Positions 1-64,000 of a DNA stretch of 64,000 nt are shown here, piece by piece. The DNA lies in the NCBI GenBank assembly GCA_035380285.1, contig DAOSXE010000015.1, positions 1,927 to 65,926 on the forward strand, written 5' to 3'. The position numbers and the translations under genes are program-made. This DNA is from a bacterium (GTDB lineage Bacteria; Auribacterota; Erginobacteria; Erginobacterales; DAOSXE01). How positions within the stretch are numbered: position 1 is the stretch's first letter; each line of letters begins with the position of its first letter. The notes under the pieces are model-generated. The model saw only the letters and a list, made by a program, of their open reading frames with translations. It ran no database searches and had not been told where the DNA came from.

Positions 1-531
1 ATCCTCTACCTGCGGCAGCACAAGGGGAAAACCCCGGAAGAAGAGCTCAAGGGGGACCGGCCCCTCGATGAGGTCCCCGCCGACCTCGCCCCCGGTCTGG
101 TGGCGAGCTACTACAACAAGATCAGTCCCGTCGGCGAACCGGTCCGGAGGACCGTGGAAAGCGACGTCTATTTCCGGCTCAACAACGACGAGGAAAAAGT
201 CGAGCGCCTGGGCCTGAAGGCCCCCCTGAGCATCGTCTGGGAGGGCCTGATCCTGATCCCCTCGGACGGCACCTACTATTTCGCCACCGAGTCCGACGAC
301 GGATCCTGGGTCTTCGTGGACGACAAGCTGGTGGTCGACAACGGGGGCAACCACGGCAACCAGTACGTCTCCGGCGAAATCGAGCTCACCGCCGGGTACC
401 ACCGGTTCCGGGTCAAGTACTTCGACAGCGCCTGGGGGGCCTGGATGAAGCTGGTCTGGACTCCCCCCGGGGGCGCGGAGGCTCCCATTCCCGCCGACCG
501 CCTGCTGCACTCGAAAGCTGAGGAGAGCTGA
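1..531 (+). CDS. PA14 domain-containing protein, C-terminal part (5' end upstream of window)
   Basis: Frame 1 is open from base 1 to the stop at 529-531. GLVASYYN...DGTYYFATESDDGSWVFVDDKLVVDNGG...GYHRFRVKYFD matches the PA14 pattern. Confidence 0.7.
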   Translation: MLYLRQHKGKTPEEELKGDRPLDEVPADLAPGLVASYYNKISPVGEPVRRTVESDVYFRLNNDEEKVERLGLKAPLSIVWEGLILIPSDGTYYFATESDDGSWVFVDDKLVVDNGGNHGNQYVSGEIELTAGYHRFRVKYFDSAWGAWMKLVWTPPGGAEAPIPADRLLHSKAEES

Positions 532-556
532 CCCGGACCGGGTGCCGGGAGACGGA

Positions 557-1282
557 TCAGGAATAACGGCCGGCCGCGGCGTTGATCCGGACCCGGAGAA
601 CGTCGCGGAACATCCGCAGGGAATCGCGGACCGGGCTGACGGTCGAGCCCTCGGCGTTGAGCCATTTCACCGGGACCTCGCGGATGCGGTAGCCGAGGCG
701 ACGCGCCAGGTACAGCATCTCCACGTCGAAGCTGAACCCGTCGATCCGGCAACGGGGGGCGATGGACGACATGGCGGCGCGGGTGAAGCATTTGAATCCG
801 CACTGGGTGTCGGCTATCCCGCCGACGGCCACGGCTCGGACCAGCCCGTTGAAGACGCGGCCCATCACCCGGCGGTAGAAGGGCTGGCGGACGACCAGGT
901 CGGAACCGGAAAGGTTGCGGGAGCCGATCACCACGTCGTACCCTTCCTCCAGGAACGGGAAAAATTTCTCCACTTCCTCGATCGGGGTCGAAAGGTCGGC
1001 GTCGGAGAAAAGAACGAATTCGCCGGAAGCCGCGGCGGCGCCTTCCCGGACCGTGTACCCCTTGCCCCGGTTGAGCTTGCGGTCGACCACGGTCAGGGGA
1101 AATCCGGGGGGGCGCCAGGCCTGGGCCGCGGCGGCGGTGGCGTCGGTACTGCCGTCGCTGACCACGATCACCTCCACGGAATAGTCGCGGCCGGAAAAAT
1201 ACCCGCGCAGGCGCTCCAGGGTGGGGACCAGGCGCGCCTCTTCGTTATAGGCGGGCACGACCACGGAGAGACGGACGCTCAC
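557..1282 (-). CDS. Family 2 glycosyltransferase (polyprenol-phosphate hexosyltransferase-like)
   Basis: 241 aa. N-terminus LSVVVPAYNEE...VIVVSDGSTD and a DAD motif are typical of GT2. The start overlaps the def stop by 4 nt. Confidence 0.8.
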   Translation of the reverse strand: MSVRLSVVVPAYNEEARLVPTLERLRGYFSGRDYSVEVIVVSDGSTDATAAAAQAWRPPGFPLTVVDRKLNRGKGYTVREGAAAASGEFVLFSDADLSTPIEEVEKFFPFLEEGYDVVIGSRNLSGSDLVVRQPFYRRVMGRVFNGLVRAVAVGGIADTQCGFKCFTRAAMSSIAPRCRIDGFSFDVEMLYLARRLGYRIREVPVKWLNAEGSTVSPVRDSLRMFRDVLRVRINAAAGRYS

Positions 1283-1782
1283 AGGATCACCCCCTGTTCC
1301 AGTTTCCTGAGCTTGCCCGCGATCAGTTTACGGGAGAAGAACCCGGCCCGGTCGCTGATCAGCACCCCCTCCAGGTGGTCGGTCTCGTGCTGGATGATCC
1401 GCCCGAACAGACCGGAGCCCTCGATCTCCCGGCTCTCCCCCTCCAGACCCCGGTAGCGGATCCGGACGGTGCGGTCGCGCTCGATCTCCACGTAGATCCC
1501 GGGAAGGCTCATGCACCCTTCCTCCGCCGTTTCCCGGCCTTCGCCGCCCAGGATCTCGGGGTTGACGAAGACCTGGAAGCCGGCGCCGTCCTGGGCATCG
1601 AGCACGAATAACCGGCGGGAGTCCCCCACCTGGGTGGCGGCCAGGCCGACCGCCTGGCTGTAGTAGAGGGTGTCGCGCATCCGTTCGACCAGGGCGCGCA
1701 GATCGGAATCGAACCGTTCCACCTCCCGGGCCTTTTCCCGTAGGACCGGGTCCCCGTAAATCCTGATCGGAATCGCATTCAT
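1279..1782 (-). CDS. def: Peptide deformylase
   Basis: All three Def motifs are present: GLAATQVG, EGCMSLPG, HETDHLEG. I chose the ATG at 1782 ([12 protein letters not shown]) because it forms an ATGA overlap with the thiD stop. The track ORF extends to 1815. Confidence 0.9.
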   Translation of the reverse strand: MNAIPIRIYGDPVLREKAREVERFDSDLRALVERMRDTLYYSQAVGLAATQVGDSRRLFVLDAQDGAGFQVFVNPEILGGEGRETAEEGCMSLPGIYVEIERDRTVRIRYRGLEGESREIEGSGLFGRIIQHETDHLEGVLISDRAGFFSRKLIAGKLRKLEQGVIL

Positions 1783-2609
1783 CTCGGTTCCTCCGCCGCC
1801 GCGGCGGCTTTCCATCCGACCGTGGCCGCGCCCGCGCCCGGGCGGCGGCGAAACCCGATCGCTCTACACATATACGCCTTGGCCTCCTCGGCGGCGGCGC
1901 GCGCCTCAAGGCCGCGGGCCAGGCCGGCGGCCAGGGCGGCGGAGAAAGTGCATCCGGTGCCGTGGAGCGGCTCCTCGGTCAGACGCGGCGAGCGCAGCCA
2001 GCAGGCCGACTTCCCGTCCCAGAAGAGGTCGTCGGCCGGCCCCGAACCGTGGCCGGCCTTGACTACGACGGCGGCGGCGCCGAAACCGGCTATGGCCCGG
2101 GCGGCGGCCAACATCTCCCCGGCGTCGGCCACCGGGAACCCCGCCAGGATCCGGGCTTCCTCGAGATTGGGAGTGACGACGCGGGCCAGGGGAAGCAGCT
2201 CCGAGATCAGCGTCCGCACGGCTTCCTTTTCCAGGAGCCGATCGCCGGAGGTGGCGACCATGACCGGATCCACCACCAGGTTGGGAAGCTTCAGGGAACG
2301 GATCCGCGCGGCCACCTCCCGGATGATGCCGGCGTTGGCCAGCATCCCGGTCTTGACCGCCGACGGGTGCATGTCCCGCGCCACCGCCTCGATCTGAGCG
2401 CCGACGAAATCCGGCTCCAGGCAGACCACCGCCTCGACCCCTCTCGTGTTCTGAGCGGTGACCGCGGTGACGGCGGTGGTCCCGAAAACTCCGAACGCCT
2501 CGAAGGTCTTGAGATCGGCCTGGATCCCGGCCCCGCCGCCGGAATCGGAACCGGCGATGGTGAGCGCGCTGTACACTTTCTCCGCCATGACCGCAGAAGA
2601 ATAGGCCAA
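1779..2609 (-). CDS. thiD: Hydroxymethylpyrimidine/phosphomethylpyrimidine kinase
   Basis: [33 protein letters not shown] and [16 protein letters not shown] are ThiD (PfkB-family) hallmarks. The start is uncertain: TTG at 2609 or ATG at 2588. Confidence 0.85.
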
Positions 2610-2742
2610 GGAAGGTGCTTTTTCAAAACAAAACCCTCCCTCCCCGGCAGGCCGGGCGAATACGGCGGGGCATTTCGGCGGAAACGGATAAAAACCGGGG
2701 GCACGTCCGCCCGCGGATTCGCGCGCCGGGGGACGTTTATTT

Positions 2743-3282
2743 TCAGCCGAGCAGGAACCCGCCGGTGTAGCGGACCGACTTCGTGTCCTGAGAGGGCAGG
2801 TTCCAGTCCCGGATCCAGCGGATCGGGCGGGGGCCGCCGCCGCAGACGGGGAACGCGCCGGCGGCCGAACAGAGCGCGTCGACCCAGAAACCGCAGGCCT
2901 CGAGGGCGAACAGCCGCCGGAGGGGCCGACGGCACTCCTCTCCCTCGGCGCACCCCCGCGGACAGACCCGGCACGGCCCGCTGGCGTAGGCGGCGAGGAC
3001 GGCGAAACCTTCCCCGCGCAGGGCTTGCGCCGTCCGGGCGATGAAGGGATGGACCCGGTTCTGGGAGAGTTCGTCCTCGTCCGCTTCCAACTGGACGACG
3101 AGGAAACCGCGGGCGCGGGAGAGAAGCTCCCGCGTCGTTTCGACCGCGGGCGCGTAGGGCGGGCACCCCTTCCACCCCCTCAGGATACCGGGGCAGGAGG
3201 GAATCGTCCCCTCGGCCGTGCGGTAGGGGATGCGGCAGAACCGCTTCACCCGCTCGGCGACGACGGAGGACAGCGGAGGCAT
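2743..3282 (-). CDS. Cys-rich predicted metal-binding protein (DUF2284-like)
   Basis: Only the C-terminal ~180 aa of the 502-aa track ORF looks genuine (RFCRIPY...CPGILRGWKGCPPYAP...CRVCPRGCAEGEECRRP). The first ATG is at 3282. Protein-like sequence continues upstream to about 3430 without an obvious start codon. Confidence 0.5.
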   Translation of the reverse strand: MPPLSSVVAERVKRFCRIPYRTAEGTIPSCPGILRGWKGCPPYAPAVETTRELLSRARGFLVVQLEADEDELSQNRVHPFIARTAQALRGEGFAVLAAYASGPCRVCPRGCAEGEECRRPLRRLFALEACGFWVDALCSAAGAFPVCGGGPRPIRWIRDWNLPSQDTKSVRYTGGFLLG

Positions 3283-3500
3283 CAGCCCGGCCCGGAGAAC
3301 GCCGGGGGCCAGCGCCGGGTCGGCGGCGTGCCGTCGCTCCAGGAGGGCGCCCAGTGCCTCGGCGCGGCGGTCGTAGAAATCCGCGAAGTCCGCGGTGGCT
3401 CCGGCGGCGGAGACGGGGGCGAGCCGCCGGGATTGCCGGATGTATTCCCGCGCCGTGCCGATTTCTCGTCCTCCGTTGTCGGCGACGGGCACGGGCGCCT

Positions 3501-4532
3501 CTAGAAACGGACCCCGGCGAAGCCGGTCACGGTGTTCATCCGGAAGTCGAACGCCTTGTCGAACTTTTCCCGCAGCTCCTCGATTTCGTCCGGGTCGCGG
3601 TCCAGGGCGTTGACCTCGCCGTCCGTACGGAAGTGCAGGTACGCCCCTCCGAAGAACAGATCGACCGCCTCCGAAACCGGGAACTCGATCCGGGCGCTGA
3701 GGCGGTAGGTGTCGAAGTCGATGTCGAGGTCCTTTTCGTGGCGGGTCTTGACGGGGAAATGCTCGGTGGAGCCGTTGTAGGAGAAAAAACCGTAGCGACC
3801 GGAGAGGACCAGGCGCACGCCGTCGGCGGGGCCGAGGGTAAGGTCGCCGCCGGCCCCGAGCACCGGAAGACCGATCCCGCCCCAGCCGTCGGTCTGGCCG
3901 CCGATCACGTACTCCACCGGGGGCTCCTCGTAGACGGTGGTCCCCCGGGGGGGGCCGTCGTCGAGATCGTACTTGCCGAAAATGCCGATCAGCCCCAGGT
4001 AGATCCAGGGAACGAGCGCCACCGATTCCGCGGGTTCGAAGGTGAAGGGGGTGAAAGCAAGATCGATCTCGACCAAACCGGAATCGAGCGAGGCCGTGAA
4101 CTCGTCCCCTTCCGGAATCATCATGTGGTCGTAGCTCTTCCCCCGGTATTCGATGTCGTCGTCGATCCCGATGTAGTAATCGCGGTTGGCCACGGCATCG
4201 GCGTCGGTTCTGAAGTAGGAAGCCTCGAAACTGAGGGTGAAGTATTTCCATTCCTTCTCCACCGCGATGCCGAAGATGGGAACCCGGTCGTTGAGGCCGA
4301 GGTCGTCCAGGGAATACGTGGAACCCTCGCTCTCCCTTCCGATCAGCTCGTAGTACGGGCGGACGGTCTCGGTCACCTCTCCCTCCAGTTCGGAGACCAT
4401 TCCGCCCCCGACCGAAATCAGCCAGCCCCGATCGATCCCGTCGTCGCGGCCCCAGCGAAAAACCCCGGTCCCGGCCCGGGCGGAAGCGGCCCAGCAGCCG
4501 GCGAGGGCGACGGCGAAAAGCAATCTATTCAT
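3501..4532 (-). CDS. Outer-membrane beta-barrel protein
   Basis: Signal peptide MNRLLFAVALAGCWAASARA, alternating-hydrophobic beta-strand pattern, and a C-terminal ...GFAGVRF with terminal Phe typical of OMPs. Confidence 0.6.
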   Translation of the reverse strand: MNRLLFAVALAGCWAASARAGTGVFRWGRDDGIDRGWLISVGGGMVSELEGEVTETVRPYYELIGRESEGSTYSLDDLGLNDRVPIFGIAVEKEWKYFTLSFEASYFRTDADAVANRDYYIGIDDDIEYRGKSYDHMMIPEGDEFTASLDSGLVEIDLAFTPFTFEPAESVALVPWIYLGLIGIFGKYDLDDGPPRGTTVYEEPPVEYVIGGQTDGWGGIGLPVLGAGGDLTLGPADGVRLVLSGRYGFFSYNGSTEHFPVKTRHEKDLDIDFDTYRLSARIEFPVSEAVDLFFGGAYLHFRTDGEVNALDRDPDEIEELREKFDKAFDFRMNTVTGFAGVRF

Positions 4533-5298
4533 CGGCGTTCTCCCGGTAGGTTTCCAACCGGTCCTCGCCGGGGAAAAATTCCAGGAGTTCGGGCCGGCCG
4601 TCCAGAAGCCGGATCAGCGTGTAGCGTTTGACCCAACAGCCGGTGTTGCCGTACGTCCCCTCCGGGAACGAGGACAGCTCCGGACAGTGGGTGTGCCCGA
4701 GAATAACCAGGTCGTCACCCTCCCGCAGATACTCCCGGGCGCGGACCCGGTAAGCGCCCAAAACCTCTTCGGTGGCCCGGGTAAGCTCGAACCGGCGGCT
4801 GCGGGCGGAGATAAACTCCCCCAACGGCACTCCGGCCGCCGGGGGGAGGAGCCGGTACAGCCGCTGGAGCGCCGGGTTGCGCAGGAGCCGATGGAGAAAA
4901 CGGCTGCCCCGGTCCCCGGGCCGGATCCCGTCGCCGTGCCTGACCCTCACGTTCCTCCCCTGGAGCTTTCCCCGGAACTCCCGGTCGTGGACGGTGACGC
5001 CCACGGTCTCGCTGACGAACGGCCCCAGGGCGAAATCGTGGTTGCCCTGACAGTAGTGGACCTCAACCCCGGCCTCGACCAGAGAGCGGAGGGCGTGGAG
5101 AGGACGGAAATAGTCGGGCCGGACGGCGTAACGGTATTCGATCCAGAAATCGAAGAGGTCGCCGACGATGAAGATCCGGGAGGCTCCCCCGCCCCACTTT
5201 CTCAGAAAGGACTCGAGGGCGGCGCCCCGGCCCTCGCCCCCCTCGATGCCGATGCCCAGGTGGGCGTCCGAAACGAAATAAATCGGCTTTGACGGCAC
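4525..5298 (-). CDS. lpxH: UDP-2,3-diacylglucosamine diphosphatase-like metallophosphoesterase
   Basis: Calcineurin-like motifs appear in LpxH order and spacing: FVSDAHLG, VGDLFDFWIEY, GNHDF, HGD, GHTH. Confidence 0.6.
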   Translation of the reverse strand: MPSKPIYFVSDAHLGIGIEGGEGRGAALESFLRKWGGGASRIFIVGDLFDFWIEYRYAVRPDYFRPLHALRSLVEAGVEVHYCQGNHDFALGPFVSETVGVTVHDREFRGKLQGRNVRVRHGDGIRPGDRGSRFLHRLLRNPALQRLYRLLPPAAGVPLGEFISARSRRFELTRATEEVLGAYRVRAREYLREGDDLVILGHTHCPELSSFPEGTYGNTGCWVKRYTLIRLLDGRPELLEFFPGEDRLETYRENADE

Positions 5299-5397
5299 TG
5301 GTTCGTTCCCCGGCGTTGCCGATACCCGAAAACCGGACCATCCTGCCGGCCCGGCCTGTTATAACCATACCACAGATCGGACGGAAACGCAGGAGAC

Positions 5398-6210
5398 CTA
5401 CTTCAGGTAATAGAGCCGGGGGTTCTCCCCGATCCGCACGCTCAGTTCGATATAGGGCTTGATCGAACTCATGGCGATCTTCCCCATCAGAACCTCCTCC
5501 ACCTGGAAGATCCCGGTGGCGTCGCGCATGTCGATGGCGATTTCCAGGGGTTTGGTCTCTCCCCGCTTGAGCTCGACGCTGGTCACGCTCAGGGCCGAAT
5601 ACGCGTGGATATCCCCCACGGTGGGATCGTGCTTGCGCTTCACCGCCGCCCGGGCGCGGCCGTACTCCATGTCGCAGCCGTCGGATACCAGCATGATCCC
5701 GGATTCGATCGAGTTGACCTTCATGTGGGCCATGTGACCCATGATGCATTCGAAGATATAGGAACGCAGGATGTAGACCTTTCCCTCGTCCGGATAAATA
5801 TCCCGAAGCACTTCGAAGATGAACGGATCCCCGACGCGGGTGGAATTGATCTCGTGGTCCTGGCGCCCGATCGACATGCCCAGATCGTGAAGAAACGCCG
5901 AAACCGTCAGCACCACCTGGGCGTCCTCCACATCGCCCGAACCCTCCCTGACCACGGTGGGGTCGACCCCGGACTCGGCCAGAATGCCCACGATCTTGAG
6001 GGCGTTGAGGGTGGCGATCTTGGCGTGAACCCGGCCGTGGTCGTTGAACCCGTAGCGCTCGACCGAAACCACGTTGCAAAACCCCATCAGCCGCTCCAGC
6101 GCCTTCAGCGAGAGCAGGCGCTCCAGAGCGCGGCGGGCCTTCCCTTCCGATTTCTCCAACAGTTCGACGTCGAGCTTCTTCTCGAACTCGCTCTTCGCGT
6201 ATTCCGCCAT
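5398..6210 (-). CDS. HD-domain metal-dependent phosphohydrolase
   Basis: 270 aa with HGRVHAKI ... FLHDLGMS (H...HD signature). Confidence 0.65.
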   Translation of the reverse strand: MAEYAKSEFEKKLDVELLEKSEGKARRALERLLSLKALERLMGFCNVVSVERYGFNDHGRVHAKIATLNALKIVGILAESGVDPTVVREGSGDVEDAQVVLTVSAFLHDLGMSIGRQDHEINSTRVGDPFIFEVLRDIYPDEGKVYILRSYIFECIMGHMAHMKVNSIESGIMLVSDGCDMEYGRARAAVKRKHDPTVGDIHAYSALSVTSVELKRGETKPLEIAIDMRDATGIFQVEEVLMGKIAMSSIKPYIELSVRIGENPRLYYLK

Positions 6211-6344
6211 TCTAACCTCCTGAGTCCGTCCGCCGGGACGATCGTGCTCCCGGGCCCGTTCTTCTCCGTTCGATCATAGTATATCCGGGGAGACTCGGCG
6301 GCGCGGGAAAAATTTGCCGGGACGGGGCACGGGTTTTCTGCTTT

Positions 6345-6373
6345 TTGACATTATGGAGGGAAAATGGTAATAT
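6345..6373 (+). promoter_or_regulatory. Sigma-70-type promoter candidate for the 6412 gene
   Basis: TTGACA (6345-6350), 17-nt spacer, TAATAT (6368-6373). A GGAGG Shine-Dalgarno sits ~8 nt before the ATG at 6412. Confidence 0.5.
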
Positions 6374-6411
6374 TTAAATCAGTCCATTCAATCCTTAACG
6401 GAGGCTCTTTC

Positions 6412-8775
6412 ATGCAAAAGTCTTGGTGGGCAGCAGCGGCGGCAACGGTCCTGATTCTCGCGCCCGGGGAATCCGGGGCGGCCGGCTACGTTCCCGACTA
6501 CTCCACCTACCTGGGCGGCGGCCTCAACGATACCGGCGGCGATATAGCCGTCGAAGACGGTTCCGTCTATGTCTGCGGAATGAGCGCGTCCGCCGATTTC
6601 CCCACCGTCGCACCCTACCAGGCGGGACTGCCCGGGTTCATCAACGCCGTCATCTCCCGTTTCGATTCGGACGGGAACCTGGTCTTTTCCTCCTACCTGG
6701 GAGGCTCGACCATCGACGCCGGTATCGGGGTCGCCGTCGATGAAGGGGCGGTCTGCTTGGTCGGCTATACGATGTCGTTCGATTTCCCCACCGTCGACCC
6801 CTGCCAAGCGAACCTGGAGGGTTTTCTGGACGCTTTCGTGGCTCGTTTCGACTCCGGGGGCGACCTGATCTTTTCTTCCTACCTGGGAGGGTCCGACGAA
6901 GAGCAAGCGTTCGGTGTCGCCGCCTCCGGCGGCGACATCTACATCGCCGGATTCACCACCTCCACCGACTTCCCCGTCGTCGGAGCATGGCAGCCCGCTC
7001 TGGCCGGGGGAACCGACGCCTTCGTCGCCCGGTTCCAATTCAACCCTTCCAGCAGTCTGGCCTATTCCTCCTACCTGGGAGGGACGGGAGACGACAACGC
7101 CGAGGGTATCGCGGTGGATGGAGGCGTGCTTGGAGTAGGCGGCTACACCGATTCCCTCGATTTTCCCACCAGCGACCCGCTGCAGGGCGCCCTGGCGGGA
7201 GGCTGGGACGGATTCGTTTCCGCTATCGACTTAAACCCCTCGGGCAGCCTGGTTTTTTCGTCGTACCTGGGCGGGAGCGAAGACGATTACGTCTTCAGGA
7301 TCGCCGCCGATAACGAAACCCTCTACCTGAGCGGATCGACGGATTCGACCGATTTTCCCACCGTCAACCCATTTCAGGCCTTCCTGGGCGGCAATGCCGA
7401 CGGCTTCGCCGGAGCCATCGCGCTCAACCCCTCGGCCGCCCTGATATTCTCCTCCTATCTGGGCGGCTCCGGCGACGACGACGCCACGGGGCTGGCCGTC
7501 GAAGACGGAGACATCATTCTGACCGGAGACACCGATTCCCAGGATTTTCCCACTGCCCATCCGTTCCAGCCGGGAACGGCCGGTGGCTTCGACGCCTTCG
7601 CCGCCCGCCTGGCTCTCTCCCCCGCCACGGCCTTGGTCTTTTCGTCATACCTGGGGGGAAGCGGGGACGACAGCGCCATGGGTGCCGCCGCCGAAGACGG
7701 CATCATCTATCTGGGGGGCTGGACCGAATCCACCGACTTCCCGACCGTCAACCCCTTCCAAGCCGCGGCGGCGGGAGGGGCCGATTTCTTCGTCTCCCGT
7801 CTGGTACCGGCCCCACCGACCCCGACCCCGACCGCCAGCACCGCACCCACCTGTTCCCCCAGCGCGACGCCGACGGCCGCGCCCTCCTTCTCTCCCACCC
7901 CCTTCCTCCCCTCACCCCCCACCCCCTCCCCGACCCCATACTCCTCGCCGACGCCCGCCGGGCCTCAGCCCACACCTTCCGCGGCACCGGCCACTCCTCC
8001 CTTCCTGGTTCTGGGCGCCGGCGATTATTCCGGCAACGGCCGGAGCGACATCGCCGTTTTCCGCCCCGCCACCGGGGCATGGAAAGTGCGCGGCCTGGGC
8101 ACCACCTACTTCGGCGGCGGCACCGACATCCCGGTTCCCGGAGATTACGACGGCGACGGGGTCACCGACGTCGCCGTCTTCCGCCCTTCCCGCGGTCTAT
8201 GGTGGGCCAAGGGAGTCACTCGGCTTTATTTCAACCTCGGAGACATCGGTCCCGATACCCGACCCGTTCCGGCGGATTACGACGGAGACGGCAGAACCGA
8301 TCCCGGAATCTTCACCGCCGGAGCGGCTCTCTGGGCGGTCAAGGGCGTCAGCCGATTCCACTTCGGCGCGGCCGGCGACCTGCCCGTGCCCGGAGATTAC
8401 GACGGAGACCTGGCCGCCGACGTTGCAGTCTGGCGCCCCGCCACCGGCCTCTGGGCGGTCCGGGGGATAACCAGAAAATTCTACGGGGTCGACGGAGACA
8501 TCCCCGTCCCCGGCACTTACACCTGGTACGGGGGCGGGGGCGGCCCCTTCCGAACCGAATTCGCGGTCTTCCGACCTTCCCGGGGAGTCTGGCTGATCAG
8601 CGGCGGTCCCAAATACTACTTCGGCGTGACCGGCGACCGTCCTCTTCCCGGTAAATACGTCGGGGGCGAACACGACACCCTCGGCATCTTCCGGCCCCCG
8701 ACCGGGCTTTGGGCCTTGCGAAGCATGACCAAGGTCTTCTACGGCCTTTCCGGAGACGATCCGGTTACCCGGTAA
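6412..8775 (+). CDS. Secreted repeat protein: SBBP-type beta-propeller repeats + Pro/Thr linker + FG-GAP/VCBS-like repeats
   Basis: Start chosen at MQKSWWAAAAATVLILAPG (signal peptide, good RBS). About 8 repeats of FSSYLGGSxxDxxxGxAVDxGxxYxxGxTxSxDFPT, a PTPTP-rich linker, then about 7 repeats of GDYDGDGxxDxAVFRPxxGxW. Confidence 0.75.
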   Translation: MQKSWWAAAAATVLILAPGESGAAGYVPDYSTYLGGGLNDTGGDIAVEDGSVYVCGMSASADFPTVAPYQAGLPGFINAVISRFDSDGNLVFSSYLGGSTIDAGIGVAVDEGAVCLVGYTMSFDFPTVDPCQANLEGFLDAFVARFDSGGDLIFSSYLGGSDEEQAFGVAASGGDIYIAGFTTSTDFPVVGAWQPALAGGTDAFVARFQFNPSSSLAYSSYLGGTGDDNAEGIAVDGGVLGVGGYTDSLDFPTSDPLQGALAGGWDGFVSAIDLNPSGSLVFSSYLGGSEDDYVFRIAADNETLYLSGSTDSTDFPTVNPFQAFLGGNADGFAGAIALNPSAALIFSSYLGGSGDDDATGLAVEDGDIILTGDTDSQDFPTAHPFQPGTAGGFDAFAARLALSPATALVFSSYLGGSGDDSAMGAAAEDGIIYLGGWTESTDFPTVNPFQAAAAGGADFFVSRLVPAPPTPTPTASTAPTCSPSATPTAAPSFSPTPFLPSPPTPSPTPYSSPTPAGPQPTPSAAPATPPFLVLGAGDYSGNGRSDIAVFRPATGAWKVRGLGTTYFGGGTDIPVPGDYDGDGVTDVAVFRPSRGLWWAKGVTRLYFNLGDIGPDTRPVPADYDGDGRTDPGIFTAGAALWAVKGVSRFHFGAAGDLPVPGDYDGDLAADVAVWRPATGLWAVRGITRKFYGVDGDIPVPGTYTWYGGGGGPFRTEFAVFRPSRGVWLISGGPKYYFGVTGDRPLPGKYVGGEHDTLGIFRPPTGLWALRSMTKVFYGLSGDDPVTR

Positions 8776-8782
8776 GCCCGCG

Positions 8783-8816
8783 GCGCCGCCCGGGGAGGTT
8801 CGTCTCCGGGCGGCGC
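8783..8816 (+). terminator. GC-rich stem-loop downstream of the 6412-8775 gene (no U-tract)
   Basis: An 11-bp perfect stem (8783-8793 pairs with 8806-8816) with a 12-nt loop, 8 nt after the stop codon. No T-run follows, so terminator function is uncertain. Confidence 0.3.
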
Positions 8817-8839
8817 GCCGGCGGAAACCCGAAATTTCC

Positions 8840-8867
8840 TTGCATTTCGGGCCGATCCGTCTATCCT
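8840..8867 (+). promoter_or_regulatory. Candidate promoter upstream of fusA
   Basis: TTGCAT (8840-8845), 16-nt spacer, TATCCT (8862-8867). Confidence 0.3.
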
Positions 8868-8925
8868 GTTGCGCCCCTGTCCCCGTTTCGACGAGCCGGA
8901 CGGGGCCAACACGCGGAGCAATGCG

Positions 8926-11019
8926 ATGACCAGAGAAATACCAATCGAAAAAGTCCGAAACATCGGGGTCATGGCCCACATCGACGCCGGGAAAACCACG
9001 GTGACGGAACGCATCCTTTTCTTCACCGGCCGCAGCCATAAGATCGGAGAGGTACACGACGGCGAAGCGACCATGGACTGGATGGTTCAGGAACAGGAAC
9101 GCGGGATCACCATCACCTCGGCGGCCACCACCGCCTTCTGGAAAGGCCATAGAATCAACATCATCGATACCCCGGGCCACGTCGACTTCACCGCGGAAGT
9201 CGAGCGTTCGCTCCGGGTCCTGGACGGGACCGTCGCTCTCTTCTGCGCGGTGGGCGGCGTCCAGCCCCAGTCGGAGACGGTATGGCGCCAGGCCGAGAAA
9301 TACATGGTCCCGCGTATCGCCTTCATCAACAAGATGGACCGGATCGGGGCCGATTTCGACGGCGTGGTGAAGGAAATCGAGGTGACCCTGGGGGCCAACC
9401 CGGTTCCGATCGTGATCCCGATCGGGGCGGGCGCGGAATTCGAAGGCGTCGTCGATCTGATCGAGATGAAGGCGATTTTCTACGACGAGGCGCCCGTCGG
9501 GGCGCGGATCCGGGAAGAAGCCGTTCCGGCCGAGCTCAGGGAAAGAGCGGAAGCCGCCCGGGAGTTTTTAGTCGAACGGGTCAGCGAACAGGACGACGCC
9601 CTCATGGAGAAATACGTGGGGGGACAGGAACCCTCCCGGGACGAACTGACGGCGGCCCTGCGCGGGGCCGTCATCCGCGGGGAGGTCATCCCGGTCCTCT
9701 GCGGCGCCGCGTTCAAGAATAAGGGCGTCCGCCGGCTGCTCGACGCCATCGTCGATCTTCTCCCCTCCCCCCTCGACCTGCCCCCGGCCATCGGCACCCG
9801 CAAGGAGGAGAACAAGGAGATCATCCGCCACCCTTCCGAGGACGCCCCGCTGGCCGCCCTGGCCTTCAAGATCATGGCCGACCGGCACCTGGGGAAACTG
9901 ACCTACCTGAGGGTCTACTCGGGGGTGCTCGCCAACGGGTCGTTCGTCTTCAACTCCAACCTGGAAACCAGGCAGCGGGTGGGGCGGATATTCCTCATGC
10001 ACGCCAACAAGCAGCAGGCGGTCGACAATTTGAGAGCCGGCGAGGTGGGGGCGGTGGTCGGCCTGGCCGAGACCAGGACCGGAGACACCGTCTGCGACGA
10101 GGCGCACCCCATCATCCTGGAAAATATCGATTTCCCCGCCCCGGTGATCGGGGTGGCCGTGGCCCCCGCCAGCCGGGCGGACCGGGATCGCCTGGCGGCG
10201 GCCCTGAGCCGCCTGGCCGACGAAGACCCCACCTTCACCGTCCGCACCGAAGAGGAGACGGGCGAAGTGATCATCTCGGGCATGGGCGAACTGCACCTCG
10301 AGGTCATCGTCGATCGGCTCAAGCGCGAATTCAACGTCGCGGTCGAAGTCGGGCAACCCCAGGTCGCCTACCGGGAGACGATCCTGGGGGATATCGAGCA
10401 CCGTTACCGCCACGTCAAGCAGACCGGAGGCCACGGCCAGTTCGCCGACATCATCTTCCGGATCGAGCCGGGCCAACCCGGCGAAGGCTTCCAGTTCTTC
10501 AACGAAATCCGGGGGGGGAACATACCCCGGGAATACATTCCTTCGATCGAACGCGGGGTGGTCGACGCCATGGCCCAGGGACCCTACGCCGGATTTCCCA
10601 TGGTCGACATCGTTTATACCGTCCTGGACGGATCGGCCCACGAAGTCGACTCCTCGGACATGGCCTTCCGCACCTGCGCCGCAGTCGGCTTCAAGGAAGC
10701 CTGCCGCAAGGCGGGCCTGCAGCTTCTGGAACCGATGATGAGCGTGGAGATCGTCACCCCCGAAGAATATATCGGCCCCCTGACCGGGAGCATCTGTTCC
10801 AAGCGGGGAAAGGTAACGAGCCTGATCCACAAGGCCACGCACTGCGTCCTCGCGGGCCAGGTGCCCCTGGCCAACATGTTCGGCTATTCCTCGGAACTGC
10901 GCACCATCACCAGCGGCCGCGGCGATTTTTCCATGCATTTCGAACACTACGCCGCCGTGCCCTTCTCCCTGGCGGAGGAGATCGTGGAACGACGGCGCCG
11001 GGAAGAGAAAATTCCCTGA
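8926..11019 (+). CDS. fusA: Translation elongation factor G
   Basis: [34 protein letters not shown] and a full-length EF-G layout. Start chosen at [12 protein letters not shown] (8926); the track ORF starts at 8869. Confidence 0.95.
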
Positions 11020-11088
11020 AGCGGCGGCCGCGAGGGGGCCCGGCGGAAAAAAACCGGCTCCCCGGGGGAGGGAACCGGTCGTGGAGCT
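10915..11088 (+). repeat. Direct repeat copy 1 (174 bp): authentic fusA 3' end + spacer + 7 nt matching the tRNA-Ala 3' end
   Basis: By base-by-base reading it is identical to 21573-21746. It covers the last 34 fusA codons plus stop, 62 nt of spacer and TGGAGCT. Confidence 0.9.
11047..11078 (-). terminator. Hairpin + T7 terminator copy inside repeat copy 1, positioned to terminate the island operon
   Basis: Same sequence as 21705-21736. On the minus strand CCGG..CTCCC-CCG-GGGAG-CCGG is followed by TTTTTTT. Confidence 0.4.
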
Positions 11089-11281
11089 TTGTCCCTCGAT
11101 CTCAAACTTACTTTGACAACGAAAATGCGCCTACCGGAACATACGATTCGTGAAGTGTGGTTTACTTCACGACCGCGTGCGAGTATCGAGCCGCTCAGCA
11201 CGGGCGCGCAATAACCAGTGTCCTTTACCGTGCTGGCATATCATCACCGCTTTCCAGACCATAAGTACTCACTCGCTGAGT

Positions 11282-12310
11282 CTACGGCACCATCCTCGCG
11301 AAGTAAGGGTAGAGACGAGAGTACCGCTCGTAGTTGCTCATCTTGGCGATACTAACTTCCTCCGAGTCATCACCCTCAGTTAGATACCCTAGAGCGGTAA
11401 CACATACTGTCCCGTCTCCCGTTTCGGTCGGCAGAATTTCTTCGAGCTTCAGACGCTCCTTCGTGCTCAGCACCGGAACATCGATCTCATCGATCAAGCC
11501 CGAAGCAGTCACATAGAGGGGGCTCGTAGCCTTAAAGTGACCAAGCAACGCATCTCGGTTATTCTCCGGACAGAACACCCCTGTTATGCTTAACATAATT
11601 GTACCATCCGAGTACTTTGCCACCTGTAGCGGAAGAAAAGTCTTCGGCTTACTGCAAGCGCTCTCCAGAACCGATAGCACCATATGACTGAGCAACCATG
11701 GGAAGTTCTCCTCTTTGAAGTTCTCCCATGTGAACAGGTCATGGTCATAGGATACTTCTGCGACTGTCATGGCCTTCAGGTAATCATCTCGAAACTCATT
11801 GAAATCTTTCTTCTTGTAGGACGGAAGTATCTGCTGATGGCGCCGAAGCTTGACCTCCCTATATACCGGGGTCTCCGCCATGAGCGTTACCCGCAGCACA
11901 CTCCATTCAAGAGCCTGACGTGCGATACCGGACACTTCTGTCAACTCTTGTCGCCCAGCATCAACGTAATCCACCCACACAATCGTTGGTTTTTCGCTGG
12001 GAAACAGCGTTGACAGGAATTCCTCAAACCGACAGGACAGAAGTTTCACTTTTTTTGAACACTGGTGGAATTTCTGTCGCCTGTACGTCTCACCATCACT
12101 CTCAACCGACACCATGTCAAGGTTCGGGAACACGTTGCTCAGCAACCTGAAGTCTTCAAGAAACGGACCTCCAAACCCGATATACAAATGCTCTTTCAAG
12201 CTATGTGTGAGTTCAAACGTACGCAGCAACTCGACCAAGACCAAGCGATCAATAGCCTTGTTGGATCGCAAATGATATGCTGGATGTTTTGGTTTTCTGA
12301 GCCAGGTCAT
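11282..12310 (-). CDS. Hypothetical protein, last gene of the island operon; N-terminus weakly Rossmann/methyltransferase-fold-like
   Basis: 342 aa. The start overlaps the upstream gene by 4 nt. The pattern LYIGFGGPF ... MVSVESD ... VKLLSCRFEEFL ... TIVWVDYVD resembles beta1-beta4 of a class I MTase fold. I recognise no catalytic motif. Confidence 0.5.
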   Translation of the reverse strand: MTWLRKPKHPAYHLRSNKAIDRLVLVELLRTFELTHSLKEHLYIGFGGPFLEDFRLLSNVFPNLDMVSVESDGETYRRQKFHQCSKKVKLLSCRFEEFLSTLFPSEKPTIVWVDYVDAGRQELTEVSGIARQALEWSVLRVTLMAETPVYREVKLRRHQQILPSYKKKDFNEFRDDYLKAMTVAEVSYDHDLFTWENFKEENFPWLLSHMVLSVLESACSKPKTFLPLQVAKYSDGTIMLSITGVFCPENNRDALLGHFKATSPLYVTASGLIDEIDVPVLSTKERLKLEEILPTETGDGTVCVTALGYLTEGDDSEEVSIAKMSNYERYSRLYPYFARMVP

Positions 12311-13740
12311 TCCCTCGCCTCCTCAAGGATCACGTCAAAGCACCTCGCCCCAACATTGGATGGATTTCTGTCGGGGCTATCAAAGATGTACTGTGAAACA
12401 CGACGCACATCCCTGACAGCACGGGTAAAGACTATTCGCTCCGTCGTCTTCTTCTTGTCCGGTCGCGGTAACACAGGTTTGTACTGTTTGCCTTTCACGG
12501 CACCGCGCGTCGCAGTCATGTGCAATTTCAATGCTCGAGTTCGAATCTCGTCAAGCGTCGCTTTGTGTGTTGATCTCATCTCACATCGAGACTTGGCAAC
12601 GAGATCCTTACCTTTCCATTGGTTAGTGTACTGAGTGAACATCTTTGTTCCCTCAATCATCTTGTCACGCACCTGCAGGTAAAGAGGAGATGAGGCCTCG
12701 ATCCCTCTTTTGGTTGTCGTCATAGGCAAGAGATTCGCGTCATCCGCACTGAATATGACAATCCCCGATATCGCAATGAATTGCATGTGGTATTGCGGCA
12801 CTCCCGAAACTCCCCACCCAGTCAAAGGCGTCTTGTCACAGTAAACTACAGTTCGGTCGTTGCAGATCACAGTCCACCCGGCCTCTGCAGAAGAATACCG
12901 CTCCTTGTAGTTCTCAAGGCCTTCGTCTGCCTCCTCTCGGCTGGGGATCGGGCTCGTGAAACCCACAACAAGGAACACATCAACCCCATCGTGTTTCCCT
13001 TCGTAGATAAAGGGCATTATCGGGTGCTTCGATCTCACCGCTTCCTCCGCGAATAGCAGGCTTATGCTCCTAGGAGTTACCGCCTTTCCGTTGATACGGA
13101 CTTCAAACCCCTTGCCAATGATGTACGCATAGTGCGTCGCTACGGCCTCACGAAACGCTCTCTCAAAGGCTCCGGATTCGAATTCCGTACGCACGGATGA
13201 GTAAATACTTCTGATTTCAAGTGTGGTACCAAGAGTTTCTGCTGGCTTGATCGCGACTACGGGAATCAACCAGTCATCCTCTTTTGATATCCACTGCGGT
13301 GATAGCCGCAAACGGTAAGAACCGTCCTTCGCATGTGTTCTGATTGTGCAGTCCGCTCCCATCTTGAAGATGGCGCGCTTCATCCCAATTCCATACGTAC
13401 CGATGGTTTTTTTCCCCTTGTCTATGTCCGCTTTAATCCGTCCCATGCGAAAGGCGTAGTCATGGTATCTCACCGGTATCCCCCCACAGTTGTCTTCAAT
13501 CCTGAAGCGCGTCCCGTCAAACTCAATACTTGCCCAATATCCCTCGTATGGGAGACGCCTAGAAAGTTGCCGTTTCGTTTCAGCCCGCTGAATACCATCT
13601 ACACAGTTATCCAGCAGATCCAGGATCGCATCCTGAAGCTCGATGTCCCTTGTTAGCATATGTACGAAAAACGACTTGACCGGATTGGCCGGAATGTGTG
13701 GGATCTTCCTAAGATGCATCTGAGTAACCTCCTTATTCAA
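12307..13740 (-). CDS. GHKL (Bergerat-fold) ATPase, MORC-like / HATPase_c_3 type
   Basis: N-box AILDLLDNCVDG, G1 box EDNCGGIP, G2 box IGTYGIGMKRAIF. 477 aa, with a ~220-aa uncharacterised C-terminal half. Confidence 0.75.
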   Translation of the reverse strand: MNKEVTQMHLRKIPHIPANPVKSFFVHMLTRDIELQDAILDLLDNCVDGIQRAETKRQLSRRLPYEGYWASIEFDGTRFRIEDNCGGIPVRYHDYAFRMGRIKADIDKGKKTIGTYGIGMKRAIFKMGADCTIRTHAKDGSYRLRLSPQWISKEDDWLIPVVAIKPAETLGTTLEIRSIYSSVRTEFESGAFERAFREAVATHYAYIIGKGFEVRINGKAVTPRSISLLFAEEAVRSKHPIMPFIYEGKHDGVDVFLVVGFTSPIPSREEADEGLENYKERYSSAEAGWTVICNDRTVVYCDKTPLTGWGVSGVPQYHMQFIAISGIVIFSADDANLLPMTTTKRGIEASSPLYLQVRDKMIEGTKMFTQYTNQWKGKDLVAKSRCEMRSTHKATLDEIRTRALKLHMTATRGAVKGKQYKPVLPRPDKKKTTERIVFTRAVRDVRRVSQYIFDSPDRNPSNVGARCFDVILEEARE

Positions 13741-14914
13741 TAAACTCCTTCATGCGACTAAGTACGCTTTCTGCCAGAATCGGGCTGATGCTATTCCCGA
13801 TCTGTCTAAAGCTGTGCCACTTCGTCGAGTCGAACTGGAACCAGTCGGGGAAGCCCTGCAACCGGGCCGCTTCCCGGGGAGTAATGACGCGCGGCTCTGT
13901 GGGGTGAATTGGCCGAAGGGCTTGGTAGCTTCCATGCTCCGGGTCTGAGCCCGATCTTAGAGTCGGACAGAACCCCTTCCGTGCCAAACGCACAGCTCGC
14001 GAAGGCCCGTCAATGGCTCCCTCCGCCAGCTTGGCGAATCTCTCCAGAACGGTTTTCGTATGCCGTGTACCAAGACAGCCTGAAACGCGGTTCTCGTCTT
14101 GCAAGCGCCTAATCGCCTCCAGATCGCCAACACCCTCTGGTATCTTGTCGCGAATCCTTTCCCAAAACGGGCCGCTGTTGTGAGGCGTTACTGTGCGCCA
14201 ACTCTGGGCTTCTTGCTGCCACTCAGGACTGATCTTCTGGCGAAGACCTAGAAGTGCCGTCCCAACGTTGACTTTCGCGACGTTGGCAGGGGGCGCAAAA
14301 CAATCCTTCGTCAACCCGTTCGCACGCCCCACAACAATACCAATAAAGAACACTCGTTCTCGACTTGTTGCCGCGCCGAAATCCGATGCTTTGAGAATAA
14401 TAGGACCGAGGTTTATGTAGTTAGCCACTCTGGCCAACGCATTCGCGCGAACTTCGTCGAATTGAGAGTCCCGTATGCCTAGCACGTTCTCAGCAATGTA
14501 AAACGTGGGTTGAAGCTCCGCCACCAACCGAAAGAAGTGGTCGAACAGGTTGTTGCGCGCGTCATTTGGTTTGCGGCGACCGATTCGACTAAAACCCTGG
14601 CATGGCGGTCCACCGATAACCCCATCAATTCCGTTGATGTCGATTTGGGCCTTCTCAATAAGTTCTGCGCCTGTGAGTTCAGCAATGTTTGCATCAACGT
14701 ATTCGTATTTAGGGAAGTTCTTCTTGAAAGCGGATTTGGCTTGGGCATTGTTATCCACGGCTGCGGCAATCTGGAAGCCTGCGCGCGCTGCACCGAGAGT
14801 CAACCCTCCCACACCGCAGAACAAGTCAATGACCGTCGGCATACCTTCTGTTCCCTTCGCCGTTTTTCTGTTACCCGTGAAGCTCAGATCCGTCTCTATT
14901 CTTAACTGTATCAA
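13733..14914 (-). CDS. dcm: DNA (cytosine-5)-methyltransferase
   Basis: Motif I DLFCGVGGL, motif IV GGPPCQGFS, motif VI ENV, motif VIII SRERVFFIG, motif X QIGNSISP. The true start may be the internal MPTVIDLF. Confidence 0.9.
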   Translation of the reverse strand: MIQLRIETDLSFTGNRKTAKGTEGMPTVIDLFCGVGGLTLGAARAGFQIAAAVDNNAQAKSAFKKNFPKYEYVDANIAELTGAELIEKAQIDINGIDGVIGGPPCQGFSRIGRRKPNDARNNLFDHFFRLVAELQPTFYIAENVLGIRDSQFDEVRANALARVANYINLGPIILKASDFGAATSRERVFFIGIVVGRANGLTKDCFAPPANVAKVNVGTALLGLRQKISPEWQQEAQSWRTVTPHNSGPFWERIRDKIPEGVGDLEAIRRLQDENRVSGCLGTRHTKTVLERFAKLAEGAIDGPSRAVRLARKGFCPTLRSGSDPEHGSYQALRPIHPTEPRVITPREAARLQGFPDWFQFDSTKWHSFRQIGNSISPILAESVLSRMKEFIE

Positions 14915-15313
14915 TCACAGGCACTCCTCAAATCCATCTTCTGAAAGAATCGCTAGCCTTCCCCCTCTGCGAATCCAAGTGGCTATTCTCTTCACATCTC
15001 GGCCTTCACCAAACGCTGGGGTGCGCCTCCGAACGGCGCATTCCCAAATCACGAGAACACGCCAGCCCATATCTAGCAGTTTGCCTCGCACGCACAAATC
15101 TCGCAATCTGTTGCGTTTAATCTTCTTATTCCAAAACTGCTGATTGCTCTTTGCCTTCGGCCTTCGACCACATTCATGCCCATGCCAGTAGCATCCGTGG
15201 ACGAACACAACAGTCTTATGCCCGGCTAGAACAATGTCAGGTCGGCCCGGTAGATTCCTGGCGTGTAACCGATACCTAAAGCCTTCTCCAAACAGCGTCC
15301 TACGCACCTCCAT
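14915..15313 (-). CDS. vsr: Very-short-patch repair endonuclease (N-terminally short)
   Basis: GFRYRLHARNLPGRPDIVL...VFVHGCYWHGHEC...FWNKKIKRNRLRD...GWRVLVIWEC is the Vsr signature. It abuts the dcm start. Confidence 0.85.
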   Translation of the reverse strand: MEVRRTLFGEGFRYRLHARNLPGRPDIVLAGHKTVVFVHGCYWHGHECGRRPKAKSNQQFWNKKIKRNRLRDLCVRGKLLDMGWRVLVIWECAVRRRTPAFGEGRDVKRIATWIRRGGRLAILSEDGFEECL

Positions 15314-15386
15314 TTCCGGGCCTGTGTTTTTCCCCGATTCGCAGCCATGATCTTGTGCCGAGTCTCAGCATTTACTCGGTCCACCA

Positions 15387-15653
15387 TCAAGACTTCCCTG
15401 CCCTTTTGTCCCGTTGATGCACTTTGTTATGACAAACGATGCACAATGTCTTCAGGTTCCCTTCAATATTTACGCTGCCCTTCACGTGATGCTCGATGTG
15501 ATGCAACTCCAAGTGTCGCGGATCGAACGGGTTCCATTCGTCGTGCGCCCACGCGCAAAACCGGCACTTGTCCCCGTCGCGCCGAAGCAACGGAAGCAAG
15601 CCGAACACACAGTTCAATCGCTTGTCCGACATAGAGATGTGGGGCGACCGCAA
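15387..15653 (-). CDS. Small HNH endonuclease
   Basis: CRFCAW...LELHHIEHHVKG...NLKTLCIVCHNKVH (HNH/Zn-ribbon pattern). 88 aa. It overlaps the 3' end of the upstream gene by 40 nt, or 19 nt from the internal Met. Confidence 0.75.
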   Translation of the reverse strand: MRSPHISMSDKRLNCVFGLLPLLRRDGDKCRFCAWAHDEWNPFDPRHLELHHIEHHVKGSVNIEGNLKTLCIVCHNKVHQRDKRAGKS

Positions 15654-16720
15654 CCTGCAATCTCACCAACCGCCTGACCGACAACAGCGTATGTGTCATA
15701 GCTCGGTATCCGGAGCATTGGACCGGTGAAAGACGCACAAAGAAGAGGTACTCGTTCGCGTAGATGTGCAGACCCCAAATCTCCTCCGCCAATCTTCACA
15801 CCATGGTCAGCCACTACGAACACCCAATCGCCAGAACGAAGAAAATCCAAGAATGACTGTAGAAAAGCGTCAAACCGCTCAAGGGTTCGCCAGCACGCCG
15901 ATGCATCTCCCATGTGGGCATAACGGTCAAAATCCTCCAGATTGACCATGATAAATGCCTCGTCCTCCGCCGCTGTAACCTCTGCATTCAACAGCTCAAA
16001 GCACTGCTCGTCTCGCTCAGTTCGTACTGCCATATTCGCTGGCAAGGATAGGATTTCCTGCACCTTGCCGTTGACTATCCGTCTCCATCCAAGCGGCACG
16101 AATTTCTGCAGCAGAGACTCTCCATCGATCATCTGAAAGAAGTCACGCCGTAGTTCTTCAACCGGTTCTCCGCCACGCAACGGTCTTGCAAGCACCTTCT
16201 TCACGCATAACTCCGCTGATGCATCCAACATGCAGCGGAGTGCCTGTGCGACTTTATATAGACACTCACGGGGCACGACAATTTCATCTGCACTCACGAC
16301 CACAGTGCTGTCGAGCCCCCTATAGAGCATTATTGCCCCAGTTTGCAAATGTTCGAGCCACAACTCCGGGAGAACATCCCTGCCCCTTCCCTGTTTGTTG
16401 CCAATCAACTTAACTCCACAATTATTGCCAAGCTTCATCAGAACATCACGCGGTAGCGGTTCCGAGGGTATAGGGTGAGGTTGTTTAGTTATCCATCCGA
16501 ACATCTCGCGATGTCCTTCCTCCGATCCCACCGCGACTGACGCTTGTCTCATCACATGTCCACGACCCGTGACCGCAGCATCCAATCCCATATTAAAAAG
16601 GACTGGAAGAACGGAGATTTTGCGGCCGTACTGTTCGCACAGAGTCCCTAGGGTGCTGGTCTCACCGCCGTCAGGAGCAACTCCAAAACCATCTACAACG
16701 ATCACAAAAACGCGCGACAT
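15614..16720 (-). CDS. Phosphopentomutase (DeoB)-like metalloenzyme of the alkaline-phosphatase superfamily
   Basis: Blocks are collinear with E. coli DeoB as I recall it: RVFVIVVDGFGV (RAFIMVLDSFGIG), GHREMFG (SGHWEIAG), VLARPL (VIARPF), NLEDFDRYAHMGD (NFVDFDSSWGHRRD), VVADHG (LTADHG), HLRERVPLL (HTREHIPVL). Confidence 0.7.
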   Translation of the reverse strand: MSRVFVIVVDGFGVAPDGGETSTLGTLCEQYGRKISVLPVLFNMGLDAAVTGRGHVMRQASVAVGSEEGHREMFGWITKQPHPIPSEPLPRDVLMKLGNNCGVKLIGNKQGRGRDVLPELWLEHLQTGAIMLYRGLDSTVVVSADEIVVPRECLYKVAQALRCMLDASAELCVKKVLARPLRGGEPVEELRRDFFQMIDGESLLQKFVPLGWRRIVNGKVQEILSLPANMAVRTERDEQCFELLNAEVTAAEDEAFIMVNLEDFDRYAHMGDASACWRTLERFDAFLQSFLDFLRSGDWVFVVADHGVKIGGGDLGSAHLRERVPLLCASFTGPMLRIPSYDTYAVVGQAVGEIAGCGRPTSLCRTSD

Positions 16721-18534
16721 CAGGATTCAAATTTTCTGATTCGCAGGTTAACGAATTCAACAACTTTCCGCCAAAGACTGGCGATTGAAACTTTGCTGCC
16801 AAGCGAGAGTTCTCCTTCATACTGAAGAAGAAGAGGAATGATCGGTATAGTTACCTTTAGCTTGTCCGTAACAGAAATATCAGACTTCAGCACAGTGGAA
16901 GTAACGGAGACCCGTTCTGCGACCTTAGGCAAAATGGCTGAAGATTTTATGGTGTCACAGAGCGTCGCTAACACCTCTCTGGATTCTTCAAGCAGCGCTT
17001 TCATCTCCTCTGTTTCAGGCTCATGGTCCATCGCTGAGACGAATGACTCGACAACAACATCCCGGGCCGTTCTCGCCTCTGATACCGCCTCTGTAGCAGC
17101 GATCTTCCCTGCCATCTGAAGTTGTTCGTATTCCATGACAGACGCGACGACTCTGCCCCGTATCTCTAGGATATCTTCCTCAAGCCGCTGGATGCTTTTG
17201 GGTCGGTCCTCGACTCTCAGGGTATCTTCAGTGCGTTTGAGAAGGACGAAGTCCTTGCGTAGATTATCCCGAATATCTTCCAGCCTCTGTTTCTCTACCG
17301 GTATCCCGTTAGCCACTGTTTCGTCCTTCCTCTCTTCACAGGATCTGGGAACGCCGACGATTCTCCTCACATCGGTCAGAATATCCTTTGGGGCCGATGC
17401 CTCGGAGACAGCGCCAAGAATATGCACCAATGCTGTCACGCTCGAACGTATCCGCTCTGGGTCCGAAAGCAACCCGCGTCCCATTTGAATCATCACGTCC
17501 GCACCAAATGTCTCAACGTTCTGAAATATTTCTTCGAGGAAAATACTTCCCGAAGAAACAGCGAAGCATGGTCTGAGACCATACTGATCGCCCTGTAGCT
17601 TTTCGATTTCCTCCTTCAATATTGCTTGCTCATACGGAAAATCCTGGGTGAACGGCCCTGTGTAGACAGCATCTCCACCTGCAAGTCGCGAAAGTAGGGC
17701 AATTACCTGCTCCGCTAGGTAGTGCGTGCTCTTGCGCGTCAATACACCCCGGCCGATGTTGTTCACAACGAATGCTGTCTGACCATCACACGTATCGATC
17801 ACATGCCTGACAGCCGAAAAACCCATCGCGATACAGTTGAGGGTAAAACCACAAACGCCATGGCGCTGTCCATCCTCGACCAAGCGCAAGGATGTCTCCA
17901 CATCTGCGGTTGCATTCATGAAGTAGCCCAACTTGCGCCCCGTTTTCTCTTGGGCTGCAGTAACTACGGTTTCAATGGCCTGTGCGCGTTGTCCAAATGG
18001 ACTACAACTTGGGGACACGAGCAACTCGTCGTCAATCACGTAGTCAACACCACCCTCCAATGCTCTTTGCACTGTTGGGAGAATATCAGATAGACTCATG
18101 CGCAACCGCGGTTTCAGGATGAGCCCCAGAAGCGGCCGTTGGGAAACACCAAGAAGCTTCCTAATCCCTGATACACCATACCTTGGCCCCTTGTATTCAT
18201 CGAGGCAAACTTTGGGCAATGCCAGATCCACCACGGCAAATCGCTTCAGCGCTGAAAAGACAGAGCAATAGCACACACTCCCTAGGAGCATGGCGAGACC
18301 CGTACCAAGTCCAGCAGAACAAGGCGGCAGGGACAAAAGCACTTCAAGCTCGTTCTTGGATTGATCAATCTCACGAACATCGAGAATCTCTGGGTCTTCG
18401 TGAAATTCACAAGGCTCATCGGTACGTCGCAGCGGAATCGTTCCGGTGCTGCCTAGATCCATCGCAGCGAGGAGTTGCTTCAGCCCCTTCTCACGGTTTT
18501 CTAGGATCATGTGAAGTGTTACAGTTGCATGCAT
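16720..18534 (-). CDS. Divergent RuBisCO large-subunit-like protein (RLP) with ~240-aa C-terminal extension
   Basis: N-domain AAMDLGSTGT. Barrel blocks GPRYGVSGIRKLLGVSQRPLLGLILKPRL, GGVDYVIDDE, TGRKLGYFMNAT, LSRLAGGDAVYTG, AVSSGS, MIQMGRG are collinear with RuBisCO/RLP blocks. IDDE replaces KDDE. Confidence 0.75.
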   Translation of the reverse strand: MHATVTLHMILENREKGLKQLLAAMDLGSTGTIPLRRTDEPCEFHEDPEILDVREIDQSKNELEVLLSLPPCSAGLGTGLAMLLGSVCYCSVFSALKRFAVVDLALPKVCLDEYKGPRYGVSGIRKLLGVSQRPLLGLILKPRLRMSLSDILPTVQRALEGGVDYVIDDELLVSPSCSPFGQRAQAIETVVTAAQEKTGRKLGYFMNATADVETSLRLVEDGQRHGVCGFTLNCIAMGFSAVRHVIDTCDGQTAFVVNNIGRGVLTRKSTHYLAEQVIALLSRLAGGDAVYTGPFTQDFPYEQAILKEEIEKLQGDQYGLRPCFAVSSGSIFLEEIFQNVETFGADVMIQMGRGLLSDPERIRSSVTALVHILGAVSEASAPKDILTDVRRIVGVPRSCEERKDETVANGIPVEKQRLEDIRDNLRKDFVLLKRTEDTLRVEDRPKSIQRLEEDILEIRGRVVASVMEYEQLQMAGKIAATEAVSEARTARDVVVESFVSAMDHEPETEEMKALLEESREVLATLCDTIKSSAILPKVAERVSVTSTVLKSDISVTDKLKVTIPIIPLLLQYEGELSLGSKVSIASLWRKVVEFVNLRIRKFES

Positions 18535-18543
18535 AATCGATCC

Positions 18544-19113
18544 TTAGTGCTTAACGTCAATGACTTTGCCATCTACAAGAAAGGTTCCGCTCGTCAAGTG
18601 GTACACCTGCGGTATTGCACTTCTCAGTTTTATCTTATCCTCTGAGAACAATTCTTTATCGATATCTGCTGCAACGACCAATCCAACAACAACGTGGTGG
18701 TTTCCTGCCTCCTTGTGCCATTGCAGCTTACATTCCAGATTGACTGCACATTCTGCTATCCGCGCGGGCTTCACCTTGTTCCTCGCATATGGTGTCAATC
18801 CCGTTTCCTCAAACTCATCCACGGCCGGCGGATACTCGTTAGCAGCCTGGTAAAGTTGAGTCAGAATCTTGCTCGTAGGAATTCCTACCACAAACTCGCC
18901 GGTCTTTGAGATATTCTTGAAGGTGTCAGACTTTGGCGAGATACCAAGCGCAACCATCGGGGGGCACGTCGAACACGGCGTGAACATAGCGTAGGGTGCC
19001 AAGTTCTTAACCCCCGCTGTGTCGACCGTTGACACGAGTACAACAGGGGACGGCTGAACCAAGTAGACAACTTTTGCAACTTTGTCTAAGACCTCGATCT
19101 TCTGATACTTCAT
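18544..19113 (-). CDS. Flavin reductase-like (FMN-binding split-barrel) protein
   Basis: 189 aa. PSPVVLVSTVDTAGVKNLAPYAMFTPCSTCPPMVALGISPKSDTFKNISKTGEFVVGIP matches the flavin reductase-like domain pattern. Confidence 0.7.
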   Translation of the reverse strand: MKYQKIEVLDKVAKVVYLVQPSPVVLVSTVDTAGVKNLAPYAMFTPCSTCPPMVALGISPKSDTFKNISKTGEFVVGIPTSKILTQLYQAANEYPPAVDEFEETGLTPYARNKVKPARIAECAVNLECKLQWHKEAGNHHVVVGLVVAADIDKELFSEDKIKLRSAIPQVYHLTSGTFLVDGKVIDVKH

Positions 19114-21059
19114 CTTGTATCTCCTCTCATCTGATCTACCATTTCAACCAAATCCGCAAAAACAAGGTCTGGCCGGGAATCATGCGTGCGTCGAGCCACA
19201 TCTTCAGCAGTACTTATCCCTCCAAGAACAAGGCAAGCCAACGCTCCAGCCTTTCTGGCTGCTGCTATGTCAGTATCGAGCGAATCCCCAATTACGGCTA
19301 CCTCTTGCGGTTTCATACCCATAAGATGAAGTAGAAGGCGAAGCGAGAAGTCATTTGGTTTCCCCACGACAAAGGGCGATTTGCCAGTTACTGTTTCAAT
19401 TGCAGCCACAATCCAGCCAGTTCCGGGCTTGTCCATACCCGGAGCAGCGAACACACGATCCCGGTCCGTGCATACGAACTCCGCACCCTTCAAAATTGCT
19501 CGCTGGGCTGCCACTAGGTCGGCATATATGAAATCCTTTGAATAGCCAACGACAACTGCGTCAATGTAACCAGTGTGATCATTGGCGGCGATATCCATGC
19601 CACCGCAGGCGAGCAACTCAGGTAGTGCTGGTGCTCCACCCAGCACCAAGCAACACCTGTATCCCTTAGTGCGGCAATACTCGGCAGCGGCAATAGTGGA
19701 CGTCATGATATGCCGCGGGTCCGCTATCACGGCCATCTGGCCGAGTTTGTCTGCTAACTCCTGCTGCCTTCTTACGCTCGTGTTTGTCAAGAAGCCAACT
19801 GTAACGCCAGATTGTCGCAAAATGCGAATGGCCGCGAGGCTGGCTTCTATCGGCTTGTCTCCTTTATAGAGAACACCGTCGAGATCCAGCACAACTCCCC
19901 GTTTTGAAGCCAGATCCCGCAGCTTATCCGTGGACTTTACTGGCACCCTCGGATGGCGTGGCTCGCGTGGGCGTGAACATTGGATCGTATAGAGCGACCT
20001 CACGGCGGTATTCCAGGATAGCTTGTACTCTTCATGGCCGCGCATGAAATCAACTTCCTGTAGCCCGTTATCGCAAGCCCATCGAATCGCTTCACCCAAT
20101 AGCACTAGCCCCGGAGAACAATCGTCTAACGCCAAATCAAAGGATGTGTTCCAGTCATAGTATCTGCCACCACGGATGAAGCCCATCCGATAAGCAACTA
20201 TGTTGCCGTTCAGAAGCAGATGAAAAAGACAGAAATTCCCGGTTCCGGCGAAATCTTTCGCAACGTCATGAATGAAGCCTCTGCGCCTTGTGTCGGCAAA
20301 TGCTTGGACTCCGTGAATACTGTCCCAACGAGTATCATGGAGATCAAATAGACGTTCGAGGGTTTCATGGTCGTAATCCCGGACAACTTGGAGTTCTACC
20401 TTGCCGCGGCGGCGCAGAGCCCGCATCTTGCGGTTCAGCATTCGCCGCCGGTTTCTTGTCCGTGACTTAAGATACTTATCCCAAGAACAACCAAGTTCTA
20501 TATACGGCGCATCCTCTGCCCTGACAATAACCGGTGATAGACCGCAATCTTGAAGTGCACGTGTTACAATGTGCAAGGTGACGTCATCTTGCCGTATGTT
20601 TTGTAGCCTTATTTCATCCCATTCCAAATGGTCGCACATCGCGGCTGCGATGCGGTCGATAGGATCACATGCAAAGGCCGAGAAGACTCCGCCTAGGTAG
20701 TCACTACAACAATCAGAAAGAAGCGTAAGGATCGTATGGGATCCTACGCGTTTGCGCATCAGAGGCAGAATGGCAAGAACGTCATCTCCCAGCGCGGCCC
20801 AGAAGATGGACAATTCCCTGTCAGAACCGAAGTGGCCCCACCAGTACGAAAGCCAACGTGGATCAACCGAGACTGGAAGGTTAGGCTGTTTTTCAAGGAT
20901 CTTAACCCAGTGAGGGTAGATTGCGGACCACTCCTCATTGCTCCTCACAACACCGACCTGGGCCCTACGATAGTCGCGTTCCGTCGACATGTAGTTACGC
21001 AGGGAATATTGCCAACTTGTCTGTGATGCATCCAGCCAGCTATCGCTGCACATCATCAC
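19110..21059 (-). CDS. Fusion protein: GNAT-type (FemAB/CelD-like) acyltransferase + HAD-IIA (NagD-like) phosphatase
   Basis: The N-terminal ~360 aa end in VDFMRGHEEYKLSW (CelD/BioF2-like GNAT pattern). The C-terminal part has VVLDLDGVLYKG, FLTNTS, VGKPN and IGDSLDTDIAAARKAGA, which are HAD motifs I-IV of the IIA subclass. Confidence 0.7.
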   Translation of the reverse strand: MMMCSDSWLDASQTSWQYSLRNYMSTERDYRRAQVGVVRSNEEWSAIYPHWVKILEKQPNLPVSVDPRWLSYWWGHFGSDRELSIFWAALGDDVLAILPLMRKRVGSHTILTLLSDCCSDYLGGVFSAFACDPIDRIAAAMCDHLEWDEIRLQNIRQDDVTLHIVTRALQDCGLSPVIVRAEDAPYIELGCSWDKYLKSRTRNRRRMLNRKMRALRRRGKVELQVVRDYDHETLERLFDLHDTRWDSIHGVQAFADTRRRGFIHDVAKDFAGTGNFCLFHLLLNGNIVAYRMGFIRGGRYYDWNTSFDLALDDCSPGLVLLGEAIRWACDNGLQEVDFMRGHEEYKLSWNTAVRSLYTIQCSRPREPRHPRVPVKSTDKLRDLASKRGVVLDLDGVLYKGDKPIEASLAAIRILRQSGVTVGFLTNTSVRRQQELADKLGQMAVIADPRHIMTSTIAAAEYCRTKGYRCCLVLGGAPALPELLACGGMDIAANDHTGYIDAVVVGYSKDFIYADLVAAQRAILKGAEFVCTDRDRVFAAPGMDKPGTGWIVAAIETVTGKSPFVVGKPNDFSLRLLLHLMGMKPQEVAVIGDSLDTDIAAARKAGALACLVLGGISTAEDVARRTHDSRPDLVFADLVEMVDQMRGDTR

Positions 21060-21064
21060 TCCTG

Positions 21065-21262
21065 TTACTTGCTTTTTTCTTCCCGGGCGGCGAGATTCTC
21101 CTCAATCATGCGTGACACAATCCAAGAGAGCGAACGCTCCTCTTTCTCCGTCAACTCTTCCAAGATTTCTTAGACTTGCGGGGTAACTCGGACGCTCAGG
21201 AGTTTTATTTTCAGTTCAACCTTGTGCCTTTTCGTAGGGTGTACGACGTCATGCATTTGCAT
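21065..21262 (-). pseudogene. Ribbon-helix-helix (CopG/Arc-like) regulator gene interrupted by an in-frame TAA
   Basis: My translation is MQMHDVVHPTKRHKVELKIKLLSVRVTPQV*EILEELTEKEERSLSWIVSRMIEENLAAREEKSK*. The internal TAA is at 21170-21172. The strand-helix-helix pattern is continuous across the stop. The gene ends 5 nt before the 649-aa gene, which has an AGGAG RBS. Confidence 0.55.
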
Positions 21263-21330
21263 GCTGATTTTAATAATATATGATGTGTATGCTGTGTGAT
21301 GATAGTAGAAAGAAGAAGGATCCGATAAAC
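21263..21330 (-). promoter_or_regulatory. AT-rich putative promoter region of the island operon
   Basis: This is the most AT-rich stretch in the window (minus strand ...CATCATATATTATTAAAATCAGC-ATG). Several TATATT/TATTAT -10-like hexamers lie just upstream of the RHH start. I found no clear -35 or SD. Confidence 0.25.
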
Positions 21331-21572
21331 TGCTTTCTGTATGCCCATTAGTCGATTGATTAGTCCACCCGTCAGATGCTATAAATTGAGGCGCAGGTCA
21401 CGGGACTTTTGGAGTATGCCCAGAAGGAACGTCTGCATCGTGGAGAAGTTTACGGAATTCATGACAGCATGGAAACCGGGCTGACCGGTTTTCAATGCAA
21501 TGATGGATCGGGGAGTCAAATGCGCTGCTCGCGTGGCTCCCTGACCGCTTCGGGCGTAACCCACTCGGCGGG

Positions 21573-21677
21573 GGCCGCGGCGATTTTTCCATGCATTTCG
21601 AACACTACGCCGCCGTGCCCTTCTCCCTGGCGGAGGAGATCGTGGAACGACGGCGCCGGGAAGAGAAAATTCCCTGA
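21573..21677 (+). pseudogene. Orphan 3' fragment of fusA (last 34 codons + stop) inside repeat copy 2
   Basis: It encodes [34 protein letters not shown]. The upstream sequence in the same frame has no resemblance to EF-G. Confidence 0.85.
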
Positions 21678-21704
21678 AGCGGCGGCCGCGAGGGGGCCCG
21701 GCGG

Positions 21705-21736
21705 AAAAAAACCGGCTCCCCGGGGGAGGGAACCGG
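21705..21736 (-). terminator. Rho-independent terminator candidate downstream of tRNA-Ala
   Basis: On the minus strand a hairpin (outer CCGG/CCGG, inner CTCCC-CCG-GGGAG) is followed by T7 (plus-strand A-run 21705-21711). It starts 4 nt after the tRNA 3' end. Confidence 0.45.
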
Positions 21737-21739
21737 TCG

Positions 21740-21812
21740 TGGAGCTGAGGGGATTCGAACCCCTGACCCCATGGCTGCCAGCCATGTGCTCTCCCAGCTG
21801 AGCTACAGCCCC
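21740..21812 (-). tRNA. tRNA-Ala (anticodon GGC)
   Basis: A 73-nt cloverleaf folded by hand: acceptor GGGGCUG/CAGCUCC with the G3:U70 alanine identity pair, D-arm GCUC-AGCUGGGA-GAGC, anticodon loop CU-GGC-AG, T-arm AGGGG-UUCGAAU-CCCCU, A73. No CCA is encoded. Confidence 0.95.
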
Positions 21813-21826
21813 GATCAATCGGGTCA

Positions 21827-21854
21827 ACTATAGCCGCGGAGCCGATCTAGTCAA
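21827..21854 (-). promoter_or_regulatory. Sigma-70-type promoter of tRNA-Ala
   Basis: Minus strand: TTGACT (21849-21854), 16-nt spacer, TATAGT (21827-21832), 14 nt before the mature 5' end. An A/T-rich tract lies upstream. Confidence 0.55.
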
Positions 21855-21926
21855 ATAAAAACTGCAGCGCCGTTCCCGACGCTGCCCGGGGCCGCGGGTT
21901 GTGGTATACTCAAAAGGCGGGAACCC

Positions 21927-23465
21927 ATGAACCGGATACTGCCGATAATCTGCTTGAGCGCGGCGATAGCGGGCGGGGGCTGCTCCGCCGAGGATAAGCC
22001 GGCGGCGGGGGCGGGCGAACGGAAGCCGGTCCTGGCGGGCTCCTACTATCCCGCCGACCCCGGCGAACTCAAACGGGAAGTGGATGCCCTGCTTGCCGCC
22101 GCCCCCGAAGTTTCCGTTCCCGGGAGGCTGCTGGCCGTGGTCGCTCCTCACGCCGGTTACGTTTATTCGGGACCCACCGCCGCCGCCGCCTTCAAGGCCG
22201 TGCGGGGGAGGAAGATCGCCACGGTCGTACTCGTCGGCTGCGCCCACCGGGTCGGCTTCCCCGGCGTCTCCGTCCCCGATTTCTCCTCTTACCGGACCCC
22301 CCTGGGGGCGGTGCCGGTCGATTCGGTTCTGGCGGAGCGGATCCGGGCGGCCGCCCCGGAGATTGTCAGCATTCCCGGGGTCCACCGCAGCGAACCCACC
22401 CTGGAGGCGGAGATCCCCTTCATCCAGACGGTGCTCCCCGACGCCCGGATCGTGCCGGTTTTGATCGGGGATGCGCCGCCGGCGGCCTTGGCCGCGCTGG
22501 GAACGGTCCTGGGCGACATTCTCAGGGACGATCCGGAAACGATCGCGGTCTGCAGCACCGATCTCAGCCACTACCCCGGCGTCGAAGACGCGGCCCGGGT
22601 CGACCGGCAGACGCTTGAAGCCGTGGCGGCGCTCGATCCTTCCCGTCTCGACCTGGTCCGGGAGCGCTTCGAAGGCGGGAACGTTCCCAACCTGGTCTGC
22701 GTCATGTGCGGATTCCGGGGGGTCAAGGCCGTCGTTGCCGCGGCCCTCCGGGCCGGGGCCGACGGAGCCGCCGTCATCGCCTACGCCAATTCGGCCGATT
22801 CCCCGGCGGGGAACCCCGACTCCGTGGTCGGTTACGGCGCGGTGGCGATTTACGATTCCGAACGAGACCGAGCGGACAATCAGGAGGAGCAGCCCATGAA
22901 CACCGCCACCGACGCAAATCTCTCGCCGAAGGCCCGGGCGGAACTGCTGAAGACGGCCCGCGAAGCCCTGACCGCGGTCGTCAACGGCAGGCCGCTTCCC
23001 GATTCCCCCATCGACGACCCCGAACTCCAGGGGCACCGGGGCGCGTTCGTCACCCTCAACGAAAACGGGGCCCTGCGCGGGTGCATCGGCCAGTTCACCG
23101 CCGACGAGCCCCTCTACCGGGTGGTGCGCACCATGGCCCGCGAAGCCGCCCTCCACGATCCCCGTTTCGTCCCGGTCTCCCCCGCCGAAGCGGACCGGAT
23201 CGACATCGAAATCTCGGTTCTCTCCCCCATGCGGCGGATCTCCGATCCCCTCCGGGAGGTGGTGCCGGGCAAACACGGCATCTACATCCGGCGGGGGGCG
23301 CGGGGGGGCACCTACCTGCCCCAGGTCGCCACCGAACACCACATGGGACTGGAGGAGTTCCTCTCCTCCTGCTGCGCCCACAAAGCCGGCCTGGCTCCCG
23401 ACGCCTGGAAAGACCCGGAGACGGAGGTCTACGTCTACACCGCCGAGGTCTTCGGCGAGGAGTGA
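21927..23465 (+). CDS. Fusion of MEMO1-like (AmmeMemoRadiSam system protein B) and AMMECR1 (system protein A) domains
   Basis: N-half: AGSYYPADPGEL...VAPHAGYVYSGPTAAAAF...STDLSHY. C-half: GAFVTLNENGALRGCIG...HGIYIRRGARGGTYLPQVA. The N-terminus is hydrophobic, MNRILPIICLSAAIAGGGCS. Confidence 0.8.
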   Translation: MNRILPIICLSAAIAGGGCSAEDKPAAGAGERKPVLAGSYYPADPGELKREVDALLAAAPEVSVPGRLLAVVAPHAGYVYSGPTAAAAFKAVRGRKIATVVLVGCAHRVGFPGVSVPDFSSYRTPLGAVPVDSVLAERIRAAAPEIVSIPGVHRSEPTLEAEIPFIQTVLPDARIVPVLIGDAPPAALAALGTVLGDILRDDPETIAVCSTDLSHYPGVEDAARVDRQTLEAVAALDPSRLDLVRERFEGGNVPNLVCVMCGFRGVKAVVAAALRAGADGAAVIAYANSADSPAGNPDSVVGYGAVAIYDSERDRADNQEEQPMNTATDANLSPKARAELLKTAREALTAVVNGRPLPDSPIDDPELQGHRGAFVTLNENGALRGCIGQFTADEPLYRVVRTMAREAALHDPRFVPVSPAEADRIDIEISVLSPMRRISDPLREVVPGKHGIYIRRGARGGTYLPQVATEHHMGLEEFLSSCCAHKAGLAPDAWKDPETEVYVYTAEVFGEE

Positions 23466-23523
23466 ACCCCGGCGGGGCGGCTCCTCCCGGTTCCGGTTTC
23501 ATCTGGATTCCGGGCGGCGAATA

Positions 23524-26214
23524 ATGCGAGAATCCTTTCGTCCGAAACGGATCCCGATGAACCCGCGTAAATCATTCACAATTTCGGCCCTGATAATCGC
23601 GGCCGCGGCCGTCGCCGCCGCCGTGGTCTTTCCCACCGAAACCGCCCGTTTCGACATCCCCGTGGCTTTCACCTTCAGCGGGGAAGACCTGCTGGTCGTC
23701 GAGAAAAACGACAACACCATCCTGCGGCTGCGCGGGTTTTCCCCCGGTGCCCCGATGCACCTGGAGGAGGAGCGGGCCATCGAACCCGACGACGACCGTT
23801 TCTACTACATGGTCAGGGACCTGTATCCGGCCCCCGGGGGGGTCATGGTCCACAGCTACATCTACGACCGTCGGACCACCGACTTTCTGGGCTACCGCTT
23901 CAACCTCTACCGGGATATCGCCCGGGCGCCCGAAACCGTCTTCACCATTTTCCTCAAGGAACCCGACGAATCCCCGGAGCTGCGCTACGCCGCCGGGCCC
24001 GGGGGGCGGCATTATTTCGCCAACAACTGCCGGGGACAACGTTGCGTCTGGCGGCTGCCGGAGGATGCCCGGGGAGTGGTCATGACAAACGGCGTTCCCC
24101 CCGCGGAGATCCAGGAGTTGGGCGACCGCAACGGCGAGTTCGGGTACTGGATGAGCCTCTTCGTCGACCCGGAGGGGACGACATACCTCTCGTCCGGCGA
24201 AGACGACCAGATCGTCCGGTTCGACTCCGAGGGCAAGCGGCTGAGGGCGTGGGGACGACCGGGACGGGAGCGGGGGGAACTTCTGGCCCCGGTGGACGTT
24301 TTCCTGCTGGCGGAGGCTCCGGGAGGGGAACCCCGGTTGACCGTGGCCGGAACCGGCAACCGCGACTGGGTCTGTTTCGACCGTGAGGGGGAACCCGTCC
24401 GGGTCATAGAACCCCTGGAAAAAGGGTATCCTTACATCGATATCCTGGTGGGAAGGATCTTCGATATCGCGGGGAGGAACCTCAGCTACGACCTGGCCAA
24501 CAAGTGCCTGGTCGTCGCGGGTCCGACCTTCGAAGCCGTCGAGGTCTTCCGCAGGCCCGCCCGGCTCCGGACGGTCCTGCTCTGGCTGGGGGCGGGGCTG
24601 CTGGTCCTGCTGATCGCCGCCCGGGACCGCCTGGCCGCCCTCTGGAGACGGAGGAGGATTCCGGTTTTTTTCAAGATCATGCTTATTTTCGCGCCGCTGG
24701 TGGTGGGGGGGTTCCTCATCAGTTCCCGGGCCCGCAAGATCAGCTACCAGGCCTACCTGGAGGAGTCGAGGCTTCGTTCCGCCAACCTGGCCCGGGCGAT
24801 CCTCAACAGCGTCCCCGTCGAGGAACTGGAGAACATCAACCGGCCCGAAGACCGGGGAAGCGAAACCTACGAGAAGATATTCGCCGCCGCCGACCGCCTG
24901 ATCGACCGCAAAAACGTCCCCCAGACTCCGAAGTGGATCATCCATAAGATCGCGGGGGGACGCTATTACTTCGGGATCAACAGCTGGAGAGGCCCCATCT
25001 TCGAGCCTTTCATCGTCCCCGCCCAGCGCAGGATGTTTCTGGACGCGCTGGTGAAGAAGGAGCCGGCCTGGGGGCGGTTCGTCGACGACCAGGGGGAGTG
25101 GGTGAGTTACCTCCTCCCCGTTCTCGATCGGCACGGCGAAGTCATCAACGTCATCGAAATCTACCGGTCCACGGAGGAGATGGCCCGGATAGAACAGGAG
25201 ACCTTGAGCAGGGTCAAGGAAAACGCGGTTCTGATCGTGATCTCCTTCACCCTGCTGGCCCTGGTCTTCTCCTGGCTGTTCGTGCGGCGCCTGAAGCGAC
25301 TGACCGTGGAAACCCGCGAAATCAGCCGGGGCGATTTCAGCCGGCGCGTCGATTCCCGGGCCCGGGACGAGGTCGGCGACCTGGGCCGCGCCTTCAACCA
25401 CATGGCCGAGGACCTGAAGAACTACACCCGGGAACTGGAGAAAACCACCGCGGAGAAGGAAAAGATCCAGAGCGAACTGCGCCTGGCCCACCAGATTCAA
25501 CAGGACATCCTTCCCCACGTTTTTCCCCCGGAGGTGGCTTCACAAAAAGTCGAACTCTTCGGCAGAATGGTGCCGGCCCGGGAGGTGGGAGGCGATTTTT
25601 ACGACTACATCATGATCGACGATCATCACATCGGAGTGGCCATCGCCGACGTTTCCGGGAAAGGGGTTCCCGCCAGCCTCTTCATGATGGTCACCCGGAC
25701 CCTGCTCTTCAGCAACGCCTCCTTCAACCGGGAAGCGGCCGAAACCATCGCCAAGGTCAACCGGCTCCTCTGCCTCAACAACACCTCCTGCACGTTCGTC
25801 ACCCTGTTTTATTTCGTCTGCGACCTGAGGACGGGCCGTTTGGAATACTGCAACGCCGGCCACAACCCGCCGGTGGTGCGCAAGGGCGGGGCCGTCCGCC
25901 TCCTGCGCGAGCCCGGAGAAACGGGGCAGCCGGCCCTGGGGATACTGGAGGATGCGGACTACCGCCAGGGGCGTATGACCCTCGATCCGGGAGACGTTCT
26001 CCTCCTCTACACCGACGGGGTCACCGAGTGGCACAACCGCGACAACGAGCTCTTCGGAGAAGAACGGCTGCTGCGGGCGGTGGCCGAAGCGGGCGACCTC
26101 CCCGCCCGCGACCTGGCCGCGACGGTTTTCGCCAAGCTGGAGGCCTTCGGGGGGGAAGTCGAGCAGTTCGACGACACCACGATGCTGGTTTTCAGATACC
26201 TGGGACATCCCTGA
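23524..26214 (+). CDS. Membrane sensor phosphatase: extracytoplasmic domain + HAMP + PP2C/SpoIIE (RsbU-like) phosphatase
   Basis: N-terminal TM segment, ~330-aa external domain, second TM, a HAMP-like segment (RRLKRLTVETREISRGDFSRRV...DEVGDLGRAFNHMAEDL), then VGGDFYDY, IADVSGKGVPASLFM, YTDGVTE. Confidence 0.8.
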   Translation: MRESFRPKRIPMNPRKSFTISALIIAAAAVAAAVVFPTETARFDIPVAFTFSGEDLLVVEKNDNTILRLRGFSPGAPMHLEEERAIEPDDDRFYYMVRDLYPAPGGVMVHSYIYDRRTTDFLGYRFNLYRDIARAPETVFTIFLKEPDESPELRYAAGPGGRHYFANNCRGQRCVWRLPEDARGVVMTNGVPPAEIQELGDRNGEFGYWMSLFVDPEGTTYLSSGEDDQIVRFDSEGKRLRAWGRPGRERGELLAPVDVFLLAEAPGGEPRLTVAGTGNRDWVCFDREGEPVRVIEPLEKGYPYIDILVGRIFDIAGRNLSYDLANKCLVVAGPTFEAVEVFRRPARLRTVLLWLGAGLLVLLIAARDRLAALWRRRRIPVFFKIMLIFAPLVVGGFLISSRARKISYQAYLEESRLRSANLARAILNSVPVEELENINRPEDRGSETYEKIFAAADRLIDRKNVPQTPKWIIHKIAGGRYYFGINSWRGPIFEPFIVPAQRRMFLDALVKKEPAWGRFVDDQGEWVSYLLPVLDRHGEVINVIEIYRSTEEMARIEQETLSRVKENAVLIVISFTLLALVFSWLFVRRLKRLTVETREISRGDFSRRVDSRARDEVGDLGRAFNHMAEDLKNYTRELEKTTAEKEKIQSELRLAHQIQQDILPHVFPPEVASQKVELFGRMVPAREVGGDFYDYIMIDDHHIGVAIADVSGKGVPASLFMMVTRTLLFSNASFNREAAETIAKVNRLLCLNNTSCTFVTLFYFVCDLRTGRLEYCNAGHNPPVVRKGGAVRLLREPGETGQPALGILEDADYRQGRMTLDPGDVLLLYTDGVTEWHNRDNELFGEERLLRAVAEAGDLPARDLAATVFAKLEAFGGEVEQFDDTTMLVFRYLGHP

Positions 26215-26345
26215 TGGCGGGAGAAACGCGGCCGGAGTACACTAAAGGCGGGGAGCGGGGCGCCGGGAGCCGGGAATGAAGCGGACCGAACGCCGATCGA
26301 ACACGCCGGGGACCCAACCCGGCGACGAAGAGAAACGAGGCTAGC

Positions 26346-27425
26346 GTGGGGGCGAAACGTCTCAAGGCCGATCCCGAAAGCATCGATTTCATTTTGGCGG
26401 CCAGTCTCCTGGCCCGTCAGCAGCGGGGCAACCACGCGGGATACTACGCGCTGGCGGCGCTGAGCCGGCTGTTGGAAAAAAACCTTCCCGGAGAGACGGG
26501 GCCGATCGAGGCCATGAACATCCGGCGGCGGCTGGACCGCCTGATCGGAGAAACCGAGTTCCCCGCCGAAATCGCCGCCAAGGTCTACGAGAACTGGAGA
26601 CCGATCCGGCCCTTCCTGGAGAAAAAAATCAGCATGGTACCCTCCCACCGCATGCGCCGGATCCGGCTTTTCGTCGAGTTGGTGGCATGGGTTTTCGAAA
26701 ACTACGCCCGGGTACCGGTCTCCGAAGTCGTCCGGGAGATGACCGTGGCCGACCTCGCCCGCCTGGAGCAGGGTTTCGGGTTCAAAGTCAGGGAGACCAA
26801 ACAAAAGAAACGGGAATTCCAGGGCTTCGCTCTCGCCGACTTCGACGACCTGCTCCGAATGCGCAAGCGCCTGGACGAGGCCGCGGGCGCCCTGGGCGGC
26901 TTGCTGGGCGACCGGGGAGGCCTCAGGCTGGGCCCCAGCCTGAGCGCGGTCGATTACACCAGTTCCTGGGTGGCCCTGACCTGGTGGGACAACCCCTTGG
27001 GCGAACCGGACGGCGAAGCCGGGTTTCGGGTCATGGCCACCACGGAAACGATCACCGCCGGCTTTTTCCTGGGCGCCGAGAGTACCCGCACCCGGGAGCG
27101 TTATTACCGGCGCCTGGGATCGGGCGAACTCGCCGGCTCCCTGGAGCGGTTCGCGGGAGCGGGGGGAACGTTCTTCGACTTTTTCTGGACCTGCAACCAG
27201 GACGAACGCCGTCCCATCGACGCGCCGGAGCAACTCCGGCCCAAGATAGAGGAGACACTGGCGGAACTCGCCTCCCTCCCCCCTCCCTACCCCGATACCC
27301 CGCTGCTGCCGGGCTGGGCCTGGACCCGTGAAGAAGCGGCGGGAATGCGGGAGCGCATCCTCCCCCTGGCCGCCGGGGCCTTCGGCCCCTGCGCCGCCTT
27401 AACGGCGGCCCTGGCCGGTCAGTAA
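26346..27425 (+). CDS. Hypothetical protein
   Basis: 359-aa ORF (GTG start) with protein-like composition. I recognise no motif. Confidence 0.45.
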   Translation: MGAKRLKADPESIDFILAASLLARQQRGNHAGYYALAALSRLLEKNLPGETGPIEAMNIRRRLDRLIGETEFPAEIAAKVYENWRPIRPFLEKKISMVPSHRMRRIRLFVELVAWVFENYARVPVSEVVREMTVADLARLEQGFGFKVRETKQKKREFQGFALADFDDLLRMRKRLDEAAGALGGLLGDRGGLRLGPSLSAVDYTSSWVALTWWDNPLGEPDGEAGFRVMATTETITAGFFLGAESTRTRERYYRRLGSGELAGSLERFAGAGGTFFDFFWTCNQDERRPIDAPEQLRPKIEETLAELASLPPPYPDTPLLPGWAWTREEAAGMRERILPLAAGAFGPCAALTAALAGQ

Positions 27426-28066
27426 CTGCCCCCGGAGAGTTTGAAGAGCCAGAAATCGGTGGGAACGGTCAGTTCTTTCTCCTCCTCGCCGGGAACGTCC
27501 TTGACCTCCAGCACTTCCCGCTTCGGAAACCAGAACTCCCTTCCCTCGGAAACGAGACAATAGGCGCGATCGGTTTCCCGGAGGATCCGGGCGCGCGCGG
27601 CGGTGAAGGCCTGGTCGTCCTCGCTCGGGTTTTCCAGGCGGCGGAGTTTGAAGTTGTAGTAGTTTTTCTGGATGACGAACCGGCAGCGGTCGTCCTCGAT
27701 CGGTTCGATCTCGGAAAAACAGACCCGGGGCAGAAACATCTCCCGGCCGTCGATTTCGACGCAGAGGGCGTCCTGTTCCTCCCTGACCAGGCGCCCGACG
27801 ACCTCGACCACATCTCCCAGGATCGAACCTTTGACCCCGGTGGCCTTCTCTTTCAGCCCCCTCATTTCCGCCCGCTTGGCCTCGAGGACCGATTCGAGGA
27901 TTTCCATCTCGTAGATGCCCTGCTCCGCCCGCAGACAGGAACGCACGGCTTCTTCGGGAATCCAGACCTTGCCTCCCCCCAGGTCGACCAGGCTGGCTTC
28001 CTCGGTGCGGATCAATACCTTGAGACGGAGACGGACGTAGCGTTCTTCCTCGGGCATCGAGATCAT
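27419..28066 (-). CDS. Hypothetical protein with three internal repeats, last gene of the T2SS-cargo gene run
   Basis: Start chosen at MISMPEEERY (28066); the N-terminal part of the 324-aa track ORF overlaps the giant gene. Three related segments: ASLVDLGGGKVWIPEEAV, ALCVEIDGREMFLPRVCF, AYCLVSEGREFWFPKREV. Confidence 0.55.
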   Translation of the reverse strand: MISMPEEERYVRLRLKVLIRTEEASLVDLGGGKVWIPEEAVRSCLRAEQGIYEMEILESVLEAKRAEMRGLKEKATGVKGSILGDVVEVVGRLVREEQDALCVEIDGREMFLPRVCFSEIEPIEDDRCRFVIQKNYYNFKLRRLENPSEDDQAFTAARARILRETDRAYCLVSEGREFWFPKREVLEVKDVPGEEEKELTVPTDFWLFKLSGGSY

Positions 28067-28131
28067 CCCCCCGACGGTTTCCGGGTTTACCCGAAGCCCA
28101 TGGTAGCAGAAGCCGGCGCCGGGACCAAGTC

Positions 28132-31100
28132 CTACCGAAGCTCGGAGTAAGGGCTTTCGGGAACCACCTGGTTCTCCAGATCGGAAACGGGGCGGAAGGT
28201 GGTGACCACCGCGCCCGGGGAATAGCGGTGAAGGCGGATCTCCTGGTCCCACGCCCCGGATTTCCCCCAGCGCAGATCGGGGTCGGGATCGGCCCAGGTT
28301 TCGGCGGGAACGTGCCCGGCATGATCCACTCCGGTCCACGTCACCTCCAGCTCCGTCCCTCCCACCGTCAGCACCATCCCGTCGTCGATCCACCGGTAGT
28401 CGCCCTGCAGGTGCCAGCGCACGATCCCCTGGCCGGGAAGGGTATCCTTGACTTCGATTCTCCTGTCTCCGGTCTTGTAGAGAACTACCTCGCGGCGCCA
28501 GCTCAGCGCTCCGACCGTGGAAACGGTGACGCTGCGGGACAGTTCGGAAGTGTCTTCCCAGGTCTCGGCCGCCGCCGGCGGGTAGGTGCCGCCGGTCTCG
28601 ACCAGGTTATGGAGTTTGAACGACGGATTGGAGTAGTTCATGGTCACCCCGGTGACGAACTCCTCGGGACCGACCCCCAGGCTGAGGATATCGTTGCCGA
28701 AGCCGTACCGGTCCTGGCCGCTGCCGGCGACCTGGGCGCCGAGGTCGAGCATGAGGAAAAGGGCGTCGGACCCGGACCCCGACCGGTGGATGACCTTGTC
28801 CGGGGTATCCACCAGTTGCGCCAGGGACTCGTCGTAGACTCCCGCCAACGATTGTCCCGGCATCATCGGCCGGGAGAGCACGCCCCCGGGGCAGTCCCCG
28901 TCGGCGGGCGCCTCGGGAACGAGATCTTCGTTCAGGAACCAGTAGAGGTAGACGGGGTTCATGTACACGGCGAACGGCCCCATCTGGGTGCCGGGGTAAC
29001 CGTAATCGTTGCGGCCGTAGGCCACCACTTCATGGCCCCGCGCGTACTCGAAGGCCTGCTGCAGAAGCCATTTGGCCCGCGCCGCGGCGGACCGGTGCTC
29101 GGGCACGTCATCGTCCAAAACCGCGGTGGCGGCGGCCAGGACTTCGAGGAAACGGTCGGTGAAGGCCTGCAGGTAATCCTGCCCGTAGGCGGGCATGAAC
29201 CCGTTGGGAGGGAAGGTCTCGATCAGGAGACAGACCTGGCGGTAGAAGTTGTCCCGCCACCTCTTGCCTTCCCCGTCCTCCACCGGGATCTCCATCCGGT
29301 TGGAGTAAAGGGCGACCCGCAGCATTTCCCGGATGAAGAGCCCCTGCCAATAGCGCGAGTTTTCGGGCAGGGTCCAGGTGTCGTCGTAACTGAGGAGCCG
29401 GTTGGCCCAGGCAATCATCTCCCGGCCCGGCTCTCCGCCGACGATATACCCCACCACCGCGTTGAGTCCGCAGACCGTCCCCTGCGCATAGTTCCCGGTA
29501 GAAGCGACTTCGCGGCGGTCCAGGGCCAGGCGGACGAATTTCTTCTCGATCTCGGCGCGCTCGGCCGACGAGAAAATCCCGGAGGCGGCCAGGGCCAGGT
29601 AGGCCTCGGCGACGTCGGAGATGCCCCGGGAGGTGGAGGTTCCGCCCCAGTCGAAGGAGGAATCCCGGACCAGGGCCAGCAGGTTCTCGCGAAAATAGTC
29701 GGCGCAGGGCCGGTACCCGGTCGCCAGATAGATGAAAGCGGTGTTGGGGAGATAGTCGTAAAGCGCGAACCGGGCGTCGGACGCCCCCAGGTTGCCGTCG
29801 AAGTTCTTGAAGTAGCACCCGGTGGCGAAATCGATCCAGTCGGCATAGTCCTCCACGGTCAGGCTGGAAATAAACGAGGCCCTCAGGGGGGAGGCCGGGG
29901 AATAATTGCCGTTGGTTTTTCCGGGGGTGCCGAAGTTGGTGGTGGTGCCCACGCTGTAGGTGGAACTGCTCAGCGCCCGGGCCCAGTTGGACTTGGTGGA
30001 ACCGCTCACGTCGGGGTCGAGACGCTCCATCGAAAATCCTTCCTGGGTGGTCACGAACCAGCCGGCGGAACTGCAGTCCACCGTATCGATGGTCTTACCG
30101 GAGTCGTCCTTCAAGACCAGCTTGTCCCCGCTGCCGCCGCACGTCAGCGTACTGGTGGCCTGGGCCCGGGCGCCGTTGGCCTGAACCGGAACGCTCAGGG
30201 CGCTGTTGGCGACGACCACGTAGAACGCCCCCACCGGGAGTTCGTAGCTCTTGAGCGAGATGCTCCAGTTTTCGGAATCGTTGTTCAGGGTCCAGTTTTC
30301 CACCTGCTGGGCGGCATCCCCGTAATTGGCGATCTCGATCCAACAGTAGGTGGGCTGATTCAGGGTGCCGGCGTAATTGATCTCGTTGATGACCAGCTGG
30401 CTGCTGCCGCCGCTGGAAGTGGGAGCCGGCACGGGAGTGGGAGTGGGGATGGGGGTGGGGGGAGGCGTGGGGGTGGTGAGGGTGACCCCGAACCAGGTCC
30501 GGTAAGCTTCCTTGTAGGTTTCCTGGAGGAGTCCGTAGGCCAGGGTCTGCCCTTCCGGCCGATACGGTTCCGGCGGCTCCAGGTCCTGAAGATCGTATTC
30601 CGCCTCCGCCGCGGCCGAGGCCCCGGCGGCCGCGCCGGATACCGGGGTGGGAACGACCGGGGGAAGCCAGCCCGCGCGGGCGAAGGGAGTGGGAGTGGGG
30701 GTGGCCCCGAACGTGTTCAAGTCCTCTATGTCGGGGGCGTACCAGACATGAACGCCGCCGTCTCCGGAAGCGGCGAAGACCATGTCGTCCTCCACCGCCA
30801 GCCCCTGCAGCGGGGCGCCCCCGGCTTCCAGCCTGCGCGCCAGGCGGAACCCGGGCAACTCCCAGACATAGAGGGAGCCGTCGTGACAGGAGGCGTAGAG
30901 AAACCCCCGGGCGGCGGCGGCGCCCGTAACCTGGTCCCGGCAGTCGTCGAGGATTTTCAGGGGAGCGAACTCCAGGGACCAGACATAGACATTCCCGTCC
31001 GAGGAGGAAAGGTATATCCGGTCGGCGTCGGTCGCCACCGAGTTCAGGTCGCTTTCGGCGCCGGCCAGCTCCGCCAGGGGCGCTCCGGTGGTCCGGTCCC

Positions 31101-33924
31101 AGACGTAGAGCGAGTACTCCGAGCCGCCGGTGGCGGCGTAAAGCCGTCCGGCGGCGGCGTCGACCGCCGTCACCCAGCCCCGGGACACCTGCCATTCTTC
31201 CTGCTGCTGAAACCCGTTCCGGTTCCAGGCGTAAACCCGGCGGCCGGTGGTGCCGGCGTAGACCATGCCGCCGTAAGCCGCCACTCCCTCCACCGGATCT
31301 CCGATGCTGGTCTCGCCGCGCAGGGAGCGCACCGGTTTCAGGGCAAGCCGGTCCCATACGTAGACGTTCCCGTCGTCGCTGCCGCCGTAGATGTAGCGGT
31401 CGTCGGCGGCGACCGAGATTATGGCCCCGGCGTTGGGGTAGGAGCAGCGGGAGCGGCGGCTGAAATCGTCGCGGTCCCAGATATAGACGTTGCCGTCCTC
31501 GTTCCCCCCTACCACCGAGCGGGAATCGGCCCAGACGGCCTCCATCCAACCGCTTCCGCCCTCGAGCACCGCCACTTCTTCGAACGGCGCGGGGGTGACG
31601 CTGGGCACGGCCAGCAACTGGGGCGCCGGGGTCGGAGAAAAGGGCGGAGTCCCCGCCGGCGCCGCCCCGCCGGAGGGGGAAACCGTGGGAACGGGGGTCG
31701 GGGAGCCGGGCGGCGTGGAGGCCGGGGTGACGGCGGCGGTCGGCGTCGGCGCGGGGGCTTCCGGGGACGGGGAAGGAACCGACTTCGCCGGCACCTGCAG
31801 CCAACGGTCGTAGTAGGTGTTCCCCTCGACGTCCACGTACCATTCGCGGTCGACGGCGTCGATAACGGGGGGGGGATACACGGCGGTGCGGCCGGCCGCC
31901 GCCCGGGTCGGGAGCTCGGTCAGGATTTCGAAGGAAACGTCCAGATAATCGCCTTCGGCTACGATAAAAGCGGGGTCGGTCCCCAGTTGGAGCTTGACCA
32001 TGACCGGCGCGGCGGGGACGGCGGTGCGGTCGGTGTAGGCGGTGAATTCCTGACAGTAGTCGTAGGTGCGCGCCAGCCACTCCCCGTTGTCGGCCCGGGC
32101 GACGATCCATTTCCAGCCCTTCTGCCCGGCGGCGCGGGTCTCCTTGAGATCGAGATCGGTCACCCGGCTCAGGGAGAGAGGAACGGCGCCGTACTCCGGG
32201 GTCGGAGTGGCGCTGGCGCTGGGGGTGGCGCTGGGGGTCGGGGTCTTGTACCCCTCCGGCGTCGGAGTCGGAGTCGGCGTGGGCGGGCTGGGGGTGGGGG
32301 TATGGTAACCGAAAGGAGTCGGCGTCGCGGTGGGCGCGGGAGTGGGAGTGGTCGGCGGAGTCGGAGTCGGTTCCGGGGTCGGGGTGGGGCGCGAAGAGAC
32401 CGGGGAACACAGCTCTTCGTCGCTGTAGCAGATGCCGTCCCTTCCCAGCCAGAAACGGGACGAGGCCGGAGCGCCCGGGGGCAGGTAGATCCTGGTCTGG
32501 GCGACTTGGGCCTCCCCTTCTTCGAGATAGAAGTACTGGAGGTCCAGGTAATCGCCGGCTTCGATCCGGGGATCCTCGGAATCCTTCTTGATGACCAGCG
32601 AAAGCACCGCGTCCGCGTCCAGCTTGGGCCCGGGACCGGCAAAGGAGTTGAGGCTGTCCTTGACCGAGGCCAGGGGCACATCCTCGCCCGGGGCCTCCAG
32701 GCGGTATTCCCACCCCCAACTCAGGGAGGCGCGGGGCCGGGCGATGGAGAGCGTGTTGATCTGAAACGCCGCCAGGGGGGTGGCGCAGTAGGCCGGAGTC
32801 GGCGACGGCGACGGGGGAACCGTCGGCGTCGGCGCCGCCTGACAGAGGGAGACGTCCCGGTAGAGGACCCCCGTGGAATCGGGGTACCCGACCAGAGGAG
32901 CGGTCGGGTCCAGGTCCAGGGCAGGCAGGGCGATGCTGACGGCGGAACTTCCGGAACCGGTGGCGTAATCGATCTCCAGGGTGTCCCCGGGCTCGATCAC
33001 GATGTTCCCGGAGTACCCGGGATTTTTTATGATGGTCAGGCGCAGGGGGCGGTCGTCGGTGAAAACGGCGGCGACCCGCATCTGGTTGAGGTTGTCGGTG
33101 ACGTAGGCCAGGGTGGTCCTGCCGTCGGCGGTCTGGAGCAGATAGCCCCACCCGTCGGTTGAGGTGCTCCGGGGGTGGGAGAGGCTGAGGGCGTTGATCC
33201 ACCGGGCCCGGAGGGGTTCGCGGCCGGAGCAGTAATCGGGGGTGGGGGTCGGCGTGCCCGGAATCCGGGTGGGCGGGGGCGTCGGCGTCGTCAGGTAGGG
33301 CGTCGGGGAGGTCGGCCAGATGCCGAAGGCTTCGAAATAGAACTGCCGGTAGGCTTCGTCGAGGAGGGACCGGGCCAGGGTCCCGTTCTCTTCCCGGTAA
33401 GGATTCCGCGGGTAGACGGATACCCGGCGCTCGGCGCCTTCGGGCGTGGTGATGACGACGACGATCTCCTCGCTTTCGTCCCGGTGCAATCCGCCCCGGG
33501 CGGCCGCGGCCGCGGCCGCGGTCGGACCCGGGCTGGGGGTGGGGATCCGGCTGGGCGTGGGCACCGGCGTGGGCGGCGTGGCCAGGACCACGCCGAACGC
33601 CTGGAAATAAAACTCCTTGAAGCCCCGGCCGAGCAGGGAATAGTCCAGGCTCCGGTTTTCGGGCCGGTAGTCCTCCCGGGGCTCCACCATCGTCTCGCGG
33701 GTCTCCCCCGAGGGCTCGACCACGACCACGTCCACCTTCTCCGCGCCCCCGCCGTGGAGCCCCAGGCCGGCCTCGCGGGAGGCGCCCGGAACTCCCGGCA
33801 CCCGGAAGACCCGGCCGGGAGAGGGCGAGGGAGACGGCGTCGGGGACTCGGCGCCCTCGCTCCGGAGAGGGGACAGGGCCGCGGCCAGGAGCGCCCAGGC
33901 GAAAAAGAGCGGCCGCGCCTTCAC
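28132..33924 (-). CDS. Giant secreted multidomain protein (1930 aa): novel repeats, WD40/PQQ-like beta-propeller, lamin-tail domain, tentative heparinase II/III-like C-terminus
   Basis: Signal peptide MKARPLFFAWALLAAALSPLRSEG. PT-rich linkers. Seven blades of the xDGNVYVWD type. LTD pattern LVINEINYAG...CWIEIANYGD...WTL. The start overlaps the gspM stop by 4 nt. Confidence 0.8.
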   Translation of the reverse strand: MKARPLFFAWALLAAALSPLRSEGAESPTPSPSPSPGRVFRVPGVPGASREAGLGLHGGGAEKVDVVVVEPSGETRETMVEPREDYRPENRSLDYSLLGRGFKEFYFQAFGVVLATPPTPVPTPSRIPTPSPGPTAAAAAAARGGLHRDESEEIVVVITTPEGAERRVSVYPRNPYREENGTLARSLLDEAYRQFYFEAFGIWPTSPTPYLTTPTPPPTRIPGTPTPTPDYCSGREPLRARWINALSLSHPRSTSTDGWGYLLQTADGRTTLAYVTDNLNQMRVAAVFTDDRPLRLTIIKNPGYSGNIVIEPGDTLEIDYATGSGSSAVSIALPALDLDPTAPLVGYPDSTGVLYRDVSLCQAAPTPTVPPSPSPTPAYCATPLAAFQINTLSIARPRASLSWGWEYRLEAPGEDVPLASVKDSLNSFAGPGPKLDADAVLSLVIKKDSEDPRIEAGDYLDLQYFYLEEGEAQVAQTRIYLPPGAPASSRFWLGRDGICYSDEELCSPVSSRPTPTPEPTPTPPTTPTPAPTATPTPFGYHTPTPSPPTPTPTPTPEGYKTPTPSATPSASATPTPEYGAVPLSLSRVTDLDLKETRAAGQKGWKWIVARADNGEWLARTYDYCQEFTAYTDRTAVPAAPVMVKLQLGTDPAFIVAEGDYLDVSFEILTELPTRAAAGRTAVYPPPVIDAVDREWYVDVEGNTYYDRWLQVPAKSVPSPSPEAPAPTPTAAVTPASTPPGSPTPVPTVSPSGGAAPAGTPPFSPTPAPQLLAVPSVTPAPFEEVAVLEGGSGWMEAVWADSRSVVGGNEDGNVYIWDRDDFSRRSRCSYPNAGAIISVAADDRYIYGGSDDGNVYVWDRLALKPVRSLRGETSIGDPVEGVAAYGGMVYAGTTGRRVYAWNRNGFQQQEEWQVSRGWVTAVDAAAGRLYAATGGSEYSLYVWDRTTGAPLAELAGAESDLNSVATDADRIYLSSSDGNVYVWSLEFAPLKILDDCRDQVTGAAAARGFLYASCHDGSLYVWELPGFRLARRLEAGGAPLQGLAVEDDMVFAASGDGGVHVWYAPDIEDLNTFGATPTPTPFARAGWLPPVVPTPVSGAAAGASAAAEAEYDLQDLEPPEPYRPEGQTLAYGLLQETYKEAYRTWFGVTLTTPTPPPTPIPTPTPVPAPTSSGGSSQLVINEINYAGTLNQPTYCWIEIANYGDAAQQVENWTLNNDSENWSISLKSYELPVGAFYVVVANSALSVPVQANGARAQATSTLTCGGSGDKLVLKDDSGKTIDTVDCSSAGWFVTTQEGFSMERLDPDVSGSTKSNWARALSSSTYSVGTTTNFGTPGKTNGNYSPASPLRASFISSLTVEDYADWIDFATGCYFKNFDGNLGASDARFALYDYLPNTAFIYLATGYRPCADYFRENLLALVRDSSFDWGGTSTSRGISDVAEAYLALAASGIFSSAERAEIEKKFVRLALDRREVASTGNYAQGTVCGLNAVVGYIVGGEPGREMIAWANRLLSYDDTWTLPENSRYWQGLFIREMLRVALYSNRMEIPVEDGEGKRWRDNFYRQVCLLIETFPPNGFMPAYGQDYLQAFTDRFLEVLAAATAVLDDDVPEHRSAAARAKWLLQQAFEYARGHEVVAYGRNDYGYPGTQMGPFAVYMNPVYLYWFLNEDLVPEAPADGDCPGGVLSRPMMPGQSLAGVYDESLAQLVDTPDKVIHRSGSGSDALFLMLDLGAQVAGSGQDRYGFGNDILSLGVGPEEFVTGVTMNYSNPSFKLHNLVETGGTYPPAAAETWEDTSELSRSVTVSTVGALSWRREVVLYKTGDRRIEVKDTLPGQGIVRWHLQGDYRWIDDGMVLTVGGTELEVTWTGVDHAGHVPAETWADPDPDLRWGKSGAWDQEIRLHRYSPGAVVTTFRPVSDLENQVVPESPYSELR

Positions 33925-34481
33925 TTGCGTTCCGCCCCCTGGTTTTTGAGGGGCTCGGCCGAAATGATCGTCGCCTCGACGTCGAGCAGGTCGTCGTTCT
34001 TGCGGTTGAGAGCCACGGTCAGTTCCCGGATCACCTGGCTGCCTCCGTTCTGGTACTCGACGGCGTAGAGAAAGTCCACCAGTTGATCCAGGGGGACCCC
34101 CGCCAGCTCCACCTGCAGCTCCACCACCTTATACAGGTCGTGCACGGTCCGGTTGCGGGTGTTCATCTTGGTCAGTTCGGCCGCCGGGGCCTTCTCCGCG
34201 GCCAATTTCTCGATCAGGCCCTGATTCAGCACGGTTTCGCCGCCCACCCCGCCCATGCCCCGGAGGATCTGGTCGGTTTTGGACCGCAAGACCGCGTACT
34301 TGCGGTGGAGACGTTCCATCTTCTGCAGGGAGATCTCCTGCTCTTCGATCCGTTCGTTGACGCCGACCCATTGGTCCCAGAGCGAACCTTCCCGCAGGAA
34401 AAGAAACCAGACCACGGCGATGAGAAGAAACCCGCCGCCGCCGACGAGCACCGTCCGTTTTTCCCGTTGCTTGAGGGCCAT
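33921..34481 (-). CDS. gspM: Type II secretion system protein M-like (bitopic assembly protein)
   Basis: 186 aa, single N-terminal TM (LVGGGGFLLIAVVWFLFL). It follows the gspL-like gene, which is the basis for the call. Confidence 0.5.
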   Translation of the reverse strand: MALKQREKRTVLVGGGGFLLIAVVWFLFLREGSLWDQWVGVNERIEEQEISLQKMERLHRKYAVLRSKTDQILRGMGGVGGETVLNQGLIEKLAAEKAPAAELTKMNTRNRTVHDLYKVVELQVELAGVPLDQLVDFLYAVEYQNGGSQVIRELTVALNRKNDDLLDVEATIISAEPLKNQGAERK

Positions 34482-34484
34482 CCG

Positions 34485-36113
34485 TTACTCCTGGCGGATA
34501 AGGGGAATGGTGTAGGTGAACTCGACCGTCACCGTCTTCGCCCCGTCTTTCCTGGTCTTGGCCGGGCTTTCCTTGAGTTGGTCGCCGATGAACAGCGCCG
34601 AGGACTGAATCGCCTTCTTGATCAGTTCGGCGGTGCCGTAATTCTCGGTGCGGGCCCGCAAGCGGACACGGTCCTGGTTGATGTCGAGTTCGACCACCTG
34701 GACCTTGAGCTTGTCGGGAATGACCCGGCTCAGTTCCAGGAGGGCGTCCAATCCGGAAATGCTGCTGAACTCCCGGTAGTAATCGAAATTATCCCGCATC
34801 TCCTTCAGGGAATCCTCCATGGCCTGCAGCTCGCGGCCCCGGGCCTGCTGGGCCTGTTCGGGGAAAGCCGAAGCCAGAATTCCGGAGATGCGGGCCTGGA
34901 GAGCGGCCGATTCCGTCTCCTTCGCCCCCATCCTCAGGTGCAGGGAAACGGCGAACGCGGCCAAGAGGCCCAGAATCAACCCCAAGGTGATCAGAAGGCG
35001 CCGGCGGACCGCTCCCCACGAACCCGCCCAGGTCAACTCCTCCTTGCGGAAATTCACCCGCCGGCCCTCCCGGCCCACGGCGAACGAGGCCATCCCCATC
35101 GCTTCCCCGGCCCCGGGGAGGCGGTGCTTTCCTTCCCTGACGCCCGTCCAGGGATCGGCCGGCTGCGAGGCGCCCCCCGCCAGCCGCTCCAGGGACTCCC
35201 GCAACCCGGGGAGGTCCGCGCCCCCTCCGGTCAGGAGCAGCCGGTCCGGCGGCCGGCCCCCGGTCGCGGCGCCGGCGGTGTGCAGGGTCCGGGAAATCTC
35301 GGCTTCGAAACGGGCCAGACAGGCGCTCACGGCCGCTTCCACCTTCCCGGCTTCGGGGGCGCCCAGGCCGACCCCGCGTTTGAGGCTCTCGGCTTCGGGA
35401 AACGGGGCCCCCGTCTCCTTCATGACGGCGGCGGTGACGGTATCGCCCCCCCAGGTGAAACTTCGCAGCAGCACCAGGCGCCCGTCCTGGAAGAACCCGG
35501 CCGAGGTGTGCGCGGCCCCGACCTCGAGCAGGGCGGTCACGCCGGAGTCGAGAATCTGCCCTCCCCGGCGGCAGGCGTCGGCGAGACCGGGGAAATCGAC
35601 TCCGATCCCGGCGGGGTCGATCCCGGCCTCGGCCAGAAGTTCCAGTTGGCCGGCCAGGAAATCCTTGCGGGCGGCGACCATCATCACCCTGGTCTTGCCC
35701 TCTTCCAGGACTTCCTGAGGCCAGAAGTCGATGACCACCTGGTCCAACGGGAAGGGTATGTGCAGTTCCGCCTCCGAGGAGATGACCTGTTCGATCAGGT
35801 TGAGGCGGGTGAAGGGGACGACCAGGCTGCGCAGGAAAACCCGGTGCAGGGGCAGGGCACAGACGGTCACTTCCGCCCGGGGCGCCTTCGGGGAAAAAAG
35901 CTCGCGCAGCGCCGCGGCCGTTTCTTCCCGTCCCGGCGCCGCGGGGGCGGTCCGGGCGATCGCGGCGGAGCGGGCCCAGGAAACCCGCGGAAGCCGGCCC
36001 CGGGCGCGGCGGGCCACCACCGCGCGAACGGCGGTGGTGCCGATGTCGATCCCCAGCGCGCTGCCGGGGATATCGGCCCGCTGCCTCATTTTTTCCAAGA
36101 AGTCTTTCATCAT
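34485..36113 (-). CDS. gspL: Type II secretion system protein L-like (PilM-type actin-like ATPase domain + TM + PilN-like domain)
   Basis: ALGIDIGTTAVRAVV and LLLTGGGADLPGL are actin-like fold motifs. There is a mid-protein TM segment (LLITLGLILGLLAAFAV) and a C-terminal periplasmic domain. Confidence 0.6.
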   Translation of the reverse strand: MMKDFLEKMRQRADIPGSALGIDIGTTAVRAVVARRARGRLPRVSWARSAAIARTAPAAPGREETAAALRELFSPKAPRAEVTVCALPLHRVFLRSLVVPFTRLNLIEQVISSEAELHIPFPLDQVVIDFWPQEVLEEGKTRVMMVAARKDFLAGQLELLAEAGIDPAGIGVDFPGLADACRRGGQILDSGVTALLEVGAAHTSAGFFQDGRLVLLRSFTWGGDTVTAAVMKETGAPFPEAESLKRGVGLGAPEAGKVEAAVSACLARFEAEISRTLHTAGAATGGRPPDRLLLTGGGADLPGLRESLERLAGGASQPADPWTGVREGKHRLPGAGEAMGMASFAVGREGRRVNFRKEELTWAGSWGAVRRRLLITLGLILGLLAAFAVSLHLRMGAKETESAALQARISGILASAFPEQAQQARGRELQAMEDSLKEMRDNFDYYREFSSISGLDALLELSRVIPDKLKVQVVELDINQDRVRLRARTENYGTAELIKKAIQSSALFIGDQLKESPAKTRKDGAKTVTVEFTYTIPLIRQE

Positions 36114-36131
36114 CTTCGCGTCGCCGCCGGC

Positions 36132-37409
36132 CTACTCGCTTTCCGTCGTCGGTATCCAGGGGGATTCCACTTTCCACCGGAGAATGACCATCCGCTCGTC
36201 CAGGCGGTGGACCAGGGCCCGCACCCGGCAGGTGGCGCGGGGGGGGCGTCCGGGAGAGTCTTCTCCGCCCGGGCTTCCCCCGACCCGTCCCTCGGATATG
36301 ATTGTAAAAAAATCGCTTTCGACCTTGAACCGCTTTTCCAAACCCGGCGGCAGATCGCAGTCCAGTTCGCCCAGCGACGTTTCGTCCAGCTCCTCGAAAG
36401 GAAGCTCGTCCCGGGCCTGGGCCAGGCACTGGGCCGCGTCCAAGGCGTCGTCCTCGTATTCCTCCCCCAAACTCCTCAGTCCCAGGGCGATCACCGGGAC
36501 CGAGGCGGTGTTAAGGTTGATATAGCCGTCAGAGTATACTGTAAAGTACGAACGAAACCCCGAAAATGGTTCATCTTCGCCGGAAGGTTCGGACTCCTCG
36601 GAGCCTTCCGCGCCCTCCAGCCGGATTTCCTCCGGGGCCGGCCCCAGAAACAGGTACCGGGTCATATCCTTGATCAGACTGATCTCCCCCGGCGTTTCCA
36701 TCGGGGCTTTCTTGATCGTGTACCCGGGATCGCCGAGGCTGTAATCGCTCTTCCCCCGGTCGTTGGACGTGATCCAGTTGGCCAGATTTCCGGAAATGTC
36801 CTCGGCGTTCTCCAACTCCAGGTACTCGAAAAACCAGGTGAGAACGTCGACCATCTTCTCTTCCTCGGGCCAGGGGTCGTCCTCGTCCCGGTCGGTCCCC
36901 TCCCCTCCCGGTTCGGGGTCGGGGCTGGTCCCGGTAACGGTCGATCCCTCGTCCCCCCCACCCTCCCCTTCGTCCTTGCTCTCCCCCTCCAGTTTGGAGA
37001 TCAGACCGGTGACCTCCTTGACCCCTTTTTCTTCCTTGATGAGGAGGTTGATGTTGAACTTGCGGTCCTCGTCGACGACGGCGAAGGCGAAACCGCCCCG
37101 GCCCAGCTCGACTTCGGACTGGGCCACGGCCCAGGGATCGATCAGCGAGTCGTAGGGCTTGGCTTCCATCTCCCCCTGCGCTTCCCCCGATTCCTCCAGG
37201 TCGCTGAGCTTGTCCTGCGCCAGCAGGTCCATGGCTTGAGCCACCCCGGCTCGGGCCAGGCAGTACGCTTCTTCGCTGTCGCGGAAGGCGGAGGCCATCC
37301 GGGCGTCGAGGCTGATCAGGTAGGAAAACTGCAGCACCAGGACGGCCAGAACCGCCGCCATGAAAACCACGACCATCAGCACCGCGCCGTTCTGGGAGGA
37401 AACGCGCAT
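36132..37409 (-). CDS. gspK: Type II secretion minor pseudopilin K
   Basis: Start at MRVSSQNGAVLMVVVFMAAVLAVLVLQFSYL, forming an ATGA overlap with gspJ. The GspK-like YINLNTASVPVIALGL motif is present. Confidence 0.65.
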   Translation of the reverse strand: MRVSSQNGAVLMVVVFMAAVLAVLVLQFSYLISLDARMASAFRDSEEAYCLARAGVAQAMDLLAQDKLSDLEESGEAQGEMEAKPYDSLIDPWAVAQSEVELGRGGFAFAVVDEDRKFNINLLIKEEKGVKEVTGLISKLEGESKDEGEGGGDEGSTVTGTSPDPEPGGEGTDRDEDDPWPEEEKMVDVLTWFFEYLELENAEDISGNLANWITSNDRGKSDYSLGDPGYTIKKAPMETPGEISLIKDMTRYLFLGPAPEEIRLEGAEGSEESEPSGEDEPFSGFRSYFTVYSDGYINLNTASVPVIALGLRSLGEEYEDDALDAAQCLAQARDELPFEELDETSLGELDCDLPPGLEKRFKVESDFFTIISEGRVGGSPGGEDSPGRPPRATCRVRALVHRLDERMVILRWKVESPWIPTTESE

Positions 37410-38095
37410 CACCGATCCTCCTCCGGCGGCGCCTTGCTCCCTCCGGCCGGAACCCAGGCGGCGACGGAAAACCGCCGGACATCCTCCTCTTCGTCGGAGG
37501 GACCGAAGCCGACGGTGACCTTGACCGCCGTGGGCAGCGCCTCTTCCTCGAGGATATCCCATTCGTCCTGCCAGGCTTCCTCCTCGGGGCTGTAGTATTT
37601 GAAATCGAGGGAGCGGACGCCCTCCGCCAGTATCATCTCCTCCCCGCCCTCGAACGGTTCGTCCAGGCTGTAGCAGGGAGCGACCTTGGCCATGAGCTTG
37701 TCTTCTTCCCGATAGTAGGAAATCTCCCAGGTGTCGTAACCGGGGGTGTCCTCCCGACCGGAGCGGAGGAAGGTGGTGGTGATGAAGCTGATCCGGTCCG
37801 ACTCGAAACCGCCCGCCCAGAGATCGTCGGTCAGAAATAGGTTTTTAACGTCGTCTTCGTCCTCTCCCGCATAAAAAGGAACGTAGATGCCGCTCAATTC
37901 CCGCTCCAGCCCCCCCAGCACCACCCGCGCCGCCTGGTAGGCGTCGGAACCGGTGCGGTAGCGGCGGCTGGAGCCGACCACGGTGGAAAAGGACCAGTAG
38001 ACCGAGGAAAGGATCACCGCGGTGAGGGCGGCGGCGATCAACAGTTCCAGAATGGTGAACCCGGCTTGCCCCGGGGAGGCGGCGCTCTTATTCAA
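37409..38095 (-). CDS. gspJ: Type II secretion minor pseudopilin (GspJ-like)
   Basis: Prepilin N-terminal motif GQAGFTILELLIAAALTAVIL. Size and gene order fit GspJ. Confidence 0.6.
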   Translation of the reverse strand: MNKSAASPGQAGFTILELLIAAALTAVILSSVYWSFSTVVGSSRRYRTGSDAYQAARVVLGGLERELSGIYVPFYAGEDEDDVKNLFLTDDLWAGGFESDRISFITTTFLRSGREDTPGYDTWEISYYREEDKLMAKVAPCYSLDEPFEGGEEMILAEGVRSLDFKYYSPEEEAWQDEWDILEEEALPTAVKVTVGFGPSDEEEDVRRFSVAAWVPAGGSKAPPEEDR

Positions 38096-38507
38096 CCGGC
38101 TTCTCCTCGGGTTCCGGGTATTCGAGGTTGACGATATAGGTGGAGAAGGCGACCTTCCTCCCCTCTTCCTCCCCTCCCTCGGGGAACGAAACCCCCTCGA
38201 CCTGGGCCAGGGATTCGGCCACCTCGCCGACCGCCGCCTTCCAGCGCAGATGTTCCCATTCCTCCACGACCCCGCCGTAGTCGCCCTGGGCGGCGGGAAG
38301 TCCGATCGCCTCCACCGTCGCCAGAGCGGAAGCGGCCGCCAGCGTTTCTCCGGTGCGTTCCTTGGATCGGGCGAAATTCTTCAGGACCGAACCGTGGGTG
38401 AGCAGGAGGGGGGAGAGGGATATCCCCAGCAGAGCGACCGCGACCATGACCTCGATCAGGGTAAACCCCCGGGCCCCGGGAAACGACTTCTCAGCCCTTG
38501 ATCTCAA
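38088..38507 (-). CDS. gspI: Type II secretion minor pseudopilin (GspI-like)
   Basis: Prepilin motif ARGFTLIEVMVAVALLGISL. 139 aa. Confidence 0.6.
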   Translation of the reverse strand: MRSRAEKSFPGARGFTLIEVMVAVALLGISLSPLLLTHGSVLKNFARSKERTGETLAAASALATVEAIGLPAAQGDYGGVVEEWEHLRWKAAVGEVAESLAQVEGVSFPEGGEEEGRKVAFSTYIVNLEYPEPEEKPVE

Positions 38508-38967
38508 CCTCGCTTCTCCCCACGTACGGTTTGAGGTTGATGATGTAGCGGCGGCCGAAATCGTCGGCGCTGCGCAGCACGATCTCGGCCCCGTCCGAAT
38601 TTCCGCCGGGATAGAAGTAGATCGGGGAGGAGACCGTTCCCGAGAGCCGCAGCCCCTCGGGGATGGCCTGGGGGGCGCCCAGCCGGCCCGGGACCGTTTC
38701 CTGGGAACCGTCGGCGCCCAGGCGCCCCAACCGGAAGGTCTTGTCGTTGCGGTCGAGGTAGACCAGGTAGATCCGGCCCTCGAGGACGGCTCGGGCCCGG
38801 GCGTAGTCCAGGGTGCCGGCCAGCCGCCGGGTGAACCCCACCGCCTTGCGGGAAGAGATCAGCCCGGTGAACCGGGGGAAAACCACCAGGGCCAGCACTC
38901 CGATCAGGGCGGCCACGATCGCCAGTTCCAGGAGGGTGAACCCCCGGTTTTCGGGGCGGCGGCGCAT
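38491..38967 (-). CDS. gspH: Type II secretion minor pseudopilin (GspH-like)
   Basis: Prepilin motif NRGFTLLELAIVAALIGVLA. 158 aa. Confidence 0.6.
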   Translation of the reverse strand: MRRRPENRGFTLLELAIVAALIGVLALVVFPRFTGLISSRKAVGFTRRLAGTLDYARARAVLEGRIYLVYLDRNDKTFRLGRLGADGSQETVPGRLGAPQAIPEGLRLSGTVSSPIYFYPGGNSDGAEIVLRSADDFGRRYIINLKPYVGRSEVEIKG

Positions 38968-38988
38968 GACGTCGAGGGCTCCCCGGCC

Positions 38989-39408
38989 TCAGTTGGCGAT
39001 ATCCTGGTTCTCGCCTTCGCCGCCGGGGGACGCGTCCTTGCCGTAGGAGACGATGGTGTAATCGGCTCCCTCGGCCCCGCCTTTCGTGTAGATGTAGGCG
39101 TTCCCCCAGGGATCCTTGGGAATCTCCTGCTTCTTCAGGTAGGGCCCCGACCACCCGTCCGTGCTTCCCTCGGCCCGGACCAGGCCGTCGAGACTGCCGG
39201 GATAGTCGTAGACGTCGGCGTAGTACATCTCCAAGGCGTCGGCGAACGCCTGGATCTGGGCCTGGGCGGCGGCCTGCTTTCCCCGCCCGATGCGCTTCAT
39301 GAAAGCCGCCCCCACCACCGCGGTCAGGAGCCCGATGATGGCGATCACCACCATCAGCTCGACCAGGGTGAACCCCGCGGACCGTTGTCGTGCGTTCTTT
39401 CTTTTCAT
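38989..39408 (-). CDS. gspG: Type II secretion major pseudopilin G
   Basis: SAGFTLVELMVVIAIIGLL plus the GspG-specific PKDPWGNAYIY...VSYGKDASPGG. Confidence 0.85.
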   Translation of the reverse strand: MKRKNARQRSAGFTLVELMVVIAIIGLLTAVVGAAFMKRIGRGKQAAAQAQIQAFADALEMYYADVYDYPGSLDGLVRAEGSTDGWSGPYLKKQEIPKDPWGNAYIYTKGGAEGADYTIVSYGKDASPGGEGENQDIAN

Positions 39409-39500
39409 GCTACCTCCCCCCGGCGCCGGAGAGAGACCCGGAGGGTTTCCCCGCCGCGCTCCCGGCGCCGGTTTTCGTTTTGTTCGTCACGAGCGTCTTC

Positions 39501-40721
39501 CTAGATCTGAATATCGGACATCTGCAGAATCGGCAGCAGGATGGAGATGACGATAAATCCCACCACCACCCCCATGAACAGGATCATGATCGGCTCCAGC
39601 ACCGTGGTCAGAACGCTGACCGAAGCCTCGACCTCGTCTTCGTAGGCCTGGGCCATCTTGAAGAGCATGTCCTCCAGAGCCGCGCTCGACTCCCCTACCG
39701 AGAGCATGTGCACCACGATCGGGGGGAACACCCGGCTCTGCCGGAAAGGCTCGGCGATGGATTTCCCGGCCCTGACCGCGTCCTTGGCCTGTTCGATGGC
39801 CTCTCCCACCGCCTGGTTGTTGACGATGTTCTTGACGATGTCGAAGGAGTGCAGGAGCGGCGTCCCGCTGGAGAGGAGGATGCCCAGCGTGCGGCTGAAA
39901 CGGACGATGGTGAGCTTGCGGAAAATGGGGCCGAAGATGGGGATCTTGAGCTTCCAGCAGTCCACCAGGTACCGGGCCCGCTTGCCCCGGGACCAGACCC
40001 GGTAGATCAGATATACCCCCCCCAGGACCAGGAGAATCAACCACCAGTATTCCTGGACGAGCGTGCTGGCGTTGATCAGGATCCGGGTGGGCAACGGCAG
40101 CGCCTTCTCGGTGTCCTCGAAGAGGACGATGATGGTGGGGACGACCTTGATCAGGAGAAACGCCACCACGAGCACGCCCACCATGGATACCACCACCGGG
40201 TAGAGCATGGCCCCCCGGACGGTGCTGCGCAGCTTGAGGTTCTTCTCCGCCAGGTCCGCCAGACGGCCCAGCACCATCTCCAGCGCCCCCGCGGTTTCGC
40301 CGGCCTTGACCATGTTGACGTAGAGGGGGGAAAAAATCCGGGGATGCTCGGCCAGGGCGTCGGCGAAGGTGGAGCCGGCGTTGACCTGGTCCCGGATCTG
40401 GATCACCACCCGCTTGAGGGGGTTGCCTTCGAACTGTTCGATCAGGGCGCTCAGGGAGGGGACCAAAGGCATCCCCGCCCCAACCAGGGTGGAGAGCTGG
40501 CGGGTGAAGACGGAGACGTCGGAGGCCTTGATCCTCCCCAGGATGCGGGAGACGTTGACCTCGCTCTGCAGCCCGATCTTCTCCTCGCTGCGGACGATCT
40601 CGGTCGGGTAGAGGGCCTGGCGCCGGAGTTTGGTGCGGGCGTCGGCCGGGGAATCGGCGTCGATGATCCCCGTCACCTGGCTCCCTTTCCCGTTCAATGC
40701 CTTGTATTCGAAAACCGCCAT
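39501..40721 (-). CDS. gspF: Type II secretion inner-membrane platform protein F
   Basis: 406 aa with the duplicated GspF/PilC layout: two cytoplasmic domains and three TM segments. Confidence 0.85.
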   Translation of the reverse strand: MAVFEYKALNGKGSQVTGIIDADSPADARTKLRRQALYPTEIVRSEEKIGLQSEVNVSRILGRIKASDVSVFTRQLSTLVGAGMPLVPSLSALIEQFEGNPLKRVVIQIRDQVNAGSTFADALAEHPRIFSPLYVNMVKAGETAGALEMVLGRLADLAEKNLKLRSTVRGAMLYPVVVSMVGVLVVAFLLIKVVPTIIVLFEDTEKALPLPTRILINASTLVQEYWWLILLVLGGVYLIYRVWSRGKRARYLVDCWKLKIPIFGPIFRKLTIVRFSRTLGILLSSGTPLLHSFDIVKNIVNNQAVGEAIEQAKDAVRAGKSIAEPFRQSRVFPPIVVHMLSVGESSAALEDMLFKMAQAYEDEVEASVSVLTTVLEPIMILFMGVVVGFIVISILLPILQMSDIQI

Positions 40722-40758
40722 CCGTCTTCCCGTCCCGTTCGCCGGGCCGCTCCCGGCT

Positions 40759-42486
40759 TCAGACCTCGATGATATCTTCCTGCGTGACCCGGATCACTTC
40801 CTCGACGGTCGTCTCTCCGCTCACGACCTTGCGGGCCCCGTCCATTCTCAGGGTGCGCATCCCCCGCTTGAGGGCGGCGCGCTTGATCGTGCCCACGTCC
40901 ACCCGCTCCACCACCATCCGCCTGATCTCGTCGTCGACCAGCAGCAGTTCGAATATGGCCGAACGCCCCATGTAGCCGGAATGAAAACACTTCTCGCATC
41001 CCTTTCCCCGTACCAGGGGGCGCCCCTCGAGCTGGTCGAGGGCGAGGCCGATGCTTTTGAGTTCCTCCTCGCTGGGCGCGTAGGACTCACCGCAGTGGGG
41101 GCAGATGGTGCGGACCAGGCGCTGGGCCATGATCCCCACCACCGAGGAAGAGACCAGGTAGGGCTCGACTCCCATGTCGATCATCCTGGTGATGGCCCCG
41201 GCGGCGTCGTTGGTGTGGAGGGTGCTGAAGACCAGGTGGCCGGTCAGCGAAGCCTGGATGGCGATTTCGGCGGTCTCGGTGTCGCGCATCTCGCCGACCA
41301 GGACGATATCCGGGTCCTGGCGGAGAATCGAGCGCAACCCGTTGGCGAAGGTGAGGTTGATCTTGGGAGCGACCTGGATCTGCCCGATCCCGGGCAGCTG
41401 GTACTCCACCGGGTCCTCGATGGTGATGATGTTCTTGTCCAGGGAGTTCATCTCGTGCAGAGCGGCGTAGAGCGTGGTGGTCTTTCCCGACCCCGTGGGC
41501 CCGGTCACCAGGATGATGCCGTGGGTGAGTTTCAACAGCCGGCGCAGGAGCTTAAGGCCGTCGTCGCCCAGCCCCAGATCGTGGAGCCCGAACAACTGGC
41601 TGGACTTGTCCAGGAGCCTCAACACGATCCGTTCCCCGAACGAAACCGGGATGACCGAGACCCGGATATCGATCTCCCGGTCGGTGATCCGGATCTTGAT
41701 CCTGCCGTCCTGGGGGAGGCGCTTCTCGGCGATGTTGAGGTTGGCCATGATCTTGACGCGGGAGATGATCGAGGACTGGTACTGTTTGGGCGGGCTGAGG
41801 ACCTCGTAGAGAACGCCGTCGATCCGGTAGCGGACCCGCAGGTCCTTTTCGAAGGGTTCGATGTGGATATCGCTGGCCCGGGCCTTGACCGCCTCGAAGA
41901 TGATCAGGTTGATCAATTTGATCACCGGGGCCTTGGCGGCGATGTCCAGAAGGTCCTCGGCGGCGTCGGTGATGGTCACCATCTCCGGAGCGTCTTCGTC
42001 TTCCTCCAGCCCCTCCAACATGGCCTCGGCGGCGCCGTCGGCGTGTCCGTAGCAGCGGTTGGCGATCCGGACGATCTCCTCGGGCACCGAGACGATCACG
42101 TCCAGGTTGCGGTCGAGAAGAAGGCGGAGGTCGTCCAGAGGCTGAACGTCGAGGGGGTCGGCCATCGCCACCTTGACCGTTCCGTCGGCGGACGCACCCA
42201 GGGGGATAAGCCGGTTGGCCAGAAGAAAATTGAGCGGGACCCGGGAGACCAGCGCCTTGTCCACGCGCTCCTCGGTCAGGTGCTCCTCGAAGGGGAACCC
42301 CAGGCATTCGGCCAGGGCCCGGCGGACCTGGCTGTCCCGAACCAACCCGGCTTCGATCAGTTCCTCGGTCAGCGACCGGCTTTCGCCCGGAGACCATTTA
42401 TCCAGAACCTTGTCCAGAGCCGGCCGGGCGAGGGCGCCGGCGCCGACCAGCTTCTCGGCTACTTCCTTTTCCAGAACCTCGTTCAT
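40759..42486 (-). CDS. gspE: Type II secretion ATPase E
   Basis: Walker A GPTGSGKTTT, Asp box, Walker B ILVGEMRD, His box, and the tetracysteine CPHC...CEKC motif. Confidence 0.9.
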   Translation of the reverse strand: MNEVLEKEVAEKLVGAGALARPALDKVLDKWSPGESRSLTEELIEAGLVRDSQVRRALAECLGFPFEEHLTEERVDKALVSRVPLNFLLANRLIPLGASADGTVKVAMADPLDVQPLDDLRLLLDRNLDVIVSVPEEIVRIANRCYGHADGAAEAMLEGLEEDEDAPEMVTITDAAEDLLDIAAKAPVIKLINLIIFEAVKARASDIHIEPFEKDLRVRYRIDGVLYEVLSPPKQYQSSIISRVKIMANLNIAEKRLPQDGRIKIRITDREIDIRVSVIPVSFGERIVLRLLDKSSQLFGLHDLGLGDDGLKLLRRLLKLTHGIILVTGPTGSGKTTTLYAALHEMNSLDKNIITIEDPVEYQLPGIGQIQVAPKINLTFANGLRSILRQDPDIVLVGEMRDTETAEIAIQASLTGHLVFSTLHTNDAAGAITRMIDMGVEPYLVSSSVVGIMAQRLVRTICPHCGESYAPSEEELKSIGLALDQLEGRPLVRGKGCEKCFHSGYMGRSAIFELLLVDDEIRRMVVERVDVGTIKRAALKRGMRTLRMDGARKVVSGETTVEEVIRVTQEDIIEV

Positions 42487-42504
42487 CGCCTTTCTCCCGC
42501 CGGC

Positions 42505-44937
42505 CTACTGGCGCAAGCGCGCGGTCCCCCGTTTCGTCTCTTCCTCGTCGGGGCGGCCGAAGGTTACCCGGGGCAGGTTGTTGAGGAACCCCAGGGCGCT
42601 CCCGGAATCGGTTTCGGCCGGAACCGCCTCCGGCGGTTTTTCTTCGGAAGCGGCCGTCTCCGGTGCCGGTTCCGCGGGGGCGGAAACTTCCTCCGGCGCC
42701 GGTTTCGCCTCGGAAACGGCGGCTTCCGGGGCCTCGCCCGCGGGGGGCGCGGCCTCCGATTTCTCCTCGTACGCGGCCGCGGGAGCGGGCTCTTCCTCCT
42801 CCCCGGCGGCCGCCCGTTCTTCCCGGAGGACCCGGTCGAAGAAGGCGGAACCGGAATTCTCTTCCCGGTAGATGCTCTTGAGTTCGTCGAGGCGCTCCTG
42901 CTGCTTGCGCCGCGCCTCTTCTTCCCGCAGCCGGGTCTCGTTTTCGTCCTCGGAGAGGCGCAGGTCGATATAGGGCATTTCGTGCCGTTTCATCGCGGTC
43001 AGATCGGCGATCTGCTGGGTGGTTTTGACCACCCGGGGCGTGATGAAGACCAGGAGGTTGCGCTTGGCGGTGGTGTTGGTCTCCCAGCGGAAGAGATATC
43101 CCAGCAGGGGGATGTCGCCGAGGAAGGGGATCTTGTCCTCGGTCTGGGTCTTTTCGTCCTGGATCAGGCCGGAGATCACGATGGTGTGGTTGTCCTTGAC
43201 GATGACGTTGGTTTCGGTGATGCGCTTGTAGGTTTCCGGGGTCAGGTAGTACCCCGACACCGATTGACCGATGATCGACGAAATCTCCTGGCTGATCTCG
43301 AGCCGGACCATGCGGTCGCGGCTGATGTGGGGGGTGATCTTGAGTTTGATCCCCACGTCCTTATACTCGATGTCCTGATAATCGTTGTTGTTGTCGTTGC
43401 TGTTGATCTCGATCTTGCTCACGTAGGGGATGTTCTTGACCACTTCGATCGACGCTTCCTCGTTGTCCATGGTCAGGACCTGGGGAGTGGAGAGGATATC
43501 GACGTCCTGGTTGGTCTGAAGGGCATGGATGAGCACGGCCAGGTCGGGGATGCTGGTGCCGGTGCCCGCCATCTTCTGAACGAACCCCATGGTCCCCCCG
43601 GAAAGGCCGCTGGTGACGATGGCGGTGGGATCGGAGGCCTGAGCGGCGAGCATGGAGGAGAGGGCGTTCCCGCTGGAAGACCAGCTCGAACCTCCGTAGC
43701 CCTGGGCGTTGCTGCGGCCGGCGCCCATGGAAGAATAACCCTGCCCGGTGGGAAGCCCCTGGGTCTGCCCCTCGTTGCCGATCGACTGGATCTCGACGCC
43801 GAGTTCGAAGGACTTGTCGTAAGCGACTTCGGCGATCAGGACCTCGACCAGGACCTGGTCGCGCATGATGTCCAGCTGCTTGATGATGTTCTGCAGGGAG
43901 GCGTAATCCTCGGGGGTGGCGTCGATGATCAGGGAGTTGGTGGCCTTGTCTTCGCTGATGAGGGGGACGACCTCCCCTCCCGTGGTTTTGCGCTTGCCGA
44001 TGACGTTGTTGAGGACCTTGGATATCTCTTCGGCGTCGGAGTTCCGGAGAAAATAAACGTGGATGTTGGTGCGTTCGGTTTCGACGTCGAGCTTCTTGAT
44101 CAGTTCGATGACCTGGCGGGTGTCTTCGGAGTTGGCGAGGATGATCAGGGAGTTGGTCCGTTCGTCGGCGATGAGCTTGAGAGTCGATTCCGTGGGCTGC
44201 AGCTGCTGGCGGTTGCGGCGGCGGGGGGTGGGGGGCGTCCCCGGAACCGTTCCGGCTTCCTCGATGACCTGGGTCAGTTCCGCCGCCAGGGTCTCGGCGG
44301 CGGCGTAGCGCAGGGGCAACACCGTGATTCGGGTCTCGTAGCCGGGAACGTCGAGTTCCTTGATGATCTTGACCAGCCGGTGGATGTTGGAGGAAACGTC
44401 GGTCACGATCAGGGTGTTGGTCATGGGATAGGGGATGACGCTGGCCTCCTTGGAGAAGAGCGGCCCCAGGGCGGCCCGGACCTTCTCGACCTCGGCGTAC
44501 TCCAGGGGAATGAGCTGCGTGATCAGGGTGTCTTCGGGCACGATCTGTTCCAGGTTGTCGCCGACCGCGGTCTGGATGTTCCTCTGGCTGCCCAGGCGCT
44601 TGGTCGAGACCTTGATCACTTTCCCCGAGGGGACGGCGGTGAACCCGCGCACTTCCAGGATCGATTCGAAGACCTTGTAGGCCTCGTCCAGGGGGATCAT
44701 GGTGGGGGAGATGACGGTCACCGTGCCCCGGACGTCGTTGTCGACGATGAAGTTCTTCCCGGTCAGATCGCTGATGTACTTGATGACCAGCCGGATGTCG
44801 ACGTTGTCGAAATCCATGCTGACCATGCCTTCGTCGTCCGCCGGCTGCTGCGCCCGGACCGGCCTCCCGGGAAAAGCCAGTCCCAGGAGGCAAAGAAGGA
44901 GGACGGGTAGTGTGCGGATTCCGTGGTTTTTTCTCAT
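42505..44937 (-). CDS. gspD: Type II secretion secretin D
   Basis: Signal peptide, N0-N3-like domains, secretin core (...VSGLIQDEKTQTEDKIPFLGDIPLLGYLFR...LLVFITPRVV), and an acidic/Ala/Pro-rich C-terminal tail. Confidence 0.9.
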   Translation of the reverse strand: MRKNHGIRTLPVLLLCLLGLAFPGRPVRAQQPADDEGMVSMDFDNVDIRLVIKYISDLTGKNFIVDNDVRGTVTVISPTMIPLDEAYKVFESILEVRGFTAVPSGKVIKVSTKRLGSQRNIQTAVGDNLEQIVPEDTLITQLIPLEYAEVEKVRAALGPLFSKEASVIPYPMTNTLIVTDVSSNIHRLVKIIKELDVPGYETRITVLPLRYAAAETLAAELTQVIEEAGTVPGTPPTPRRRNRQQLQPTESTLKLIADERTNSLIILANSEDTRQVIELIKKLDVETERTNIHVYFLRNSDAEEISKVLNNVIGKRKTTGGEVVPLISEDKATNSLIIDATPEDYASLQNIIKQLDIMRDQVLVEVLIAEVAYDKSFELGVEIQSIGNEGQTQGLPTGQGYSSMGAGRSNAQGYGGSSWSSSGNALSSMLAAQASDPTAIVTSGLSGGTMGFVQKMAGTGTSIPDLAVLIHALQTNQDVDILSTPQVLTMDNEEASIEVVKNIPYVSKIEINSNDNNNDYQDIEYKDVGIKLKITPHISRDRMVRLEISQEISSIIGQSVSGYYLTPETYKRITETNVIVKDNHTIVISGLIQDEKTQTEDKIPFLGDIPLLGYLFRWETNTTAKRNLLVFITPRVVKTTQQIADLTAMKRHEMPYIDLRLSEDENETRLREEEARRKQQERLDELKSIYREENSGSAFFDRVLREERAAAGEEEEPAPAAAYEEKSEAAPPAGEAPEAAVSEAKPAPEEVSAPAEPAPETAASEEKPPEAVPAETDSGSALGFLNNLPRVTFGRPDEEETKRGTARLRQ

Positions 44938-45016
44938 GCGGTTTCCCCTGCTCGATGTTGGCTCTGTAATCGGCTTCGTTTCCCGGGCCCGCGCGGGCGC
45001 CCGTTGCCGATTCGTT

Positions 45017-45970
45017 TCATTGCGTCGGATCCAGTTCCTGGTCCTGGACCAGATATTCCAATTGAACGTGCCGGTCCCCCCGGAGGACGTCGACGACCAC
45101 CGTCTGCGCGTCCTGGATCTTGAGGAGGATGTCCATGGCTTCCTGTTTGCCGGTGATGGTCAACCCGTTGACTTCCTGGATCACGTCCCCCTCCCTCACC
45201 CCCAGCTTGTAGGCCAGGTGCTCCCGGGGCAGGACGACGATCTCGTAACCGGAGGCCGGCCCCCGGGTCCGCCCCTGGGGCGGATACCAGGGACGGCACC
45301 CCACCGTCCGCAGGGAGCCGATGACGTCGTCGGGGACCAGCCGGAAGTTCTCCCCCCCGCGGGCCAGCTTCTCCAGCATCTTCTCGTTGACCAGCTTCCA
45401 CATCCCCCGGCGGCTGACCAGCCAGCGGTTCGGCCCCAGTTTCTTGAAGACCCGGGAAAAATGGAGCCGGTTTTCCGGGACCGGGATGTGGCCGATGAAC
45501 GACGAGATCACGTGGCGGCGGCCGTTGTTCTCCAGGGTGACGTCGATGCGGTCGATTTCGACCACCCGCCAGCCCCGGATGACGTCGTCGAGGCGGTAGA
45601 TCTTCTGGGTCTTGCTGGCCAGGTCCTCGATGATCGCCCAGCTGCGGCGGGGATCGTCGAAGACCGAGGTTCCCTTGAGTTCGAGGCGGGGCGGCGGCGC
45701 CGTCGGGGGCGGCGGGGTCGGGGGCGCTTTTTCCTCGGGCGGCTGGAACTTGGTCTGCCAGAGGTTGCGCGCGAGGATGGCGCCGTAGTAGCCGGGGCCG
45801 GGAGCCGAAGCTTCCCCCCCGGAGCCGCCGTCGTGCTCGTAGGTCACCGACGCGCCCACCTCGCCGGCGCGGGGCGGAACGACGATGGTCCAGATCAGAT
45901 ACCCCACGCCGGCGGCCAGGACGATCCCCAGGAAGTAATTGACGAAGCTGATGTAGCGGCGCGGTATCAC
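45017..45970 (-). CDS. gspC: Type II secretion protein C-like (TM + PDZ domain)
   Basis: N-terminal TM (FVNYFLGIVLAAGVGYLIW), Pro-rich linker, C-terminal PDZ-like LGVREGDVIQEVNGLTI. The start overlaps the anti-sigma stop by 4 nt. Confidence 0.6.
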   Translation of the reverse strand: MIPRRYISFVNYFLGIVLAAGVGYLIWTIVVPPRAGEVGASVTYEHDGGSGGEASAPGPGYYGAILARNLWQTKFQPPEEKAPPTPPPPTAPPPRLELKGTSVFDDPRRSWAIIEDLASKTQKIYRLDDVIRGWRVVEIDRIDVTLENNGRRHVISSFIGHIPVPENRLHFSRVFKKLGPNRWLVSRRGMWKLVNEKMLEKLARGGENFRLVPDDVIGSLRTVGCRPWYPPQGRTRGPASGYEIVVLPREHLAYKLGVREGDVIQEVNGLTITGKQEAMDILLKIQDAQTVVVDVLRGDRHVQLEYLVQDQELDPTQ

Positions 45971-46713
45971 TCCCCCCCCTCCGTCCCGGCGGCGGCCGAG
46001 GCCGCGCGCTCGCGGCGGACCCGCCGCGCCAGTTCGTCGACCTGGAACGCGGGGGGGAGCAGGACCGCTTCGCCCTCCCGCTTGCGGCCGGCATTGAGCA
46101 GGAACCGGAAATCGCCGTGGAGGTCCCTGACCAGCTCGCGGTAGCGGGACCCGGGGGAGAGCGTCCGGGTGAGGGAGAGGGCCCGCCCCTGAAGGTCGCG
46201 GGAAACGATGTCCTCCAGCAGTTCGTCCCAGGTCCCGTAGCCGCCGGCCTCCAACCGGTCCAGGACCTCCTCCACCTGCTCCAGGTAGTCGACCAGGACC
46301 GCGTCCGGGTCGCGGACGGGCGACGGGGAAAACGTCAGGGCCTCGGTGAAGGAGGGAGCCGGCCGGCGGACGAGGAAAAACCAGCCCGTCCCGGCCAGCA
46401 CGACGACGGCGGCGGCCGCCGCCGCCACCCGCGCCAGGGGAAGAATCGGAAAGACCGGGGGCTTTTTAAGTTCCTGTTCCAGCCGCTCCACCACGGCGTG
46501 GTCGGCGGCGGGGGAGAACACGGGGGGAGCGGCGGGGAGAGACTCCCAGGCCCGGGAGAGTTCCTCGCGGTAAGCCCGGCAGCCGGGGCAGTCCTCGAGG
46601 TGCTCGCGGACCCGCTCGGAAAAGCAGTCGGGCCCCGCGATCCCCAGGATCCGGTCCCGCAGGAGTTCCCGCACGGATCGACAATTCTCAGGTTGTTTCT
46701 TCATTCCCTTCAT
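45967..46713 (-). CDS. Anti-sigma factor (zf-HC2 type, single TM)
   Basis: N-terminal C..H...C..C zinc-finger pattern (CRSVRELL...HLEDCPGCRAY) and a central TM (AAAAAAVVVLAGTGWFFLV). It overlaps the sigma gene. Confidence 0.7.
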   Translation of the reverse strand: MKGMKKQPENCRSVRELLRDRILGIAGPDCFSERVREHLEDCPGCRAYREELSRAWESLPAAPPVFSPAADHAVVERLEQELKKPPVFPILPLARVAAAAAAVVVLAGTGWFFLVRRPAPSFTEALTFSPSPVRDPDAVLVDYLEQVEEVLDRLEAGGYGTWDELLEDIVSRDLQGRALSLTRTLSPGSRYRELVRDLHGDFRFLLNAGRKREGEAVLLPPAFQVDELARRVRRERAASAAAGTEGGE

Positions 46714-47290
46714 CGAGGTAGCGGCTCAGGCGCAGGCGGAGGTGCTCCAGGGCGTAATGCAGCCGCGACCTCACCGTCCCCGGCGGGACTCCGGTAACTT
46801 CGGCGATTTCACGGTAGGTCAGCCCGTTGATGCGGTTCAAAACAACCACCTCGCGGTGCGCCGCGCTCAATTCCCGCAATTCCCGGTCCAGCATTTCCCG
46901 GAACTCGGCGGCGGCGGCCTCGTCGCCGGGGCCGGGCCCCGGATATTCCAGCAGGTCCCCGTGGGTCGTTCCTTCCTCCTCTTCGGACGTCAAAGGCGCG
47001 TCCAGGGACCAGGTCCGTTTGCGTTTCATGCTCCTCAATTCGTCGCGGCAACGGTTGGCGGCGATGGCATAGAGCCAGGTCTTGAATTTTTTCCCCGCCC
47101 GGAACTTCGGCGCTCCGCGAAACACCCGTATGAACGTATCCTGATAAGCCTCCTGGGCCCGGTGGTAGTCCCGGATCATTCCCACCATGAACGCCATCAG
47201 GGGATCCCGGTAGCGTCCCATCAGCTCTTCCAATGCGCCCGTGTCTCCGCCGGCGCAGCGTTCGATCAGTTTCTCGTCGGTTTCAATCAT
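46688..47290 (-). CDS. ECF-type RNA polymerase sigma-70 family factor
   Basis: Region 2 (YQDTFIRVFRG...FKTWLYAIAANRCRDELR) and region 4 (VVVLNRINGLTYREIAEVTGVPPGTVRSRL). Confidence 0.85.
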   Translation of the reverse strand: MIETDEKLIERCAGGDTGALEELMGRYRDPLMAFMVGMIRDYHRAQEAYQDTFIRVFRGAPKFRAGKKFKTWLYAIAANRCRDELRSMKRKRTWSLDAPLTSEEEEGTTHGDLLEYPGPGPGDEAAAAEFREMLDRELRELSAAHREVVVLNRINGLTYREIAEVTGVPPGTVRSRLHYALEHLRLRLSRYLDEGNEETT

Positions 47291-47295
47291 CTCTT

Positions 47296-47322
47296 ACTAC
47301 GCCCGAAGACGGCAACCGGTTC
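47296..47322 (-). promoter_or_regulatory. Candidate ECF-type (AAC...CGT) autoregulatory promoter
   Basis: Minus strand: TGAACC (GAACC at 47318-47322), 16-nt spacer, CGTAGT (47296-47301), ending 5 nt before the sigma ATG. This would make the transcript nearly leaderless. Confidence 0.3.
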
Positions 47323-47436
47323 ATCCCTGAAGAGAAGCGGGCGGGTTTTTCTTCCCTTCGCGAAGAAAATCAGTATCTTATGGCTTCAATCGGCTTTTGT
47401 TAATCTAATTATACCCGAACCGGAAAGGACTTCGTC

Positions 47437-48066
47437 ATGACCAGTTCCTACCGACTGATCCTGGCCTCCGTCTCCCCCCGCCGCAATCAGCTTCTGCGGA
47501 GCGCGGGACTCCGCTTCGAGACCCGCCCGGCCCGGACCGACGAAGCGACCTTTCCCGGCCGGCCGGCCCGGACGGTGGAATACAACTCCCGTATCAAGGC
47601 CGAGGCCGTCGCGGAAACCGATCCCGGGGCGATCGTCATCGGCTCCGACACCGTGGTCTTCCGCCGGGAGATTCTGGGGAAACCCGCCGACCTCCGGGAA
47701 GCCCGGCGGATGCTGGCCGAACTGGGGGGCAAAAGCCACAGCGTCTTCACCGGGGTGACCGTGATCTTCCCCCGTCCCCGGGAAACGGTCACGGGTTGCA
47801 GCGAAAGCCGGGTCCGGTTCAAGCCCCTCGACGACGAGACCATCGACCGTTACTTCGCCCTGGTCGATCCGCTGGACAAGGCCGGGGCCTACGCCGTTCA
47901 GGAGCACGGCGAACTCCTCATCGACCGGGTCGAGGGCTCCTACTCGACCGTGATCGGGCTCCCCCTGGAGTCCCTGGTCTCGATTCTCGAACGACACCCC
48001 GGATCGGGCCTTCCCGCCGACGGACTGAAACGGCTGGTCGCCGAACTGGGCAACCCCTTCGGCTGA
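47437..48066 (+). CDS. maf: Maf-family nucleoside triphosphate pyrophosphatase
   Basis: LILASVSPRRNQLL, GSDTVV, KAGAYAVQ, STVIGLPL. Confidence 0.85.
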   Translation: MTSSYRLILASVSPRRNQLLRSAGLRFETRPARTDEATFPGRPARTVEYNSRIKAEAVAETDPGAIVIGSDTVVFRREILGKPADLREARRMLAELGGKSHSVFTGVTVIFPRPRETVTGCSESRVRFKPLDDETIDRYFALVDPLDKAGAYAVQEHGELLIDRVEGSYSTVIGLPLESLVSILERHPGSGLPADGLKRLVAELGNPFG

Positions 48067-48133
48067 CCCGAACTCCGGGGGAAGGCGGAAAGAGGCATGA
48101 CTTGAAGCCGACGTTCGAAGGATATCGCGAACA

Positions 48134-48952
48134 ATGACGCCGCAGGCGATCGCGGGGCTGGCGGCGGCGGCGCTCGTCGCGGCGGCGGCGGGCCGCGCCG
48201 CGGAGTATCGGGACGGGACGTTCTTCGGAATGGCCCGTGACCAATCCTCGAAAACCTCGATCAAGCTTGAGGTGACGGTTCGACAGGGCAGAATCCGCGA
48301 CATCGTCTTTCTGCAAACGCCTTCGTATCGGAAAAACCAGGCCGAAGCCGAGTTGATGCGCCAGCGGATCCTGGCGTCCCAGGAGACCGGCGTCCTTGCC
48401 ACCGCCATGACCACCGCCCCTTCGCGCCTGGTCCGGGAAGCGGTCGCGGACGCGCTCTCCCGCGCGGACCCGGCGCCCGAGGCGTGGAGCGGGCCCGCGG
48501 AAACCGGCCCGAGAATCGAAATCGACACCACGCTGGGAACCATGGAAGCGGTCCTCTACCCGGCCCTGGCGCCCCTGACGTCGGAGAAGTTCCTTGCCCT
48601 CGTCCGGGAAGGATATTATGATAAATGGATAGTGCGAAAGACGATCGCCCGGACCCTGCTCCAGGTCGCTCCCGGAACCGGGAGCCGGGTGGAGGGGGGA
48701 GTTCAGGCACTGGAGCCGCCGGCCGCGGGGGCCGGTTTCGATCGGGTGGGAATGATCGGAATATCGCGCGACGAGGTCCCGGGGTTCGTGGTCAACGCCG
48801 CCAGGGCGCCGTGGTTGGACGGGCAGTACGTGATCGTGGGAAGAATAACCCGAGGGTTCAAGATCATCGCCGAGATCGCCTTGAACGGGGGGACCCTCGG
48901 GGAAAACACGGAGATAACGAGCATCCGCCCGGCCGGGGCCGCGCGGGATTGA
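48134..48952 (+). CDS. Cyclophilin-like peptidyl-prolyl isomerase domain protein with N-terminal FMN_bind-like segment
   Basis: IEIDTTLGTMEAVLYPALAPLTSEKFLALVREGYYD ... APWLDGQYVIVGRITRGFKII resembles cyclophilin blocks but is divergent. The N-terminus YRDGTFFGMA...IKLEVTVRQGRIRDIVF is FMN-binding-domain-like. Confidence 0.5.
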   Translation: MTPQAIAGLAAAALVAAAAGRAAEYRDGTFFGMARDQSSKTSIKLEVTVRQGRIRDIVFLQTPSYRKNQAEAELMRQRILASQETGVLATAMTTAPSRLVREAVADALSRADPAPEAWSGPAETGPRIEIDTTLGTMEAVLYPALAPLTSEKFLALVREGYYDKWIVRKTIARTLLQVAPGTGSRVEGGVQALEPPAAGAGFDRVGMIGISRDEVPGFVVNAARAPWLDGQYVIVGRITRGFKIIAEIALNGGTLGENTEITSIRPAGAARD

Positions 48953-48953
48953 G

Positions 48954-50414
48954 ATGAAAGCACGGGCCATCATCGCAGGGATTCTGGCGGGAACGCTCGG
49001 GGGCGCCGCGGCGGTTCCGGGGTTCACCGTGAAAACCGGCGAAAACGGCGGATTCGCCCATTGGGGCGACGGCGGCGGCACCATATTCTACGAAGTGGCG
49101 GACCCAACCGAGGCGATCGGAGACCGGGAACTGAACCGTATCGAAACCGCCTTCCAGACCTGGGCCGCGCCTGCTCACGGAACCGTCCGTTTCGTCTTCA
49201 CCGGCCGCACCCGCAGGCCGCGGGCCGAAAAAGACGACCGCAACCTCCTGGTCTGGCGGAAAGATTGGCCCTACGGGGCCGACAACCTGGCGATGACCAC
49301 CACCTGGATGAACCCGGAAACCGCCGCCATCGACGAAGTGGACATCGAGTTCAACGCCCGCGACTACGACTGGACGGACGGCGGACCGGTCGATCTTCTC
49401 ACCGTCGCCCTCCACGAAATCGGCCACCTGCTCGGCCTCGGACATTCCTTCTACGCCGAAGCGGCGATGCACGACTCCCTGCCGCCGGAACATCCGATCA
49501 AGCGGACGCTGAGCCGCGACGACCTCGACGCCGTGGCGTTTCTCTACCCGGTGCGGAACTGTCATTTCTCGGTCTATCCCCTCGCCCCCGCCCGCCGGAG
49601 CCGGGCCGAGGTCTCCCGGCTCCCCGGGCCCGGCTCACCGTCCTTTCAGCGTTCGATCGCCCTGGCCGCCGTCGACGCCGACCGCGACGGCGTCGTCGAC
49701 CAGGTCGCGGCGGCTTGGAACGGCGCCAATGGGCGCCCCCGGTTCGAAGTCCGGGATTTCCGGCCCGACGGCCCCGGCCGTTATCCCCTGGTCCTGGGGC
49801 CCGTCGCTCCTCCCGAACTGAAGGGAGTGCGGGCCTTGGCCGGGGTCGACCTCGACGGCGACGGTTTTGTCGCCGAACTGGCCGCCGTCACCGGCGACGG
49901 GGAACGGGAGACGGTGCGGTTCTTCGATCTTCTCGATCCGGCCGGGGGCCCGGCGGCCGAACTCGATCTGGGACGTTCCCCCGCCTGCAACGTGGTGGGG
50001 ATCGCCGCTCTCAACGTCCCCGGGGAAGCGGCGCTGGCGATCCTGCGGGCCGAGCGCGACGGTTTCCTGCTGGAAATCGTCCCCCTTCCGGACCCCGGCG
50101 AAAAACGGCGCGCGGAACCGACCGCCAGCCTGCGCCTTCCCGGCTTCGGGAACGGTTCGCGTCTGCTGGGGATAGCTTCATCCCCCGACGCCGACGTCCG
50201 GGAACTGCTCTTTCTGGAGTACTCGCCGGAAGACGGCGCCTGGATACACGGTTTCGACCTGGAAAGGGATCTTTCGGGAGCCGTGACGGACCTTTCCTAT
50301 AATTCGTCGTTCCCCGCCGGGGAAGAATCCGGCGCCCTGCTCTACCGGATGGCGGTGATGGATCCCGACCGCGACGGCTGGGCCGACGAGCTGGTCATCC
50401 TCGGCGTTCACTGA
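48954..50414 (+). CDS. Secreted matrixin-like (M10) zinc metalloprotease with C-terminal FG-GAP-like repeats
   Basis: Signal peptide; HEIGHLLGLGHS (HExxHxxGxxH); C-terminal DADRDGVVD / DLDGDGF / DPDRDGWADE repeats. Confidence 0.75.
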   Translation: MKARAIIAGILAGTLGGAAAVPGFTVKTGENGGFAHWGDGGGTIFYEVADPTEAIGDRELNRIETAFQTWAAPAHGTVRFVFTGRTRRPRAEKDDRNLLVWRKDWPYGADNLAMTTTWMNPETAAIDEVDIEFNARDYDWTDGGPVDLLTVALHEIGHLLGLGHSFYAEAAMHDSLPPEHPIKRTLSRDDLDAVAFLYPVRNCHFSVYPLAPARRSRAEVSRLPGPGSPSFQRSIALAAVDADRDGVVDQVAAAWNGANGRPRFEVRDFRPDGPGRYPLVLGPVAPPELKGVRALAGVDLDGDGFVAELAAVTGDGERETVRFFDLLDPAGGPAAELDLGRSPACNVVGIAALNVPGEAALAILRAERDGFLLEIVPLPDPGEKRRAEPTASLRLPGFGNGSRLLGIASSPDADVRELLFLEYSPEDGAWIHGFDLERDLSGAVTDLSYNSSFPAGEESGALLYRMAVMDPDRDGWADELVILGVH

Positions 50415-51241
50415 TCTTCCCGGGCGGGAGCGCCTAGCTCCAGATACGAACAGGCTTCGGGCAGAAACCGCTCGATCTCCCGGATCCGGTCGGCGGTGGC
50501 GGGGTGGGTGGCCAAAAACTCCGGAGGTTCGGTCCCGGGGGCACGCATCATCCTCTTCCAGAAAGGGACCGCCTCCCGGGGATCGTATCCGGCCCGGGCG
50601 GTCAGGATGAGGCCGATCCGGTCGGCCTCGTACTCCTGGGTGCGGCTGTAGGGCAGAAGAATGCCGATCCTGCTTCCGAGGCCGTACGCGGCCAGGGCCA
50701 GCGCCCGGGTGGTCTCCGGCTCGTCCTCCAGAGCCGCGGCGAGGGCGACGGCCCCCATTTCCGCCAGGAGCAGCTGGCTGAGGCGCTCGTTGCCGTGGCC
50801 GGCGATGGCGTGCGCGATCTCGTGACCGATAACCACCGCCAGGCCGTCGACGTTTTCGGTGTAGGGCAGTATCCCGGTATAGACGGCGATCTTGCCCCCC
50901 GGAAGACACCAGGCGTTGGCGGTCTCGTCGTCCTCGATGAGGGTGAACCTCCATTGATATCCGGCGATCCGTTCCCCGTAGCCGAGTTCGCGCAGGAAAT
51001 CCTCGGCGGCGGCGGCCAGGCGCTTGCCCACCCTTCTCACCTGCCCCGAAGCCCGGGGGTCCGTGGAGATCTCCGACTGGGAGAGAATCTCCCGGTAGGA
51101 CGCGATCCCCAGCCGTTGCACCTCGTCGTCGGAGAAAAGGCTGAGCTGGCTGCGGCCGGTGTGGGGGACGGTGGCGCAGCCGATAAGCGCGGCGGCCATG
51201 GATGCCGCCGCCGGAAAAAGCGACCGGGCGAGACGGTTCAC
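50408..51241 (-). CDS. M48-family zinc metallopeptidase (lipoprotein-like)
   Basis: HEIAHAIAGH plus a downstream E (YSRTQEYEAD), and an N-terminal LIGCATV lipobox-like signal. Confidence 0.75.
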   Translation of the reverse strand: MNRLARSLFPAAASMAAALIGCATVPHTGRSQLSLFSDDEVQRLGIASYREILSQSEISTDPRASGQVRRVGKRLAAAAEDFLRELGYGERIAGYQWRFTLIEDDETANAWCLPGGKIAVYTGILPYTENVDGLAVVIGHEIAHAIAGHGNERLSQLLLAEMGAVALAAALEDEPETTRALALAAYGLGSRIGILLPYSRTQEYEADRIGLILTARAGYDPREAVPFWKRMMRAPGTEPPEFLATHPATADRIREIERFLPEACSYLELGAPAREDQ

Positions 51242-53019
51242 GGGAAAACCGCTCCTTCCCCGGCGGGGCGGACCCGGAAAACGCGCGCCCCCACCCCTTC
51301 GCCCGGGTCGAAACGTTCGGCGATCGGATAGAAGCTCGTCAACGAGGCCGGTTCGTAATTAAGCCGGTACAGCAGGGTTTTTTTCAGATCGCTCAGTTTC
51401 CGGATGTGAGCGGGCTGGGGGCCGATGACGGTATTGCCCCGAATGGCGAAGCGGTCGTGGAGAGGGTCGACCGCCGTCACCGCGAAACAACGGGTGTTGA
51501 TTTCGAGAAGATCGACTCCGCGCTCCCGCAACCGCCTCCAGGCCGAATCCTCGTCCAACCAATATACCCGGTTGACGTCCACGTCGATCCGTTCGGGGGT
51601 GGTCAAGGGCCGCAGGGAAGTCACGGCCCGGATGAAGAAACCCTGATTCCACGGGGCGAAAATCACCTCTCCCGGGCGGGTGAGGGGCGCCAGGCTCCGA
51701 TAGAGTTCATATTCCACCTGGGAGCTGCTGGTTCCGGCCGTGCTCCAGCACCAGAACGCGGACAACGCCGCCGGGACCAGAAACCACGCGTACCGCCAGG
51801 CGCGGCGGGGCAGGAAGAAAAACCAGACCCAGACCGGCGCGGCGGCCGCCTGGATGCGGGTGGCCCACAGCGACGCCAGGGAAGGCCCGCCCGCGAAGAA
51901 AACGGCTGCGAAGGGCATCTCCAGCCCCAGGAAGGAGGCCGCGGACGGTGCCAGCAGGTTGAGGGCGACGAAACCCAGACCGGCGGCGGCCGCGGCCAGA
52001 CCGGGACCGAGACCGATGCCGGCCAGGGCGACGCCGGCCAGGGCGGCCAGGGCCGGATCGAGAAGACGCGCACCCCGGTTGACCGCGAAGGCGACGGCGG
52101 CGGCGGTGAGCGCCACCACCGCGGGGAAAAACTCCCGGCGGGCGGCGGAGCGGTACAGGCCCCAGGGAACCAGGAAAAGAAAGAGCCCGTAGCGGTTCCA
52201 CAGCCCGTTGGGCGGGAAAGGCTGAAGGTCACCCACCCCGATCCTCACCTGGGCGGCGAGGTCGATGCCGCGGACCCGGGCGGCCAGGGGGGCCAGCCAT
52301 TCCAGAAGGCGGGCCTGAAAGAGCAGCCCGAGCCCGGCCAGGAGCAGGACCAGGCCGGCGAAATACAGAAACGGACCGAAGCGGCGGCGAGAAGACCGTC
52401 CCAGGGCGCGCGCGGGAACGTACAAAAGCGCCGCCAGAAGCCCCCCGGCCGCCAACGGCCCCACCATGAGGCCGGCCCCGAGCGCAAGCACCGCGGTCGC
52501 CCCCCAGAAGAGCCGGCTCCCGCCCCGTTCCCAGGCGGCGACGGCCCCCAAAAACACGAGGGTCAGTGGCAGCCCGGCCAGGTCGTGGGAGAAGTTGGCC
52601 AGGCAGAGGGTGAGCGGAGCGGGAAGAAAGGCGAAAACCAGGCCCGCCCACCACCCCGACTCCCTCCCGGCGCAGCGGCCGACCCACACCGCCACCAGCA
52701 GCGCCGTCAGGGAAGACAGGAGCACGCCGGTCAGAACCACGGCGGCATAGAGGGGGGCTCCTCCGAAAAACAGCCCGGGAAACCGCAGCAGCCAGAACGT
52801 CGGATCGAACGGAGAGAGACGCTCGCTTCCCCCGGCCACGCCGTAATAGTACCAAATCTCGATCAGATGAGACGCCTGCCAGCCGTTGCGCAGAAAGAAA
52901 GCCGCGTTGAGAACGGCGCGGACGGCGAAAGCGGCCGCGAAGACGGTCCACCAAGGGAACCGCCTATCGTCATCCGGCCGTTCGAGCCCGGGAAACGCTG
53001 TCGGATTCGTCTTCTTCAT
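51238..53019 (-). CDS. Polytopic membrane protein, possibly a GT-C-fold glycosyltransferase
   Basis: 593 aa with more than 10 predicted TM segments and a ~170-aa soluble C-terminus. It lies immediately downstream of a GT2 gene. The function is inferred from context only. Confidence 0.4.
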   Translation of the reverse strand: MKKTNPTAFPGLERPDDDRRFPWWTVFAAAFAVRAVLNAAFFLRNGWQASHLIEIWYYYGVAGGSERLSPFDPTFWLLRFPGLFFGGAPLYAAVVLTGVLLSSLTALLVAVWVGRCAGRESGWWAGLVFAFLPAPLTLCLANFSHDLAGLPLTLVFLGAVAAWERGGSRLFWGATAVLALGAGLMVGPLAAGGLLAALLYVPARALGRSSRRRFGPFLYFAGLVLLLAGLGLLFQARLLEWLAPLAARVRGIDLAAQVRIGVGDLQPFPPNGLWNRYGLFLFLVPWGLYRSAARREFFPAVVALTAAAVAFAVNRGARLLDPALAALAGVALAGIGLGPGLAAAAAGLGFVALNLLAPSAASFLGLEMPFAAVFFAGGPSLASLWATRIQAAAAPVWVWFFFLPRRAWRYAWFLVPAALSAFWCWSTAGTSSSQVEYELYRSLAPLTRPGEVIFAPWNQGFFIRAVTSLRPLTTPERIDVDVNRVYWLDEDSAWRRLRERGVDLLEINTRCFAVTAVDPLHDRFAIRGNTVIGPQPAHIRKLSDLKKTLLYRLNYEPASLTSFYPIAERFDPGEGVGARVFRVRPAGEGAVFP

Positions 53020-53109
53020 GGTCCGGACGGCGCCGGCATCCGGGCGCCGGGGCGCTCCCGGCGCCCGGATGCCAGTATACCAGAGAATGACCCGCGCGCG
53101 GGCACGGGC

Positions 53110-53847
53110 TCATCGGGGAAAATCGTAGAAAAACCGGTCCGCCAACCGGTCCGCTCCCCCCCTCAACGCCGCCCCGACCAGCCAGGGGCGGCGAAGCAGG
53201 TACCAATCGCCGAAATAATCGAACTTGCGGCAGGAGGTGGTGATAAAGGCCCGGTACAGGGTCCGGAATCTTCGGCCGGTGCGACGGCCGTGGGCGCGCA
53301 GCCGACGGGCAAAGTCGATATCCTCGCCTACGCGGCGACCGGGATCGAAACCGCCCACGGCTTCGAAATCGCGGCGGCGGCACCAGAACAGACCCGCCGA
53401 AAGCCCGATCGGGACCGAACAGTAGATGAGAAGCCCGGTCAGCGCGATTCCCAGGGAAAGCCGTTCGGGCCGGATCATGACGCCGCCCCCGACGCACCGG
53501 GGGTTTCGCAACTTCCGTTCGATCTCGGAGAGCATGTTGTCGGACATGACGCTGTCGGCATCGACGGTCACCAGGATCTTCCCGCGGGCGAGACGGGCCC
53601 CGGCGTTGCGGACCAGGGAAAGGTTCCGGGCGTTTTCGACCGCCACCTGCGCTCCTCGGGCCCGGGCGATCTCCCCGGTCCCGTCGGTGCACCGGTTGCA
53701 GACCACGATGGTTTCCACCGCGCCCGGGCAGGCGCGCGAGGCGCGGGCGGTGGCATCGAGGCAGGCGCCGATCCGCTCGCTCTCGTCCCGGGCGGGAACC
53801 ACAACGGAAAAAAGAGGCGCGAAGGTTTGTGCGGGAACGGCCGTCAA
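53110..53847 (-). CDS. Family 2 glycosyltransferase
   Basis: FSVVVPARDESERIGACLD ... VTVDADS (GT2 N-terminal fold and DxD). Confidence 0.75.
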   Translation of the reverse strand: MTAVPAQTFAPLFSVVVPARDESERIGACLDATARASRACPGAVETIVVCNRCTDGTGEIARARGAQVAVENARNLSLVRNAGARLARGKILVTVDADSVMSDNMLSEIERKLRNPRCVGGGVMIRPERLSLGIALTGLLIYCSVPIGLSAGLFWCRRRDFEAVGGFDPGRRVGEDIDFARRLRAHGRRTGRRFRTLYRAFITTSCRKFDYFGDWYLLRRPWLVGAALRGGADRLADRFFYDFPR

Positions 53848-54842
53848 TTATCCCGAGGCTCGCCGCCGGGCCTGAAGAGGTCGAGGAAACGGTCCTCGTA
53901 TTCCTCGTAGATTCCCCAGTGATCGAGTTCGGCCTTGAGGTGAGCCGCCAGGGCCAGATCCCGTTCCACCTGCTTGAACAGCTCCTCGATCCGGGCGATT
54001 ACTTCCCCCGGCACCGGCTCGTCCTCGTCCCATTCCTCGTCGTCGGAATAGGCCAAACCTTCCTCCCCCTCATCCATTTCCTCGAAATCCTCGTCGTCCA
54101 TGGGCATCAACGAGGCCATGGTCTCCTGGGCTTTCTTCCCCATTTCCGCCACTTCCTGATCGAAACGGACGATCGCTTCTTCGAACCCCCCGGCTCCGAA
54201 GGGCAGGTTGAGAAACTTGGTCAGAACCTGAAGCAGCGTCCTGGACGTGCGGGGGTTTTCGAAATTGATCGTATAATAGGGGACTTCCCCCAGAAGACAC
54301 ATGCCGGGCAGGTTTTCCCGGGCGGCGGCGCCCAGGAGGAGGCCGTTCAGCCCGCTGATCTGCCCGGTCTTGAGCAGGCGCATTCCCGCCTGGCGCAGGT
54401 GGTCGCGGAGTTCGGGGCTGTTGGCCACCCCCCAGAAACCGGGGGTCTCCCGATGCTGGATGGGGCTGGGAGCGGCGGCGAAGGTTATGATCCGGTACAC
54501 CCCCATCCGCCGGGCCAGGCCGATCGCTTCGGCGGCCATCCGGGCCTGATGGGAAACGTCGGGCTGGGCGTCCCCGGAGAGGAGGATGAGGTCACCCCCG
54601 GAATAAACGTTCTTCCAAAAATAAAAATTGGTTTCCGGAAGGTTGGGGACACGGGCCAGACCGGCATCGACCTCGATGCTGTTGGGGGCGAAATAGTCCT
54701 CGGCGTGAACGTAGGCAAAACGCTCAGCTCCCAGAACCTCGATCAGATACGAGACGATCTGGGAGGCCACGTACCCCATCCCCGGCCATGCGGCCAGGAG
54801 TTGGGGGTGCTTGAGACGAGGATTTTTCAGATAAGTGATCAT
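53844..54842 (-). CDS. PAC2-family protein
   Basis: Start chosen at MITYLKNPRLKHPQLLAAWPGMGYVA. The N-terminal pattern is PAC2-like and the C-terminal tail is acidic. Assignment is from memory of the family. Confidence 0.45.
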   Translation of the reverse strand: MITYLKNPRLKHPQLLAAWPGMGYVASQIVSYLIEVLGAERFAYVHAEDYFAPNSIEVDAGLARVPNLPETNFYFWKNVYSGGDLILLSGDAQPDVSHQARMAAEAIGLARRMGVYRIITFAAAPSPIQHRETPGFWGVANSPELRDHLRQAGMRLLKTGQISGLNGLLLGAAARENLPGMCLLGEVPYYTINFENPRTSRTLLQVLTKFLNLPFGAGGFEEAIVRFDQEVAEMGKKAQETMASLMPMDDEDFEEMDEGEEGLAYSDDEEWDEDEPVPGEVIARIEELFKQVERDLALAAHLKAELDHWGIYEEYEDRFLDLFRPGGEPRDN

Positions 54843-54856
54843 CGACGTTCGCCGTT

Positions 54857-55069
54857 TCAGAAGAACCAGAGCAGGAAGGCAAGGACCGCCGACCCGACCA
54901 GAAGCGCTCCCAGCCAATGTCTCCAGCCGTACAGCAGACCGGTGAGCGGGCCGACCGGCTCTTCCAGCAGCTCCCCGCAGTAGATGCAGTTCAGGTTTTC
55001 GTCCGGGGTGGGCTGGCCGCAGTGAGGACAGCGCACCAGCCCCGGTCCGGGGTCATTTCCCCTTCTCAA
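54857..55069 (-). CDS. Small zinc-ribbon membrane protein
   Basis: CPHCGQ...CIYCG followed by one TM (ALLVGSAVLAFLLWFF). 70 aa. Confidence 0.45.
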   Translation of the reverse strand: MRRGNDPGPGLVRCPHCGQPTPDENLNCIYCGELLEEPVGPLTGLLYGWRHWLGALLVGSAVLAFLLWFF

Positions 55070-56414
55070 GCTTCTCGGCCTGGCGTTCGTAATCCCTGGC
55101 CGCGGCCTCGTGTCCCCGGGCGCGGCTGATCCGGGCCACCAGTTTCAGGGCCTCGATCTTATCCCGGAGAAACGAACCCTCGGCGGTCTTGGTCGCGGCC
55201 CGGGCCAGCTGGACCGCGCTTTCGGACATGCCCCGCTTGAACTGGGCCTCGGCCATATTGACCAGGACCAGGGTGTTGCCGGGGAAAGTCACCAGCAGCT
55301 GCTCCAGGACTTCCTTGGCCGCGGCCAGGTCTTTTTTCTTCTCCAGTTCGAGGGCGAGCCCGGTCAGGCAACCGAAGACGTCCAGGTTCTTCCCCAGAGC
55401 TTCGCGGATACGTCCGTGAACCCCGAGCTTGAATTCGTCTCCCAGGCCCCGGTAGGCGGCTTCCAGGATGCTGTGGGCGTGAAGAACCTCCATGGGGTAG
55501 TAGAACGGGGTTTCCGAGAGACCGTCTTCGGTCAGTTCCGCGGCTTTCTTGAATTCGCCCTTTTTCAGGCGATATTCCCCCATGGCCAGCTTGGAACGGG
55601 AATCCCAGGGCTCGCGCTTCTGCTTCTGGATGGCGCGGATCCGGTCCAGCCAATCCTTGGCCTCGTCCAGCTTCTCCTCCAAAAGGCAGAGTTCGGCCAG
55701 CTGGATCATGGCTTGATAGGATTCGGGCTCCGTTTTCAGGATCCTGTTGAAGGTGCGGCGGGCGGAGGCGTAATCGCCGAGGTCGAGGTAGGCCAACCCG
55801 ATCCACTTGACCGCGTCCATGTCGTCTTTCCTGATCTTCACCGCCTGCGTCAGGAATTCGATCGCGTCCTTTTTTCTGCCCACTTTCATGTAAAGACGCC
55901 CCAGGTCCTTGATCCGCCGGTGGGTGGCGCCGAAAACCCGGATCGCTTCCTTGAGGTTCTGAATCCCCTGCTGATGTTCGTCCATGACGAAATAGAGCTC
56001 GTAGAGGGCCGCGTACGAGCGCTCCTTCAGGGGACTGGTCCGGGGTATGTCCTTGAAGACGGCGACGGCCTCGGGAAGCTTTCCCCTCCGTTTATATATC
56101 CGGGCCAGGCGCACGTGCGCCGACCAGCTCTCCCCTTCCTTGACCAACTGCTTGTAGAGATCCACGGCGGAAGCCGATTTCCCCATCTCCTCATACACGC
56201 CGGCCAGCTGTTCCCGGATGAGCCGGTCCCGGGGAAAGACCGAGAGCGCCAGCTTCAGCACCGCCACCGCCTGCTCGTGCTCGCCCCGGCGGGCGAGCAG
56301 CGTGGCCAGGTGTTTATACGGCCCGTCCAGGCTGGGCCGATCGACGATTCGGTCCCGGACCTCGCGTTCCTTGGCCCCCTTCAATTTCAATTCCAGATCC
56401 TTGATCGTTTTCAT
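55053..56414 (-). CDS. Tetratricopeptide-repeat protein
   Basis: Multiple 34-aa TPR-like units (..A...L..A......A...LG.....G.....A...). Start chosen at MKTIKDLE. Confidence 0.7.
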   Translation of the reverse strand: MKTIKDLELKLKGAKEREVRDRIVDRPSLDGPYKHLATLLARRGEHEQAVAVLKLALSVFPRDRLIREQLAGVYEEMGKSASAVDLYKQLVKEGESWSAHVRLARIYKRRGKLPEAVAVFKDIPRTSPLKERSYAALYELYFVMDEHQQGIQNLKEAIRVFGATHRRIKDLGRLYMKVGRKKDAIEFLTQAVKIRKDDMDAVKWIGLAYLDLGDYASARRTFNRILKTEPESYQAMIQLAELCLLEEKLDEAKDWLDRIRAIQKQKREPWDSRSKLAMGEYRLKKGEFKKAAELTEDGLSETPFYYPMEVLHAHSILEAAYRGLGDEFKLGVHGRIREALGKNLDVFGCLTGLALELEKKKDLAAAKEVLEQLLVTFPGNTLVLVNMAEAQFKRGMSESAVQLARAATKTAEGSFLRDKIEALKLVARISRARGHEAAARDYERQAEKLEKGK

Positions 56415-56567
56415 CCTGACCCCCTTGGACGGTTGCAACTTTGATTTTCAGGATAGCGCAGCCCGAAGAAGCCAGGGAAGCAAAAAGCCTCGGCCCGGCG
56501 TTCGCGGCGTCGGCGACCGGGGCGCGGGAGGCGGGGCCGGGGCCCCGCCTCCCGCGCCGGGGAGAGG

Positions 56568-57911
56568 TCAATACTCGTAGACGCTCCCGCCGATGAATTC
56601 CCGCAGAAGGGAATCGGCGGGGATGACGGAATCGTCCTCGAGAACGTCGACCTGTTCCAGCCAGTCGAGGCAGCGACGGGCCCGGGCATGGGCATCCTCG
56701 CGGCCCGGAGAGGCAGCGAACGCCTCCACCGCCCGGCGCAGGCTCTCGTACGTGTATTTCTTATGTACGGGAAGCTCGTACGGCAGATAGCCGTTGATGA
56801 CCGCGTCGGCCTCCTTGATGAAGGGAACGATGTACTTTTTTTCGGAATCCCGGACGTAATGCCAGTGTCCCACCGTCATTTCCGGGGAGTAGTTGCGGTG
56901 GAGGTTGTCCCGGACCATCCGCCGCAGGAGCCGGATGTCGGTCCAGGGAACGAAGTTCCCGTCACTGCCGGTCAGCTGACAGATCGCCTCGATATACACC
57001 CGGAACTGGCTTTTGCGGGGTACGCCCCGGGTCACCTGGTCGTGGAGGCCGTGGAGCCCCTCGACCACCAGGATTTCCCCGGGTGCGAGCTGCATCGTCT
57101 TGCCCGTTTCCTCGCGGCGGCCGGTTTTGAAGTTATAGACCGGCACCACCGTTTCTTTCCCGGCCAGGAGATCCTTAAGGTTCCTGTTGATGGTGGCGAT
57201 GTCCAGGGCCCCGGGCGTTTCGAAATCATAGTCGCCGTATTCGTCCCGGGGCTGGTCCTTGAGGTTCCAGAAATAATTGTCCAGGGCCAGAAGCTGCAGT
57301 TTTTCGCCCGCGGTCCGCAAGGCCTCGCAGATCTTCATCGTGGTCGTGGTCTTGCCCGAAGAACTCGGTCCGGCCACGATCACGAGCCTGATCCGGTCCC
57401 GGTGGGAGAGGATCTCGCCCGCGATTTTCCAGATCGCGCCCTCGTAGGCGCGGTTCACGTCGCGGATGACCTCCCCGTACCCTCCGAAAGCGAGTCTCCG
57501 GTTGATCCCCTCGATGCTGTCGACGTCGCGTTCACGGTTCCAGGACCGCGACCGGGTCACGATTTCCATGCGGTAGAGCTCTTCCCAGGTCACCCCCGGC
57601 GAGGAAGCCTGCTTCGGAGAGGGCTTCGTGCCCGCGCTCTTCTTCGCCGCCGTCTTTTTCGCGACCGCTCGCTTGACCGCGGTTTTCTTCGGGGACACCT
57701 TCTTCGCGGCGGTTTTTTTGACCGCGGCTTTCTTCGGGGGCGCCTTCTTCGCGGCGGTTTTTTTGACCGCGGCTTTCTTCGGGGGCGCCTTCTTCACGGC
57801 GGTTTTTTTGACCGCGCTCTTCTTCGCCGCCGTCTTTTTCGCGACCGCCTGCTTGACCGCGGCCTTCTTGGGGGCGGCCTTCTTCGGGGCCGCTTTCTTC
57901 TTGGTCGGCAT
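56568..57911 (-). CDS. Uridine-kinase-family (PRK-type) P-loop kinase with N-terminal histone-H1-like Lys/Ala repeat tail
   Basis: Start at MPTKKK, with an AGGAGG RBS 5-6 nt upstream. About 100 aa of AAPKKAAVKKTAAKK repeats. Kinase motifs: VAGPSSSGKTTT, LALDNYFW, DFETPGALD, VPVYNFKTGRRE, ILVVEGLHGL. Confidence 0.7.
   Translation of the reverse strand: MPTKKKAAPKKAAPKKAAVKQAVAKKTAAKKSAVKKTAVKKAPPKKAAVKKTAAKKAPPKKAAVKKTAAKKVSPKKTAVKRAVAKKTAAKKSAGTKPSPKQASSPGVTWEELYRMEIVTRSRSWNRERDVDSIEGINRRLAFGGYGEVIRDVNRAYEGAIWKIAGEILSHRDRIRLVIVAGPSSSGKTTTTMKICEALRTAGEKLQLLALDNYFWNLKDQPRDEYGDYDFETPGALDIATINRNLKDLLAGKETVVPVYNFKTGRREETGKTMQLAPGEILVVEGLHGLHDQVTRGVPRKSQFRVYIEAICQLTGSDGNFVPWTDIRLLRRMVRDNLHRNYSPEMTVGHWHYVRDSEKKYIVPFIKEADAVINGYLPYELPVHKKYTYESLRRAVEAFAASPGREDAHARARRCLDWLEQVDVLEDDSVIPADSLLREFIGGSVYEY
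57621..57905 (-). repeat. Coding tandem repeats (45-bp unit and variants) encoding the K/A-rich tail
   Basis: The unit TCTTCGCGGCGGTTTTTTTGACCGCGGCTTTCTTCGGGGGCGCCT occurs back-to-back at 57701-57745 and 57746-57790, with a partial third copy. A second ~40-bp segment recurs at about 57636 and about 57806. Confidence 0.75.
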
Positions 57912-57953
57912 CAATACCTCCTGGATGCTCATCCGCTACGGCTGCAGAAGGGT

Positions 57954-57988
57954 ACGCCCGGGCGGCCGCAGCCGGGCCGCCCGGGCGT
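57954..57988 (-). terminator. Perfect 13-bp GC-rich hairpin between the H1-like gene and the kinase gene
   Basis: ACGCCCGGGCGGC (57954-57966) pairs with GCCGCCCGGGCGT (57976-57988) around a 9-nt loop. No U-tract. Confidence 0.3.
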
Positions 57989-57991
57989 TGA

Positions 57992-58012
57992 CCCGCGCCC
58001 GGCGGGCGCGGG
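57992..58012 (-). terminator. Second perfect 9-bp GC hairpin
   Basis: CCCGCGCCC (57992-58000), loop GGC, GGGCGCGGG (58004-58012). Confidence 0.25.
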
Positions 58013-58030
58013 AACTGTGCGTACTCGGTG

Positions 58031-58303
58031 TTACTTTTTCTTGGCAGACTTTTTGGCGGCTTTCTTCGGAGCCGCTTTCTTGGCCACTGCCTTCTTGGGG
58101 GCGGCCTTCTTGGCGACGGCCTTCTTCGGGGCCGCTTTCTTGGCCACGGCCTTCTTGGGGGCGGCCTTCTTCACCGCGGCTTTCTTCGGGGCCGCTTTCT
58201 TGGCCGCGGCCTTCTTCGGCGCCGCTTTCTTGGCGGCGGCCTTCTTCGGCGCCGCTTTCTTGGCGGCGGCCTTCTTCGGGGCGGCTTTCTTCTGGGCGGG
58301 CAT
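58031..58303 (-). CDS. Histone H1-like repetitive (KKAAPKKAAA) nucleoid-associated protein
   Basis: Start at MPAQKK, with an AAGGAGG RBS 6 nt upstream. 90 aa, almost entirely 10-aa KKAAPKKAA(A/V) repeats. Confidence 0.75.
   Translation of the reverse strand: MPAQKKAAPKKAAAKKAAPKKAAAKKAAPKKAAAKKAAPKKAAVKKAAPKKAVAKKAAPKKAVAKKAAPKKAVAKKAAPKKAAKKSAKKK
58052..58291 (-). repeat. Coding 30-bp tandem repeat array (about 8 units)
   Basis: Repeating GCCGCTTTCTTGGCNNCGGCCTTCTTCGGN on the plus strand. Confidence 0.75.
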
Positions 58304-58675
58304 CGTCTGCCTCCTTGGTGTTGCCATGGCTGCCGAAACCCTCACCCGGACAGCGACAGCCGCTCCGCCCGGGCGGGCCGGCCGGACACGAAAACCGGCC
58401 GGACCCTACTATTCTCTTTCTTGGCGCCAAGTTTTATTCCTTCCCCGCATGTTGTCAACATTGATTTCGCATCGATTTTTTAAAAGCGGCGGCCGGGGCG
58501 CGAACCCGGGCGCGCGACGACGACCGGGCGCGGGGGCGGAGCGGGGAGCGGACTCGGACGGCGAACGGCGGGGGCGGCGGGGCGGGGCCGACTTTTTCTC
58601 GACAACAACGCGCCGGCTGGTAAAAGATATCTCTTGGAAAACGAACCGAGAAAATCCCATCGGGAAACATCGAGG

Positions 58676-59056
58676 ATGAAAATCACCGCCATCGTCGCCC
58701 GCGGACGCGACGCCGGGACCAGGTTCGAGGAGGTCGAACTCGAAGAACACGAAATCGACGAGGGACCGGGCTCGCCGGTTTTGAGCGCCACCGAGCGCCT
58801 CCCGGCCGGGCGCGCCACCTTCATGAACATCCCCCGGGGGTGGCGCTGGGATTGGCACTCCTCTCCTACCCGGGATTTCGTCTACGTGGTCGAGGGGCAG
58901 GTCACCGTCACCGTGGGAACGCGAGGAGCCGAGGAGAGCCGATCTTTCGGACCCGGAGAACTGTTCTGTTTCGACGACCCCGTGGGGCGGGGCCATCGGA
59001 CGACGGTGGACCGGGCCAGCCGCCTGGTGCACATCCAGGGACTGAAGGATTCCTGA
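58676..59056 (+). CDS. Cupin-like small protein
   Basis: 126 aa from MKITAIV. WHSSPTRDFVYVVEGQVTVTVG...GPGELFCFDD resembles a cupin beta-barrel. Confidence 0.45.
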   Translation: MKITAIVARGRDAGTRFEEVELEEHEIDEGPGSPVLSATERLPAGRATFMNIPRGWRWDWHSSPTRDFVYVVEGQVTVTVGTRGAEESRSFGPGELFCFDDPVGRGHRTTVDRASRLVHIQGLKDS

Positions 59057-59161
59057 GGCGGCGGGGGGGCCCGGCGCGGCTTTGCCGCTTGAGCGCGCGG
59101 CCGGAAAGCCGTAGTATCGGAGCCGGGGGCCGAAACCAGAGCCGCATCCGGAGAATAAAAA

Positions 59162-59872
59162 ATGTACGACTTTCTCTTGCCCGATCACTGGGTCTTGATC
59201 CTCCGCATCCTGGCGGCGGCCGTCCTGGGTGGAGCCGTCGGTTTCGAACGCGAACTGCACGGGCGCGCCGCCGGGCTCCGAACTCATCTCCTGGTCAGTA
59301 CCGGCGCCGCCGCCTTCACGATCCTCTCCACCCACGTCGCCGAATTCGGAGTGGCGTGGGGAGGCGGGTTCAGCAGGGTCACCGATCCGGGCCGGATCGC
59401 CGCCCAGATCGTTACCGGCATCGGATTCCTCGGAGCCGGAGCCATCATCAAGGAGGGGTTCACGGTCCGGGGTCTGACCACCGCCGCCTGCCTGTGGGTG
59501 GCGGCCGCGATCGGCATGGCCAGCGGGGCCGGTTTCCTTCTCATCGCCGCGGCGGTGACGGCCATCTCCCTGGGCGCCCTGATCGGGCTGAATTATTTCG
59601 AAAAACTCCACCACCGGGACATCTACCGCGACCTGACCGTCGTTCTCCCCAACGACGCCGACGTCACCGGTCTCATCAACCTGGTGAAGAGAAAGCAGAT
59701 CAGGATCCTGTTTTTCGATTTCACCCGCGACTACCTGACCCACACCACCACCGCCCAGATGTCGCTCAAGCTTTCCCACCGGGGCCAGGCGGAGCAGTTG
59801 TCCCACGACATCATCATCTCCCTGGAAACGAGCGGCATCCCCCTGAAATCGATCACGTGGTCGCATCCGTAA
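59162..59872 (+). CDS. mgtC: MgtC/SapB-family membrane protein
   Basis: ILRILAAAVLGGAVGFERELHGRAAGLRTHLLV is the MgtC N-terminal signature. There are 4-5 TM segments and a soluble C-terminal domain. Confidence 0.8.
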   Translation: MYDFLLPDHWVLILRILAAAVLGGAVGFERELHGRAAGLRTHLLVSTGAAAFTILSTHVAEFGVAWGGGFSRVTDPGRIAAQIVTGIGFLGAGAIIKEGFTVRGLTTAACLWVAAAIGMASGAGFLLIAAAVTAISLGALIGLNYFEKLHHRDIYRDLTVVLPNDADVTGLINLVKRKQIRILFFDFTRDYLTHTTTAQMSLKLSHRGQAEQLSHDIIISLETSGIPLKSITWSHP

Positions 59873-59978
59873 CCTCCCCCGCCGGGAAGACGGGAGGGAG
59901 GAGGCGAAGCGCGGACGAAGGTTCCGAAGGCCGGTCGCGGCCGGGTTCCGGAGCCGAAAGAAATTGCAAGGAGCGGTT

Positions 59979-60248
59979 ATGAAACACGAGGAGCTCAACC
60001 GGCGCCTGGAAGACCTGCACCGGGAACTGGCGGGCAGCGCGGAGCTGGACGAAGAGACCCGAAAGAACGTGCAGACCCTGATGGGCGACATATCCCGGCT
60101 CATGGACGGGAACGCCCGAAACGACGGCGGCGGGGGGTCCCCGATAGAAGCCGTCGAATCCCAGATCCGGGCGCTGGAGGTGCAACACCCGAAGCTGGCG
60201 GCCGCCCTGGGGCGCATCGTGGACATGCTCAGCGGCATGGGCATCTAA
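59979..60248 (+). CDS. DUF4404-family protein
   Basis: MKHEELNRRLEDLHRELAG...DEETRKNVQTLMGDISRLM...HPKLAAALGRIVDMLSGMGI fits the DUF4404 pattern as I recall it. Confidence 0.55.
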   Translation: MKHEELNRRLEDLHRELAGSAELDEETRKNVQTLMGDISRLMDGNARNDGGGGSPIEAVESQIRALEVQHPKLAAALGRIVDMLSGMGI

Positions 60249-60254
60249 ACCCTT

Positions 60255-61034
60255 ATGCGCGGCCCCATGCTCGTCGCCCACCGGGGGGCCTCGGCCGCGG
60301 CCCCCGAAAACACCCTGGCCGCGGTGCGGGCGGCCTGGGAGGCGGGGGCCGACGCCGTTGAAGGCGATTTCCGCCTGACGCGGGACGGGGTCGTCGTCTG
60401 CATCCACGACGCCACCACCGCCCGCACCGCCGACATCGATCTGACCGTGGCCGCGGCGCCCCTGGCCCGGCTGCGGGAAGCGGACGTCGGCAGCGGCAAG
60501 GGACGGCGCTGGGCCGGAGAACGCATCCCCACCATCGACGAAGTCCTGGACGCCGTGCCCGCGGACAAGACCATCCTGATCGAGATCAAGGACGGCCCCG
60601 GTCTCGTCGTCCCCGTCGCCCGCGCCCTCAAGCGGGCGCTCCTGCCCCCCGAGCGCGCCGTGATCATCGCATTCGATCCCGCCGTGATCCGCCGGGCCCG
60701 GGAGGTCATGCCCGCGACGCGGCGCTACTGGCTGACCGGCCCCGAGGGATGCCGGACGGCGGAGGCGCTGGCCGGGTTCCTGGAGAAGATCGGCGCCGAC
60801 GGAGCCGGGTGCCGTGTTCACCGGGGAATCGACCGGCGGTTCGCGGCGGCGCTGCGGAAAAGAGGCAAGGAGCTGAACGTCTGGACCGTCGACCGGGCCG
60901 ACGCCGCCCGGCGGCTGGCCGCGGCCGGGGTCGATTCCATCTCCACCAACCGCCCGGGCCCGATCGGAGAGGCCCTGGAAGCGGCCGGCCTGCGAAAGGC
61001 GCGCCCCGGGGGCCCCGGAGACTCAGGAGGCTGA
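60255..61034 (+). CDS. Glycerophosphodiester phosphodiesterase family protein
   Basis: VAHRGASAAAPENTLAA...AVEGDFRLTRDGVVVCIHD (the HRG/ENT/E-D/HD pattern of GDPD). Confidence 0.8.
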   Translation: MRGPMLVAHRGASAAAPENTLAAVRAAWEAGADAVEGDFRLTRDGVVVCIHDATTARTADIDLTVAAAPLARLREADVGSGKGRRWAGERIPTIDEVLDAVPADKTILIEIKDGPGLVVPVARALKRALLPPERAVIIAFDPAVIRRAREVMPATRRYWLTGPEGCRTAEALAGFLEKIGADGAGCRVHRGIDRRFAAALRKRGKELNVWTVDRADAARRLAAAGVDSISTNRPGPIGEALEAAGLRKARPGGPGDSGG

Positions 61035-62039
61035 AATCGACCCGGCCCGGGGCGGTGGGGTCGCCGCCGCGGCGCGGTAGAGGGAGACCACGGCCCCGAT
61101 CACCCGGCGGCTCTCCGACAAGGGGTAGCGGGGGGGAGCGTCGTCCAGGATCGATTCCTCCATCGCCTCCACTTCGCAGAGATACGGATCGACCTCCTCG
61201 GTTTCGATGATCTCCTCGCGGTCGTCGGGGAAGACCCGGATGATCCCGCTGGTTTTCCCGTCGAGGTTGGGCTGGAAGGGGTTGGGGAGGATCAGGCGCC
61301 CTCCCTCCCCCACCACCTCGGCCCCGACCCGGTAGGGGAGGCAAAACCCGCAGTCGAACTGGACCAGGGTCCCCGAAGCCATCAGGAACTGGCCGGCGAA
61401 GAGGCAATCGACCCCCGCGGCGTTGTGCTTCATGGCGCCCGCGAATTCCACGACACGGGAGGCGTCCAGGCCCAAAGCCAGAGAGACGGGGTAGACGCCC
61501 ACGTCCCAGAGACACCCGCCCCCCAGTTCGGGGCACAGCCGGATATTCCCGGAGTCCTCGGACAGGGTGAAGGAATAATGGGCGCGGATCAGGCGCAACC
61601 TCCCCACGGCGCCGTCCTCGACCAGTTCGCGAAGGGAGAGAAACTGGGGGTGCATGCGGTACGCCATCCCCTCCATCAAAACCCGGCCGGCGGCGCGGGC
61701 GGCCGTTTCCAGTTCCCGGAGCCGGGCCGGGTCGAGGACCAGGGGTTTTTCGCAGAGAACGTGCTTGCCCGCCGTCAGGGCCCGGAGGGTCCATTCGTAG
61801 TGCAGGCTGTTGGGAAGCGGGATGTAGACGGCGTCGATCCCGTCGGATTCGATCAGCTCCCGGTAGGAGCCCGCCACCCGGGGGATGTTCCAGAAGGAGG
61901 CGAACTCCTCGGCCCGGGATCGATCCCTCCCCGCCACCGTCACCAGCTCGGAACGCTCCGAAGTCGCGAGCGCCGGAATCAACCGGCGGTTGACCCGGGC
62001 CGTGGAAACGATCCCCCAACGCACCTTGTCGCCGTTCAT
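61023..62039 (-). CDS. Gfo/Idh/MocA-family NAD(P)-dependent oxidoreductase
   Basis: VRWGIVSTARVNRR..., CEKPL, and a C-terminal alpha/beta domain typical of the family. Confidence 0.8.
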   Translation of the reverse strand: MNGDKVRWGIVSTARVNRRLIPALATSERSELVTVAGRDRSRAEEFASFWNIPRVAGSYRELIESDGIDAVYIPLPNSLHYEWTLRALTAGKHVLCEKPLVLDPARLRELETAARAAGRVLMEGMAYRMHPQFLSLRELVEDGAVGRLRLIRAHYSFTLSEDSGNIRLCPELGGGCLWDVGVYPVSLALGLDASRVVEFAGAMKHNAAGVDCLFAGQFLMASGTLVQFDCGFCLPYRVGAEVVGEGGRLILPNPFQPNLDGKTSGIIRVFPDDREEIIETEEVDPYLCEVEAMEESILDDAPPRYPLSESRRVIGAVVSLYRAAAATPPPRAGSISAS

Positions 62040-63232
62040 GCCCGCACCTCCCTTGACTCTCCCGCGGAAATAAGCAGGCGCACTCCCTCCCGCGCGATTT
62101 CCAGTTCTTCATCGTTGGGAACGACCAGGATCCGGATCCGGGAAACGGAAGCGGCGACGTCGGCGCACCGGCTTCCGTCGGCCCGGCGGTTCAACTCCGG
62201 ATCGAGCCGCACCCCCGCGAACTCCAGCCCCCGGCAGGCTTCTTCCCTGACCGCCGGGAGCGTCAAACCGACCTCGTCGGTGAAGATCAAGGCGTCCGCG
62301 CCGCCGAGCAGGGCCAGGTAACCTCCTATATAGAGCCGGAGACGGTGGAAGTAGGCGGCGACGGCCAGAGCGGCGTCGGGAAGGCGACGGCGGCCGAGCA
62401 GGTCGCCGAGATCGCCGGAATCCCCGGAGAGCCCCAGCAGCCCGGACTCCCGGTTCAAGATCCGGGACACCCGGCCGGGCGACAATCCGGATCGGACCAG
62501 GGCCAGGACCGCCTCCGGGTCGATATCCCCGCTGCGGGTGGCCATCACCAGCCCCTGGAGCGGGGAGAATCCCATGGAAGTGTCGAGCGGACGGCCGGCG
62601 GCGATCGCCGCCGCGCTGGACCCGCCCGTCCCCAGGTGGCAGGCGACCAGGCGCAGCTCGTCTTCCCGTCTCTGCAGGAAACGGGCGGCGGCGGCGACCA
62701 CCGACCGATAGGACAAGCCGTGGAAGCCGAACTTGCGCAAACCGCAGCGGCGGGCGAGATCGCGGGGCACGGCGTAGACCGCGGCCTGGGGCGGCAGCCC
62801 GGCGTGGAAGGAGGTGTCGAAACAGGCGTACTGGGGAAGACCGGGGTAGCGGTCCCGCGCGGCTTCGATCACCGCCAGCGAGAGGGGGTTGTGGAGGGGG
62901 GCCAGGGACAGGCCTTCCCGCAGCCGTTCCAGGGTTTCGGGTCCGATGAGGGCCGGAGCCGGAAAGGCCGTTCCGCCGTGGACGACACGGTGCCCGACCG
63001 CGTCCGGTTCCAGCCCCCGGGACCGCAGCTCCCGGAATACCTCCCCGGCCGCGGACCGGTGGCCGCGGCTATCGGCATCCGCAGGGAGAGACCGGCCCCG
63101 GTCGCCTTTTGCGGAAGGGCCGATCCCTCCGACCCGGCCGGAAGCGGAAGCCACGGGGTCCCCCTCCCCCCGGGTTTCGAAGAGTTTCCAGGAGAGGGAC
63201 GAGGAGCCGCAGTTGAGAACCAGGATATCCAT
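62036..63232 (-). CDS. ackA: Acetate kinase
   Basis: Start at MDILVLNCGSSSLSWKLF (63232). Motifs HRVVHGG, FDTSFH, FGFHGLSY, HLGTGGSS. I rejected the 117-aa N-terminal extension of the track ORF. Confidence 0.8.
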   Translation of the reverse strand: MDILVLNCGSSSLSWKLFETRGEGDPVASASGRVGGIGPSAKGDRGRSLPADADSRGHRSAAGEVFRELRSRGLEPDAVGHRVVHGGTAFPAPALIGPETLERLREGLSLAPLHNPLSLAVIEAARDRYPGLPQYACFDTSFHAGLPPQAAVYAVPRDLARRCGLRKFGFHGLSYRSVVAAAARFLQRREDELRLVACHLGTGGSSAAAIAAGRPLDTSMGFSPLQGLVMATRSGDIDPEAVLALVRSGLSPGRVSRILNRESGLLGLSGDSGDLGDLLGRRRLPDAALAVAAYFHRLRLYIGGYLALLGGADALIFTDEVGLTLPAVREEACRGLEFAGVRLDPELNRRADGSRCADVAASVSRIRILVVPNDEELEIAREGVRLLISAGESREVRA

Positions 63233-63458
63233 AGCCGAACCGGGGCAAGCATATCCTTTCCGCCCCCGGGGGAGAACCTTTTTCAGGTGGTGTCTCCCCC
63301 CCCCGCCGGACCGGGAAAAGCGAATTTTATTGCGGGACGAATCCGGTCCATTATAATCACAAAAAAATCCGTTAAACCATTTCCGAAACGGCGGGGAGGA
63401 TCTCCTGTCCTCCCGGTCCCCCCCTTCCTCGGCGAAGCGCAGGGGGAAAGGATCGATA

Positions 63459-64000
63459 ATGAATTCATTGCTGCGAAACTGCGGGATCGTATTGTTCTCT
63501 TTAACCGCGGCCGCGGGGACGGCCCGGGCCCTGGAGGTCGAGTTGACCGGGGCGGAAACGGTCAGCCGCTGCGAGGCCGACACCTACTACATCTCCGTCG
63601 GGAACCCCGCCTGGACCGCCCACACCGCGGAGAACATCGTCCTGGTCGACACGGTCCCCCCCGACGGATTCGTCTTCCAGAACGATTCCGCCTCCATCAC
63701 CACCCCCCAGGGCTCCCTGTCCGGAAGCGGGGCCAACCCGGGGATTTCCGGGAGTGACCTGACCTGGGACCTGAACGCCCTTTTCGGATCCAGCATCACC
63801 CTGGCGCCCGGCGACACCCTGGATATCGAGTTCGCCCTGGAGATCGACTGCGACGGCAACAGCGGCCAGAACGACCTGACGGTCAGCTACGACTTCCCGT
63901 TCCCCGTGCCCCAGTCCGATACCGAGGCTCTCTTCATCACGGTGATGCCCGGGGACATCAACCTCCTCAAGACCCCGGTGACCCAGGAGGCCGGGATGGG
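63459..64000 (+). CDS. Secreted DUF11-like repeat-domain protein, N-terminal part (3' end beyond window)
   Basis: I translated the frame from the ATG at 63459 and it is open to the window end. Signal peptide MNSLLRNCGIVLFSLTAAAGTARA. The YYISVGNP...NIVLVDTVPPGF...L.PGDTL.IEF pattern is DUF11-like. It is absent from the ORF track because no stop is reached. Confidence 0.6.
   Translation, partial: MNSLLRNCGIVLFSLTAAAGTARALEVELTGAETVSRCEADTYYISVGNPAWTAHTAENIVLVDTVPPDGFVFQNDSASITTPQGSLSGSGANPGISGSDLTWDLNALFGSSITLAPGDTLDIEFALEIDCDGNSGQNDLTVSYDFPFPVPQSDTEALFITVMPGDINLLKTPVTQEAGM

Follow-up and report, generated by a model that had tools for sequence, protein, structure and literature searches.

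A foreign 10,484-bp genomic island between an EF-G family gene and tRNA-Ala, with a rare RuBisCO-like protein cassette, in a bacterium of the Auribacterota

Introduction

Islander-type tDNA islands, which encode a tyrosine integrase, are bounded by an intact tRNA gene and a displaced fragment of that tRNA; a 3' fragment lies downstream and keeps the orientation of the gene. The asymmetric 3' end of the tRNA gene is a recognised crossover sublocation in such islands, beside the anticodon loop and the T-loop. The flanking repeats reported for tRNA-site islands range from 15 to 221 bp, with a mode of 20-25.

Two other kinds of insertion leave a comparable structure. Cis-mobilisable elements (CIMEs), described in streptococci, are att-flanked island remnants without an integrase. 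They consist of cargo between two att-like direct repeats, contain no recombination or transfer genes, and are in principle movable by the integrase of a related element. Campbell-type insertion-duplication, mainly a laboratory outcome, flanks the insert on both sides with exact copies of a single uninterrupted stretch of host DNA.

The locus described here lies in a 64-kb stretch of contig DAOSXE010000015.1 (hereafter, the window) and has properties of all three. An earlier note on this DNA had dealt with the insertion itself and left its cargo unexamined; the cargo is the more unusual of the two.

Structure of the locus

The window contains a single pair of long exact repeats. Direct comparison of 10915-11088 with 21573-21746 gave an identity of 174/174, which confirms the earlier reading of a perfect 174-bp direct repeat bracketing an insert of about 10.5 kb. 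A 52-nt portion of the repeat has two exact occurrences, against none in 100 shuffles. The edges are sharp on both sides, and alignments of the sequences outside them score at the level of shuffles. Copy 1 (10915-11088, attL-like) is made up of the last 105 nt of an EF-G family gene, a 62-nt spacer and a displaced 7-nt fragment of tRNA-Ala (11082-11088, minus strand). A check of the frame agreed that it holds the last 34 codons of the gene and its stop. Copy 2 (21573-21746, attR-like) consists of an orphan fusA 3' fragment, the native terminator of the tRNA and the final 7 nt of the tRNA. These last 7 nt, TGGAGCT, had been assigned to the 3' acceptor end of an intact tRNA-Ala on the opposite strand, and ARAGORN, Rfam and the sequence read all bear this out: tRNA-Ala(GGC) occupies 21739-21812 on the minus strand (RF00005 at 21740-21812, 67 bits), and the 7 nt, when read against the tRNA model, are tRNA positions 67-73, comprising the 3' strand of the acceptor stem and the discriminator base. 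The insertion, of 10,484 bp, thus sits between the 3' end of the EF-G gene and tRNA position 66/67. The EF-G gene, the tRNA and its terminator are all intact because 174 bp of host sequence were duplicated exactly.

The EF-G gene (fusA-like; 8926..11019, plus strand, 697 aa; Pfam GTP_EFTU, EF-G_D2, EFG_III, EFG_IV and EFG_C) starts at the ATG at 8926, and exactly the same protein is present on other contigs. It may be a paralogue, since it lies outside a str-operon context. On the other side, a Memo-AMMECR1 fusion gene (21927..23465, plus strand; Pfam) lies next to the tRNA in divergent orientation, is conserved there and serves as the host-side anchor; the same tRNA-Memo arrangement, with a nearly identical tRNA, is found in two related lineages (L118 and L120). 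The closest sampled relatives have about 57% identity in Memo-AMMECR1 and 71% in EF-G. The nearest of them keep the tRNA-Ala, the terminator and the Memo side, and the gene past the terminator is not fusA; the 3' flank of the tRNA is different in every related lineage. From the repeat alone, we infer that fusA probably faced tRNA-Ala in the ancestral arrangement. The repeat is judged to be of host origin from its host-like GC (0.667), its sharp edges and the terminator that directly follows the same tRNA in relatives.

The hairpin with a run of seven T residues that had been recognised within the repeat does exist, with its strand corrected to minus: the stems run from 11080 to 11052 in copy 1 and from 21738 to 21710 in copy 2. 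A terminator scan scored the copy 1 element (11047..11080, minus strand) as an intrinsic terminator, which folds at -23.8 kcal/mol with an 11-bp stem followed by U7. The copy 2 hairpin is the tRNA's own terminator, and relatives likewise have a hairpin and a T-run directly after the same tRNA-Ala. The scan also upheld the view that the duplication placed a terminator at the end of the island's minus-strand operon, which the copy 1 hairpin closes.

The 10,484 bp between the repeat copies are clearly foreign DNA, since GC, GC3 and tetranucleotide signature all depart sharply from those of the host. The GC content of the insert is about 0.51 (0.50-0.53), as against about 0.65 outside it (0.61-0.72), and GC3 is 0.51-0.59 (about 0.55) in all eight island genes, as against 0.69-0.91 (about 0.85) in the flanking genes. 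In tetranucleotide usage, the two halves of the island correlate with the host at 0.445 and 0.433; for host windows the value is 0.92 +/- 0.03 and never below 0.875. The two gene modules of the island correlate with each other at 0.75, and each with the host at 0.41-0.46. GC and tetranucleotide profiles both set the insert apart, as its visibly lower GC had suggested, and composition and the 174/174 repeat together support the view of genuinely foreign DNA inserted between two copies of a host tract.

Support from public assemblies

An assembly artefact would give the same picture if fusA truly faced tRNA-Ala and the low-GC segment, having the 174-bp tract in common with the chromosome, belonged to another organism or formed a circle of its own of 10,658 bp; the assembler could then have threaded it into the chromosome, as the de Bruijn graph is identical for both cases. 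The k-mers used by the assemblers were all 141 or less, so that none spans the repeat and the junctions rest on the assemblers' read-pair resolution. Further, many assemblies break within the repeat, and two contigs look cyclic: one (L102) has a 123-nt terminal overlap, and the other (L103) consists of the repeat, the island and the first 30 nt of the repeat again.

Other observations run against such an artefact and make it very improbable. Both junctions are crossed by three contigs, namely the window itself, DAONIV010000016.1 (L090/L097) and CAYVZY010000011.1 (L096), and the island-to-tRNA junction is crossed by at least four more (L094/L099, L095/L098, L100 and L101). These resolving contigs come from several assemblers and samples, and every one of them reads from fusA through the repeat into the island or from the island through the repeat into the tRNA. 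An empty site, with fusA joined through the repeat to the tRNA, was seen in 0/16 contigs carrying a flank gene, and no contig had the circle junction, in which the right end of the island would run through the repeat into its left end. A scan of metagenome contigs for the four junction patterns returned two island-to-tRNA junctions and no other type. The remaining contigs end exactly 141, 127, 123, 55 or 30 bases inside the repeat, which is expected assembler behaviour at a two-copy repeat, and the ends of the cyclic-looking contigs coincide exactly with repeat edges, which graph cycles would produce. Contig ends at repeat offsets 166-177, which occur alike in the context of the island's left end and of the tRNA flank, fit dropout at the GC hairpin. 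In addition, a Pfam scan of the island genes found no replication, partition or integration genes, and a circle lacking all of these would scarcely be maintained. The 10,484 bp of foreign DNA form a real genomic island in the chromosome. All copies of the island are 100% identical, so that no strain polymorphism was seen among the contigs, and the data contain no relative closer than about 57%.

Origin of the island

The layout proposed in the earlier note, that of a tRNA-site island, was borne out: the tRNA gene at one end is intact, and the last 7 nt of tRNA-Ala recur downstream of it on the same strand, at 11082-11088, as a displaced 3' fragment. This fragment is too short for a tRNA-only search to catch. 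[quoted passage not shown] A length of 174 bp, which had been called unusual for an identity tract, is long, yet it is within the range reported for tRNA-site islands, and the earlier statement was overstated. The locus departs from Islander-type islands in that it encodes no tyrosine integrase. The absence of an integrase held when the search was widened: no integrase, transposase, recombinase or remnant of one was found in the island genes, in stop-to-stop fragments of its non-coding ends or in 38/40 called flanking genes of the window. It differs also in that the duplication takes in no more than 7 nt of tRNA sequence, together with 167 bp of downstream host sequence that include 34 codons of a convergent gene. 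The contigs gave no sign of variable presence or excision. The two att-like direct repeats and the lack of recombination or transfer genes agree with the CIMEs, whose att cores are typically far shorter than the repeats seen here; no cognate autonomous element or integrase was identified within the window and the flanking contigs.

The explanation that we favour, with somewhat more conviction than doubt, is that of a non-autonomous tRNA-site island with a defence function, which entered as a circle across the 174-bp attachment tract and whose integrase acted in trans or has been lost. A circular molecule would have arrived already bearing the 174-bp tract as an attP-like site and would have joined the chromosome by conservative recombination at the identical tract there. 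The edge in the tRNA acceptor stem would mark the side at which tyrosine integrases that target the 3'-end sublocation act. The identity block starts on the 3' side of the acceptor stem, with tRNA position 67, which is compatible with the 3'-end sublocation of tRNA-site crossovers; the crossover itself would lie at some point within the two identical copies. The integrase may have been supplied by another element or lost later, and the island would therefore now be non-autonomous, like a cis-mobilisable element. Present-day loss, amplification or re-integration would proceed solely via recombination between the two 174-bp repeats. Support for an integrative island comes from related modules on recombinase-bearing islands: a distant version of its RuBisCO-like/HAD module (L117) lies in a canonical low-GC island with tRNA-Arg and a tyrosine integrase, and the nearest relative of its methylase module is carried by an element that encodes a large serine recombinase. 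Since no integrase, empty site, circle junction or strain polymorphism was seen, both the mobility of the island and its mode of entry are putative.

The 167 bp of perfect, host-like sequence speak against this explanation, as a foreign element would carry them only after prior residence in the same lineage. The pattern of 7 shared tRNA nucleotides and 167 host-like bp suits RecA-mediated insertion-duplication equally well. Under that alternative, a foreign circle that had captured a 174-bp fragment of the fusA/tRNA-Ala spacer was inserted by a single RecA crossover, with no site-specific recombinase, and the fragment was duplicated on both sides. A tract of 174 bp should suffice as a RecA substrate. 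The copies are exact and of host-like GC, and homology, even of a diverged kind, ends sharply at their limits; they are as such the exact product of insertion-duplication, one contiguous host segment repeated around the insert. The genes scanned yielded neither a recombinase gene nor a remnant of one. The location of the repeat would be accounted for as well, because only fragments that span both gene ends leave both genes intact. However, the foreign circle must first have acquired a host fragment, for which no natural route is evident here. An edge 7 nt into the acceptor stem is predicted for a tRNA-targeting integrase and would be a coincidence for a random fragment, and the related modules noted above travel on islands that bear recombinases. 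We regard insertion-duplication as an unlikely origin, but one of some weight.

Capture of linear foreign DNA during repair or replication is more doubtful still. The DNA would have been joined at a stalled fork or staggered break, and template switching or gap filling would have copied 174 nt of target on both sides as a very long target-site duplication. An exact, sharp-edged duplication of host sequence only is what such an event would leave, and the island has neither a recombinase nor terminal inverted repeats. The tRNA 3' flank that differs in each related lineage suggests a rearrangement-prone site. On the other hand, inspection of the junction sequences identified neither microhomology nor filler, and it would take a coincidence for both genes and the terminator to survive such an event together with an operon under its own promoter. 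To our knowledge, there is no documented bacterial precedent for repair-type capture of such a size.

Genes of the island

The island is one minus-strand operon of two separable modules, with a broken RHH regulator gene heading the rarer one. Its non-coding right end (21263..21572; no Rfam or Pfam match) includes an AT-rich, promoter-like stretch (GC 0.28-0.38 at 21250-21330) with a promoter-like site at 21300-21273 on the minus strand. The CopG/RHH frame that follows (21065..21262, minus strand) contains an in-frame TAA at 21170-21172 and scores 26.4 bits for RHH_1 (cutoff 20.5) when its translation is read through the stop; it would be either a pseudogene or a case of read-through. The non-coding left end (11089..11281) has no homology to the tRNA flank and no Pfam match in a fragment of any frame.

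Four minus-strand genes make up the rare cassette. The first (19110..21059, 647-649 aa; Pfam) encodes a fusion of a GNAT domain (Acetyltransf_6) and a HAD-IIA phosphatase, the HAD part being nearest to the TK1734-type 2-phosphoglycolate phosphatase and HAD-IIA. The second (18544..19113) encodes a flavin reductase-like protein of 189 aa (PF01613, 93 bits), the third (16720..18534) a RuBisCO-like protein of 604 aa (PF00016), and the fourth (15614..16720) a phosphopentomutase-like metalloenzyme of 368 aa (PF01676), which scores 146 bits against the phosphopentomutase model NF003766, below its cutoff of 256.

The RuBisCO-like protein shares the large-subunit barrel with form IV and form III RuBisCOs and is nearest to form III, which accounts for its closest PDB entries (E 1e-31 to 1e-28); genes for pentose-phosphate and phosphatase enzymes adjoin it. 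Its C-terminus is prolonged by a helical extension of some 215 aa, and its AlphaFold2 model has a pLDDT of 60.7. Full-length relatives number only about 9 among 5.8 billion proteins. Comparison with 8dht and 3a13 showed KPK changed to KPR, KDDE to IDDE and the HGHRAMH region to NNIGRGV, with a gap at the loop-6 lysine. Ile thus stands in place of Lys201, and the regions of His294 and Lys334 are missing, while Asp203 and Glu204 are kept; these active-site changes are common to 9/9 family members. The protein does not qualify as a bona fide RuBisCO of forms I-III, whose catalytic set (Lys175, carbamylated Lys201, Asp203, Glu204, His294 and Lys334) it has only in part. The named RuBisCO-like families (MtnW/YkrW enolase and OiaX) were rejected as well, with NCBIfam equivalog scores of 105, 83 and 91.7 bits against cutoffs of 409, 513.6 and 700. 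Unlike the RuBisCO-like proteins of form IV and form III pathways, it falls below every named-family cutoff and lies in defence-type neighbourhoods rather than metabolic operons. In about five contexts elsewhere, the neighbours of the cassette are Type III restriction-modification, GmrSD, Cmr2, DruA and HD-CE genes, and it is this neighbourhood that suggests a part for the cassette in defence.

The second module, also on the minus strand, contains a Vsr very-short-patch endonuclease (14915..15313, 132 aa), a C5 cytosine DNA methyltransferase of the Dcm type (13733..14914; PF00145, 190 bits; PADLOC MTase_II, 298 bits; TIGR00675), a paraMORC-type GHKL ATPase (12307..13740, 470-477 aa; Pfam HATPase_c_3) and, as the last gene of the operon, a PF20553 (Methyltransf_35) protein (11282..12310, 342 aa; Pfam, 181.9 bits). 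The Vsr matches in Pfam, PADLOC and TIGR00632 all begin at model position 26-32, and its N-terminus is about 25 aa shorter than in relatives, one of which (L112) has 157 aa. The identical domain set and four-gene order occur at 68% identity in a relative (L112-L114), the GHKL ATPase has more than 4,500 relatives, and the PF20553 gene follows the GHKL gene in all relatives examined; searches of PADLOC, NCBIfam and the PDB found no relatives of the PF20553 protein. ParaMORC ATPases have been linked to restriction-modification systems (PMC8011034), and by its gene content the module can be classed as a widespread restriction-modification-like unit. No restriction nuclease was identified among its genes. 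Compared with known modules of paraMORC, C5-methyltransferase and Vsr, the island has, besides its short Vsr, an additional small HNH nuclease ORF (15387..15632, minus strand, 81 aa; PF01844, 27.8 bits), which shows a weak IscB-type HNH match and which several public assemblies annotate as a gene.

Proposed function

Protection of the host from phages and other foreign DNA is the most likely function of the island, a reading that draws on the PADLOC matches to Dcm and Vsr, the literature link between paraMORC and restriction-modification, and the defence neighbours of the cassette elsewhere. PADLOC 2.0 matched Dcm and Vsr only, with none for the GNAT-HAD fusion, flavin reductase, RuBisCO-like protein, metalloenzyme, GHKL ATPase or PF20553 protein.

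The type of island is itself ordinary, and the novelty lies in the four-gene cassette. As a tentative proposal, less likely than not, the cassette operon (15614-21059) may be an undescribed defence or conflict system, in which a RuBisCO-fold enzyme without the carboxylase residues would transform a nucleoside-derived pentose phosphate. Either a nucleotide precursor would be depleted, or a modified sugar or nucleoside would block phage replication, and the system would spread as a module on integrative islands.

Structure of the repeat and its edges

The 10,484-bp insert (11089-21572) between an EF-G (fusA-like) gene and tRNA-Ala(GGC) is bracketed by a 174-bp direct repeat (R), described as perfect when the sequence was first read; alignment of copy 1 (10915-11088) with copy 2 (21573-21746) gave identity at 174 of 174 positions. 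R is the sole long exact repeat within the 64-kb window, and a 52-nt portion of it occurs exactly twice there, compared with no occurrence in 100 shuffles. Sequence identity breaks off sharply at both edges of R. The 500 bp beyond either edge align locally at the score of shuffled sequence, no diverged att arms or longer fusA remnant were found beside copy 2, and neither terminal inverted repeats nor further copies of R were found in the window.

Copy 1 had been taken as the 3' end of fusA, and it does consist of the last 34 codons and stop of that gene, a 62-nt spacer and TGGAGCT. The gene belongs to the EF-G family, has all five EF-G domains by Pfam and has its true start at the ATG at 8926. 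The last 7 nt of copy 2, likewise TGGAGCT, had been placed at the tRNA 3' end in the earlier note; they form positions 67-73 of tRNA-Ala(GGC), which lies intact on the minus strand. The hairpin and T7 tract that the note had seen duplicated within R, closing the island operon, was found to be a minus-strand intrinsic terminator (11-bp GC-rich stem, U7, -23.8 kcal/mol). In copy 2 it is the terminator of tRNA-Ala itself, and in copy 1 it ends the island operon. The only element matched in an Rfam search of the non-coding ends of the island for riboswitches and other RNAs was the tRNA. The duplication keeps both host genes intact and gives each transcription unit a terminator.

Foreign composition of the insert

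The lower GC content noticed by eye was confirmed by sliding GC and tetranucleotide profiles, and the insert differs from the host on both measures. GC is 0.50-0.53 in the insert and 0.61-0.72 in the host, while GC3 is 0.51-0.59 in all eight island genes as against 0.69-0.91 in host genes. Tetranucleotide correlation with the host mean is 0.445 and 0.433 for the two halves of the insert, compared with 0.92 +/- 0.03 (minimum 0.875) for the host. The correlation between the two halves is 0.75, a value suggesting that both came together from a single donor background. R itself is host-like, with a GC of 0.667. The region is a foreign island of two modules with an exactly duplicated host sequence on either side.

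Side observations concern other genes of the window. Repeats with a 15-nt period at 57565-58338 encode Lys/Ala-rich tracts resembling histone H1 (HC2), which coincide with a strong AT skew at 57-58 kb and are held by the genes at 56568-57932 and 58031-58345 (both minus strand). One tract is an N-terminal fusion on a protein of the phosphoribulokinase/uridine-kinase family, and the other is a separate 104-aa protein. A 1,170-aa ORF (34083-37595, plus strand) has no Pfam match and an unusual GC by codon position (GC1 0.82, GC3 0.69), and may not be a true gene as called. It adjoins a gene (28132-33924, minus strand) for a 1,930-aa protein with WD40/beta-propeller and lamin-tail domains.

Integrated island, circle or assembly effect

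Exact-protein look-ups (JGI, ENA, Logan, NCBI) recovered 15 public records of this strain, 100% identical at the nucleotide level, whose raw data are not necessarily independent of one another. Both junctions are crossed by three contigs, that of the window and two from NCBI MAGs (DAONIV010000016.1, L090/L097; CAYVZY010000011.1, L096), and the island-to-tRNA junction by at least four more (L094/L099, L095/L098, L100 and L101). The remaining contigs end exactly 141, 127, 123, 55 or 30 nt into R. These depths equal the k values of the assemblers, the pattern left by a repeat that is present twice and exceeds k in length. The de Bruijn graph is the same for an integrated island and for an empty site plus a circle bearing the tract, and the resolved contigs rest on read-pair evidence inside the assemblies. 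Among the recovered contigs, no direct fusA-tRNA join occurs, and no contig passes from the right end of the island through R into its left end. A search of a metagenome collection for an empty site or circle, using one degenerate pattern for four junction types, matched only two island-to-tRNA junctions. Two contigs (L102 and L103) appear cyclic, with ends exactly at the edges of R, as graph cycles would have. A free circle of 10.7 kb is unlikely since the segment carries no replication, partition or integration gene, and an assembly artefact is likewise considered a less likely explanation of the locus.

The ends of five contigs from differing samples and assemblers (L088, L089, L100, L101 and L105) fall within a few bases, immediately 3' of the GC-rich hairpin. 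Where contigs coming from the right break off, their ends lie at R offsets 166-177 (11080-11091 and 21739-21741), in island and tRNA contexts alike. Alternative biological junctions at these positions were considered and rejected, as the same offsets recur in both contexts. A technical dropout past the hairpin, in coverage or assembly and specific to the sequence, is the simpler reading, and it would explain how an assembler with k=141 ran through one copy of the 174-bp repeat. In one of these contigs (L101; ERZ795057 NODE_3395, 4.5x coverage), the gene for the RuBisCO-like protein is split into ORFs of 300 and 299 aa by a single-base gap relative to every other assembly, probably a low-coverage assembly error and no true frameshift.

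Related genomes and history of the locus

The closest relatives of the EF-G protein among GTDB species representatives are 68-71% identical; none has an adjacent tRNA, and synteny ends after the gene. For the neighbouring Memo-AMMECR1 protein, identity falls from 100% to 57% with no intermediate sequences, the nearest named relatives being Ca. Erginobacter occultus, Auribacterota and 'PVC group' MAGs. The search for an empty fusA-tRNA-Ala site found no such arrangement in the relatives examined, all at or below 71% (EF-G) or about 57% (Memo-AMMECR1). The two nearest relatives with long contigs, at about 57% identity (L118, 9413-10001; L120, 9381-10001), carry a near-identical tRNA-Ala(GGC), divergent from and upstream of Memo-AMMECR1 and directly trailed by its own hairpin and T-run. 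Conservation of this arrangement indicates that the tRNA, terminator and Memo side is ancestral and that the terminator within R is native host sequence. The gene past the terminator differs in each, and in neither is it fusA. The 3' flank of tRNA-Ala appears to be a recurrent point of rearrangement or insertion in this clade. An ancestral state with fusA facing the tRNA would be the parsimonious reconstruction from R.

Gene content of the two modules

The genes of the island form a single dense operon on the minus strand, divisible into two modules. The first, module 1 (11282-15632, minus strand), encodes a small HNH protein, Vsr, a C5 methyltransferase (Dcm), an ATPase of the GHKL HATPase_c_3 type and a protein with PF20553. 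The Vsr-Dcm-GHKL-PF20553 order is retained in a 68%-identical relative, where Shedu-like and SIR2 genes surround it and a large serine recombinase is encoded close by. The ATPase belongs to a family of more than 4,500 members, and paraMORC is the published name for the link of this family with type II restriction-modification systems (PMC8011034). A literature search on PF20553 found no papers. Vsr (14915-15313, minus strand) is about 25 aa short at its N-terminus relative to family models and a 157-aa relative, and may be truncated, judging from these comparisons. Just upstream of it, an 81-aa HNH ORF (15387-15632, minus strand) with weak similarity to IscB-type HNH shares its start with the end of the gene for the phosphopentomutase-like metalloenzyme, the two overlapping.

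Module 2 (15614-21059, minus strand) encodes a GNAT-HAD-IIA fusion, a flavin reductase, a RuBisCO-like protein of 604 aa and an enzyme resembling phosphopentomutase. It is headed, directly upstream of the first gene, by a CopG/RHH regulator frame (21065-21262, minus strand) that is broken by one in-frame TAA at 21170-21172; every assembly has it in identical form. In relatives, small ORFs lying upstream of the cassette were considered as counterparts of this frame and rejected, not being homologous to it. Form III RuBisCOs are the closest to the RuBisCO-like protein; in it, Ile replaces the carbamylated Lys201, and the regions of His294 and Lys334 have been lost. About 215 aa at its C-terminus form a helical extension with a conserved PIIP motif at the end, and the structure model (pLDDT 60.7) is too weak for a fold search with this extension. 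Only about nine full-length relatives of the protein were found among 5.8 billion proteins, and the four-gene operon is extremely rare, being known from about nine sequence clusters.

The four-gene order is retained down to 32% identity (L106-L109, L110, L115 and L116). Elsewhere, the cassette repeatedly neighbours restriction (Type III restriction-modification), GmrSD, CRISPR (Cmr2) and Druantia (DruA) genes, and its other neighbours are IS fragments, an ATPase resembling HerA and a protein of the HD-CE kind. In a Zixibacteria MAG contig (L117; JAQVRW010000001.1, 1-9100), tRNA-Arg(TCT) and a tyrosine integrase are followed by low-GC DNA (0.46 vs 0.57), a canonical island whose far end runs past the contig end. 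It carries a more distant and shorter version of the module, in which a RuBisCO-like protein of 426 aa and a HAD-IIA phosphatase that stands alone are encoded beside NUDIX and thymidylate kinase genes. The cassette proteins matched no PADLOC model, neither the cassette nor the RuBisCO-like protein was found in phage, viral or plasmid collections, and no paper tying RuBisCO-like proteins to defence was found.

Route of entry and significance

No integrase had been seen in the insert, and Pfam searches agree. No integrase, transposase or recombinase was matched in the island genes, in 38 of the 40 called flanking genes (all except 3025-3504 and 6364-8775) or in stop-to-stop fragments of the non-coding ends, nor was a decayed integrase found in those ends. 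The earlier interpretation stands in part, as to a foreign insert bracketed by a duplicated host tract in a tRNA-island layout without an integrase; the route of entry is one that we infer. The favoured route is that a circular form bearing the 174-bp tract would have recombined conservatively with the identical chromosomal tract, by an integrase that may have been provided in trans or lost after entry. It is favoured because the layout agrees with the configuration rules of tRNA islands, the edge of R falls within the 3' acceptor strand, a recognised sublocation, repeats of up to 221 bp and integrase-less cases are documented for tRNA-site islands, and related modules are carried by islands bearing recombinases.

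The main rival is RecA-mediated Campbell insertion-duplication, which accounts equally well for a perfect, host-like and sharp-edged R and for the absent integrase. It requires an unexplained capture of host DNA and makes the tRNA edge a coincidence. Repair-associated duplication of the target is less likely. Whichever the route, the island would now be lost, amplified or re-inserted only through its two 174-bp repeats.

Islands of this type, non-autonomous and at a tRNA site with a long attachment tract, are already known. The present one is a clean, base-pair-resolved case without an integrase at a tRNA 3' end, with an unusually long attachment tract that spans the ends of two convergent genes. 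It also illustrates that a repeat longer than the k-mer can mask the distinction between an integrated island and a circle. It offers a test case for whether such islands move with borrowed integrases or through homologous recombination alone. The lead most worth pursuing is the unreported RuBisCO-like cassette in defence neighbourhoods; if it is a defence system, it would represent a new enzymatic logic for bacterial immunity and a new function for the RuBisCO superfamily.

Follow-up and report, generated by a model that had tools for sequence, protein, structure and literature searches.

Organisation of the island

Ten tightly packed genes, all on the minus strand, fill positions 11282-21262 of the window, the whole 64,000-nucleotide stretch that was analysed. 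They lie in a low-GC island where GC content falls from ~0.65 to ~0.52 (65% vs 52%), with the step exactly over 11001-22000. Two perfect copies of a 174-nt direct repeat enclose the block. The features, read from right to left, are:

21739-21812, minus strand: tRNA-Ala(GGC), at the right repeat copy
21573-21746, no strand: right 174-nt repeat copy, abutting and overlapping (8 nt) the tRNA-Ala(GGC) 3' end
21065-21262, minus strand: CopG-type ribbon-helix-helix (RHH) gene (RHH_1, E 8e-7 with the TAA at 21172-21170 read through)
19110-21059, minus strand: GNAT-HAD fusion, 648-649 aa, first gene of the cassette; Fem-type double GNAT (Acetyltransf_6) plus HAD-IIA (NagD/PGP-like)
18544-19113, minus strand: flavin-reductase-like split-barrel FMN-binding protein, 189 aa (Pfam Flavin_Reduct 2e-26; closest PDB entry 1eje)
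16720-18534, minus strand: RuBisCO-like protein (RLP), 604 aa; short N-domain plus TIM barrel (~residues 1-380), then a coiled coil
15614-16720, minus strand: DeoB-like metalloenzyme of the phosphopentomutase family, 368 aa, which closes the cassette (NF003766 1e-42, below cut-off)
15387-15653, minus strand: small HNH nuclease, 88 aa (81 aa with ATG 15632 as start), which opens the restriction-modification (R-M)-like module (Pfam HNH 3.4e-6; PADLOC ZorE-like HNH)
14915-15387, minus strand: disrupted gene for a Vsr very-short-patch endonuclease (Pfam and TIGR00632)
13733-14914, minus strand: C5-cytosine DNA methyltransferase (Dcm), 393 aa (Pfam DNA_methylase 7.8e-56; PADLOC MTase_II 2.7e-89; TIGR00675)
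12307-13740, minus strand: GHKL (HATPase_c_3) ATPase of MORC/paraMORC type, 477 aa (Pfam; phrog_20521, E 1.5e-162, full length)
11282-12310, minus strand: Rossmann methyltransferase-like protein of 342 aa from PF20553 (Methyltransf_35), which closes the module (Pfam E 2.4e-53; phrog_19983)
10915-11088, no strand: left 174-nt repeat copy, containing the 3' end of an EF-G-like gene, a hairpin terminator that works in both directions and the last 8 nt of tRNA-Ala

The ten reading frames and nine junctions of the initial annotation were all reproduced, and Pfam, NCBIfam and PADLOC upheld each of its family calls. Its GNAT call was correct as to type and is more exactly a Fem-type double-GNAT fold. 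The 342-aa gene that it listed as unknown exists, but the product belongs to Pfam PF20553 (Methyltransf_35, E 2e-53).

The RHH gene is separated from the GNAT-HAD fusion by a 5-nt gap, the fusion overlaps the flavin reductase gene by 4 nt, a 9-nt gap precedes the RLP gene, and the RLP and DeoB-like genes overlap by 1 nt. The HNH gene begins within the 3' end of the DeoB-like gene, with an overlap of 40 nt, or of 19 nt if HNH starts at ATG 15632. Further along, Vsr and Dcm abut directly, Dcm and GHKL overlap by 8 nt, and GHKL and PF20553 overlap by 4 nt. The single-strand, operon-like packing is real in both strand and junctions. The 73-nt gap between HNH and Vsr is present between the open reading frames as listed, but it is an artefact: a 1-nt deletion within the A-run at ~15328-15334 breaks the Vsr gene, whose true start codon, the ATG at 15387, overlaps with the stop of HNH (TGATG). 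A tblastn search with the intact Vsr of locus L026 placed residues 1-20 in one frame and residues 19-157 in another. The RHH gene, already noted as interrupted, carries a single in-frame TAA at 21172-21170 and probably represents a regulator in decay; other loci that carry the cassette do not conserve it. With both Vsr and RHH pseudogenised, part of the island is therefore decaying.

The only strong minus-strand terminators are the two copies of the duplicated tRNA-Ala terminator (21738-21710 and 11080-11052). The left repeat copy is both the island boundary and the de facto terminator of the train. A split of the train by a strong internal terminator or promoter, as the initial annotation had considered, was looked for; no strong minus-strand terminator was found inside the train, and promoter-like matches across it were not above shuffled expectation. 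The 10.66-kb interval between the EF-G-like gene and tRNA-Ala is a horizontally acquired island.

The restriction-modification-like module

The genes from 15653 to 11282 encode HNH, frameshifted Vsr, Dcm, the GHKL ATPase and the PF20553 protein. Operons of GHKL, Dcm, Vsr and HNH have been published as R-M systems (PMC2292703). In agreement with the initial reading of this distal half, the module matches the MORC/paraMORC restriction-modification theme published in 2008 and belongs to that class of R-M-like systems, a known type. Dcm marks self DNA; under the published model the GHKL ATPase, acting together with partner proteins and the nuclease, would target unmarked DNA.

An autonomous unit of Dcm, GHKL and PF20553 was found in four other contexts (L026, L027, L028/29 and the Pseudomonas Pf prophage PfAC20). 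The GHKL ATPase is 30% identical to an 'ATP-binding protein' of Pseudomonas phage PfAC20 that adjoins a cytosine methylase. The PF20553 protein has 325 homologues, adjoining GHKL and Dcm in 3/3 sampled contexts. Translational coupling links HNH to Vsr and not to the DeoB-like gene.

The four-gene cassette

The remaining four genes (21059-15614) encode the Fem-like GNAT-HAD fusion, the flavin-reductase-like protein, the RLP and the DeoB-like phosphomutase. In the fusion, the N-terminal half is the Fem-type double GNAT and the C-terminal half is a HAD-IIA phosphatase, closest to Pho2/PH1952 phosphatases, and its motifs (D391, D393, K566, D591 and D596) are intact and invariant. The DeoB-like protein keeps all metal ligands of B. 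cereus PPM (4lra), with Ser66 replacing Thr85 as nucleophile; the ligands and the serine are conserved in the family alignment. NCBIfam equivalog scores of the cassette proteins are all far below cut-offs, and no PADLOC model and no PHROG matched any of the four.

The RLP is nearest to archaeal type III RuBisCO. Because the carbamylated lysine is lost (K201 is Ile167 here, and I or V across the family), it cannot act as a carboxylase. H294/R295 are replaced by N/N and H327 by Y, while K175, D203, E204 and S379 are kept and the conserved pocket is retained; kept and substituted positions alike are invariant across 30-58% identity. The K201-less state was seen in ~90 of the 136 motif-bearing top hits. 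Without K201, H294, R295 and H327, the protein cannot carry out the known carbamate-dependent reactions of RuBisCOs or RLPs. The coiled coil of ~200 aa, which ends in the conserved motif KLK.TIPIIPLLL.Y, probably oligomerises the protein, whose predicted model is modest (pLDDT 64). Full-length RLP forms ~10 clusters in 1.84 billion representatives, and the GNAT-HAD fusion ~20.

The cassette is strictly syntenic in ~ten independent loci. It was found alone and in the same gene order in L001-3, L004, L006, L007, L008-11, L021/L033/L034, L022, L032 and L014, the last being the Ruminococcus sp. JE7B6 chromosome. Identities of the four proteins co-vary across loci, from 58/71/58/50% down to ~32/50/31/33%. 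Known defence genes (restriction enzymes, GmrSD-like, DruA, HerA, Cmr2, WYL) occur in 5/10 contexts and mobile-element genes in 5/10, with both kinds at L001-3 and L032; no recognisable defence gene was found near the cassette in several (L007, L008, L021). Neighbours matched by PADLOC or Pfam were type III REase, HEC-05/GmrSD_N, Cas10/Cmr2, DruA (5e-179), HerA, NsnA, WYL and HD-CE. The mobile-element neighbours were serine recombinases, resolvase, ParA, DUF6017, D5 primase, IS elements and a group II intron.

Some relatives of the RLP are linked to immune domains. In the L022 orthologue a TIR_2 domain (E 9e-32) has been inserted between barrel and coiled coil, and the coiled-coil tail marks the site at which relatives have gained a TIR NADase effector. 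In a more distant relative, P0224, TIR is fused to the RLP, and the operon also holds His_Phos_1 and a DUF4062-NACHT-TPR protein downstream. TIR occurs in only one of ~10 full-length cassette clusters, and NACHT only in the more distant clade. The cassette encodes no obvious infection sensor, and most versions have no classical toxic effector. In a full-text search of a literature library, no paper brought RuBisCO-like together with anti-phage or with a TIR domain, and none combined RuBisCO, ADP-ribose and conflict systems. The four-enzyme cassette is rare, self-contained, mobile and previously undescribed. The initial proposal of an undescribed candidate defence system in this region is borne out by these four genes, for which guilt by association across the ~ten contexts tips us slightly towards a role in defence or conflict.

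Competing explanations and proposed role

We considered whether the cassette is ordinary metabolic cargo for salvage or catabolism of nucleosides or pentose compounds, like the MtnW/MtnX enolase-phosphatase or the archaeal pentose-bisphosphate pathway. All four proteins look like ordinary metabolic enzymes and come from metabolic families, and the cargo of mobile elements can be metabolic or biosynthetic as well. The mutase and phosphatase catalytic residues are intact, the closest relatives of the RLP, HAD domain and flavoprotein (type III RuBisCO, Pho2/PH1952 and 1eje) favour this reading, and the RLP with its HAD phosphatase parallels MtnW with MtnX, where an RLP is likewise paired with a HAD phosphatase. 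However, the RLP has lost residues that define RuBisCO chemistry, so an ordinary salvage operon with conserved catalytic residues, which the initial annotation had set against its own reading, is not what was found. Low equivalog scores, an extremely rare and patchy distribution, location on mobile elements or in defence islands, and the TIR and NACHT links of relatives also speak against it. The cassette comes without a kinase, phosphorylase, isomerase, transporter or sugar-responsive regulator, and no riboswitch was found upstream. Metabolic cargo is an unlikely explanation.

A small biosynthetic cluster, making a secondary metabolite, secreted or kept in the cell, such as an acylated or aminoacylated pentose- or nucleoside-like compound, for competition or signalling between bacteria and not for phage defence, is also improbable. 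With its extra amidase and SAM methyltransferase, the variant operon L025 (GNAT, amidase, methyltransferase, flavin reductase, RLP) resembles natural-product tailoring. HAD phosphatases and flavoproteins are typical tailoring steps, here a terminal phosphatase and a flavoprotein, and a small membrane-peptide ORF precedes the Firmicute cassettes. On the other hand, exporter, resistance gene and core scaffold synthase are absent, the neighbours are defence and mobile-element genes rather than biosynthetic ones, and the TIR insertion in the orthologue is typical of immune proteins.

The initial annotation fused all ten genes into one candidate system. In such a system, the pentose-phosphate half would make a sugar-derived DNA or nucleotide modification that Dcm, GHKL, Vsr and HNH install or police. 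The shared strand, the tight or overlapping junctions (DeoB-like and HNH included) and the lack of a strong internal terminator are consistent with this idea, as is an HD-CE protein near two other cassette loci (L022, L006), which at L022 also has a GHKL domain. Yet Dcm, paraMORC-type GHKL and PF20553 were found in 0/9 other cassette contexts, and the cassette in 0/4 other contexts of the Dcm, GHKL and PF20553 unit. The L006 neighbour matched only HD-CE and, weakly, IucA_IucC; the two HD-CE proteins have no more than that domain in common and share nothing specific with the GHKL ATPase of the window. HNH is coupled to Vsr rather than to a cassette gene, and the cassette has no glycosyltransferase, base-exchange enzyme or DNA-binding enzyme. 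Gene-neighbourhood data largely refute a single system, which is highly improbable. The halves occur independently elsewhere, as in the possibility of two unrelated cargo modules that had also been listed, and we are confident that two autonomous modules share one island and are transcribed in the same direction by chance. They may be co-transcribed and may interact functionally in the present host, because no internal terminator was found.

An assembly artefact, whether of the juxtaposition alone or of the whole island, is scarcely conceivable: although the window comes from a metagenome-assembled genome, the island is base-for-base the same, Vsr frameshift and RHH stop included, in metagenome contigs ERZ795048 and Ga0209203 from different projects, over a stretch that runs from the right repeat copy on the tRNA-Ala side across the module junction into the left copy. 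Both contigs end inside the left copy, so the left junction to the EF-G-like gene is spanned by the present assembly only; assembler breaks are expected at a 174-nt repeat.

The cassette is most likely an anti-phage or conflict module acting on a phosphorylated pentose. Candidate substrates are ribose-5-P, ribose-1-P, ribose-1,5-P2, PRPP and ribose phosphate derived from NAD or ADP-ribose. In one doubtful order of reactions, the DeoB-like enzyme would move or remove a phosphate, and the remodelled RuBisCO-like barrel would bind the sugar phosphate and enolise or isomerise it without carboxylation. The flavoprotein would supply or remove reducing equivalents, the Fem-like domain would acylate or aminoacylate the product, and the fused HAD domain would take off the remaining phosphate. 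The pathway would either yield a small antiviral molecule or irreversibly drain the precursors of nucleotides or NAD; in the case of an antiviral product, the biosynthetic explanation overlaps with this one. Overall, the locus is probably best explained as an acquired island that combines an R-M-like module with an independent candidate defence cassette directed at pentose phosphates.

Gene content and boundaries of the island

ORF listing and translation confirmed the ten reading frames on the minus strand from 11282 to 21262 and the junctions first described for them. The second to fifth genes make up a four-gene cassette (21059-15614) and the last five a module resembling a restriction-modification (R-M) system (15653-11282).

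Genes of the island. Assignments come from domain searches.
21262-21065, minus strand: CopG-type RHH protein, with one in-frame TAA at 21172-21170
21059-19110, minus strand: Acetyltransf_6 GNAT fused to HAD-IIA phosphatase (GNAT-HAD)
19113-18544, minus strand: flavin-reductase-like protein
18534-16720, minus strand: RuBisCO-like protein (RLP), 604 aa
16720-15614, minus strand: phosphopentomutase-like (DeoB-like) metalloenzyme
15653-15387, minus strand: small HNH nuclease
15387-14915, minus strand: Vsr, frameshifted
14914-13733, minus strand: C5 cytosine methylase (Dcm)
13740-12307, minus strand: GHKL (HATPase_c_3) ATPase
12310-11282, minus strand: Pfam PF20553 (Methyltransf_35) protein, 342 aa

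Two details of the initial annotation were revised. Its 342-aa unknown is not an orphan and belongs to the Methyltransf_35 family, and its 73-nt gap between HNH and Vsr is an artefact. The Vsr frame is broken at about 15328-15334, where an A-run has lost 1 nt; A5 stands there and A6 would restore the frame. The ATG of the repaired Vsr overlaps the HNH stop codon as TGATG, which closes the gap and couples HNH to Vsr. The frameshift could be that of a genuine pseudogene or slippage-prone phase variation. In the RHH gene the premature TAA (21170-21172) is a single base change away from CAA, AAA or GAA, which would give a 65-aa CopG-like protein. No RHH gene was found upstream of other cassettes; it is unique to the window. 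Since Vsr and RHH are a decaying part of the island, neither module can be taken for certain to be active in this host.

Across 11-22 kb of the window, GC content is about 0.52, down from about 0.65. The island lies between two identical, directly repeated copies of a 174-nt sequence (10915-11088 and 21573-21746), which holds the last 105 nt of a gene at 8869-11019 that we take from its translation to be EF-G-like, an intergenic bidirectional hairpin terminator, and 8 nt from the 3' end of tRNA-Ala(GGC) (21739-21812). Direct repeats thus surround DNA of foreign composition beside a tRNA gene, as in tRNA-associated integrative islands. Neither recombinase nor integrase was found by Pfam among the ten genes and the small end ORFs, where integrase remnants were looked for. 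Directly outside the island, amid ordinary housekeeping genes, lies a 512-aa ORF (21927-23465, plus strand), presumably a Memo-like/AMMECR1 fusion going by its translation alone; the island is set among core genes.

Two contigs from other projects (L016 and L017) are 100% identical to the window from past the right repeat copy, through the island and into the left copy, in support of the junction on the right and of the internal structure. Both terminate within the left copy, and the left junction is spanned by the window's assembly only. Because all three assemblies carry the same state, the Vsr frameshift and the RHH nonsense codon cannot be put down to an error in a single assembly.

The strongest terminator-like structures of the region are the repeat hairpin and its duplicate (21738-21710 and 11080-11052, minus strand), the latter just downstream of the final island gene. 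Inside the ten-gene train no terminator of comparable strength was found, and promoter-like matches were not above shuffled expectation. Co-transcription of all ten genes is therefore possible, and the two modules are probably co-expressed in this host. This leaves room for host-specific interplay that comparative genomics would not see.

Separate distributions of the two modules

The initial annotation had proposed the island as a candidate single system fusing R-M with pentose-phosphate functions, a reading that was to fall if homologues of the two halves never occurred together elsewhere. The contexts of RLP, GNAT-HAD and PF20553 homologues largely refute it, as none of those searched has the two halves together. 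The RLP is very rare: 13 matches came from 5.8 billion clustered proteins, and its full-length clusters number about 10 among 1.84 billion representatives. Every full-length relative lies within the identical gene order GNAT-HAD, flavin reductase, RLP, DeoB-like.

Neighbours of the cassette at the loci of its homologues
L001-L003: type III restriction enzyme and methylase, GmrSD_N/HEC-05 protein, IS fragment, Cas10/Cmr2
L004: DruA (PADLOC 5e-179), HerA-like ATPase
L006: HD-CE protein
L007: none informative; short contig
L008-L011: LytTR-domain protein in L008; short contigs
L014 (complete Ruminococcus sp. JE7B6 chromosome): large serine recombinase, YhcG nuclease, group II intron
L021/L033/L034: element with resolvase, ParA and DUF6017
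L022: HD-CE-GHKL, PDDEXK_2, radical SAM, thymidylate-synthase-like protein, UDG-SocA(Panacea) fusion
L032: D5 primase, NsnA/GmrSD_N, WYL-WCX, IS elements

Dcm, paraMORC-like GHKL and PF20553 genes are absent from all nine tabulated contexts. Identities of the four proteins to the window copies co-vary, from 58/71/58/50% at L001 down to about 32/50/31/33% at the Firmicute loci, the pattern expected of a cassette inherited as a unit. The PF20553 protein has 325 detectable homologues. All three that were sampled (61%, 49% and 35% identity) lie within units of Dcm, GHKL (about 472 aa) and PF20553, with or without Vsr, and none of these three loci carries the cassette. Clearly, the island holds two autonomous mobile modules. 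Tight same-strand packing within a defence island does not make one system, and an attractive inference is thereby corrected.

Operons of GHKL, DCM and VSR genes, some with HNH or other nucleases, have been described as laterally mobile R-M systems (Iyer, Abhiman & Aravind 2008, PMC2292703). The distal module resembles these MORC/paraMORC systems in its adjacent GHKL (HATPase_c_3) ATPase, cytosine methylase, Vsr and HNH, that is, a GHKL ATPase beside a DNA methylase with a nuclease or Vsr. The arrangement is conserved in L026-L029 and in PfAC20. The placement is at the level of the MORC/paraMORC class and not of a specific paraMORC family, with Vsr frameshifted here. An SF-II helicase occurs in about 70% of prokaryotic MORC neighbourhoods, a minority being without one (PMC2292703); unlike that majority, the island has no SF-II helicase. 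It also differs from MORC/paraMORC systems in that the conserved partner is the methyltransferase-like PF20553 protein rather than a recognised nuclease of the restriction fold. Given the recurrence of GHKL with Dcm and PF20553 and the operons in PMC2292703, the distal half is, judged from its gene content, a member of an already described kind of R-M system. With PADLOC-DB 2.0 HMMs, Dcm, Vsr and HNH match generic R-M models only, and the GHKL and PF20553 proteins match none. The recurrent trio of Dcm, GHKL and PF20553 is thus documented here and is missed by the models of an existing defence finder (PADLOC 2.0). Both the GHKL and PF20553 proteins match PHROG families. In the filamentous Pseudomonas phage PfAC20 (L035, PP058144.1, 280-3711), an ATP-binding GHKL protein, a 317-aa hypothetical protein and a cytosine methyltransferase stand in a row as accessory cargo. 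A literature search on PF20553 and HD-CE yielded nothing informative.

A recurrent GHKL/HD-CE partner for the cassette was considered and rejected: the HD-CE proteins of L006 and L022 share that domain only, and the GHKL protein of the window is unrelated. In Firmicute cassettes a conserved ORF, 35-44 aa long, abuts the GNAT-HAD start (L008 1257-1364; L006 4710-4844; L033 8937-9044; L034 7149-7256). Its product has a basic N-terminus followed by one hydrophobic helix, e.g. MKRKMLSIIHLAVAIGSLILTIDKAITIFLEKSET, and may be a fifth component, a membrane peptide. No such ORF is present upstream of the cassette in the window or in its closest relative, L001. A small upstream ORF or regulator shared by all cassettes was rejected, the ORF being limited to Firmicute versions and the RHH gene to the window. 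No riboswitch or other ligand-revealing RNA was found upstream of the cassettes. One of them has a RAGATH-18 RNA (L033 7638-7710) at a distance of about 1.3 kb on its upstream side, and three Gut-1 RNAs are scattered in the defence island of L032 (4189-4260, 18793-18870 and 20429-20503).

The RuBisCO-like protein and its partner enzymes

The RLP has the large-subunit N-domain and TIM barrel (Pfam RuBisCO_large, 2.7e-24), a two-domain fold that it shares with type III RuBisCO and with form IV RLPs (the MtnW enolase, the R. rubrum isomerase, OiaX/OiaT). In both sequence and structure it is best matched by archaeal type III RuBisCOs (8dht, 3a13, 2cwx), with 1.7e-31 by phmmer against 8dht and 1.8e-22 by Foldseek against 2cwx over 400 columns. 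Residue equivalences were obtained by alignment to T. kodakarensis RuBisCO mapped onto the family alignment.

Active-site residues of RuBisCO (standard numbering) and their RLP equivalents
K175: K141, kept
K177: R143
K201: I167; I or V in all family members, motif VIDDE in place of KDDE
D203, E204: D169, E170, kept
H294, R295: N258, N259
H298: R262
H327: Y291
K334 loop: lost
S379: S328, kept

These pocket positions are invariant or nearly so over 30-58% identity, which argues that the pocket is under selection. With the carbamylated lysine K201 lost, carbamate-dependent chemistry is excluded, and carboxylation with it. Loss of K201 is not peculiar to the cassette. It covers nearly all of the best 60 representative RLP matches, and among the best 150 about 90 of the 136 motif-bearing proteins have V, I, A, T, F, M or C at this position. 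A genuine e2b2-RuBisCO fusion with the KDDE motif (P0266) was seen only among distant matches. Cupin and nucleotidyl-transferase fusions also exist in the RLP clade, mostly in proteins that retain the lysine. Two K201-less RLPs (P0181 and P0186) have N-terminal extensions of 250-330 aa in which no Pfam domain was found and which, by eye, we take to resemble the N-termini of SARP/BTAD-type regulators.

Unlike type III RuBisCO and form IV RLPs, the cassette RLP carries about 200 further residues at its C-terminus, a coiled coil for which long helices are predicted and which ends in a conserved KLK.TIPIIPLLL.Y hairpin and an amphipathic helix. The C-terminal 225 aa have no significant Pfam match, and the AlphaFold model gives the tail as low-confidence helices and the hairpin (pLDDT 64 for the whole model). 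A further difference is its occurrence in mobile or defence contexts, with TIR fusions among its relatives. RLPs are usually encoded beside sugar-phosphate enzymes, and this one likewise adjoins a mutase and a HAD phosphatase. NCBIfam equivalog cut-offs are not reached (MtnW, 105 bits vs 409; OiaX, 92 vs 700; rubisco_III, 141 vs 497). A methionine-salvage MtnW/MtnX operon was rejected, as mtnK, mtnA, mtnB and mtnD are absent from the island and from every related locus. The archaeal pentose-bisphosphate (AMP) pathway was rejected too, with neither AMP phosphorylase nor ribose-1,5-bisphosphate isomerase in the cassette and the RLP catalytic residues lost.

Compared with B. cereus phosphopentomutase, the DeoB-like protein conserves all Mn ligands (D13, D286, H291, D327, H328, H339), and Ser66 replaces the phospho-acceptor Thr85 in all cassette members. 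It scores 146 bits against an NCBIfam equivalog cut-off of 256. The GNAT-HAD protein gave a good AlphaFold model (pLDDT 84). Its phosphatase half carries the HAD-IIA (NagD/PGP) signature, with invariant motifs I-IV (DxDG, S/T, K, GDxxxD) and a type IIA cap; beyond the fusion family its nearest HAD homologues are HAD-NUDIX fusions. The N-terminal half has the double-GNAT fold of Fem-type transferases. Unlike the aminoacyl-tRNA-dependent enzymes of that type (FemX/FemA, MprF, Sbb17), to which it is 11-16% identical, it is fused to a HAD-IIA phosphatase. Acetyltransf_6 members include acyl-CoA users as well, e.g. BspF, and the donor here might be either an aminoacyl-tRNA or an acyl-CoA. The flavoprotein is closest to the FMN-binding protein 1eje.

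Immune links and a proposed role of the cassette

TIR or NACHT modules are occasionally joined to relatives of the RLP. In L022 the orthologous RLP (3360-5648) reaches 762 aa through an inserted TIR_2 domain (residues 419-540, E 9e-32), placed precisely where the barrel gives way to the coiled coil. Read from the sequence, it contains the CKAEW glutamate, which is typical of NADase-active TIRs. A close relative, P0135, is without the insertion. The best 150 RLP representatives include a single TIR fusion. In the wider K201-less clade, P0224 has an N-terminal TIR fused to the RLP, followed by a His_Phos_1 phosphatase/mutase and a DUF4062-NACHT-TPR STAND protein. An operon of this make-up at L031 (262-4964), and also at L030, encodes a TIR_2-RLP fusion with F at K201 and looks like an NLR-type immune operon with a RuBisCO-like domain. 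TIR enzymes make or consume ribose-containing NAD derivatives, a chemistry that would be compatible with a pentose-phosphate-binding partner. The likeness to Thoeris and other TIR/STAND systems is confined to these relatives, the L022 RLP and the P0224 fusion. The window cassette differs from such systems in lacking TIR, SIR2, SLOG and Macro domains and a ThsA-like effector, and it gave no PADLOC Thoeris match.

Two themes recur among the relatives, RLP with a phosphatase or phosphomutase and RLP with a Fem-like GNAT and a flavoprotein. A Zixibacteria variant has a stand-alone HAD-IIA protein and a tail-less RLP beside an integrase. The variant operon of L025 (144-3812) encodes an Acetyltransf_6 GNAT, an amidase, a SAM methyltransferase, a flavin reductase and an RLP with an IDDE motif. 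Its gene content suggests a conserved core of GNAT, flavoprotein and RLP with variable tailoring enzymes.

We favour a role for the cassette as a defence or conflict module acting on a phosphorylated pentose. This reading is favoured by the mobile-element and defence-island contexts (about 10 loci, several of them short contigs), the rarity and patchiness of the cassette, the TIR and NACHT links, and the absence of catabolic, transport or regulatory genes alongside it. The cassette was not found in phage collections (IMG/VR with RLP and GNAT-HAD profiles; PHROG), which points the same way. The main rivals are a secondary-metabolite cluster unrelated to phages and ordinary metabolic cargo. The former gains some weight from the Fem-like fold and the L025 variant, and would merge with the defence reading if its product were antiviral. 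Metabolic cargo is opposed by the same contexts, immune links and missing companion genes.

Any order of reactions for the favoured defence role is tentative and inferred from the chemistry of the families. In the boldest reading, a ribose phosphate that stems from NAD, ADP-ribose, PRPP or nucleotides would be bound or converted by the carbamate-less barrel. With the phosphomutase, phosphatase, Fem-like transferase and flavoprotein as its partners, the barrel would either eliminate a precursor on which phages depend or yield a pentose derivative with antiviral activity. Such precursor starvation, or an antiviral small molecule, from metabolic enzymes of a defence island would resemble the action of nucleotide-depleting enzymes and prokaryotic viperins. 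Unlike those metabolite-based defences, the cassette encodes no homologue of dCTP deaminase, dGTPase, viperin or Detocs PNP. The wider K201-less clade, TIR fusions and NACHT-linked operons included, might be a family of immune sensors or enzymes. We propose only tentatively, and with rather more doubt than confidence, that the cassette encodes a bacterial immune system of a new class, the first centred on a RuBisCO-superfamily protein, and that the K201-less clade is an immune family.

None of the four cassette proteins matched a PADLOC-DB 2.0 model, and the set of RLP, phosphopentomutase-like protein, Fem-HAD fusion and flavoprotein is without precedent among PADLOC 2.0 systems. Full-text literature searches found no pairing of RuBisCO-like with anti-phage or TIR domain, or of RuBisCO with ADP-ribose and conflict systems. 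The sole match for phosphopentomutase with defence island was a citation of the alkaline-phosphatase superfamily in a BREX paper. Neither the cassette nor the immune links of the K201-less RLP clade appear to have been described in the literature searched.

Should the cassette prove to be a defence system, the RuBisCO/RLP superfamily and pentose-phosphate metabolism would join the known repertoire of prokaryotic immunity. The TIR-inserted orthologue would offer an experimental handle tying NAD cleavage to pentose-phosphate chemistry. Furthermore, a function would be gained for a sizeable clade of RLPs that, being without the carbamylated lysine, is unexplained by current RLP biochemistry.

Follow-up and report, generated by a model that had tools for sequence, protein, structure and literature searches.

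A methylase-linked prokaryotic MORC ATPase and its PF20553 partner form a probable anti-phage cassette with no recognisable nuclease

Prokaryotic MORC ATPases were predicted in 2008 to act in restriction-like systems, with nuclease and helicase partners assumed (Iyer, Abhiman and Aravind; PMC2292703). In the MORC and paraMORC proteins of that study, a GHKL domain is joined to an S5 domain that has the MORC signature motif. Their genes are sporadic, laterally mobile and associated with C5 methylases and Vsr, and in a minority of the MORC neighbourhoods there are methylases but no helicase (PMC2292703). A related three-gene logic is seen in the triad of a C5 methylase, a paraMORC-like GHKL protein (HEF_HK, HATPase_c_3) and a small partner (Response_reg_2), which also lies in regions rich in restriction-modification (R-M) genes (Bellieny-Rabelo 2021, PMC8011034) and is entered as 'Kinase-methylase' among the unknown systems in a supplementary table of PMC9122126. 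Class-1 DISARM (DrmD, DrmMI, DrmA, DrmB, DrmC) is methylation-based with a dispensable nuclease; its published gene lists, in the portions available, give the five genes, sometimes DrmMII, and 'auxiliary genes', and do not name the gene pair described here. Further GHKL ATPases are found in validated or candidate anti-phage systems, namely VcSduA of Shedu type I-D/paraMORC3 and MzaB of MZA. BREX provides a precedent for a methylase-keyed block of phage DNA in which no restriction nuclease is recognisable. Outside defence, MutL-Vsr very-short-patch repair likewise places a GHKL-S5 ATPase next to Dcm and Vsr, and the eukaryotic proteins MORC2, MORC3 and SMCHD1, which have the same GHKL-S5 module and signature motif as the ATPase studied here, also act alongside cytosine methylation in silencing invading elements.

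We analysed a 64,000-nucleotide stretch of an Erginobacterales contig (DAOSXE010000015.1; hereafter the window), in which a first-pass annotation had placed a MORC-like GHKL ATPase and an uncharacterised 342-aa protein directly after a dcm gene. This arrangement was confirmed at 11282–13740 on the minus strand, with both open reading frames intact (12307–13740, 477 aa from a TTG, and 11282–12310, 342 aa; Table 1). The 8-nt overlap of the ATPase gene with dcm proved to be an artefact of taking the longest reading frame: the true start is almost certainly the ATG at 13719, because it has a perfect AAGGAGG Shine-Dalgarno sequence 7 nt upstream and homologues are 466–475 aa long, and it leaves a 13-nt spacer after dcm that contains the ribosome-binding site. 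The 4-nt ATGA overlap between the ATPase gene and the 342-aa gene is real and recurs in 56 of 80 related loci. About 200 nt past the last gene of the operon lies a terminator-like hairpin, and the cassette as a whole is carried on a low-GC island (GC ~0.50–0.55, compared with ~0.65 outside) flanked by perfect 174-nt direct repeats.

Table 1. Features of the cassette and of the island that carries it (window coordinates).
Feature	Coordinates	Strand	Description
Direct repeat, left copy, 174 nt	10915..11088	.	100% identical to 21573-21746
Terminator-like hairpin	11052..11080	-	12-bp stem, 7 GC pairs, then T-run
PF20553 (Methyltransf_35) protein	11282..12310	-	342 aa; class-I SAM-methyltransferase fold; obligate MORC partner
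Prokaryotic MORC-type GHKL ATPase	12307..13719	-	470 aa; longest ORF extends to TTG at 13740
C5 DNA cytosine methyltransferase (Dcm)	13733..14914	-	393 aa; presumed self-mark supplier
vsr (T:G mismatch endonuclease), -1 frameshift	14915..15387	-	open ORF 14915-15313 = 132 aa
HNH protein, 88 aa	15387..15653	-	PF01844 E=3.4e-6
Direct repeat, right copy, 174 nt	21573..21746	.	8-nt overlap with 3' end of tRNA-Ala(GGC)

The three Bergerat boxes reported earlier (DLLDNCVDG, EDNCGGIP and GTYGIGMKRA) are all present in the 477-aa translation and fall within a Pfam HATPase_c_3 match (E = 1.9e-11), and the description 'MORC-like' turned out to be too cautious, since the MORC-defining S5 motif is present too. 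The protein runs from a GHKL domain through an S5 transducer to a family-specific tail of ~130 aa with a basic patch. It has all four GHKL ATP-binding motifs of the MORC family sensu Iyer 2008, and an S5-fold domain supplying the conserved basic residue that this definition requires; the N-box LDLLDNCVDG, G1 DNCGGI and G2 GTYGIGMKR are invariant in all contexts examined. The S5 signature of Iyer 2008, GhXhhpXXRhl, appears as GW(T)V.CNDR(A)V, with the family consensus GWTVxCNDRAV agreeing at every position and the window copy, GWTVICNDRTV, carrying T at one 'h' position. MORC3, SMCHD1 and MORC2 are the closest structural matches; a search of PDB sequences with the ATPase and its partner as single sequences gave no useful match. 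The window ATPase is a genuine prokaryotic MORC, although it lacks the CW, coiled-coil and hinge domains of eukaryotic MORCs, and neither its tail nor its partner is related to eukaryotic MORC cofactors. It also departs from the MORCs of Iyer 2008 at the catalytic base: four residues before the Mg-binding Asn, where MORC, MutL and GyrB carry the catalytic Glu, every member examined has an invariant Asp (D-L-L-D-N), so that, judging from this substitution, ATP turnover may be slow or absent.

The 342-aa protein had been tentatively likened to a Rossmann or methyltransferase fold, and this guess was correct. It is a member of Pfam PF20553 (Methyltransf_35; 181.9 bits against a cut-off of 27, profile positions 5–307 of 309) with the seven-stranded, Rossmann-like fold of class-I SAM-dependent methyltransferases. 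Members down to 23% identity share an invariant Gly-rich motif I following beta-1 (Y43-x-G45-x-G47) and an invariant D114; E70, the acidic residue that closes beta-2, is kept in at least 90%, and the W-x-D114-Y motif after beta-4 is retained. The possibility raised earlier that the protein belongs to a family unrelated to nucleic acids was not borne out, its nearest solved folds being the tRNA and rRNA methyltransferases Trm1, RsmD-like and RlmI-like. The partner is a putative SAM-binding enzyme; the PF20553 label 'putative O-methyltransferase' is a database name only, and RNA, proteins and small molecules are all conceivable substrates. A search of the partner profile against PDB sequences returned a chance match only, a viral structure library yielded only generic methyltransferases (TM ~0.4), no domain fusions were found among the best 150 representatives, and a literature search on PF20553/Methyltransf_35 found nothing relevant. 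The family comprises 2,056 clusters at 50% identity and occurs at 229 places among 185,579 species genomes.

These folds, the conserved SAM-site motifs and the association of the pair with different methylase types would also fit an abortive-infection or guard module, in which the partner is a toxic methyltransferase of tRNA or rRNA, or else a sensor of SAM depletion or of methylase inhibition by a phage protein, while the MORC serves as the switch and the methylase is what the module guards, not the supplier of a self mark. We assign this explanation a low probability.

The MORC gene lies immediately upstream of the partner gene, on the same strand, in all 80 genome loci, and immediately upstream of it in 36 of 37 viral contigs and 77 of 80 metagenome loci; the earlier concern that the pair might not be conserved as neighbours can thus be set aside, and adjacency across so many independent loci is not chance. 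Pairwise identities of MORC and partner co-vary strongly (rho 0.89), compared with only ~0.25 for either protein against Dcm. Dcm itself is present in 73/80 loci, the remainder ending at contig ends or being too short to show it; in 62/80 its gene directly precedes the pair in the same orientation. The pair always adjoins a DNA methylase, usually of the C5 type, with or without Vsr or a glycosylase. In one locus (L007), a close relative of the window pair (MORC E = 1e-193; partner 49% identical) is accompanied by a Dcm with a different target-recognition domain; closely related pairs thus exchange their methylases. The idea that the pair has one fixed target sequence was rejected, as at least two Dcm target-recognition-domain clades, together with DrmMI, serve closely related pairs. 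Among the flanking genes, integrases and R-M genes of types I and IIG are over-represented. In two loci (L075 and L079) the neighbour of the pair is a complete type II R-M system that has a nuclease of its own, a point against the nuclease-free reading favoured below.

Such constancy beside a changing methylase could also be expected if the MORC clamp and its partner were to load, stimulate or target the adjacent methylase without attacking anything, faster or fuller methylation giving P2 and Pf phages anti-restriction and sparing DISARM hosts autoimmunity. The position of the pair, always directly after the methylase gene whatever its type, agrees with such a helper role, as do the lack of a nuclease, the abundance of orphan methylases in phages, and the observation that the Serratia class-1 DISARM methylates more completely as a whole operon than when only its methylases are present (bioRxiv 10.1101/2021.12.28.474362). 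However, most orphan phage methylases need no helper, two extra genes (~2.4 kb) are costly cargo for the size-limited P2 genome, the partner retains SAM-site motifs that a passive loader would not need, and the P2 hotspot is dominated by defence genes; on balance, we regard a helper role as unlikely.

The methylase of the window is identified as a Dcm by PF00145 (E = 7.8e-56) and TIGR00675, matches PDB 3G7U over its full length (E = 1.5e-113) and contains the motifs FCGVGG, PPCQ, ENV, LQGFP and GNS. The adjoining vsr gene carries a -1 frameshift in an A-run, in which A5 is found where A6 would restore the frame; A5 is shared by four assemblies and A6 occurs in none. In a three-frame translation, MVDRVNAETRHKIMAANRGK and NTGPEMEVRR fall in successive frames, so that the first ~20 codons, from ~15386, are in a different frame from the 132-aa open reading frame. 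The Vsr domain itself is present, its Pfam and TIGR00632 matches lacking the N-terminal 25–27 profile positions, and a truncated product from an internal ATG is possible. Among the 80 loci, Vsr accompanies the cassette in 40 and an EndoIII-like glycosylase is near it in 8, the latter being, with integrases and assorted R-M genes, the only further conserved neighbour. Since a gene for repair of deaminated sites travels with the cassette in this way, the Dcm appears to be active in vivo.

E. coli MutL stimulates Vsr, and a MORC acting as a MutL-like matchmaker could, with the partner as cofactor, similarly stimulate Vsr or the glycosylase at the T:G mismatches left by 5-methylcytosine deamination. 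Such a repair accessory is very unlikely: Vsr and glycosylase are absent from the two inspected E. coli P2 loci and from all 21 viral P2-hotspot loci, the methylase of most DISARM-type loci modifies N6 of adenine and causes no deamination problem, and in the window vsr is frameshifted while the MORC-partner pair is intact.

The first-pass statement that the 342-aa protein has no nuclease motif holds for both proteins, neither of which contains a recognised nuclease family or fold, within the reach of homology methods, which could miss a new kind of site in the MORC tail or the partner's insertion. The conserved neighbours of the cassette include no nuclease gene, and no cognate restriction endonuclease was recognised next to the methylase as in a type II R-M system. 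The 88-aa HNH protein, put forward earlier as a candidate partner, did not survive comparison: of 80 other loci, only one has an HNH homologue close to the cassette, and the protein was rejected as the missing nuclease and is probably an island neighbour rather than a module member. The RuBisCO-like, phosphopentomutase-like, flavin reductase and GNAT-HAD genes were rejected as module parts as well (0/80 loci). The cassette differs from the systems of Iyer 2008, defined by helicase and endonuclease partners, in having neither, and its one constant partner, the PF20553 protein, is unmentioned in PMC2292703. It likewise lacks the DUF4263 PD-(D/E)xK nuclease carried by VcSduA.

A nuclease might nevertheless be hidden or borrowed, the complex recognising unmethylated sites that are then cut by an unrecognised active site, in the MORC S5 domain or tail or in the variable insertion of the partner, or by a recruited host nuclease; in the window island the HNH protein could serve. 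In favour of this, MORC and paraMORC genes are found mostly with nucleases and helicases (Iyer 2008, PMC2292703), the S5 domain has conserved polar clusters (CNDR, YHxQF and D295), and the HNH gene lies ~1.6 kb upstream of the window MORC gene. We consider this explanation improbable.

The link to defence, which the first-pass annotation had drawn from the methylase association, was strengthened by three genomic contexts. The pair is present in 222 of 5,426 complete E. coli genomes (~4%). Both of the genomes that were inspected have it in P2 sequence, flanked by the portal gene gpQ and the replication gene gpA, and 21 IMG/VR contigs show this placement too. The E. coli P2 cassette encodes WP_029401227, WP_029401228 and WP_029401229 and is found, for example, in strain 7/2 (NZ_CP023820, 2425283–2428798). 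This site is the old/tin hotspot, which is dominated by defence genes and holds non-defence cargo too; the cassette is listed in the study of this hotspot, outside its tested set (PMC9122126). The Pseudomonas Pf prophage PfAC20 also carries the pair, at its accessory end, in a locus that one study scored as an 'incomplete' system. Additionally, one abundant MORC-partner subfamily is embedded between DrmMI and DrmA in class-1 DISARM operons, with DrmMI directly upstream of the pair in 50 of 80 loci of this type; the operon of Microvirga terrae pR24_2, with seven genes, is an example. The window island itself has no DrmA, DrmB, DrmD or DrmMI and is not a class-1 DISARM locus.

Catalogues of known systems leave the pair unassigned. 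PADLOC on the window gave generic C5-methylase matches only, with MORC and partner unassigned, and NCBIfam made no assignment for either protein. PADLOC-DB v2 likewise returned nothing for the MORC proteins from the window, E. coli and Microvirga, nor for any of the partner proteins, and its sole match was MzaB for the PfAC20 MORC (E = 0.001); the MzaB model itself gives E = 0.004 with the window protein, and both values are far below the family cut-off. The only match to a PADLOC BREX model was a weak PglX from the DrmMI methylase of one locus (L106), MORC and partner matching none, and the BREX proteins PglX, PglZ, BrxC and BrxL are unrelated to those of the cassette. Neither Pfam family of the Bellieny-Rabelo triad matches the window proteins. 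Literature searches found no paper naming or testing the cassette, none on bacterial MORCs in a phage context, and nothing relevant joining DISARM with GHKL proteins or O-methyltransferases. Given its location in hotspots of phage defence and within DISARM operons, the cassette is probably a methylation-keyed anti-phage module of a kind not yet described.

As to how it might act, we tentatively favour, at somewhat short of an even chance, a methylation-keyed defence module of three cooperating proteins without a recognisable nuclease, by which foreign DNA is blocked and not cut. Dcm would place 5-methylcytosine on resident DNA as the self mark, and Vsr, frameshifted in the window, would normally repair the T:G mismatches that arise from its deamination. 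The 'restriction' half would be the MORC ATPase together with the PF20553 protein, its obligate partner; translational coupling would yield the two proteins, which would work as a single unit beside the methylase, with the methylase or the methyl mark itself signalling self DNA to this unit. On unmarked DNA, the ATP-bound MORC dimer would close and clamp the duplex through its GHKL-S5 core and basic C-terminal patch, and the putatively SAM-binding partner would act on the nucleic acid held in the clamp, through base-flipping and/or methyl transfer, with the replication or expression of foreign DNA being blocked as the outcome. The two-gene unit could also dock onto the unrelated N6-adenine methylase DrmMI in class-1 DISARM, where, because helicase and PLD effectors already exist, it could be a regulator rather than an effector.

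A more specific proposal is that the MORC clamp, guided by the methylase and working with an enzyme of the SAM-dependent methyltransferase fold, silences or chemically marks unmethylated invading DNA while leaving it uncut. We consider this proposal unlikely; if true, the cassette would be a prokaryotic forerunner of eukaryotic silencing by MORC plus cytosine methylation, the partner would be the first methyltransferase to act as a defence effector in its own right, and many class-1 DISARM systems would contain, in this pair, a functional part that has gone unrecognised.

Compared with the systems envisaged in 2008, the cassette represents a minimal version, made of a methylase, a MORC and a methyltransferase-fold protein with no recognisable nuclease, and its E. 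coli version lies in the experimentally tractable P2 hotspot. For genome annotation, an 'ATP-binding protein' and an 'O-methyltransferase' beside an apparently orphan dcm should not be taken for unrelated genes. If the cassette defends, it would add a non-nucleolytic, methylation-keyed mechanism to bacterial immunity, account for two unannotated genes in many class-1 DISARM operons, and provide a bacterial model for MORC ATPases that read the state of DNA methylation.

Both ORFs (11282-13740) and the three Bergerat-fold strings that the first-pass annotation had read in the ATPase were recovered exactly as it gave them, and its "MORC-like GHKL ATPase" is a true prokaryotic MORC by profile matches and the S5 signature motif. 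A profile of 100 homologues significantly matched only MORC3 and MORC4 among PDB sequences, over 280-311 residues comprising the GHKL domain and the S5 transducer. The MORC-defining motif of Iyer et al. (PMC2292703), GhXhhpXXRhl, takes the form GW(T)V.CNDR(A)V here, the lysine loop TTTK(R) is also present, and the catalytic-base position of the N-box holds an invariant Asp instead of Glu; judged by its sequence, the ATPase satisfies the MORC definition, this Glu-to-Asp change excepted. Neither a PDB match nor an invariant acidic or histidine residue was found in the last ~130 residues, where a basic patch carries a median charge of +7 across a 40-residue stretch. An 8-nt overlap with dcm, previously read from an upstream TTG, did not survive: the real start is an ATG with an AAGGAGG ribosome-binding site, consistent with homologues of 466-475 aa, and the MORC gene therefore follows dcm after 13 nt with no overlap. 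The 4-nt overlap (ATGA) with the 342-aa gene is real, and the start of that gene is backed by homologues of 340-346 aa covering 100% of the protein.

This 342-aa partner, guessed from its N-terminus to be methyltransferase-like, matches PF20553 ("putative O-methyltransferase") over its full length (E=2.4e-53), and its structure model is confident (pLDDT 92.7, pTM 0.90). Taking as conserved what is kept down to 23% identity, we found a glycine loop (Y43-x-G45-x-G47), E70 where beta-2 ends, W112-x-D114-Y following beta-4, a helix near the N-terminus (YxLRxNKxxxR), Y233-x-D235 and a C-terminal element PxLSxKER, a retained pattern suggestive of an enzyme or, at a minimum, of a conserved SAM pocket. 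That the pair serves in abortive infection or as a guard, the partner's ligand being RNA or SAM, appears very unlikely. Clustered at 50% identity, the family (E up to 0.001) comprises 2,056 clusters; each of the best 150 representatives is a single-domain protein, 240-381 aa long. Neither a nuclease fold nor a nuclease motif was found in the partner, in agreement with the first reading.

Scanning one genome per species located the partner at 229 places, and in all of the best 80 the MORC gene lies immediately upstream on the same strand, confirming the pair as conserved neighbours, with the 4-nt overlap in 56. A C5 methylase is present in 73 of the 80 (62 directly upstream, 4 downstream and convergent); the flanks of the remaining seven end at contig ends or are too short to tell. 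Vsr occurs in 40. The 88-aa HNH protein, earlier a candidate partner, must be set aside, as HNH is found in 1 of 80 loci; among families, it matches best the HNH regions in IscB and ZorE. When the remaining flanking ORFs were clustered, nothing emerged beyond an EndoIII-like HhH-GPD glycosylase (8/80), integrases and sporadic R-M genes, and no constant nuclease accompanies the cassette of methylase, MORC and partner across the loci compared. Action through a hidden or recruited nuclease is rated as quite improbable.

Between MORC and partner, co-evolution is tight (rho 0.89); Dcm is only loosely coupled to either (rho about 0.25). About 52 of 68 Dcms form one clade, in which target-recognition region and catalytic core are equally conserved; the other ~16 have a different target-recognition domain and include every glycosylase-bearing locus with an alignable full triple. 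Different Dcms are found with closely related pairs, so the pair is not bound to any single recognition sequence. A role of the pair as a methylation helper is judged unlikely. Since the target-recognition domain of the window's clade is rare at glycosylase-bearing loci, the data suggest that Vsr and the glycosylase are two alternative repair routes for 5mC deamination. The glycosylase, which has an Fe-S motif, occurs at L007, L037, L041, L042, L057, L064, L070 and L073, among which only L064 has the target-recognition domain of the window's clade. At E=1.5e-113 the window's Dcm is closely related, along its whole length, to PDB 3G7U, the solved structure of an apparently uncharacterised cytosine methyltransferase; a structure for this clade is thus available.

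Individual loci showed further arrangements. The second pair in L047 is oppositely oriented, directly follows the first cassette's Vsr and adjoins transposase genes, and the pairs in L075 and L079 adjoin complete type II systems. In L087 the MORC gene is intact, an IS66 insertion cuts the PF20553 gene and no methylase was seen nearby; it looks like a decaying copy.

The pair also occurs with an adenine methylase, between DrmMI (the N6-adenine methylase of class-1 DISARM) and DrmA on a Microvirga plasmid and in one viral contig. A metagenome scan with this DISARM-type subfamily yielded 247 relatives. The best 80 of these include 77 with an upstream MORC, 62 in which DrmA comes directly next and 50 in which DrmMI directly precedes the pair, within the limits set by contig ends. 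Seven-gene operons, DrmD-DrmMI-MORC-PF20553-DrmA-DrmB-DrmC, are common (among L127-L206, L085 and L106), about nine loci have Dcm and/or Vsr and no Drm genes, and one has both Dcm and DrmMI. The published class-1 DISARM gene lists examined, including a five-gene description, do not name the two genes. Such N6-adenine methylase partners, together with the many loci lacking Vsr, weaken the idea of a MutL-like repair accessory, which is highly improbable.

An "ATP-binding protein / O-methyltransferase" pair is carried by 222 of 5,426 complete E. coli genomes (identity to the window 42% for MORC, 26% for the partner). In two inspected genomes it lies with a convergent dcm in a P2-like prophage, between the portal and replication endonuclease genes, within the cos-proximal gpA-gpQ region described as a defence hotspot with old and tin (Rousset et al., PMC9122126). 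Table S5 of that paper gives exactly this arrangement (WP_029401229 + WP_029401228 + WP_029401227), and its evaluated-systems table has no HATPase or DNA_methylase entry. The replication endonuclease adjoining the pair in L088 and L089 is an annotated pseudogene without its C-terminus, and these prophages may be defective. IMG/VR yielded 37 viral contigs, 36 of them with an adjacent MORC and 35 with a Dcm. The cassette is placed between P2-type portal and gpA genes in 21, of which 20 also show the large terminase gene. The Pseudomonas filamentous phage PfAC20 carries MORC, partner and C5 methylase at its accessory end; the paper describing it scored this system as incomplete, its methylase standing alone.

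In the window, a perfect 174-nt direct repeat brackets a ~10.7-kb low-GC island and connects the 3' ends of an EF-G-like gene and of tRNA-Ala. The tightly packed island genes, every one of them on the minus strand, are, in order, GNAT+HAD fusion, flavin reductase, RuBisCO-like, phosphopentomutase-like, 88-aa HNH, vsr, dcm, the 477-aa GHKL ORF and the 342-aa protein; no integrase was detected among these nine. The cargo upstream of the cassette, a GNAT(FemAB-like)+HAD fusion, the flavin reductase, a 604-aa RuBisCO-like protein with an extra C-terminal region of ~210 aa and a phosphopentomutase-like metalloenzyme, was not found beside the cassette in the 80 other loci. The island was found in four independent assemblies. 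In its vsr, a run of five A residues (A5) carries a -1 frameshift, with MVDRVNAETRHKIMAANRGK read in one frame and NTGPEMEVRR... in the following one; because all four assemblies share A5 (A6 in 0/4), a one-off assembly error is ruled out, and vsr is a genuine pseudogene, encodes a truncated Vsr or contains a slippage site.

Coordinates of features in the window and in related loci
Sequence	Feature	Position	Strand	Remarks
Window	174-nt repeat, left	10915-11088		last ~105 nt of EF-G-like gene + downstream hairpin
Window	Low-GC island	about 11.1-21.6 kb	-	GC 0.50-0.53, right-hand end 0.55; outside ~0.65
Window	PF20553 partner	11282-12310	-	342 aa
Window	MORC	12307-13719	-	470 aa; 477 aa to TTG 13740
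Window	dcm	13733-14914	-	393 aa
Window	vsr, 5' region	15313-15387	-	frameshifted
Window	HNH ORF	15387-15653	-	overlaps phosphopentomutase-like gene 3' end by 40 nt
Window	Cargo genes	15614-21059	-	co-oriented, overlapping
Window	174-nt repeat, right	21573-21746		shares 8 nt with tRNA-Ala 3' end
Window	tRNA-Ala(GGC)	21739-21812		
L047, Dehalococcoidia	second, divergent pair	9488-11747		
L075, Asticcacaulis	type II system beside pair	5009-6331		MvaI/BcnI-like endonuclease + C5 methylase + Vsr
L079, Massilia	type II system beside pair	5364-6377		NotI-like endonuclease + C5 methylase + Vsr
L087, S. meliloti pSymA KH46	interrupted pair	5932-11077		
L088, E. coli	replication endonuclease pseudogene, P2-like prophage	15778-17829		
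L089, E. coli	replication endonuclease pseudogene, P2-like prophage	8278-10329		

What stays constant is thus a MORC-partner pair directly after a DNA methylase, whichever its chemistry, along with mobility through phage and island hotspots and, often, an accompanying deamination-repair gene. The simplest reading, which we favour tentatively, is a methylation-keyed module in which the MORC-partner unit may be the "restriction" half, acting by block instead of cleavage. On the evidence of sequence, predicted structure and context, the methylase would recognise the target or the mark, as its counterpart does in type III systems, the MORC ATPase would be an ATP-driven DNA clamp, as in other MORCs, MutL and GyrB, and the partner would be a catalytic or base-probing element. 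The outcome would resemble that of BREX, and partly DISARM, which are thought to block instead of cleave.

The cassette falls within the broad class of MORC/paraMORC R-M-associated systems predicted by Iyer et al. (PMC2292703) and parallels the C5-methylase / HEF_HK / Response_reg_2 triad (PMC8011034). PADLOC v2 has no model for it. It is set apart from the described systems that we found by its obligate PF20553 partner, by the absence of helicase and nuclease, and by its occurrence both as a stand-alone cassette and as a DISARM insert, and it is directly testable in E. coli.
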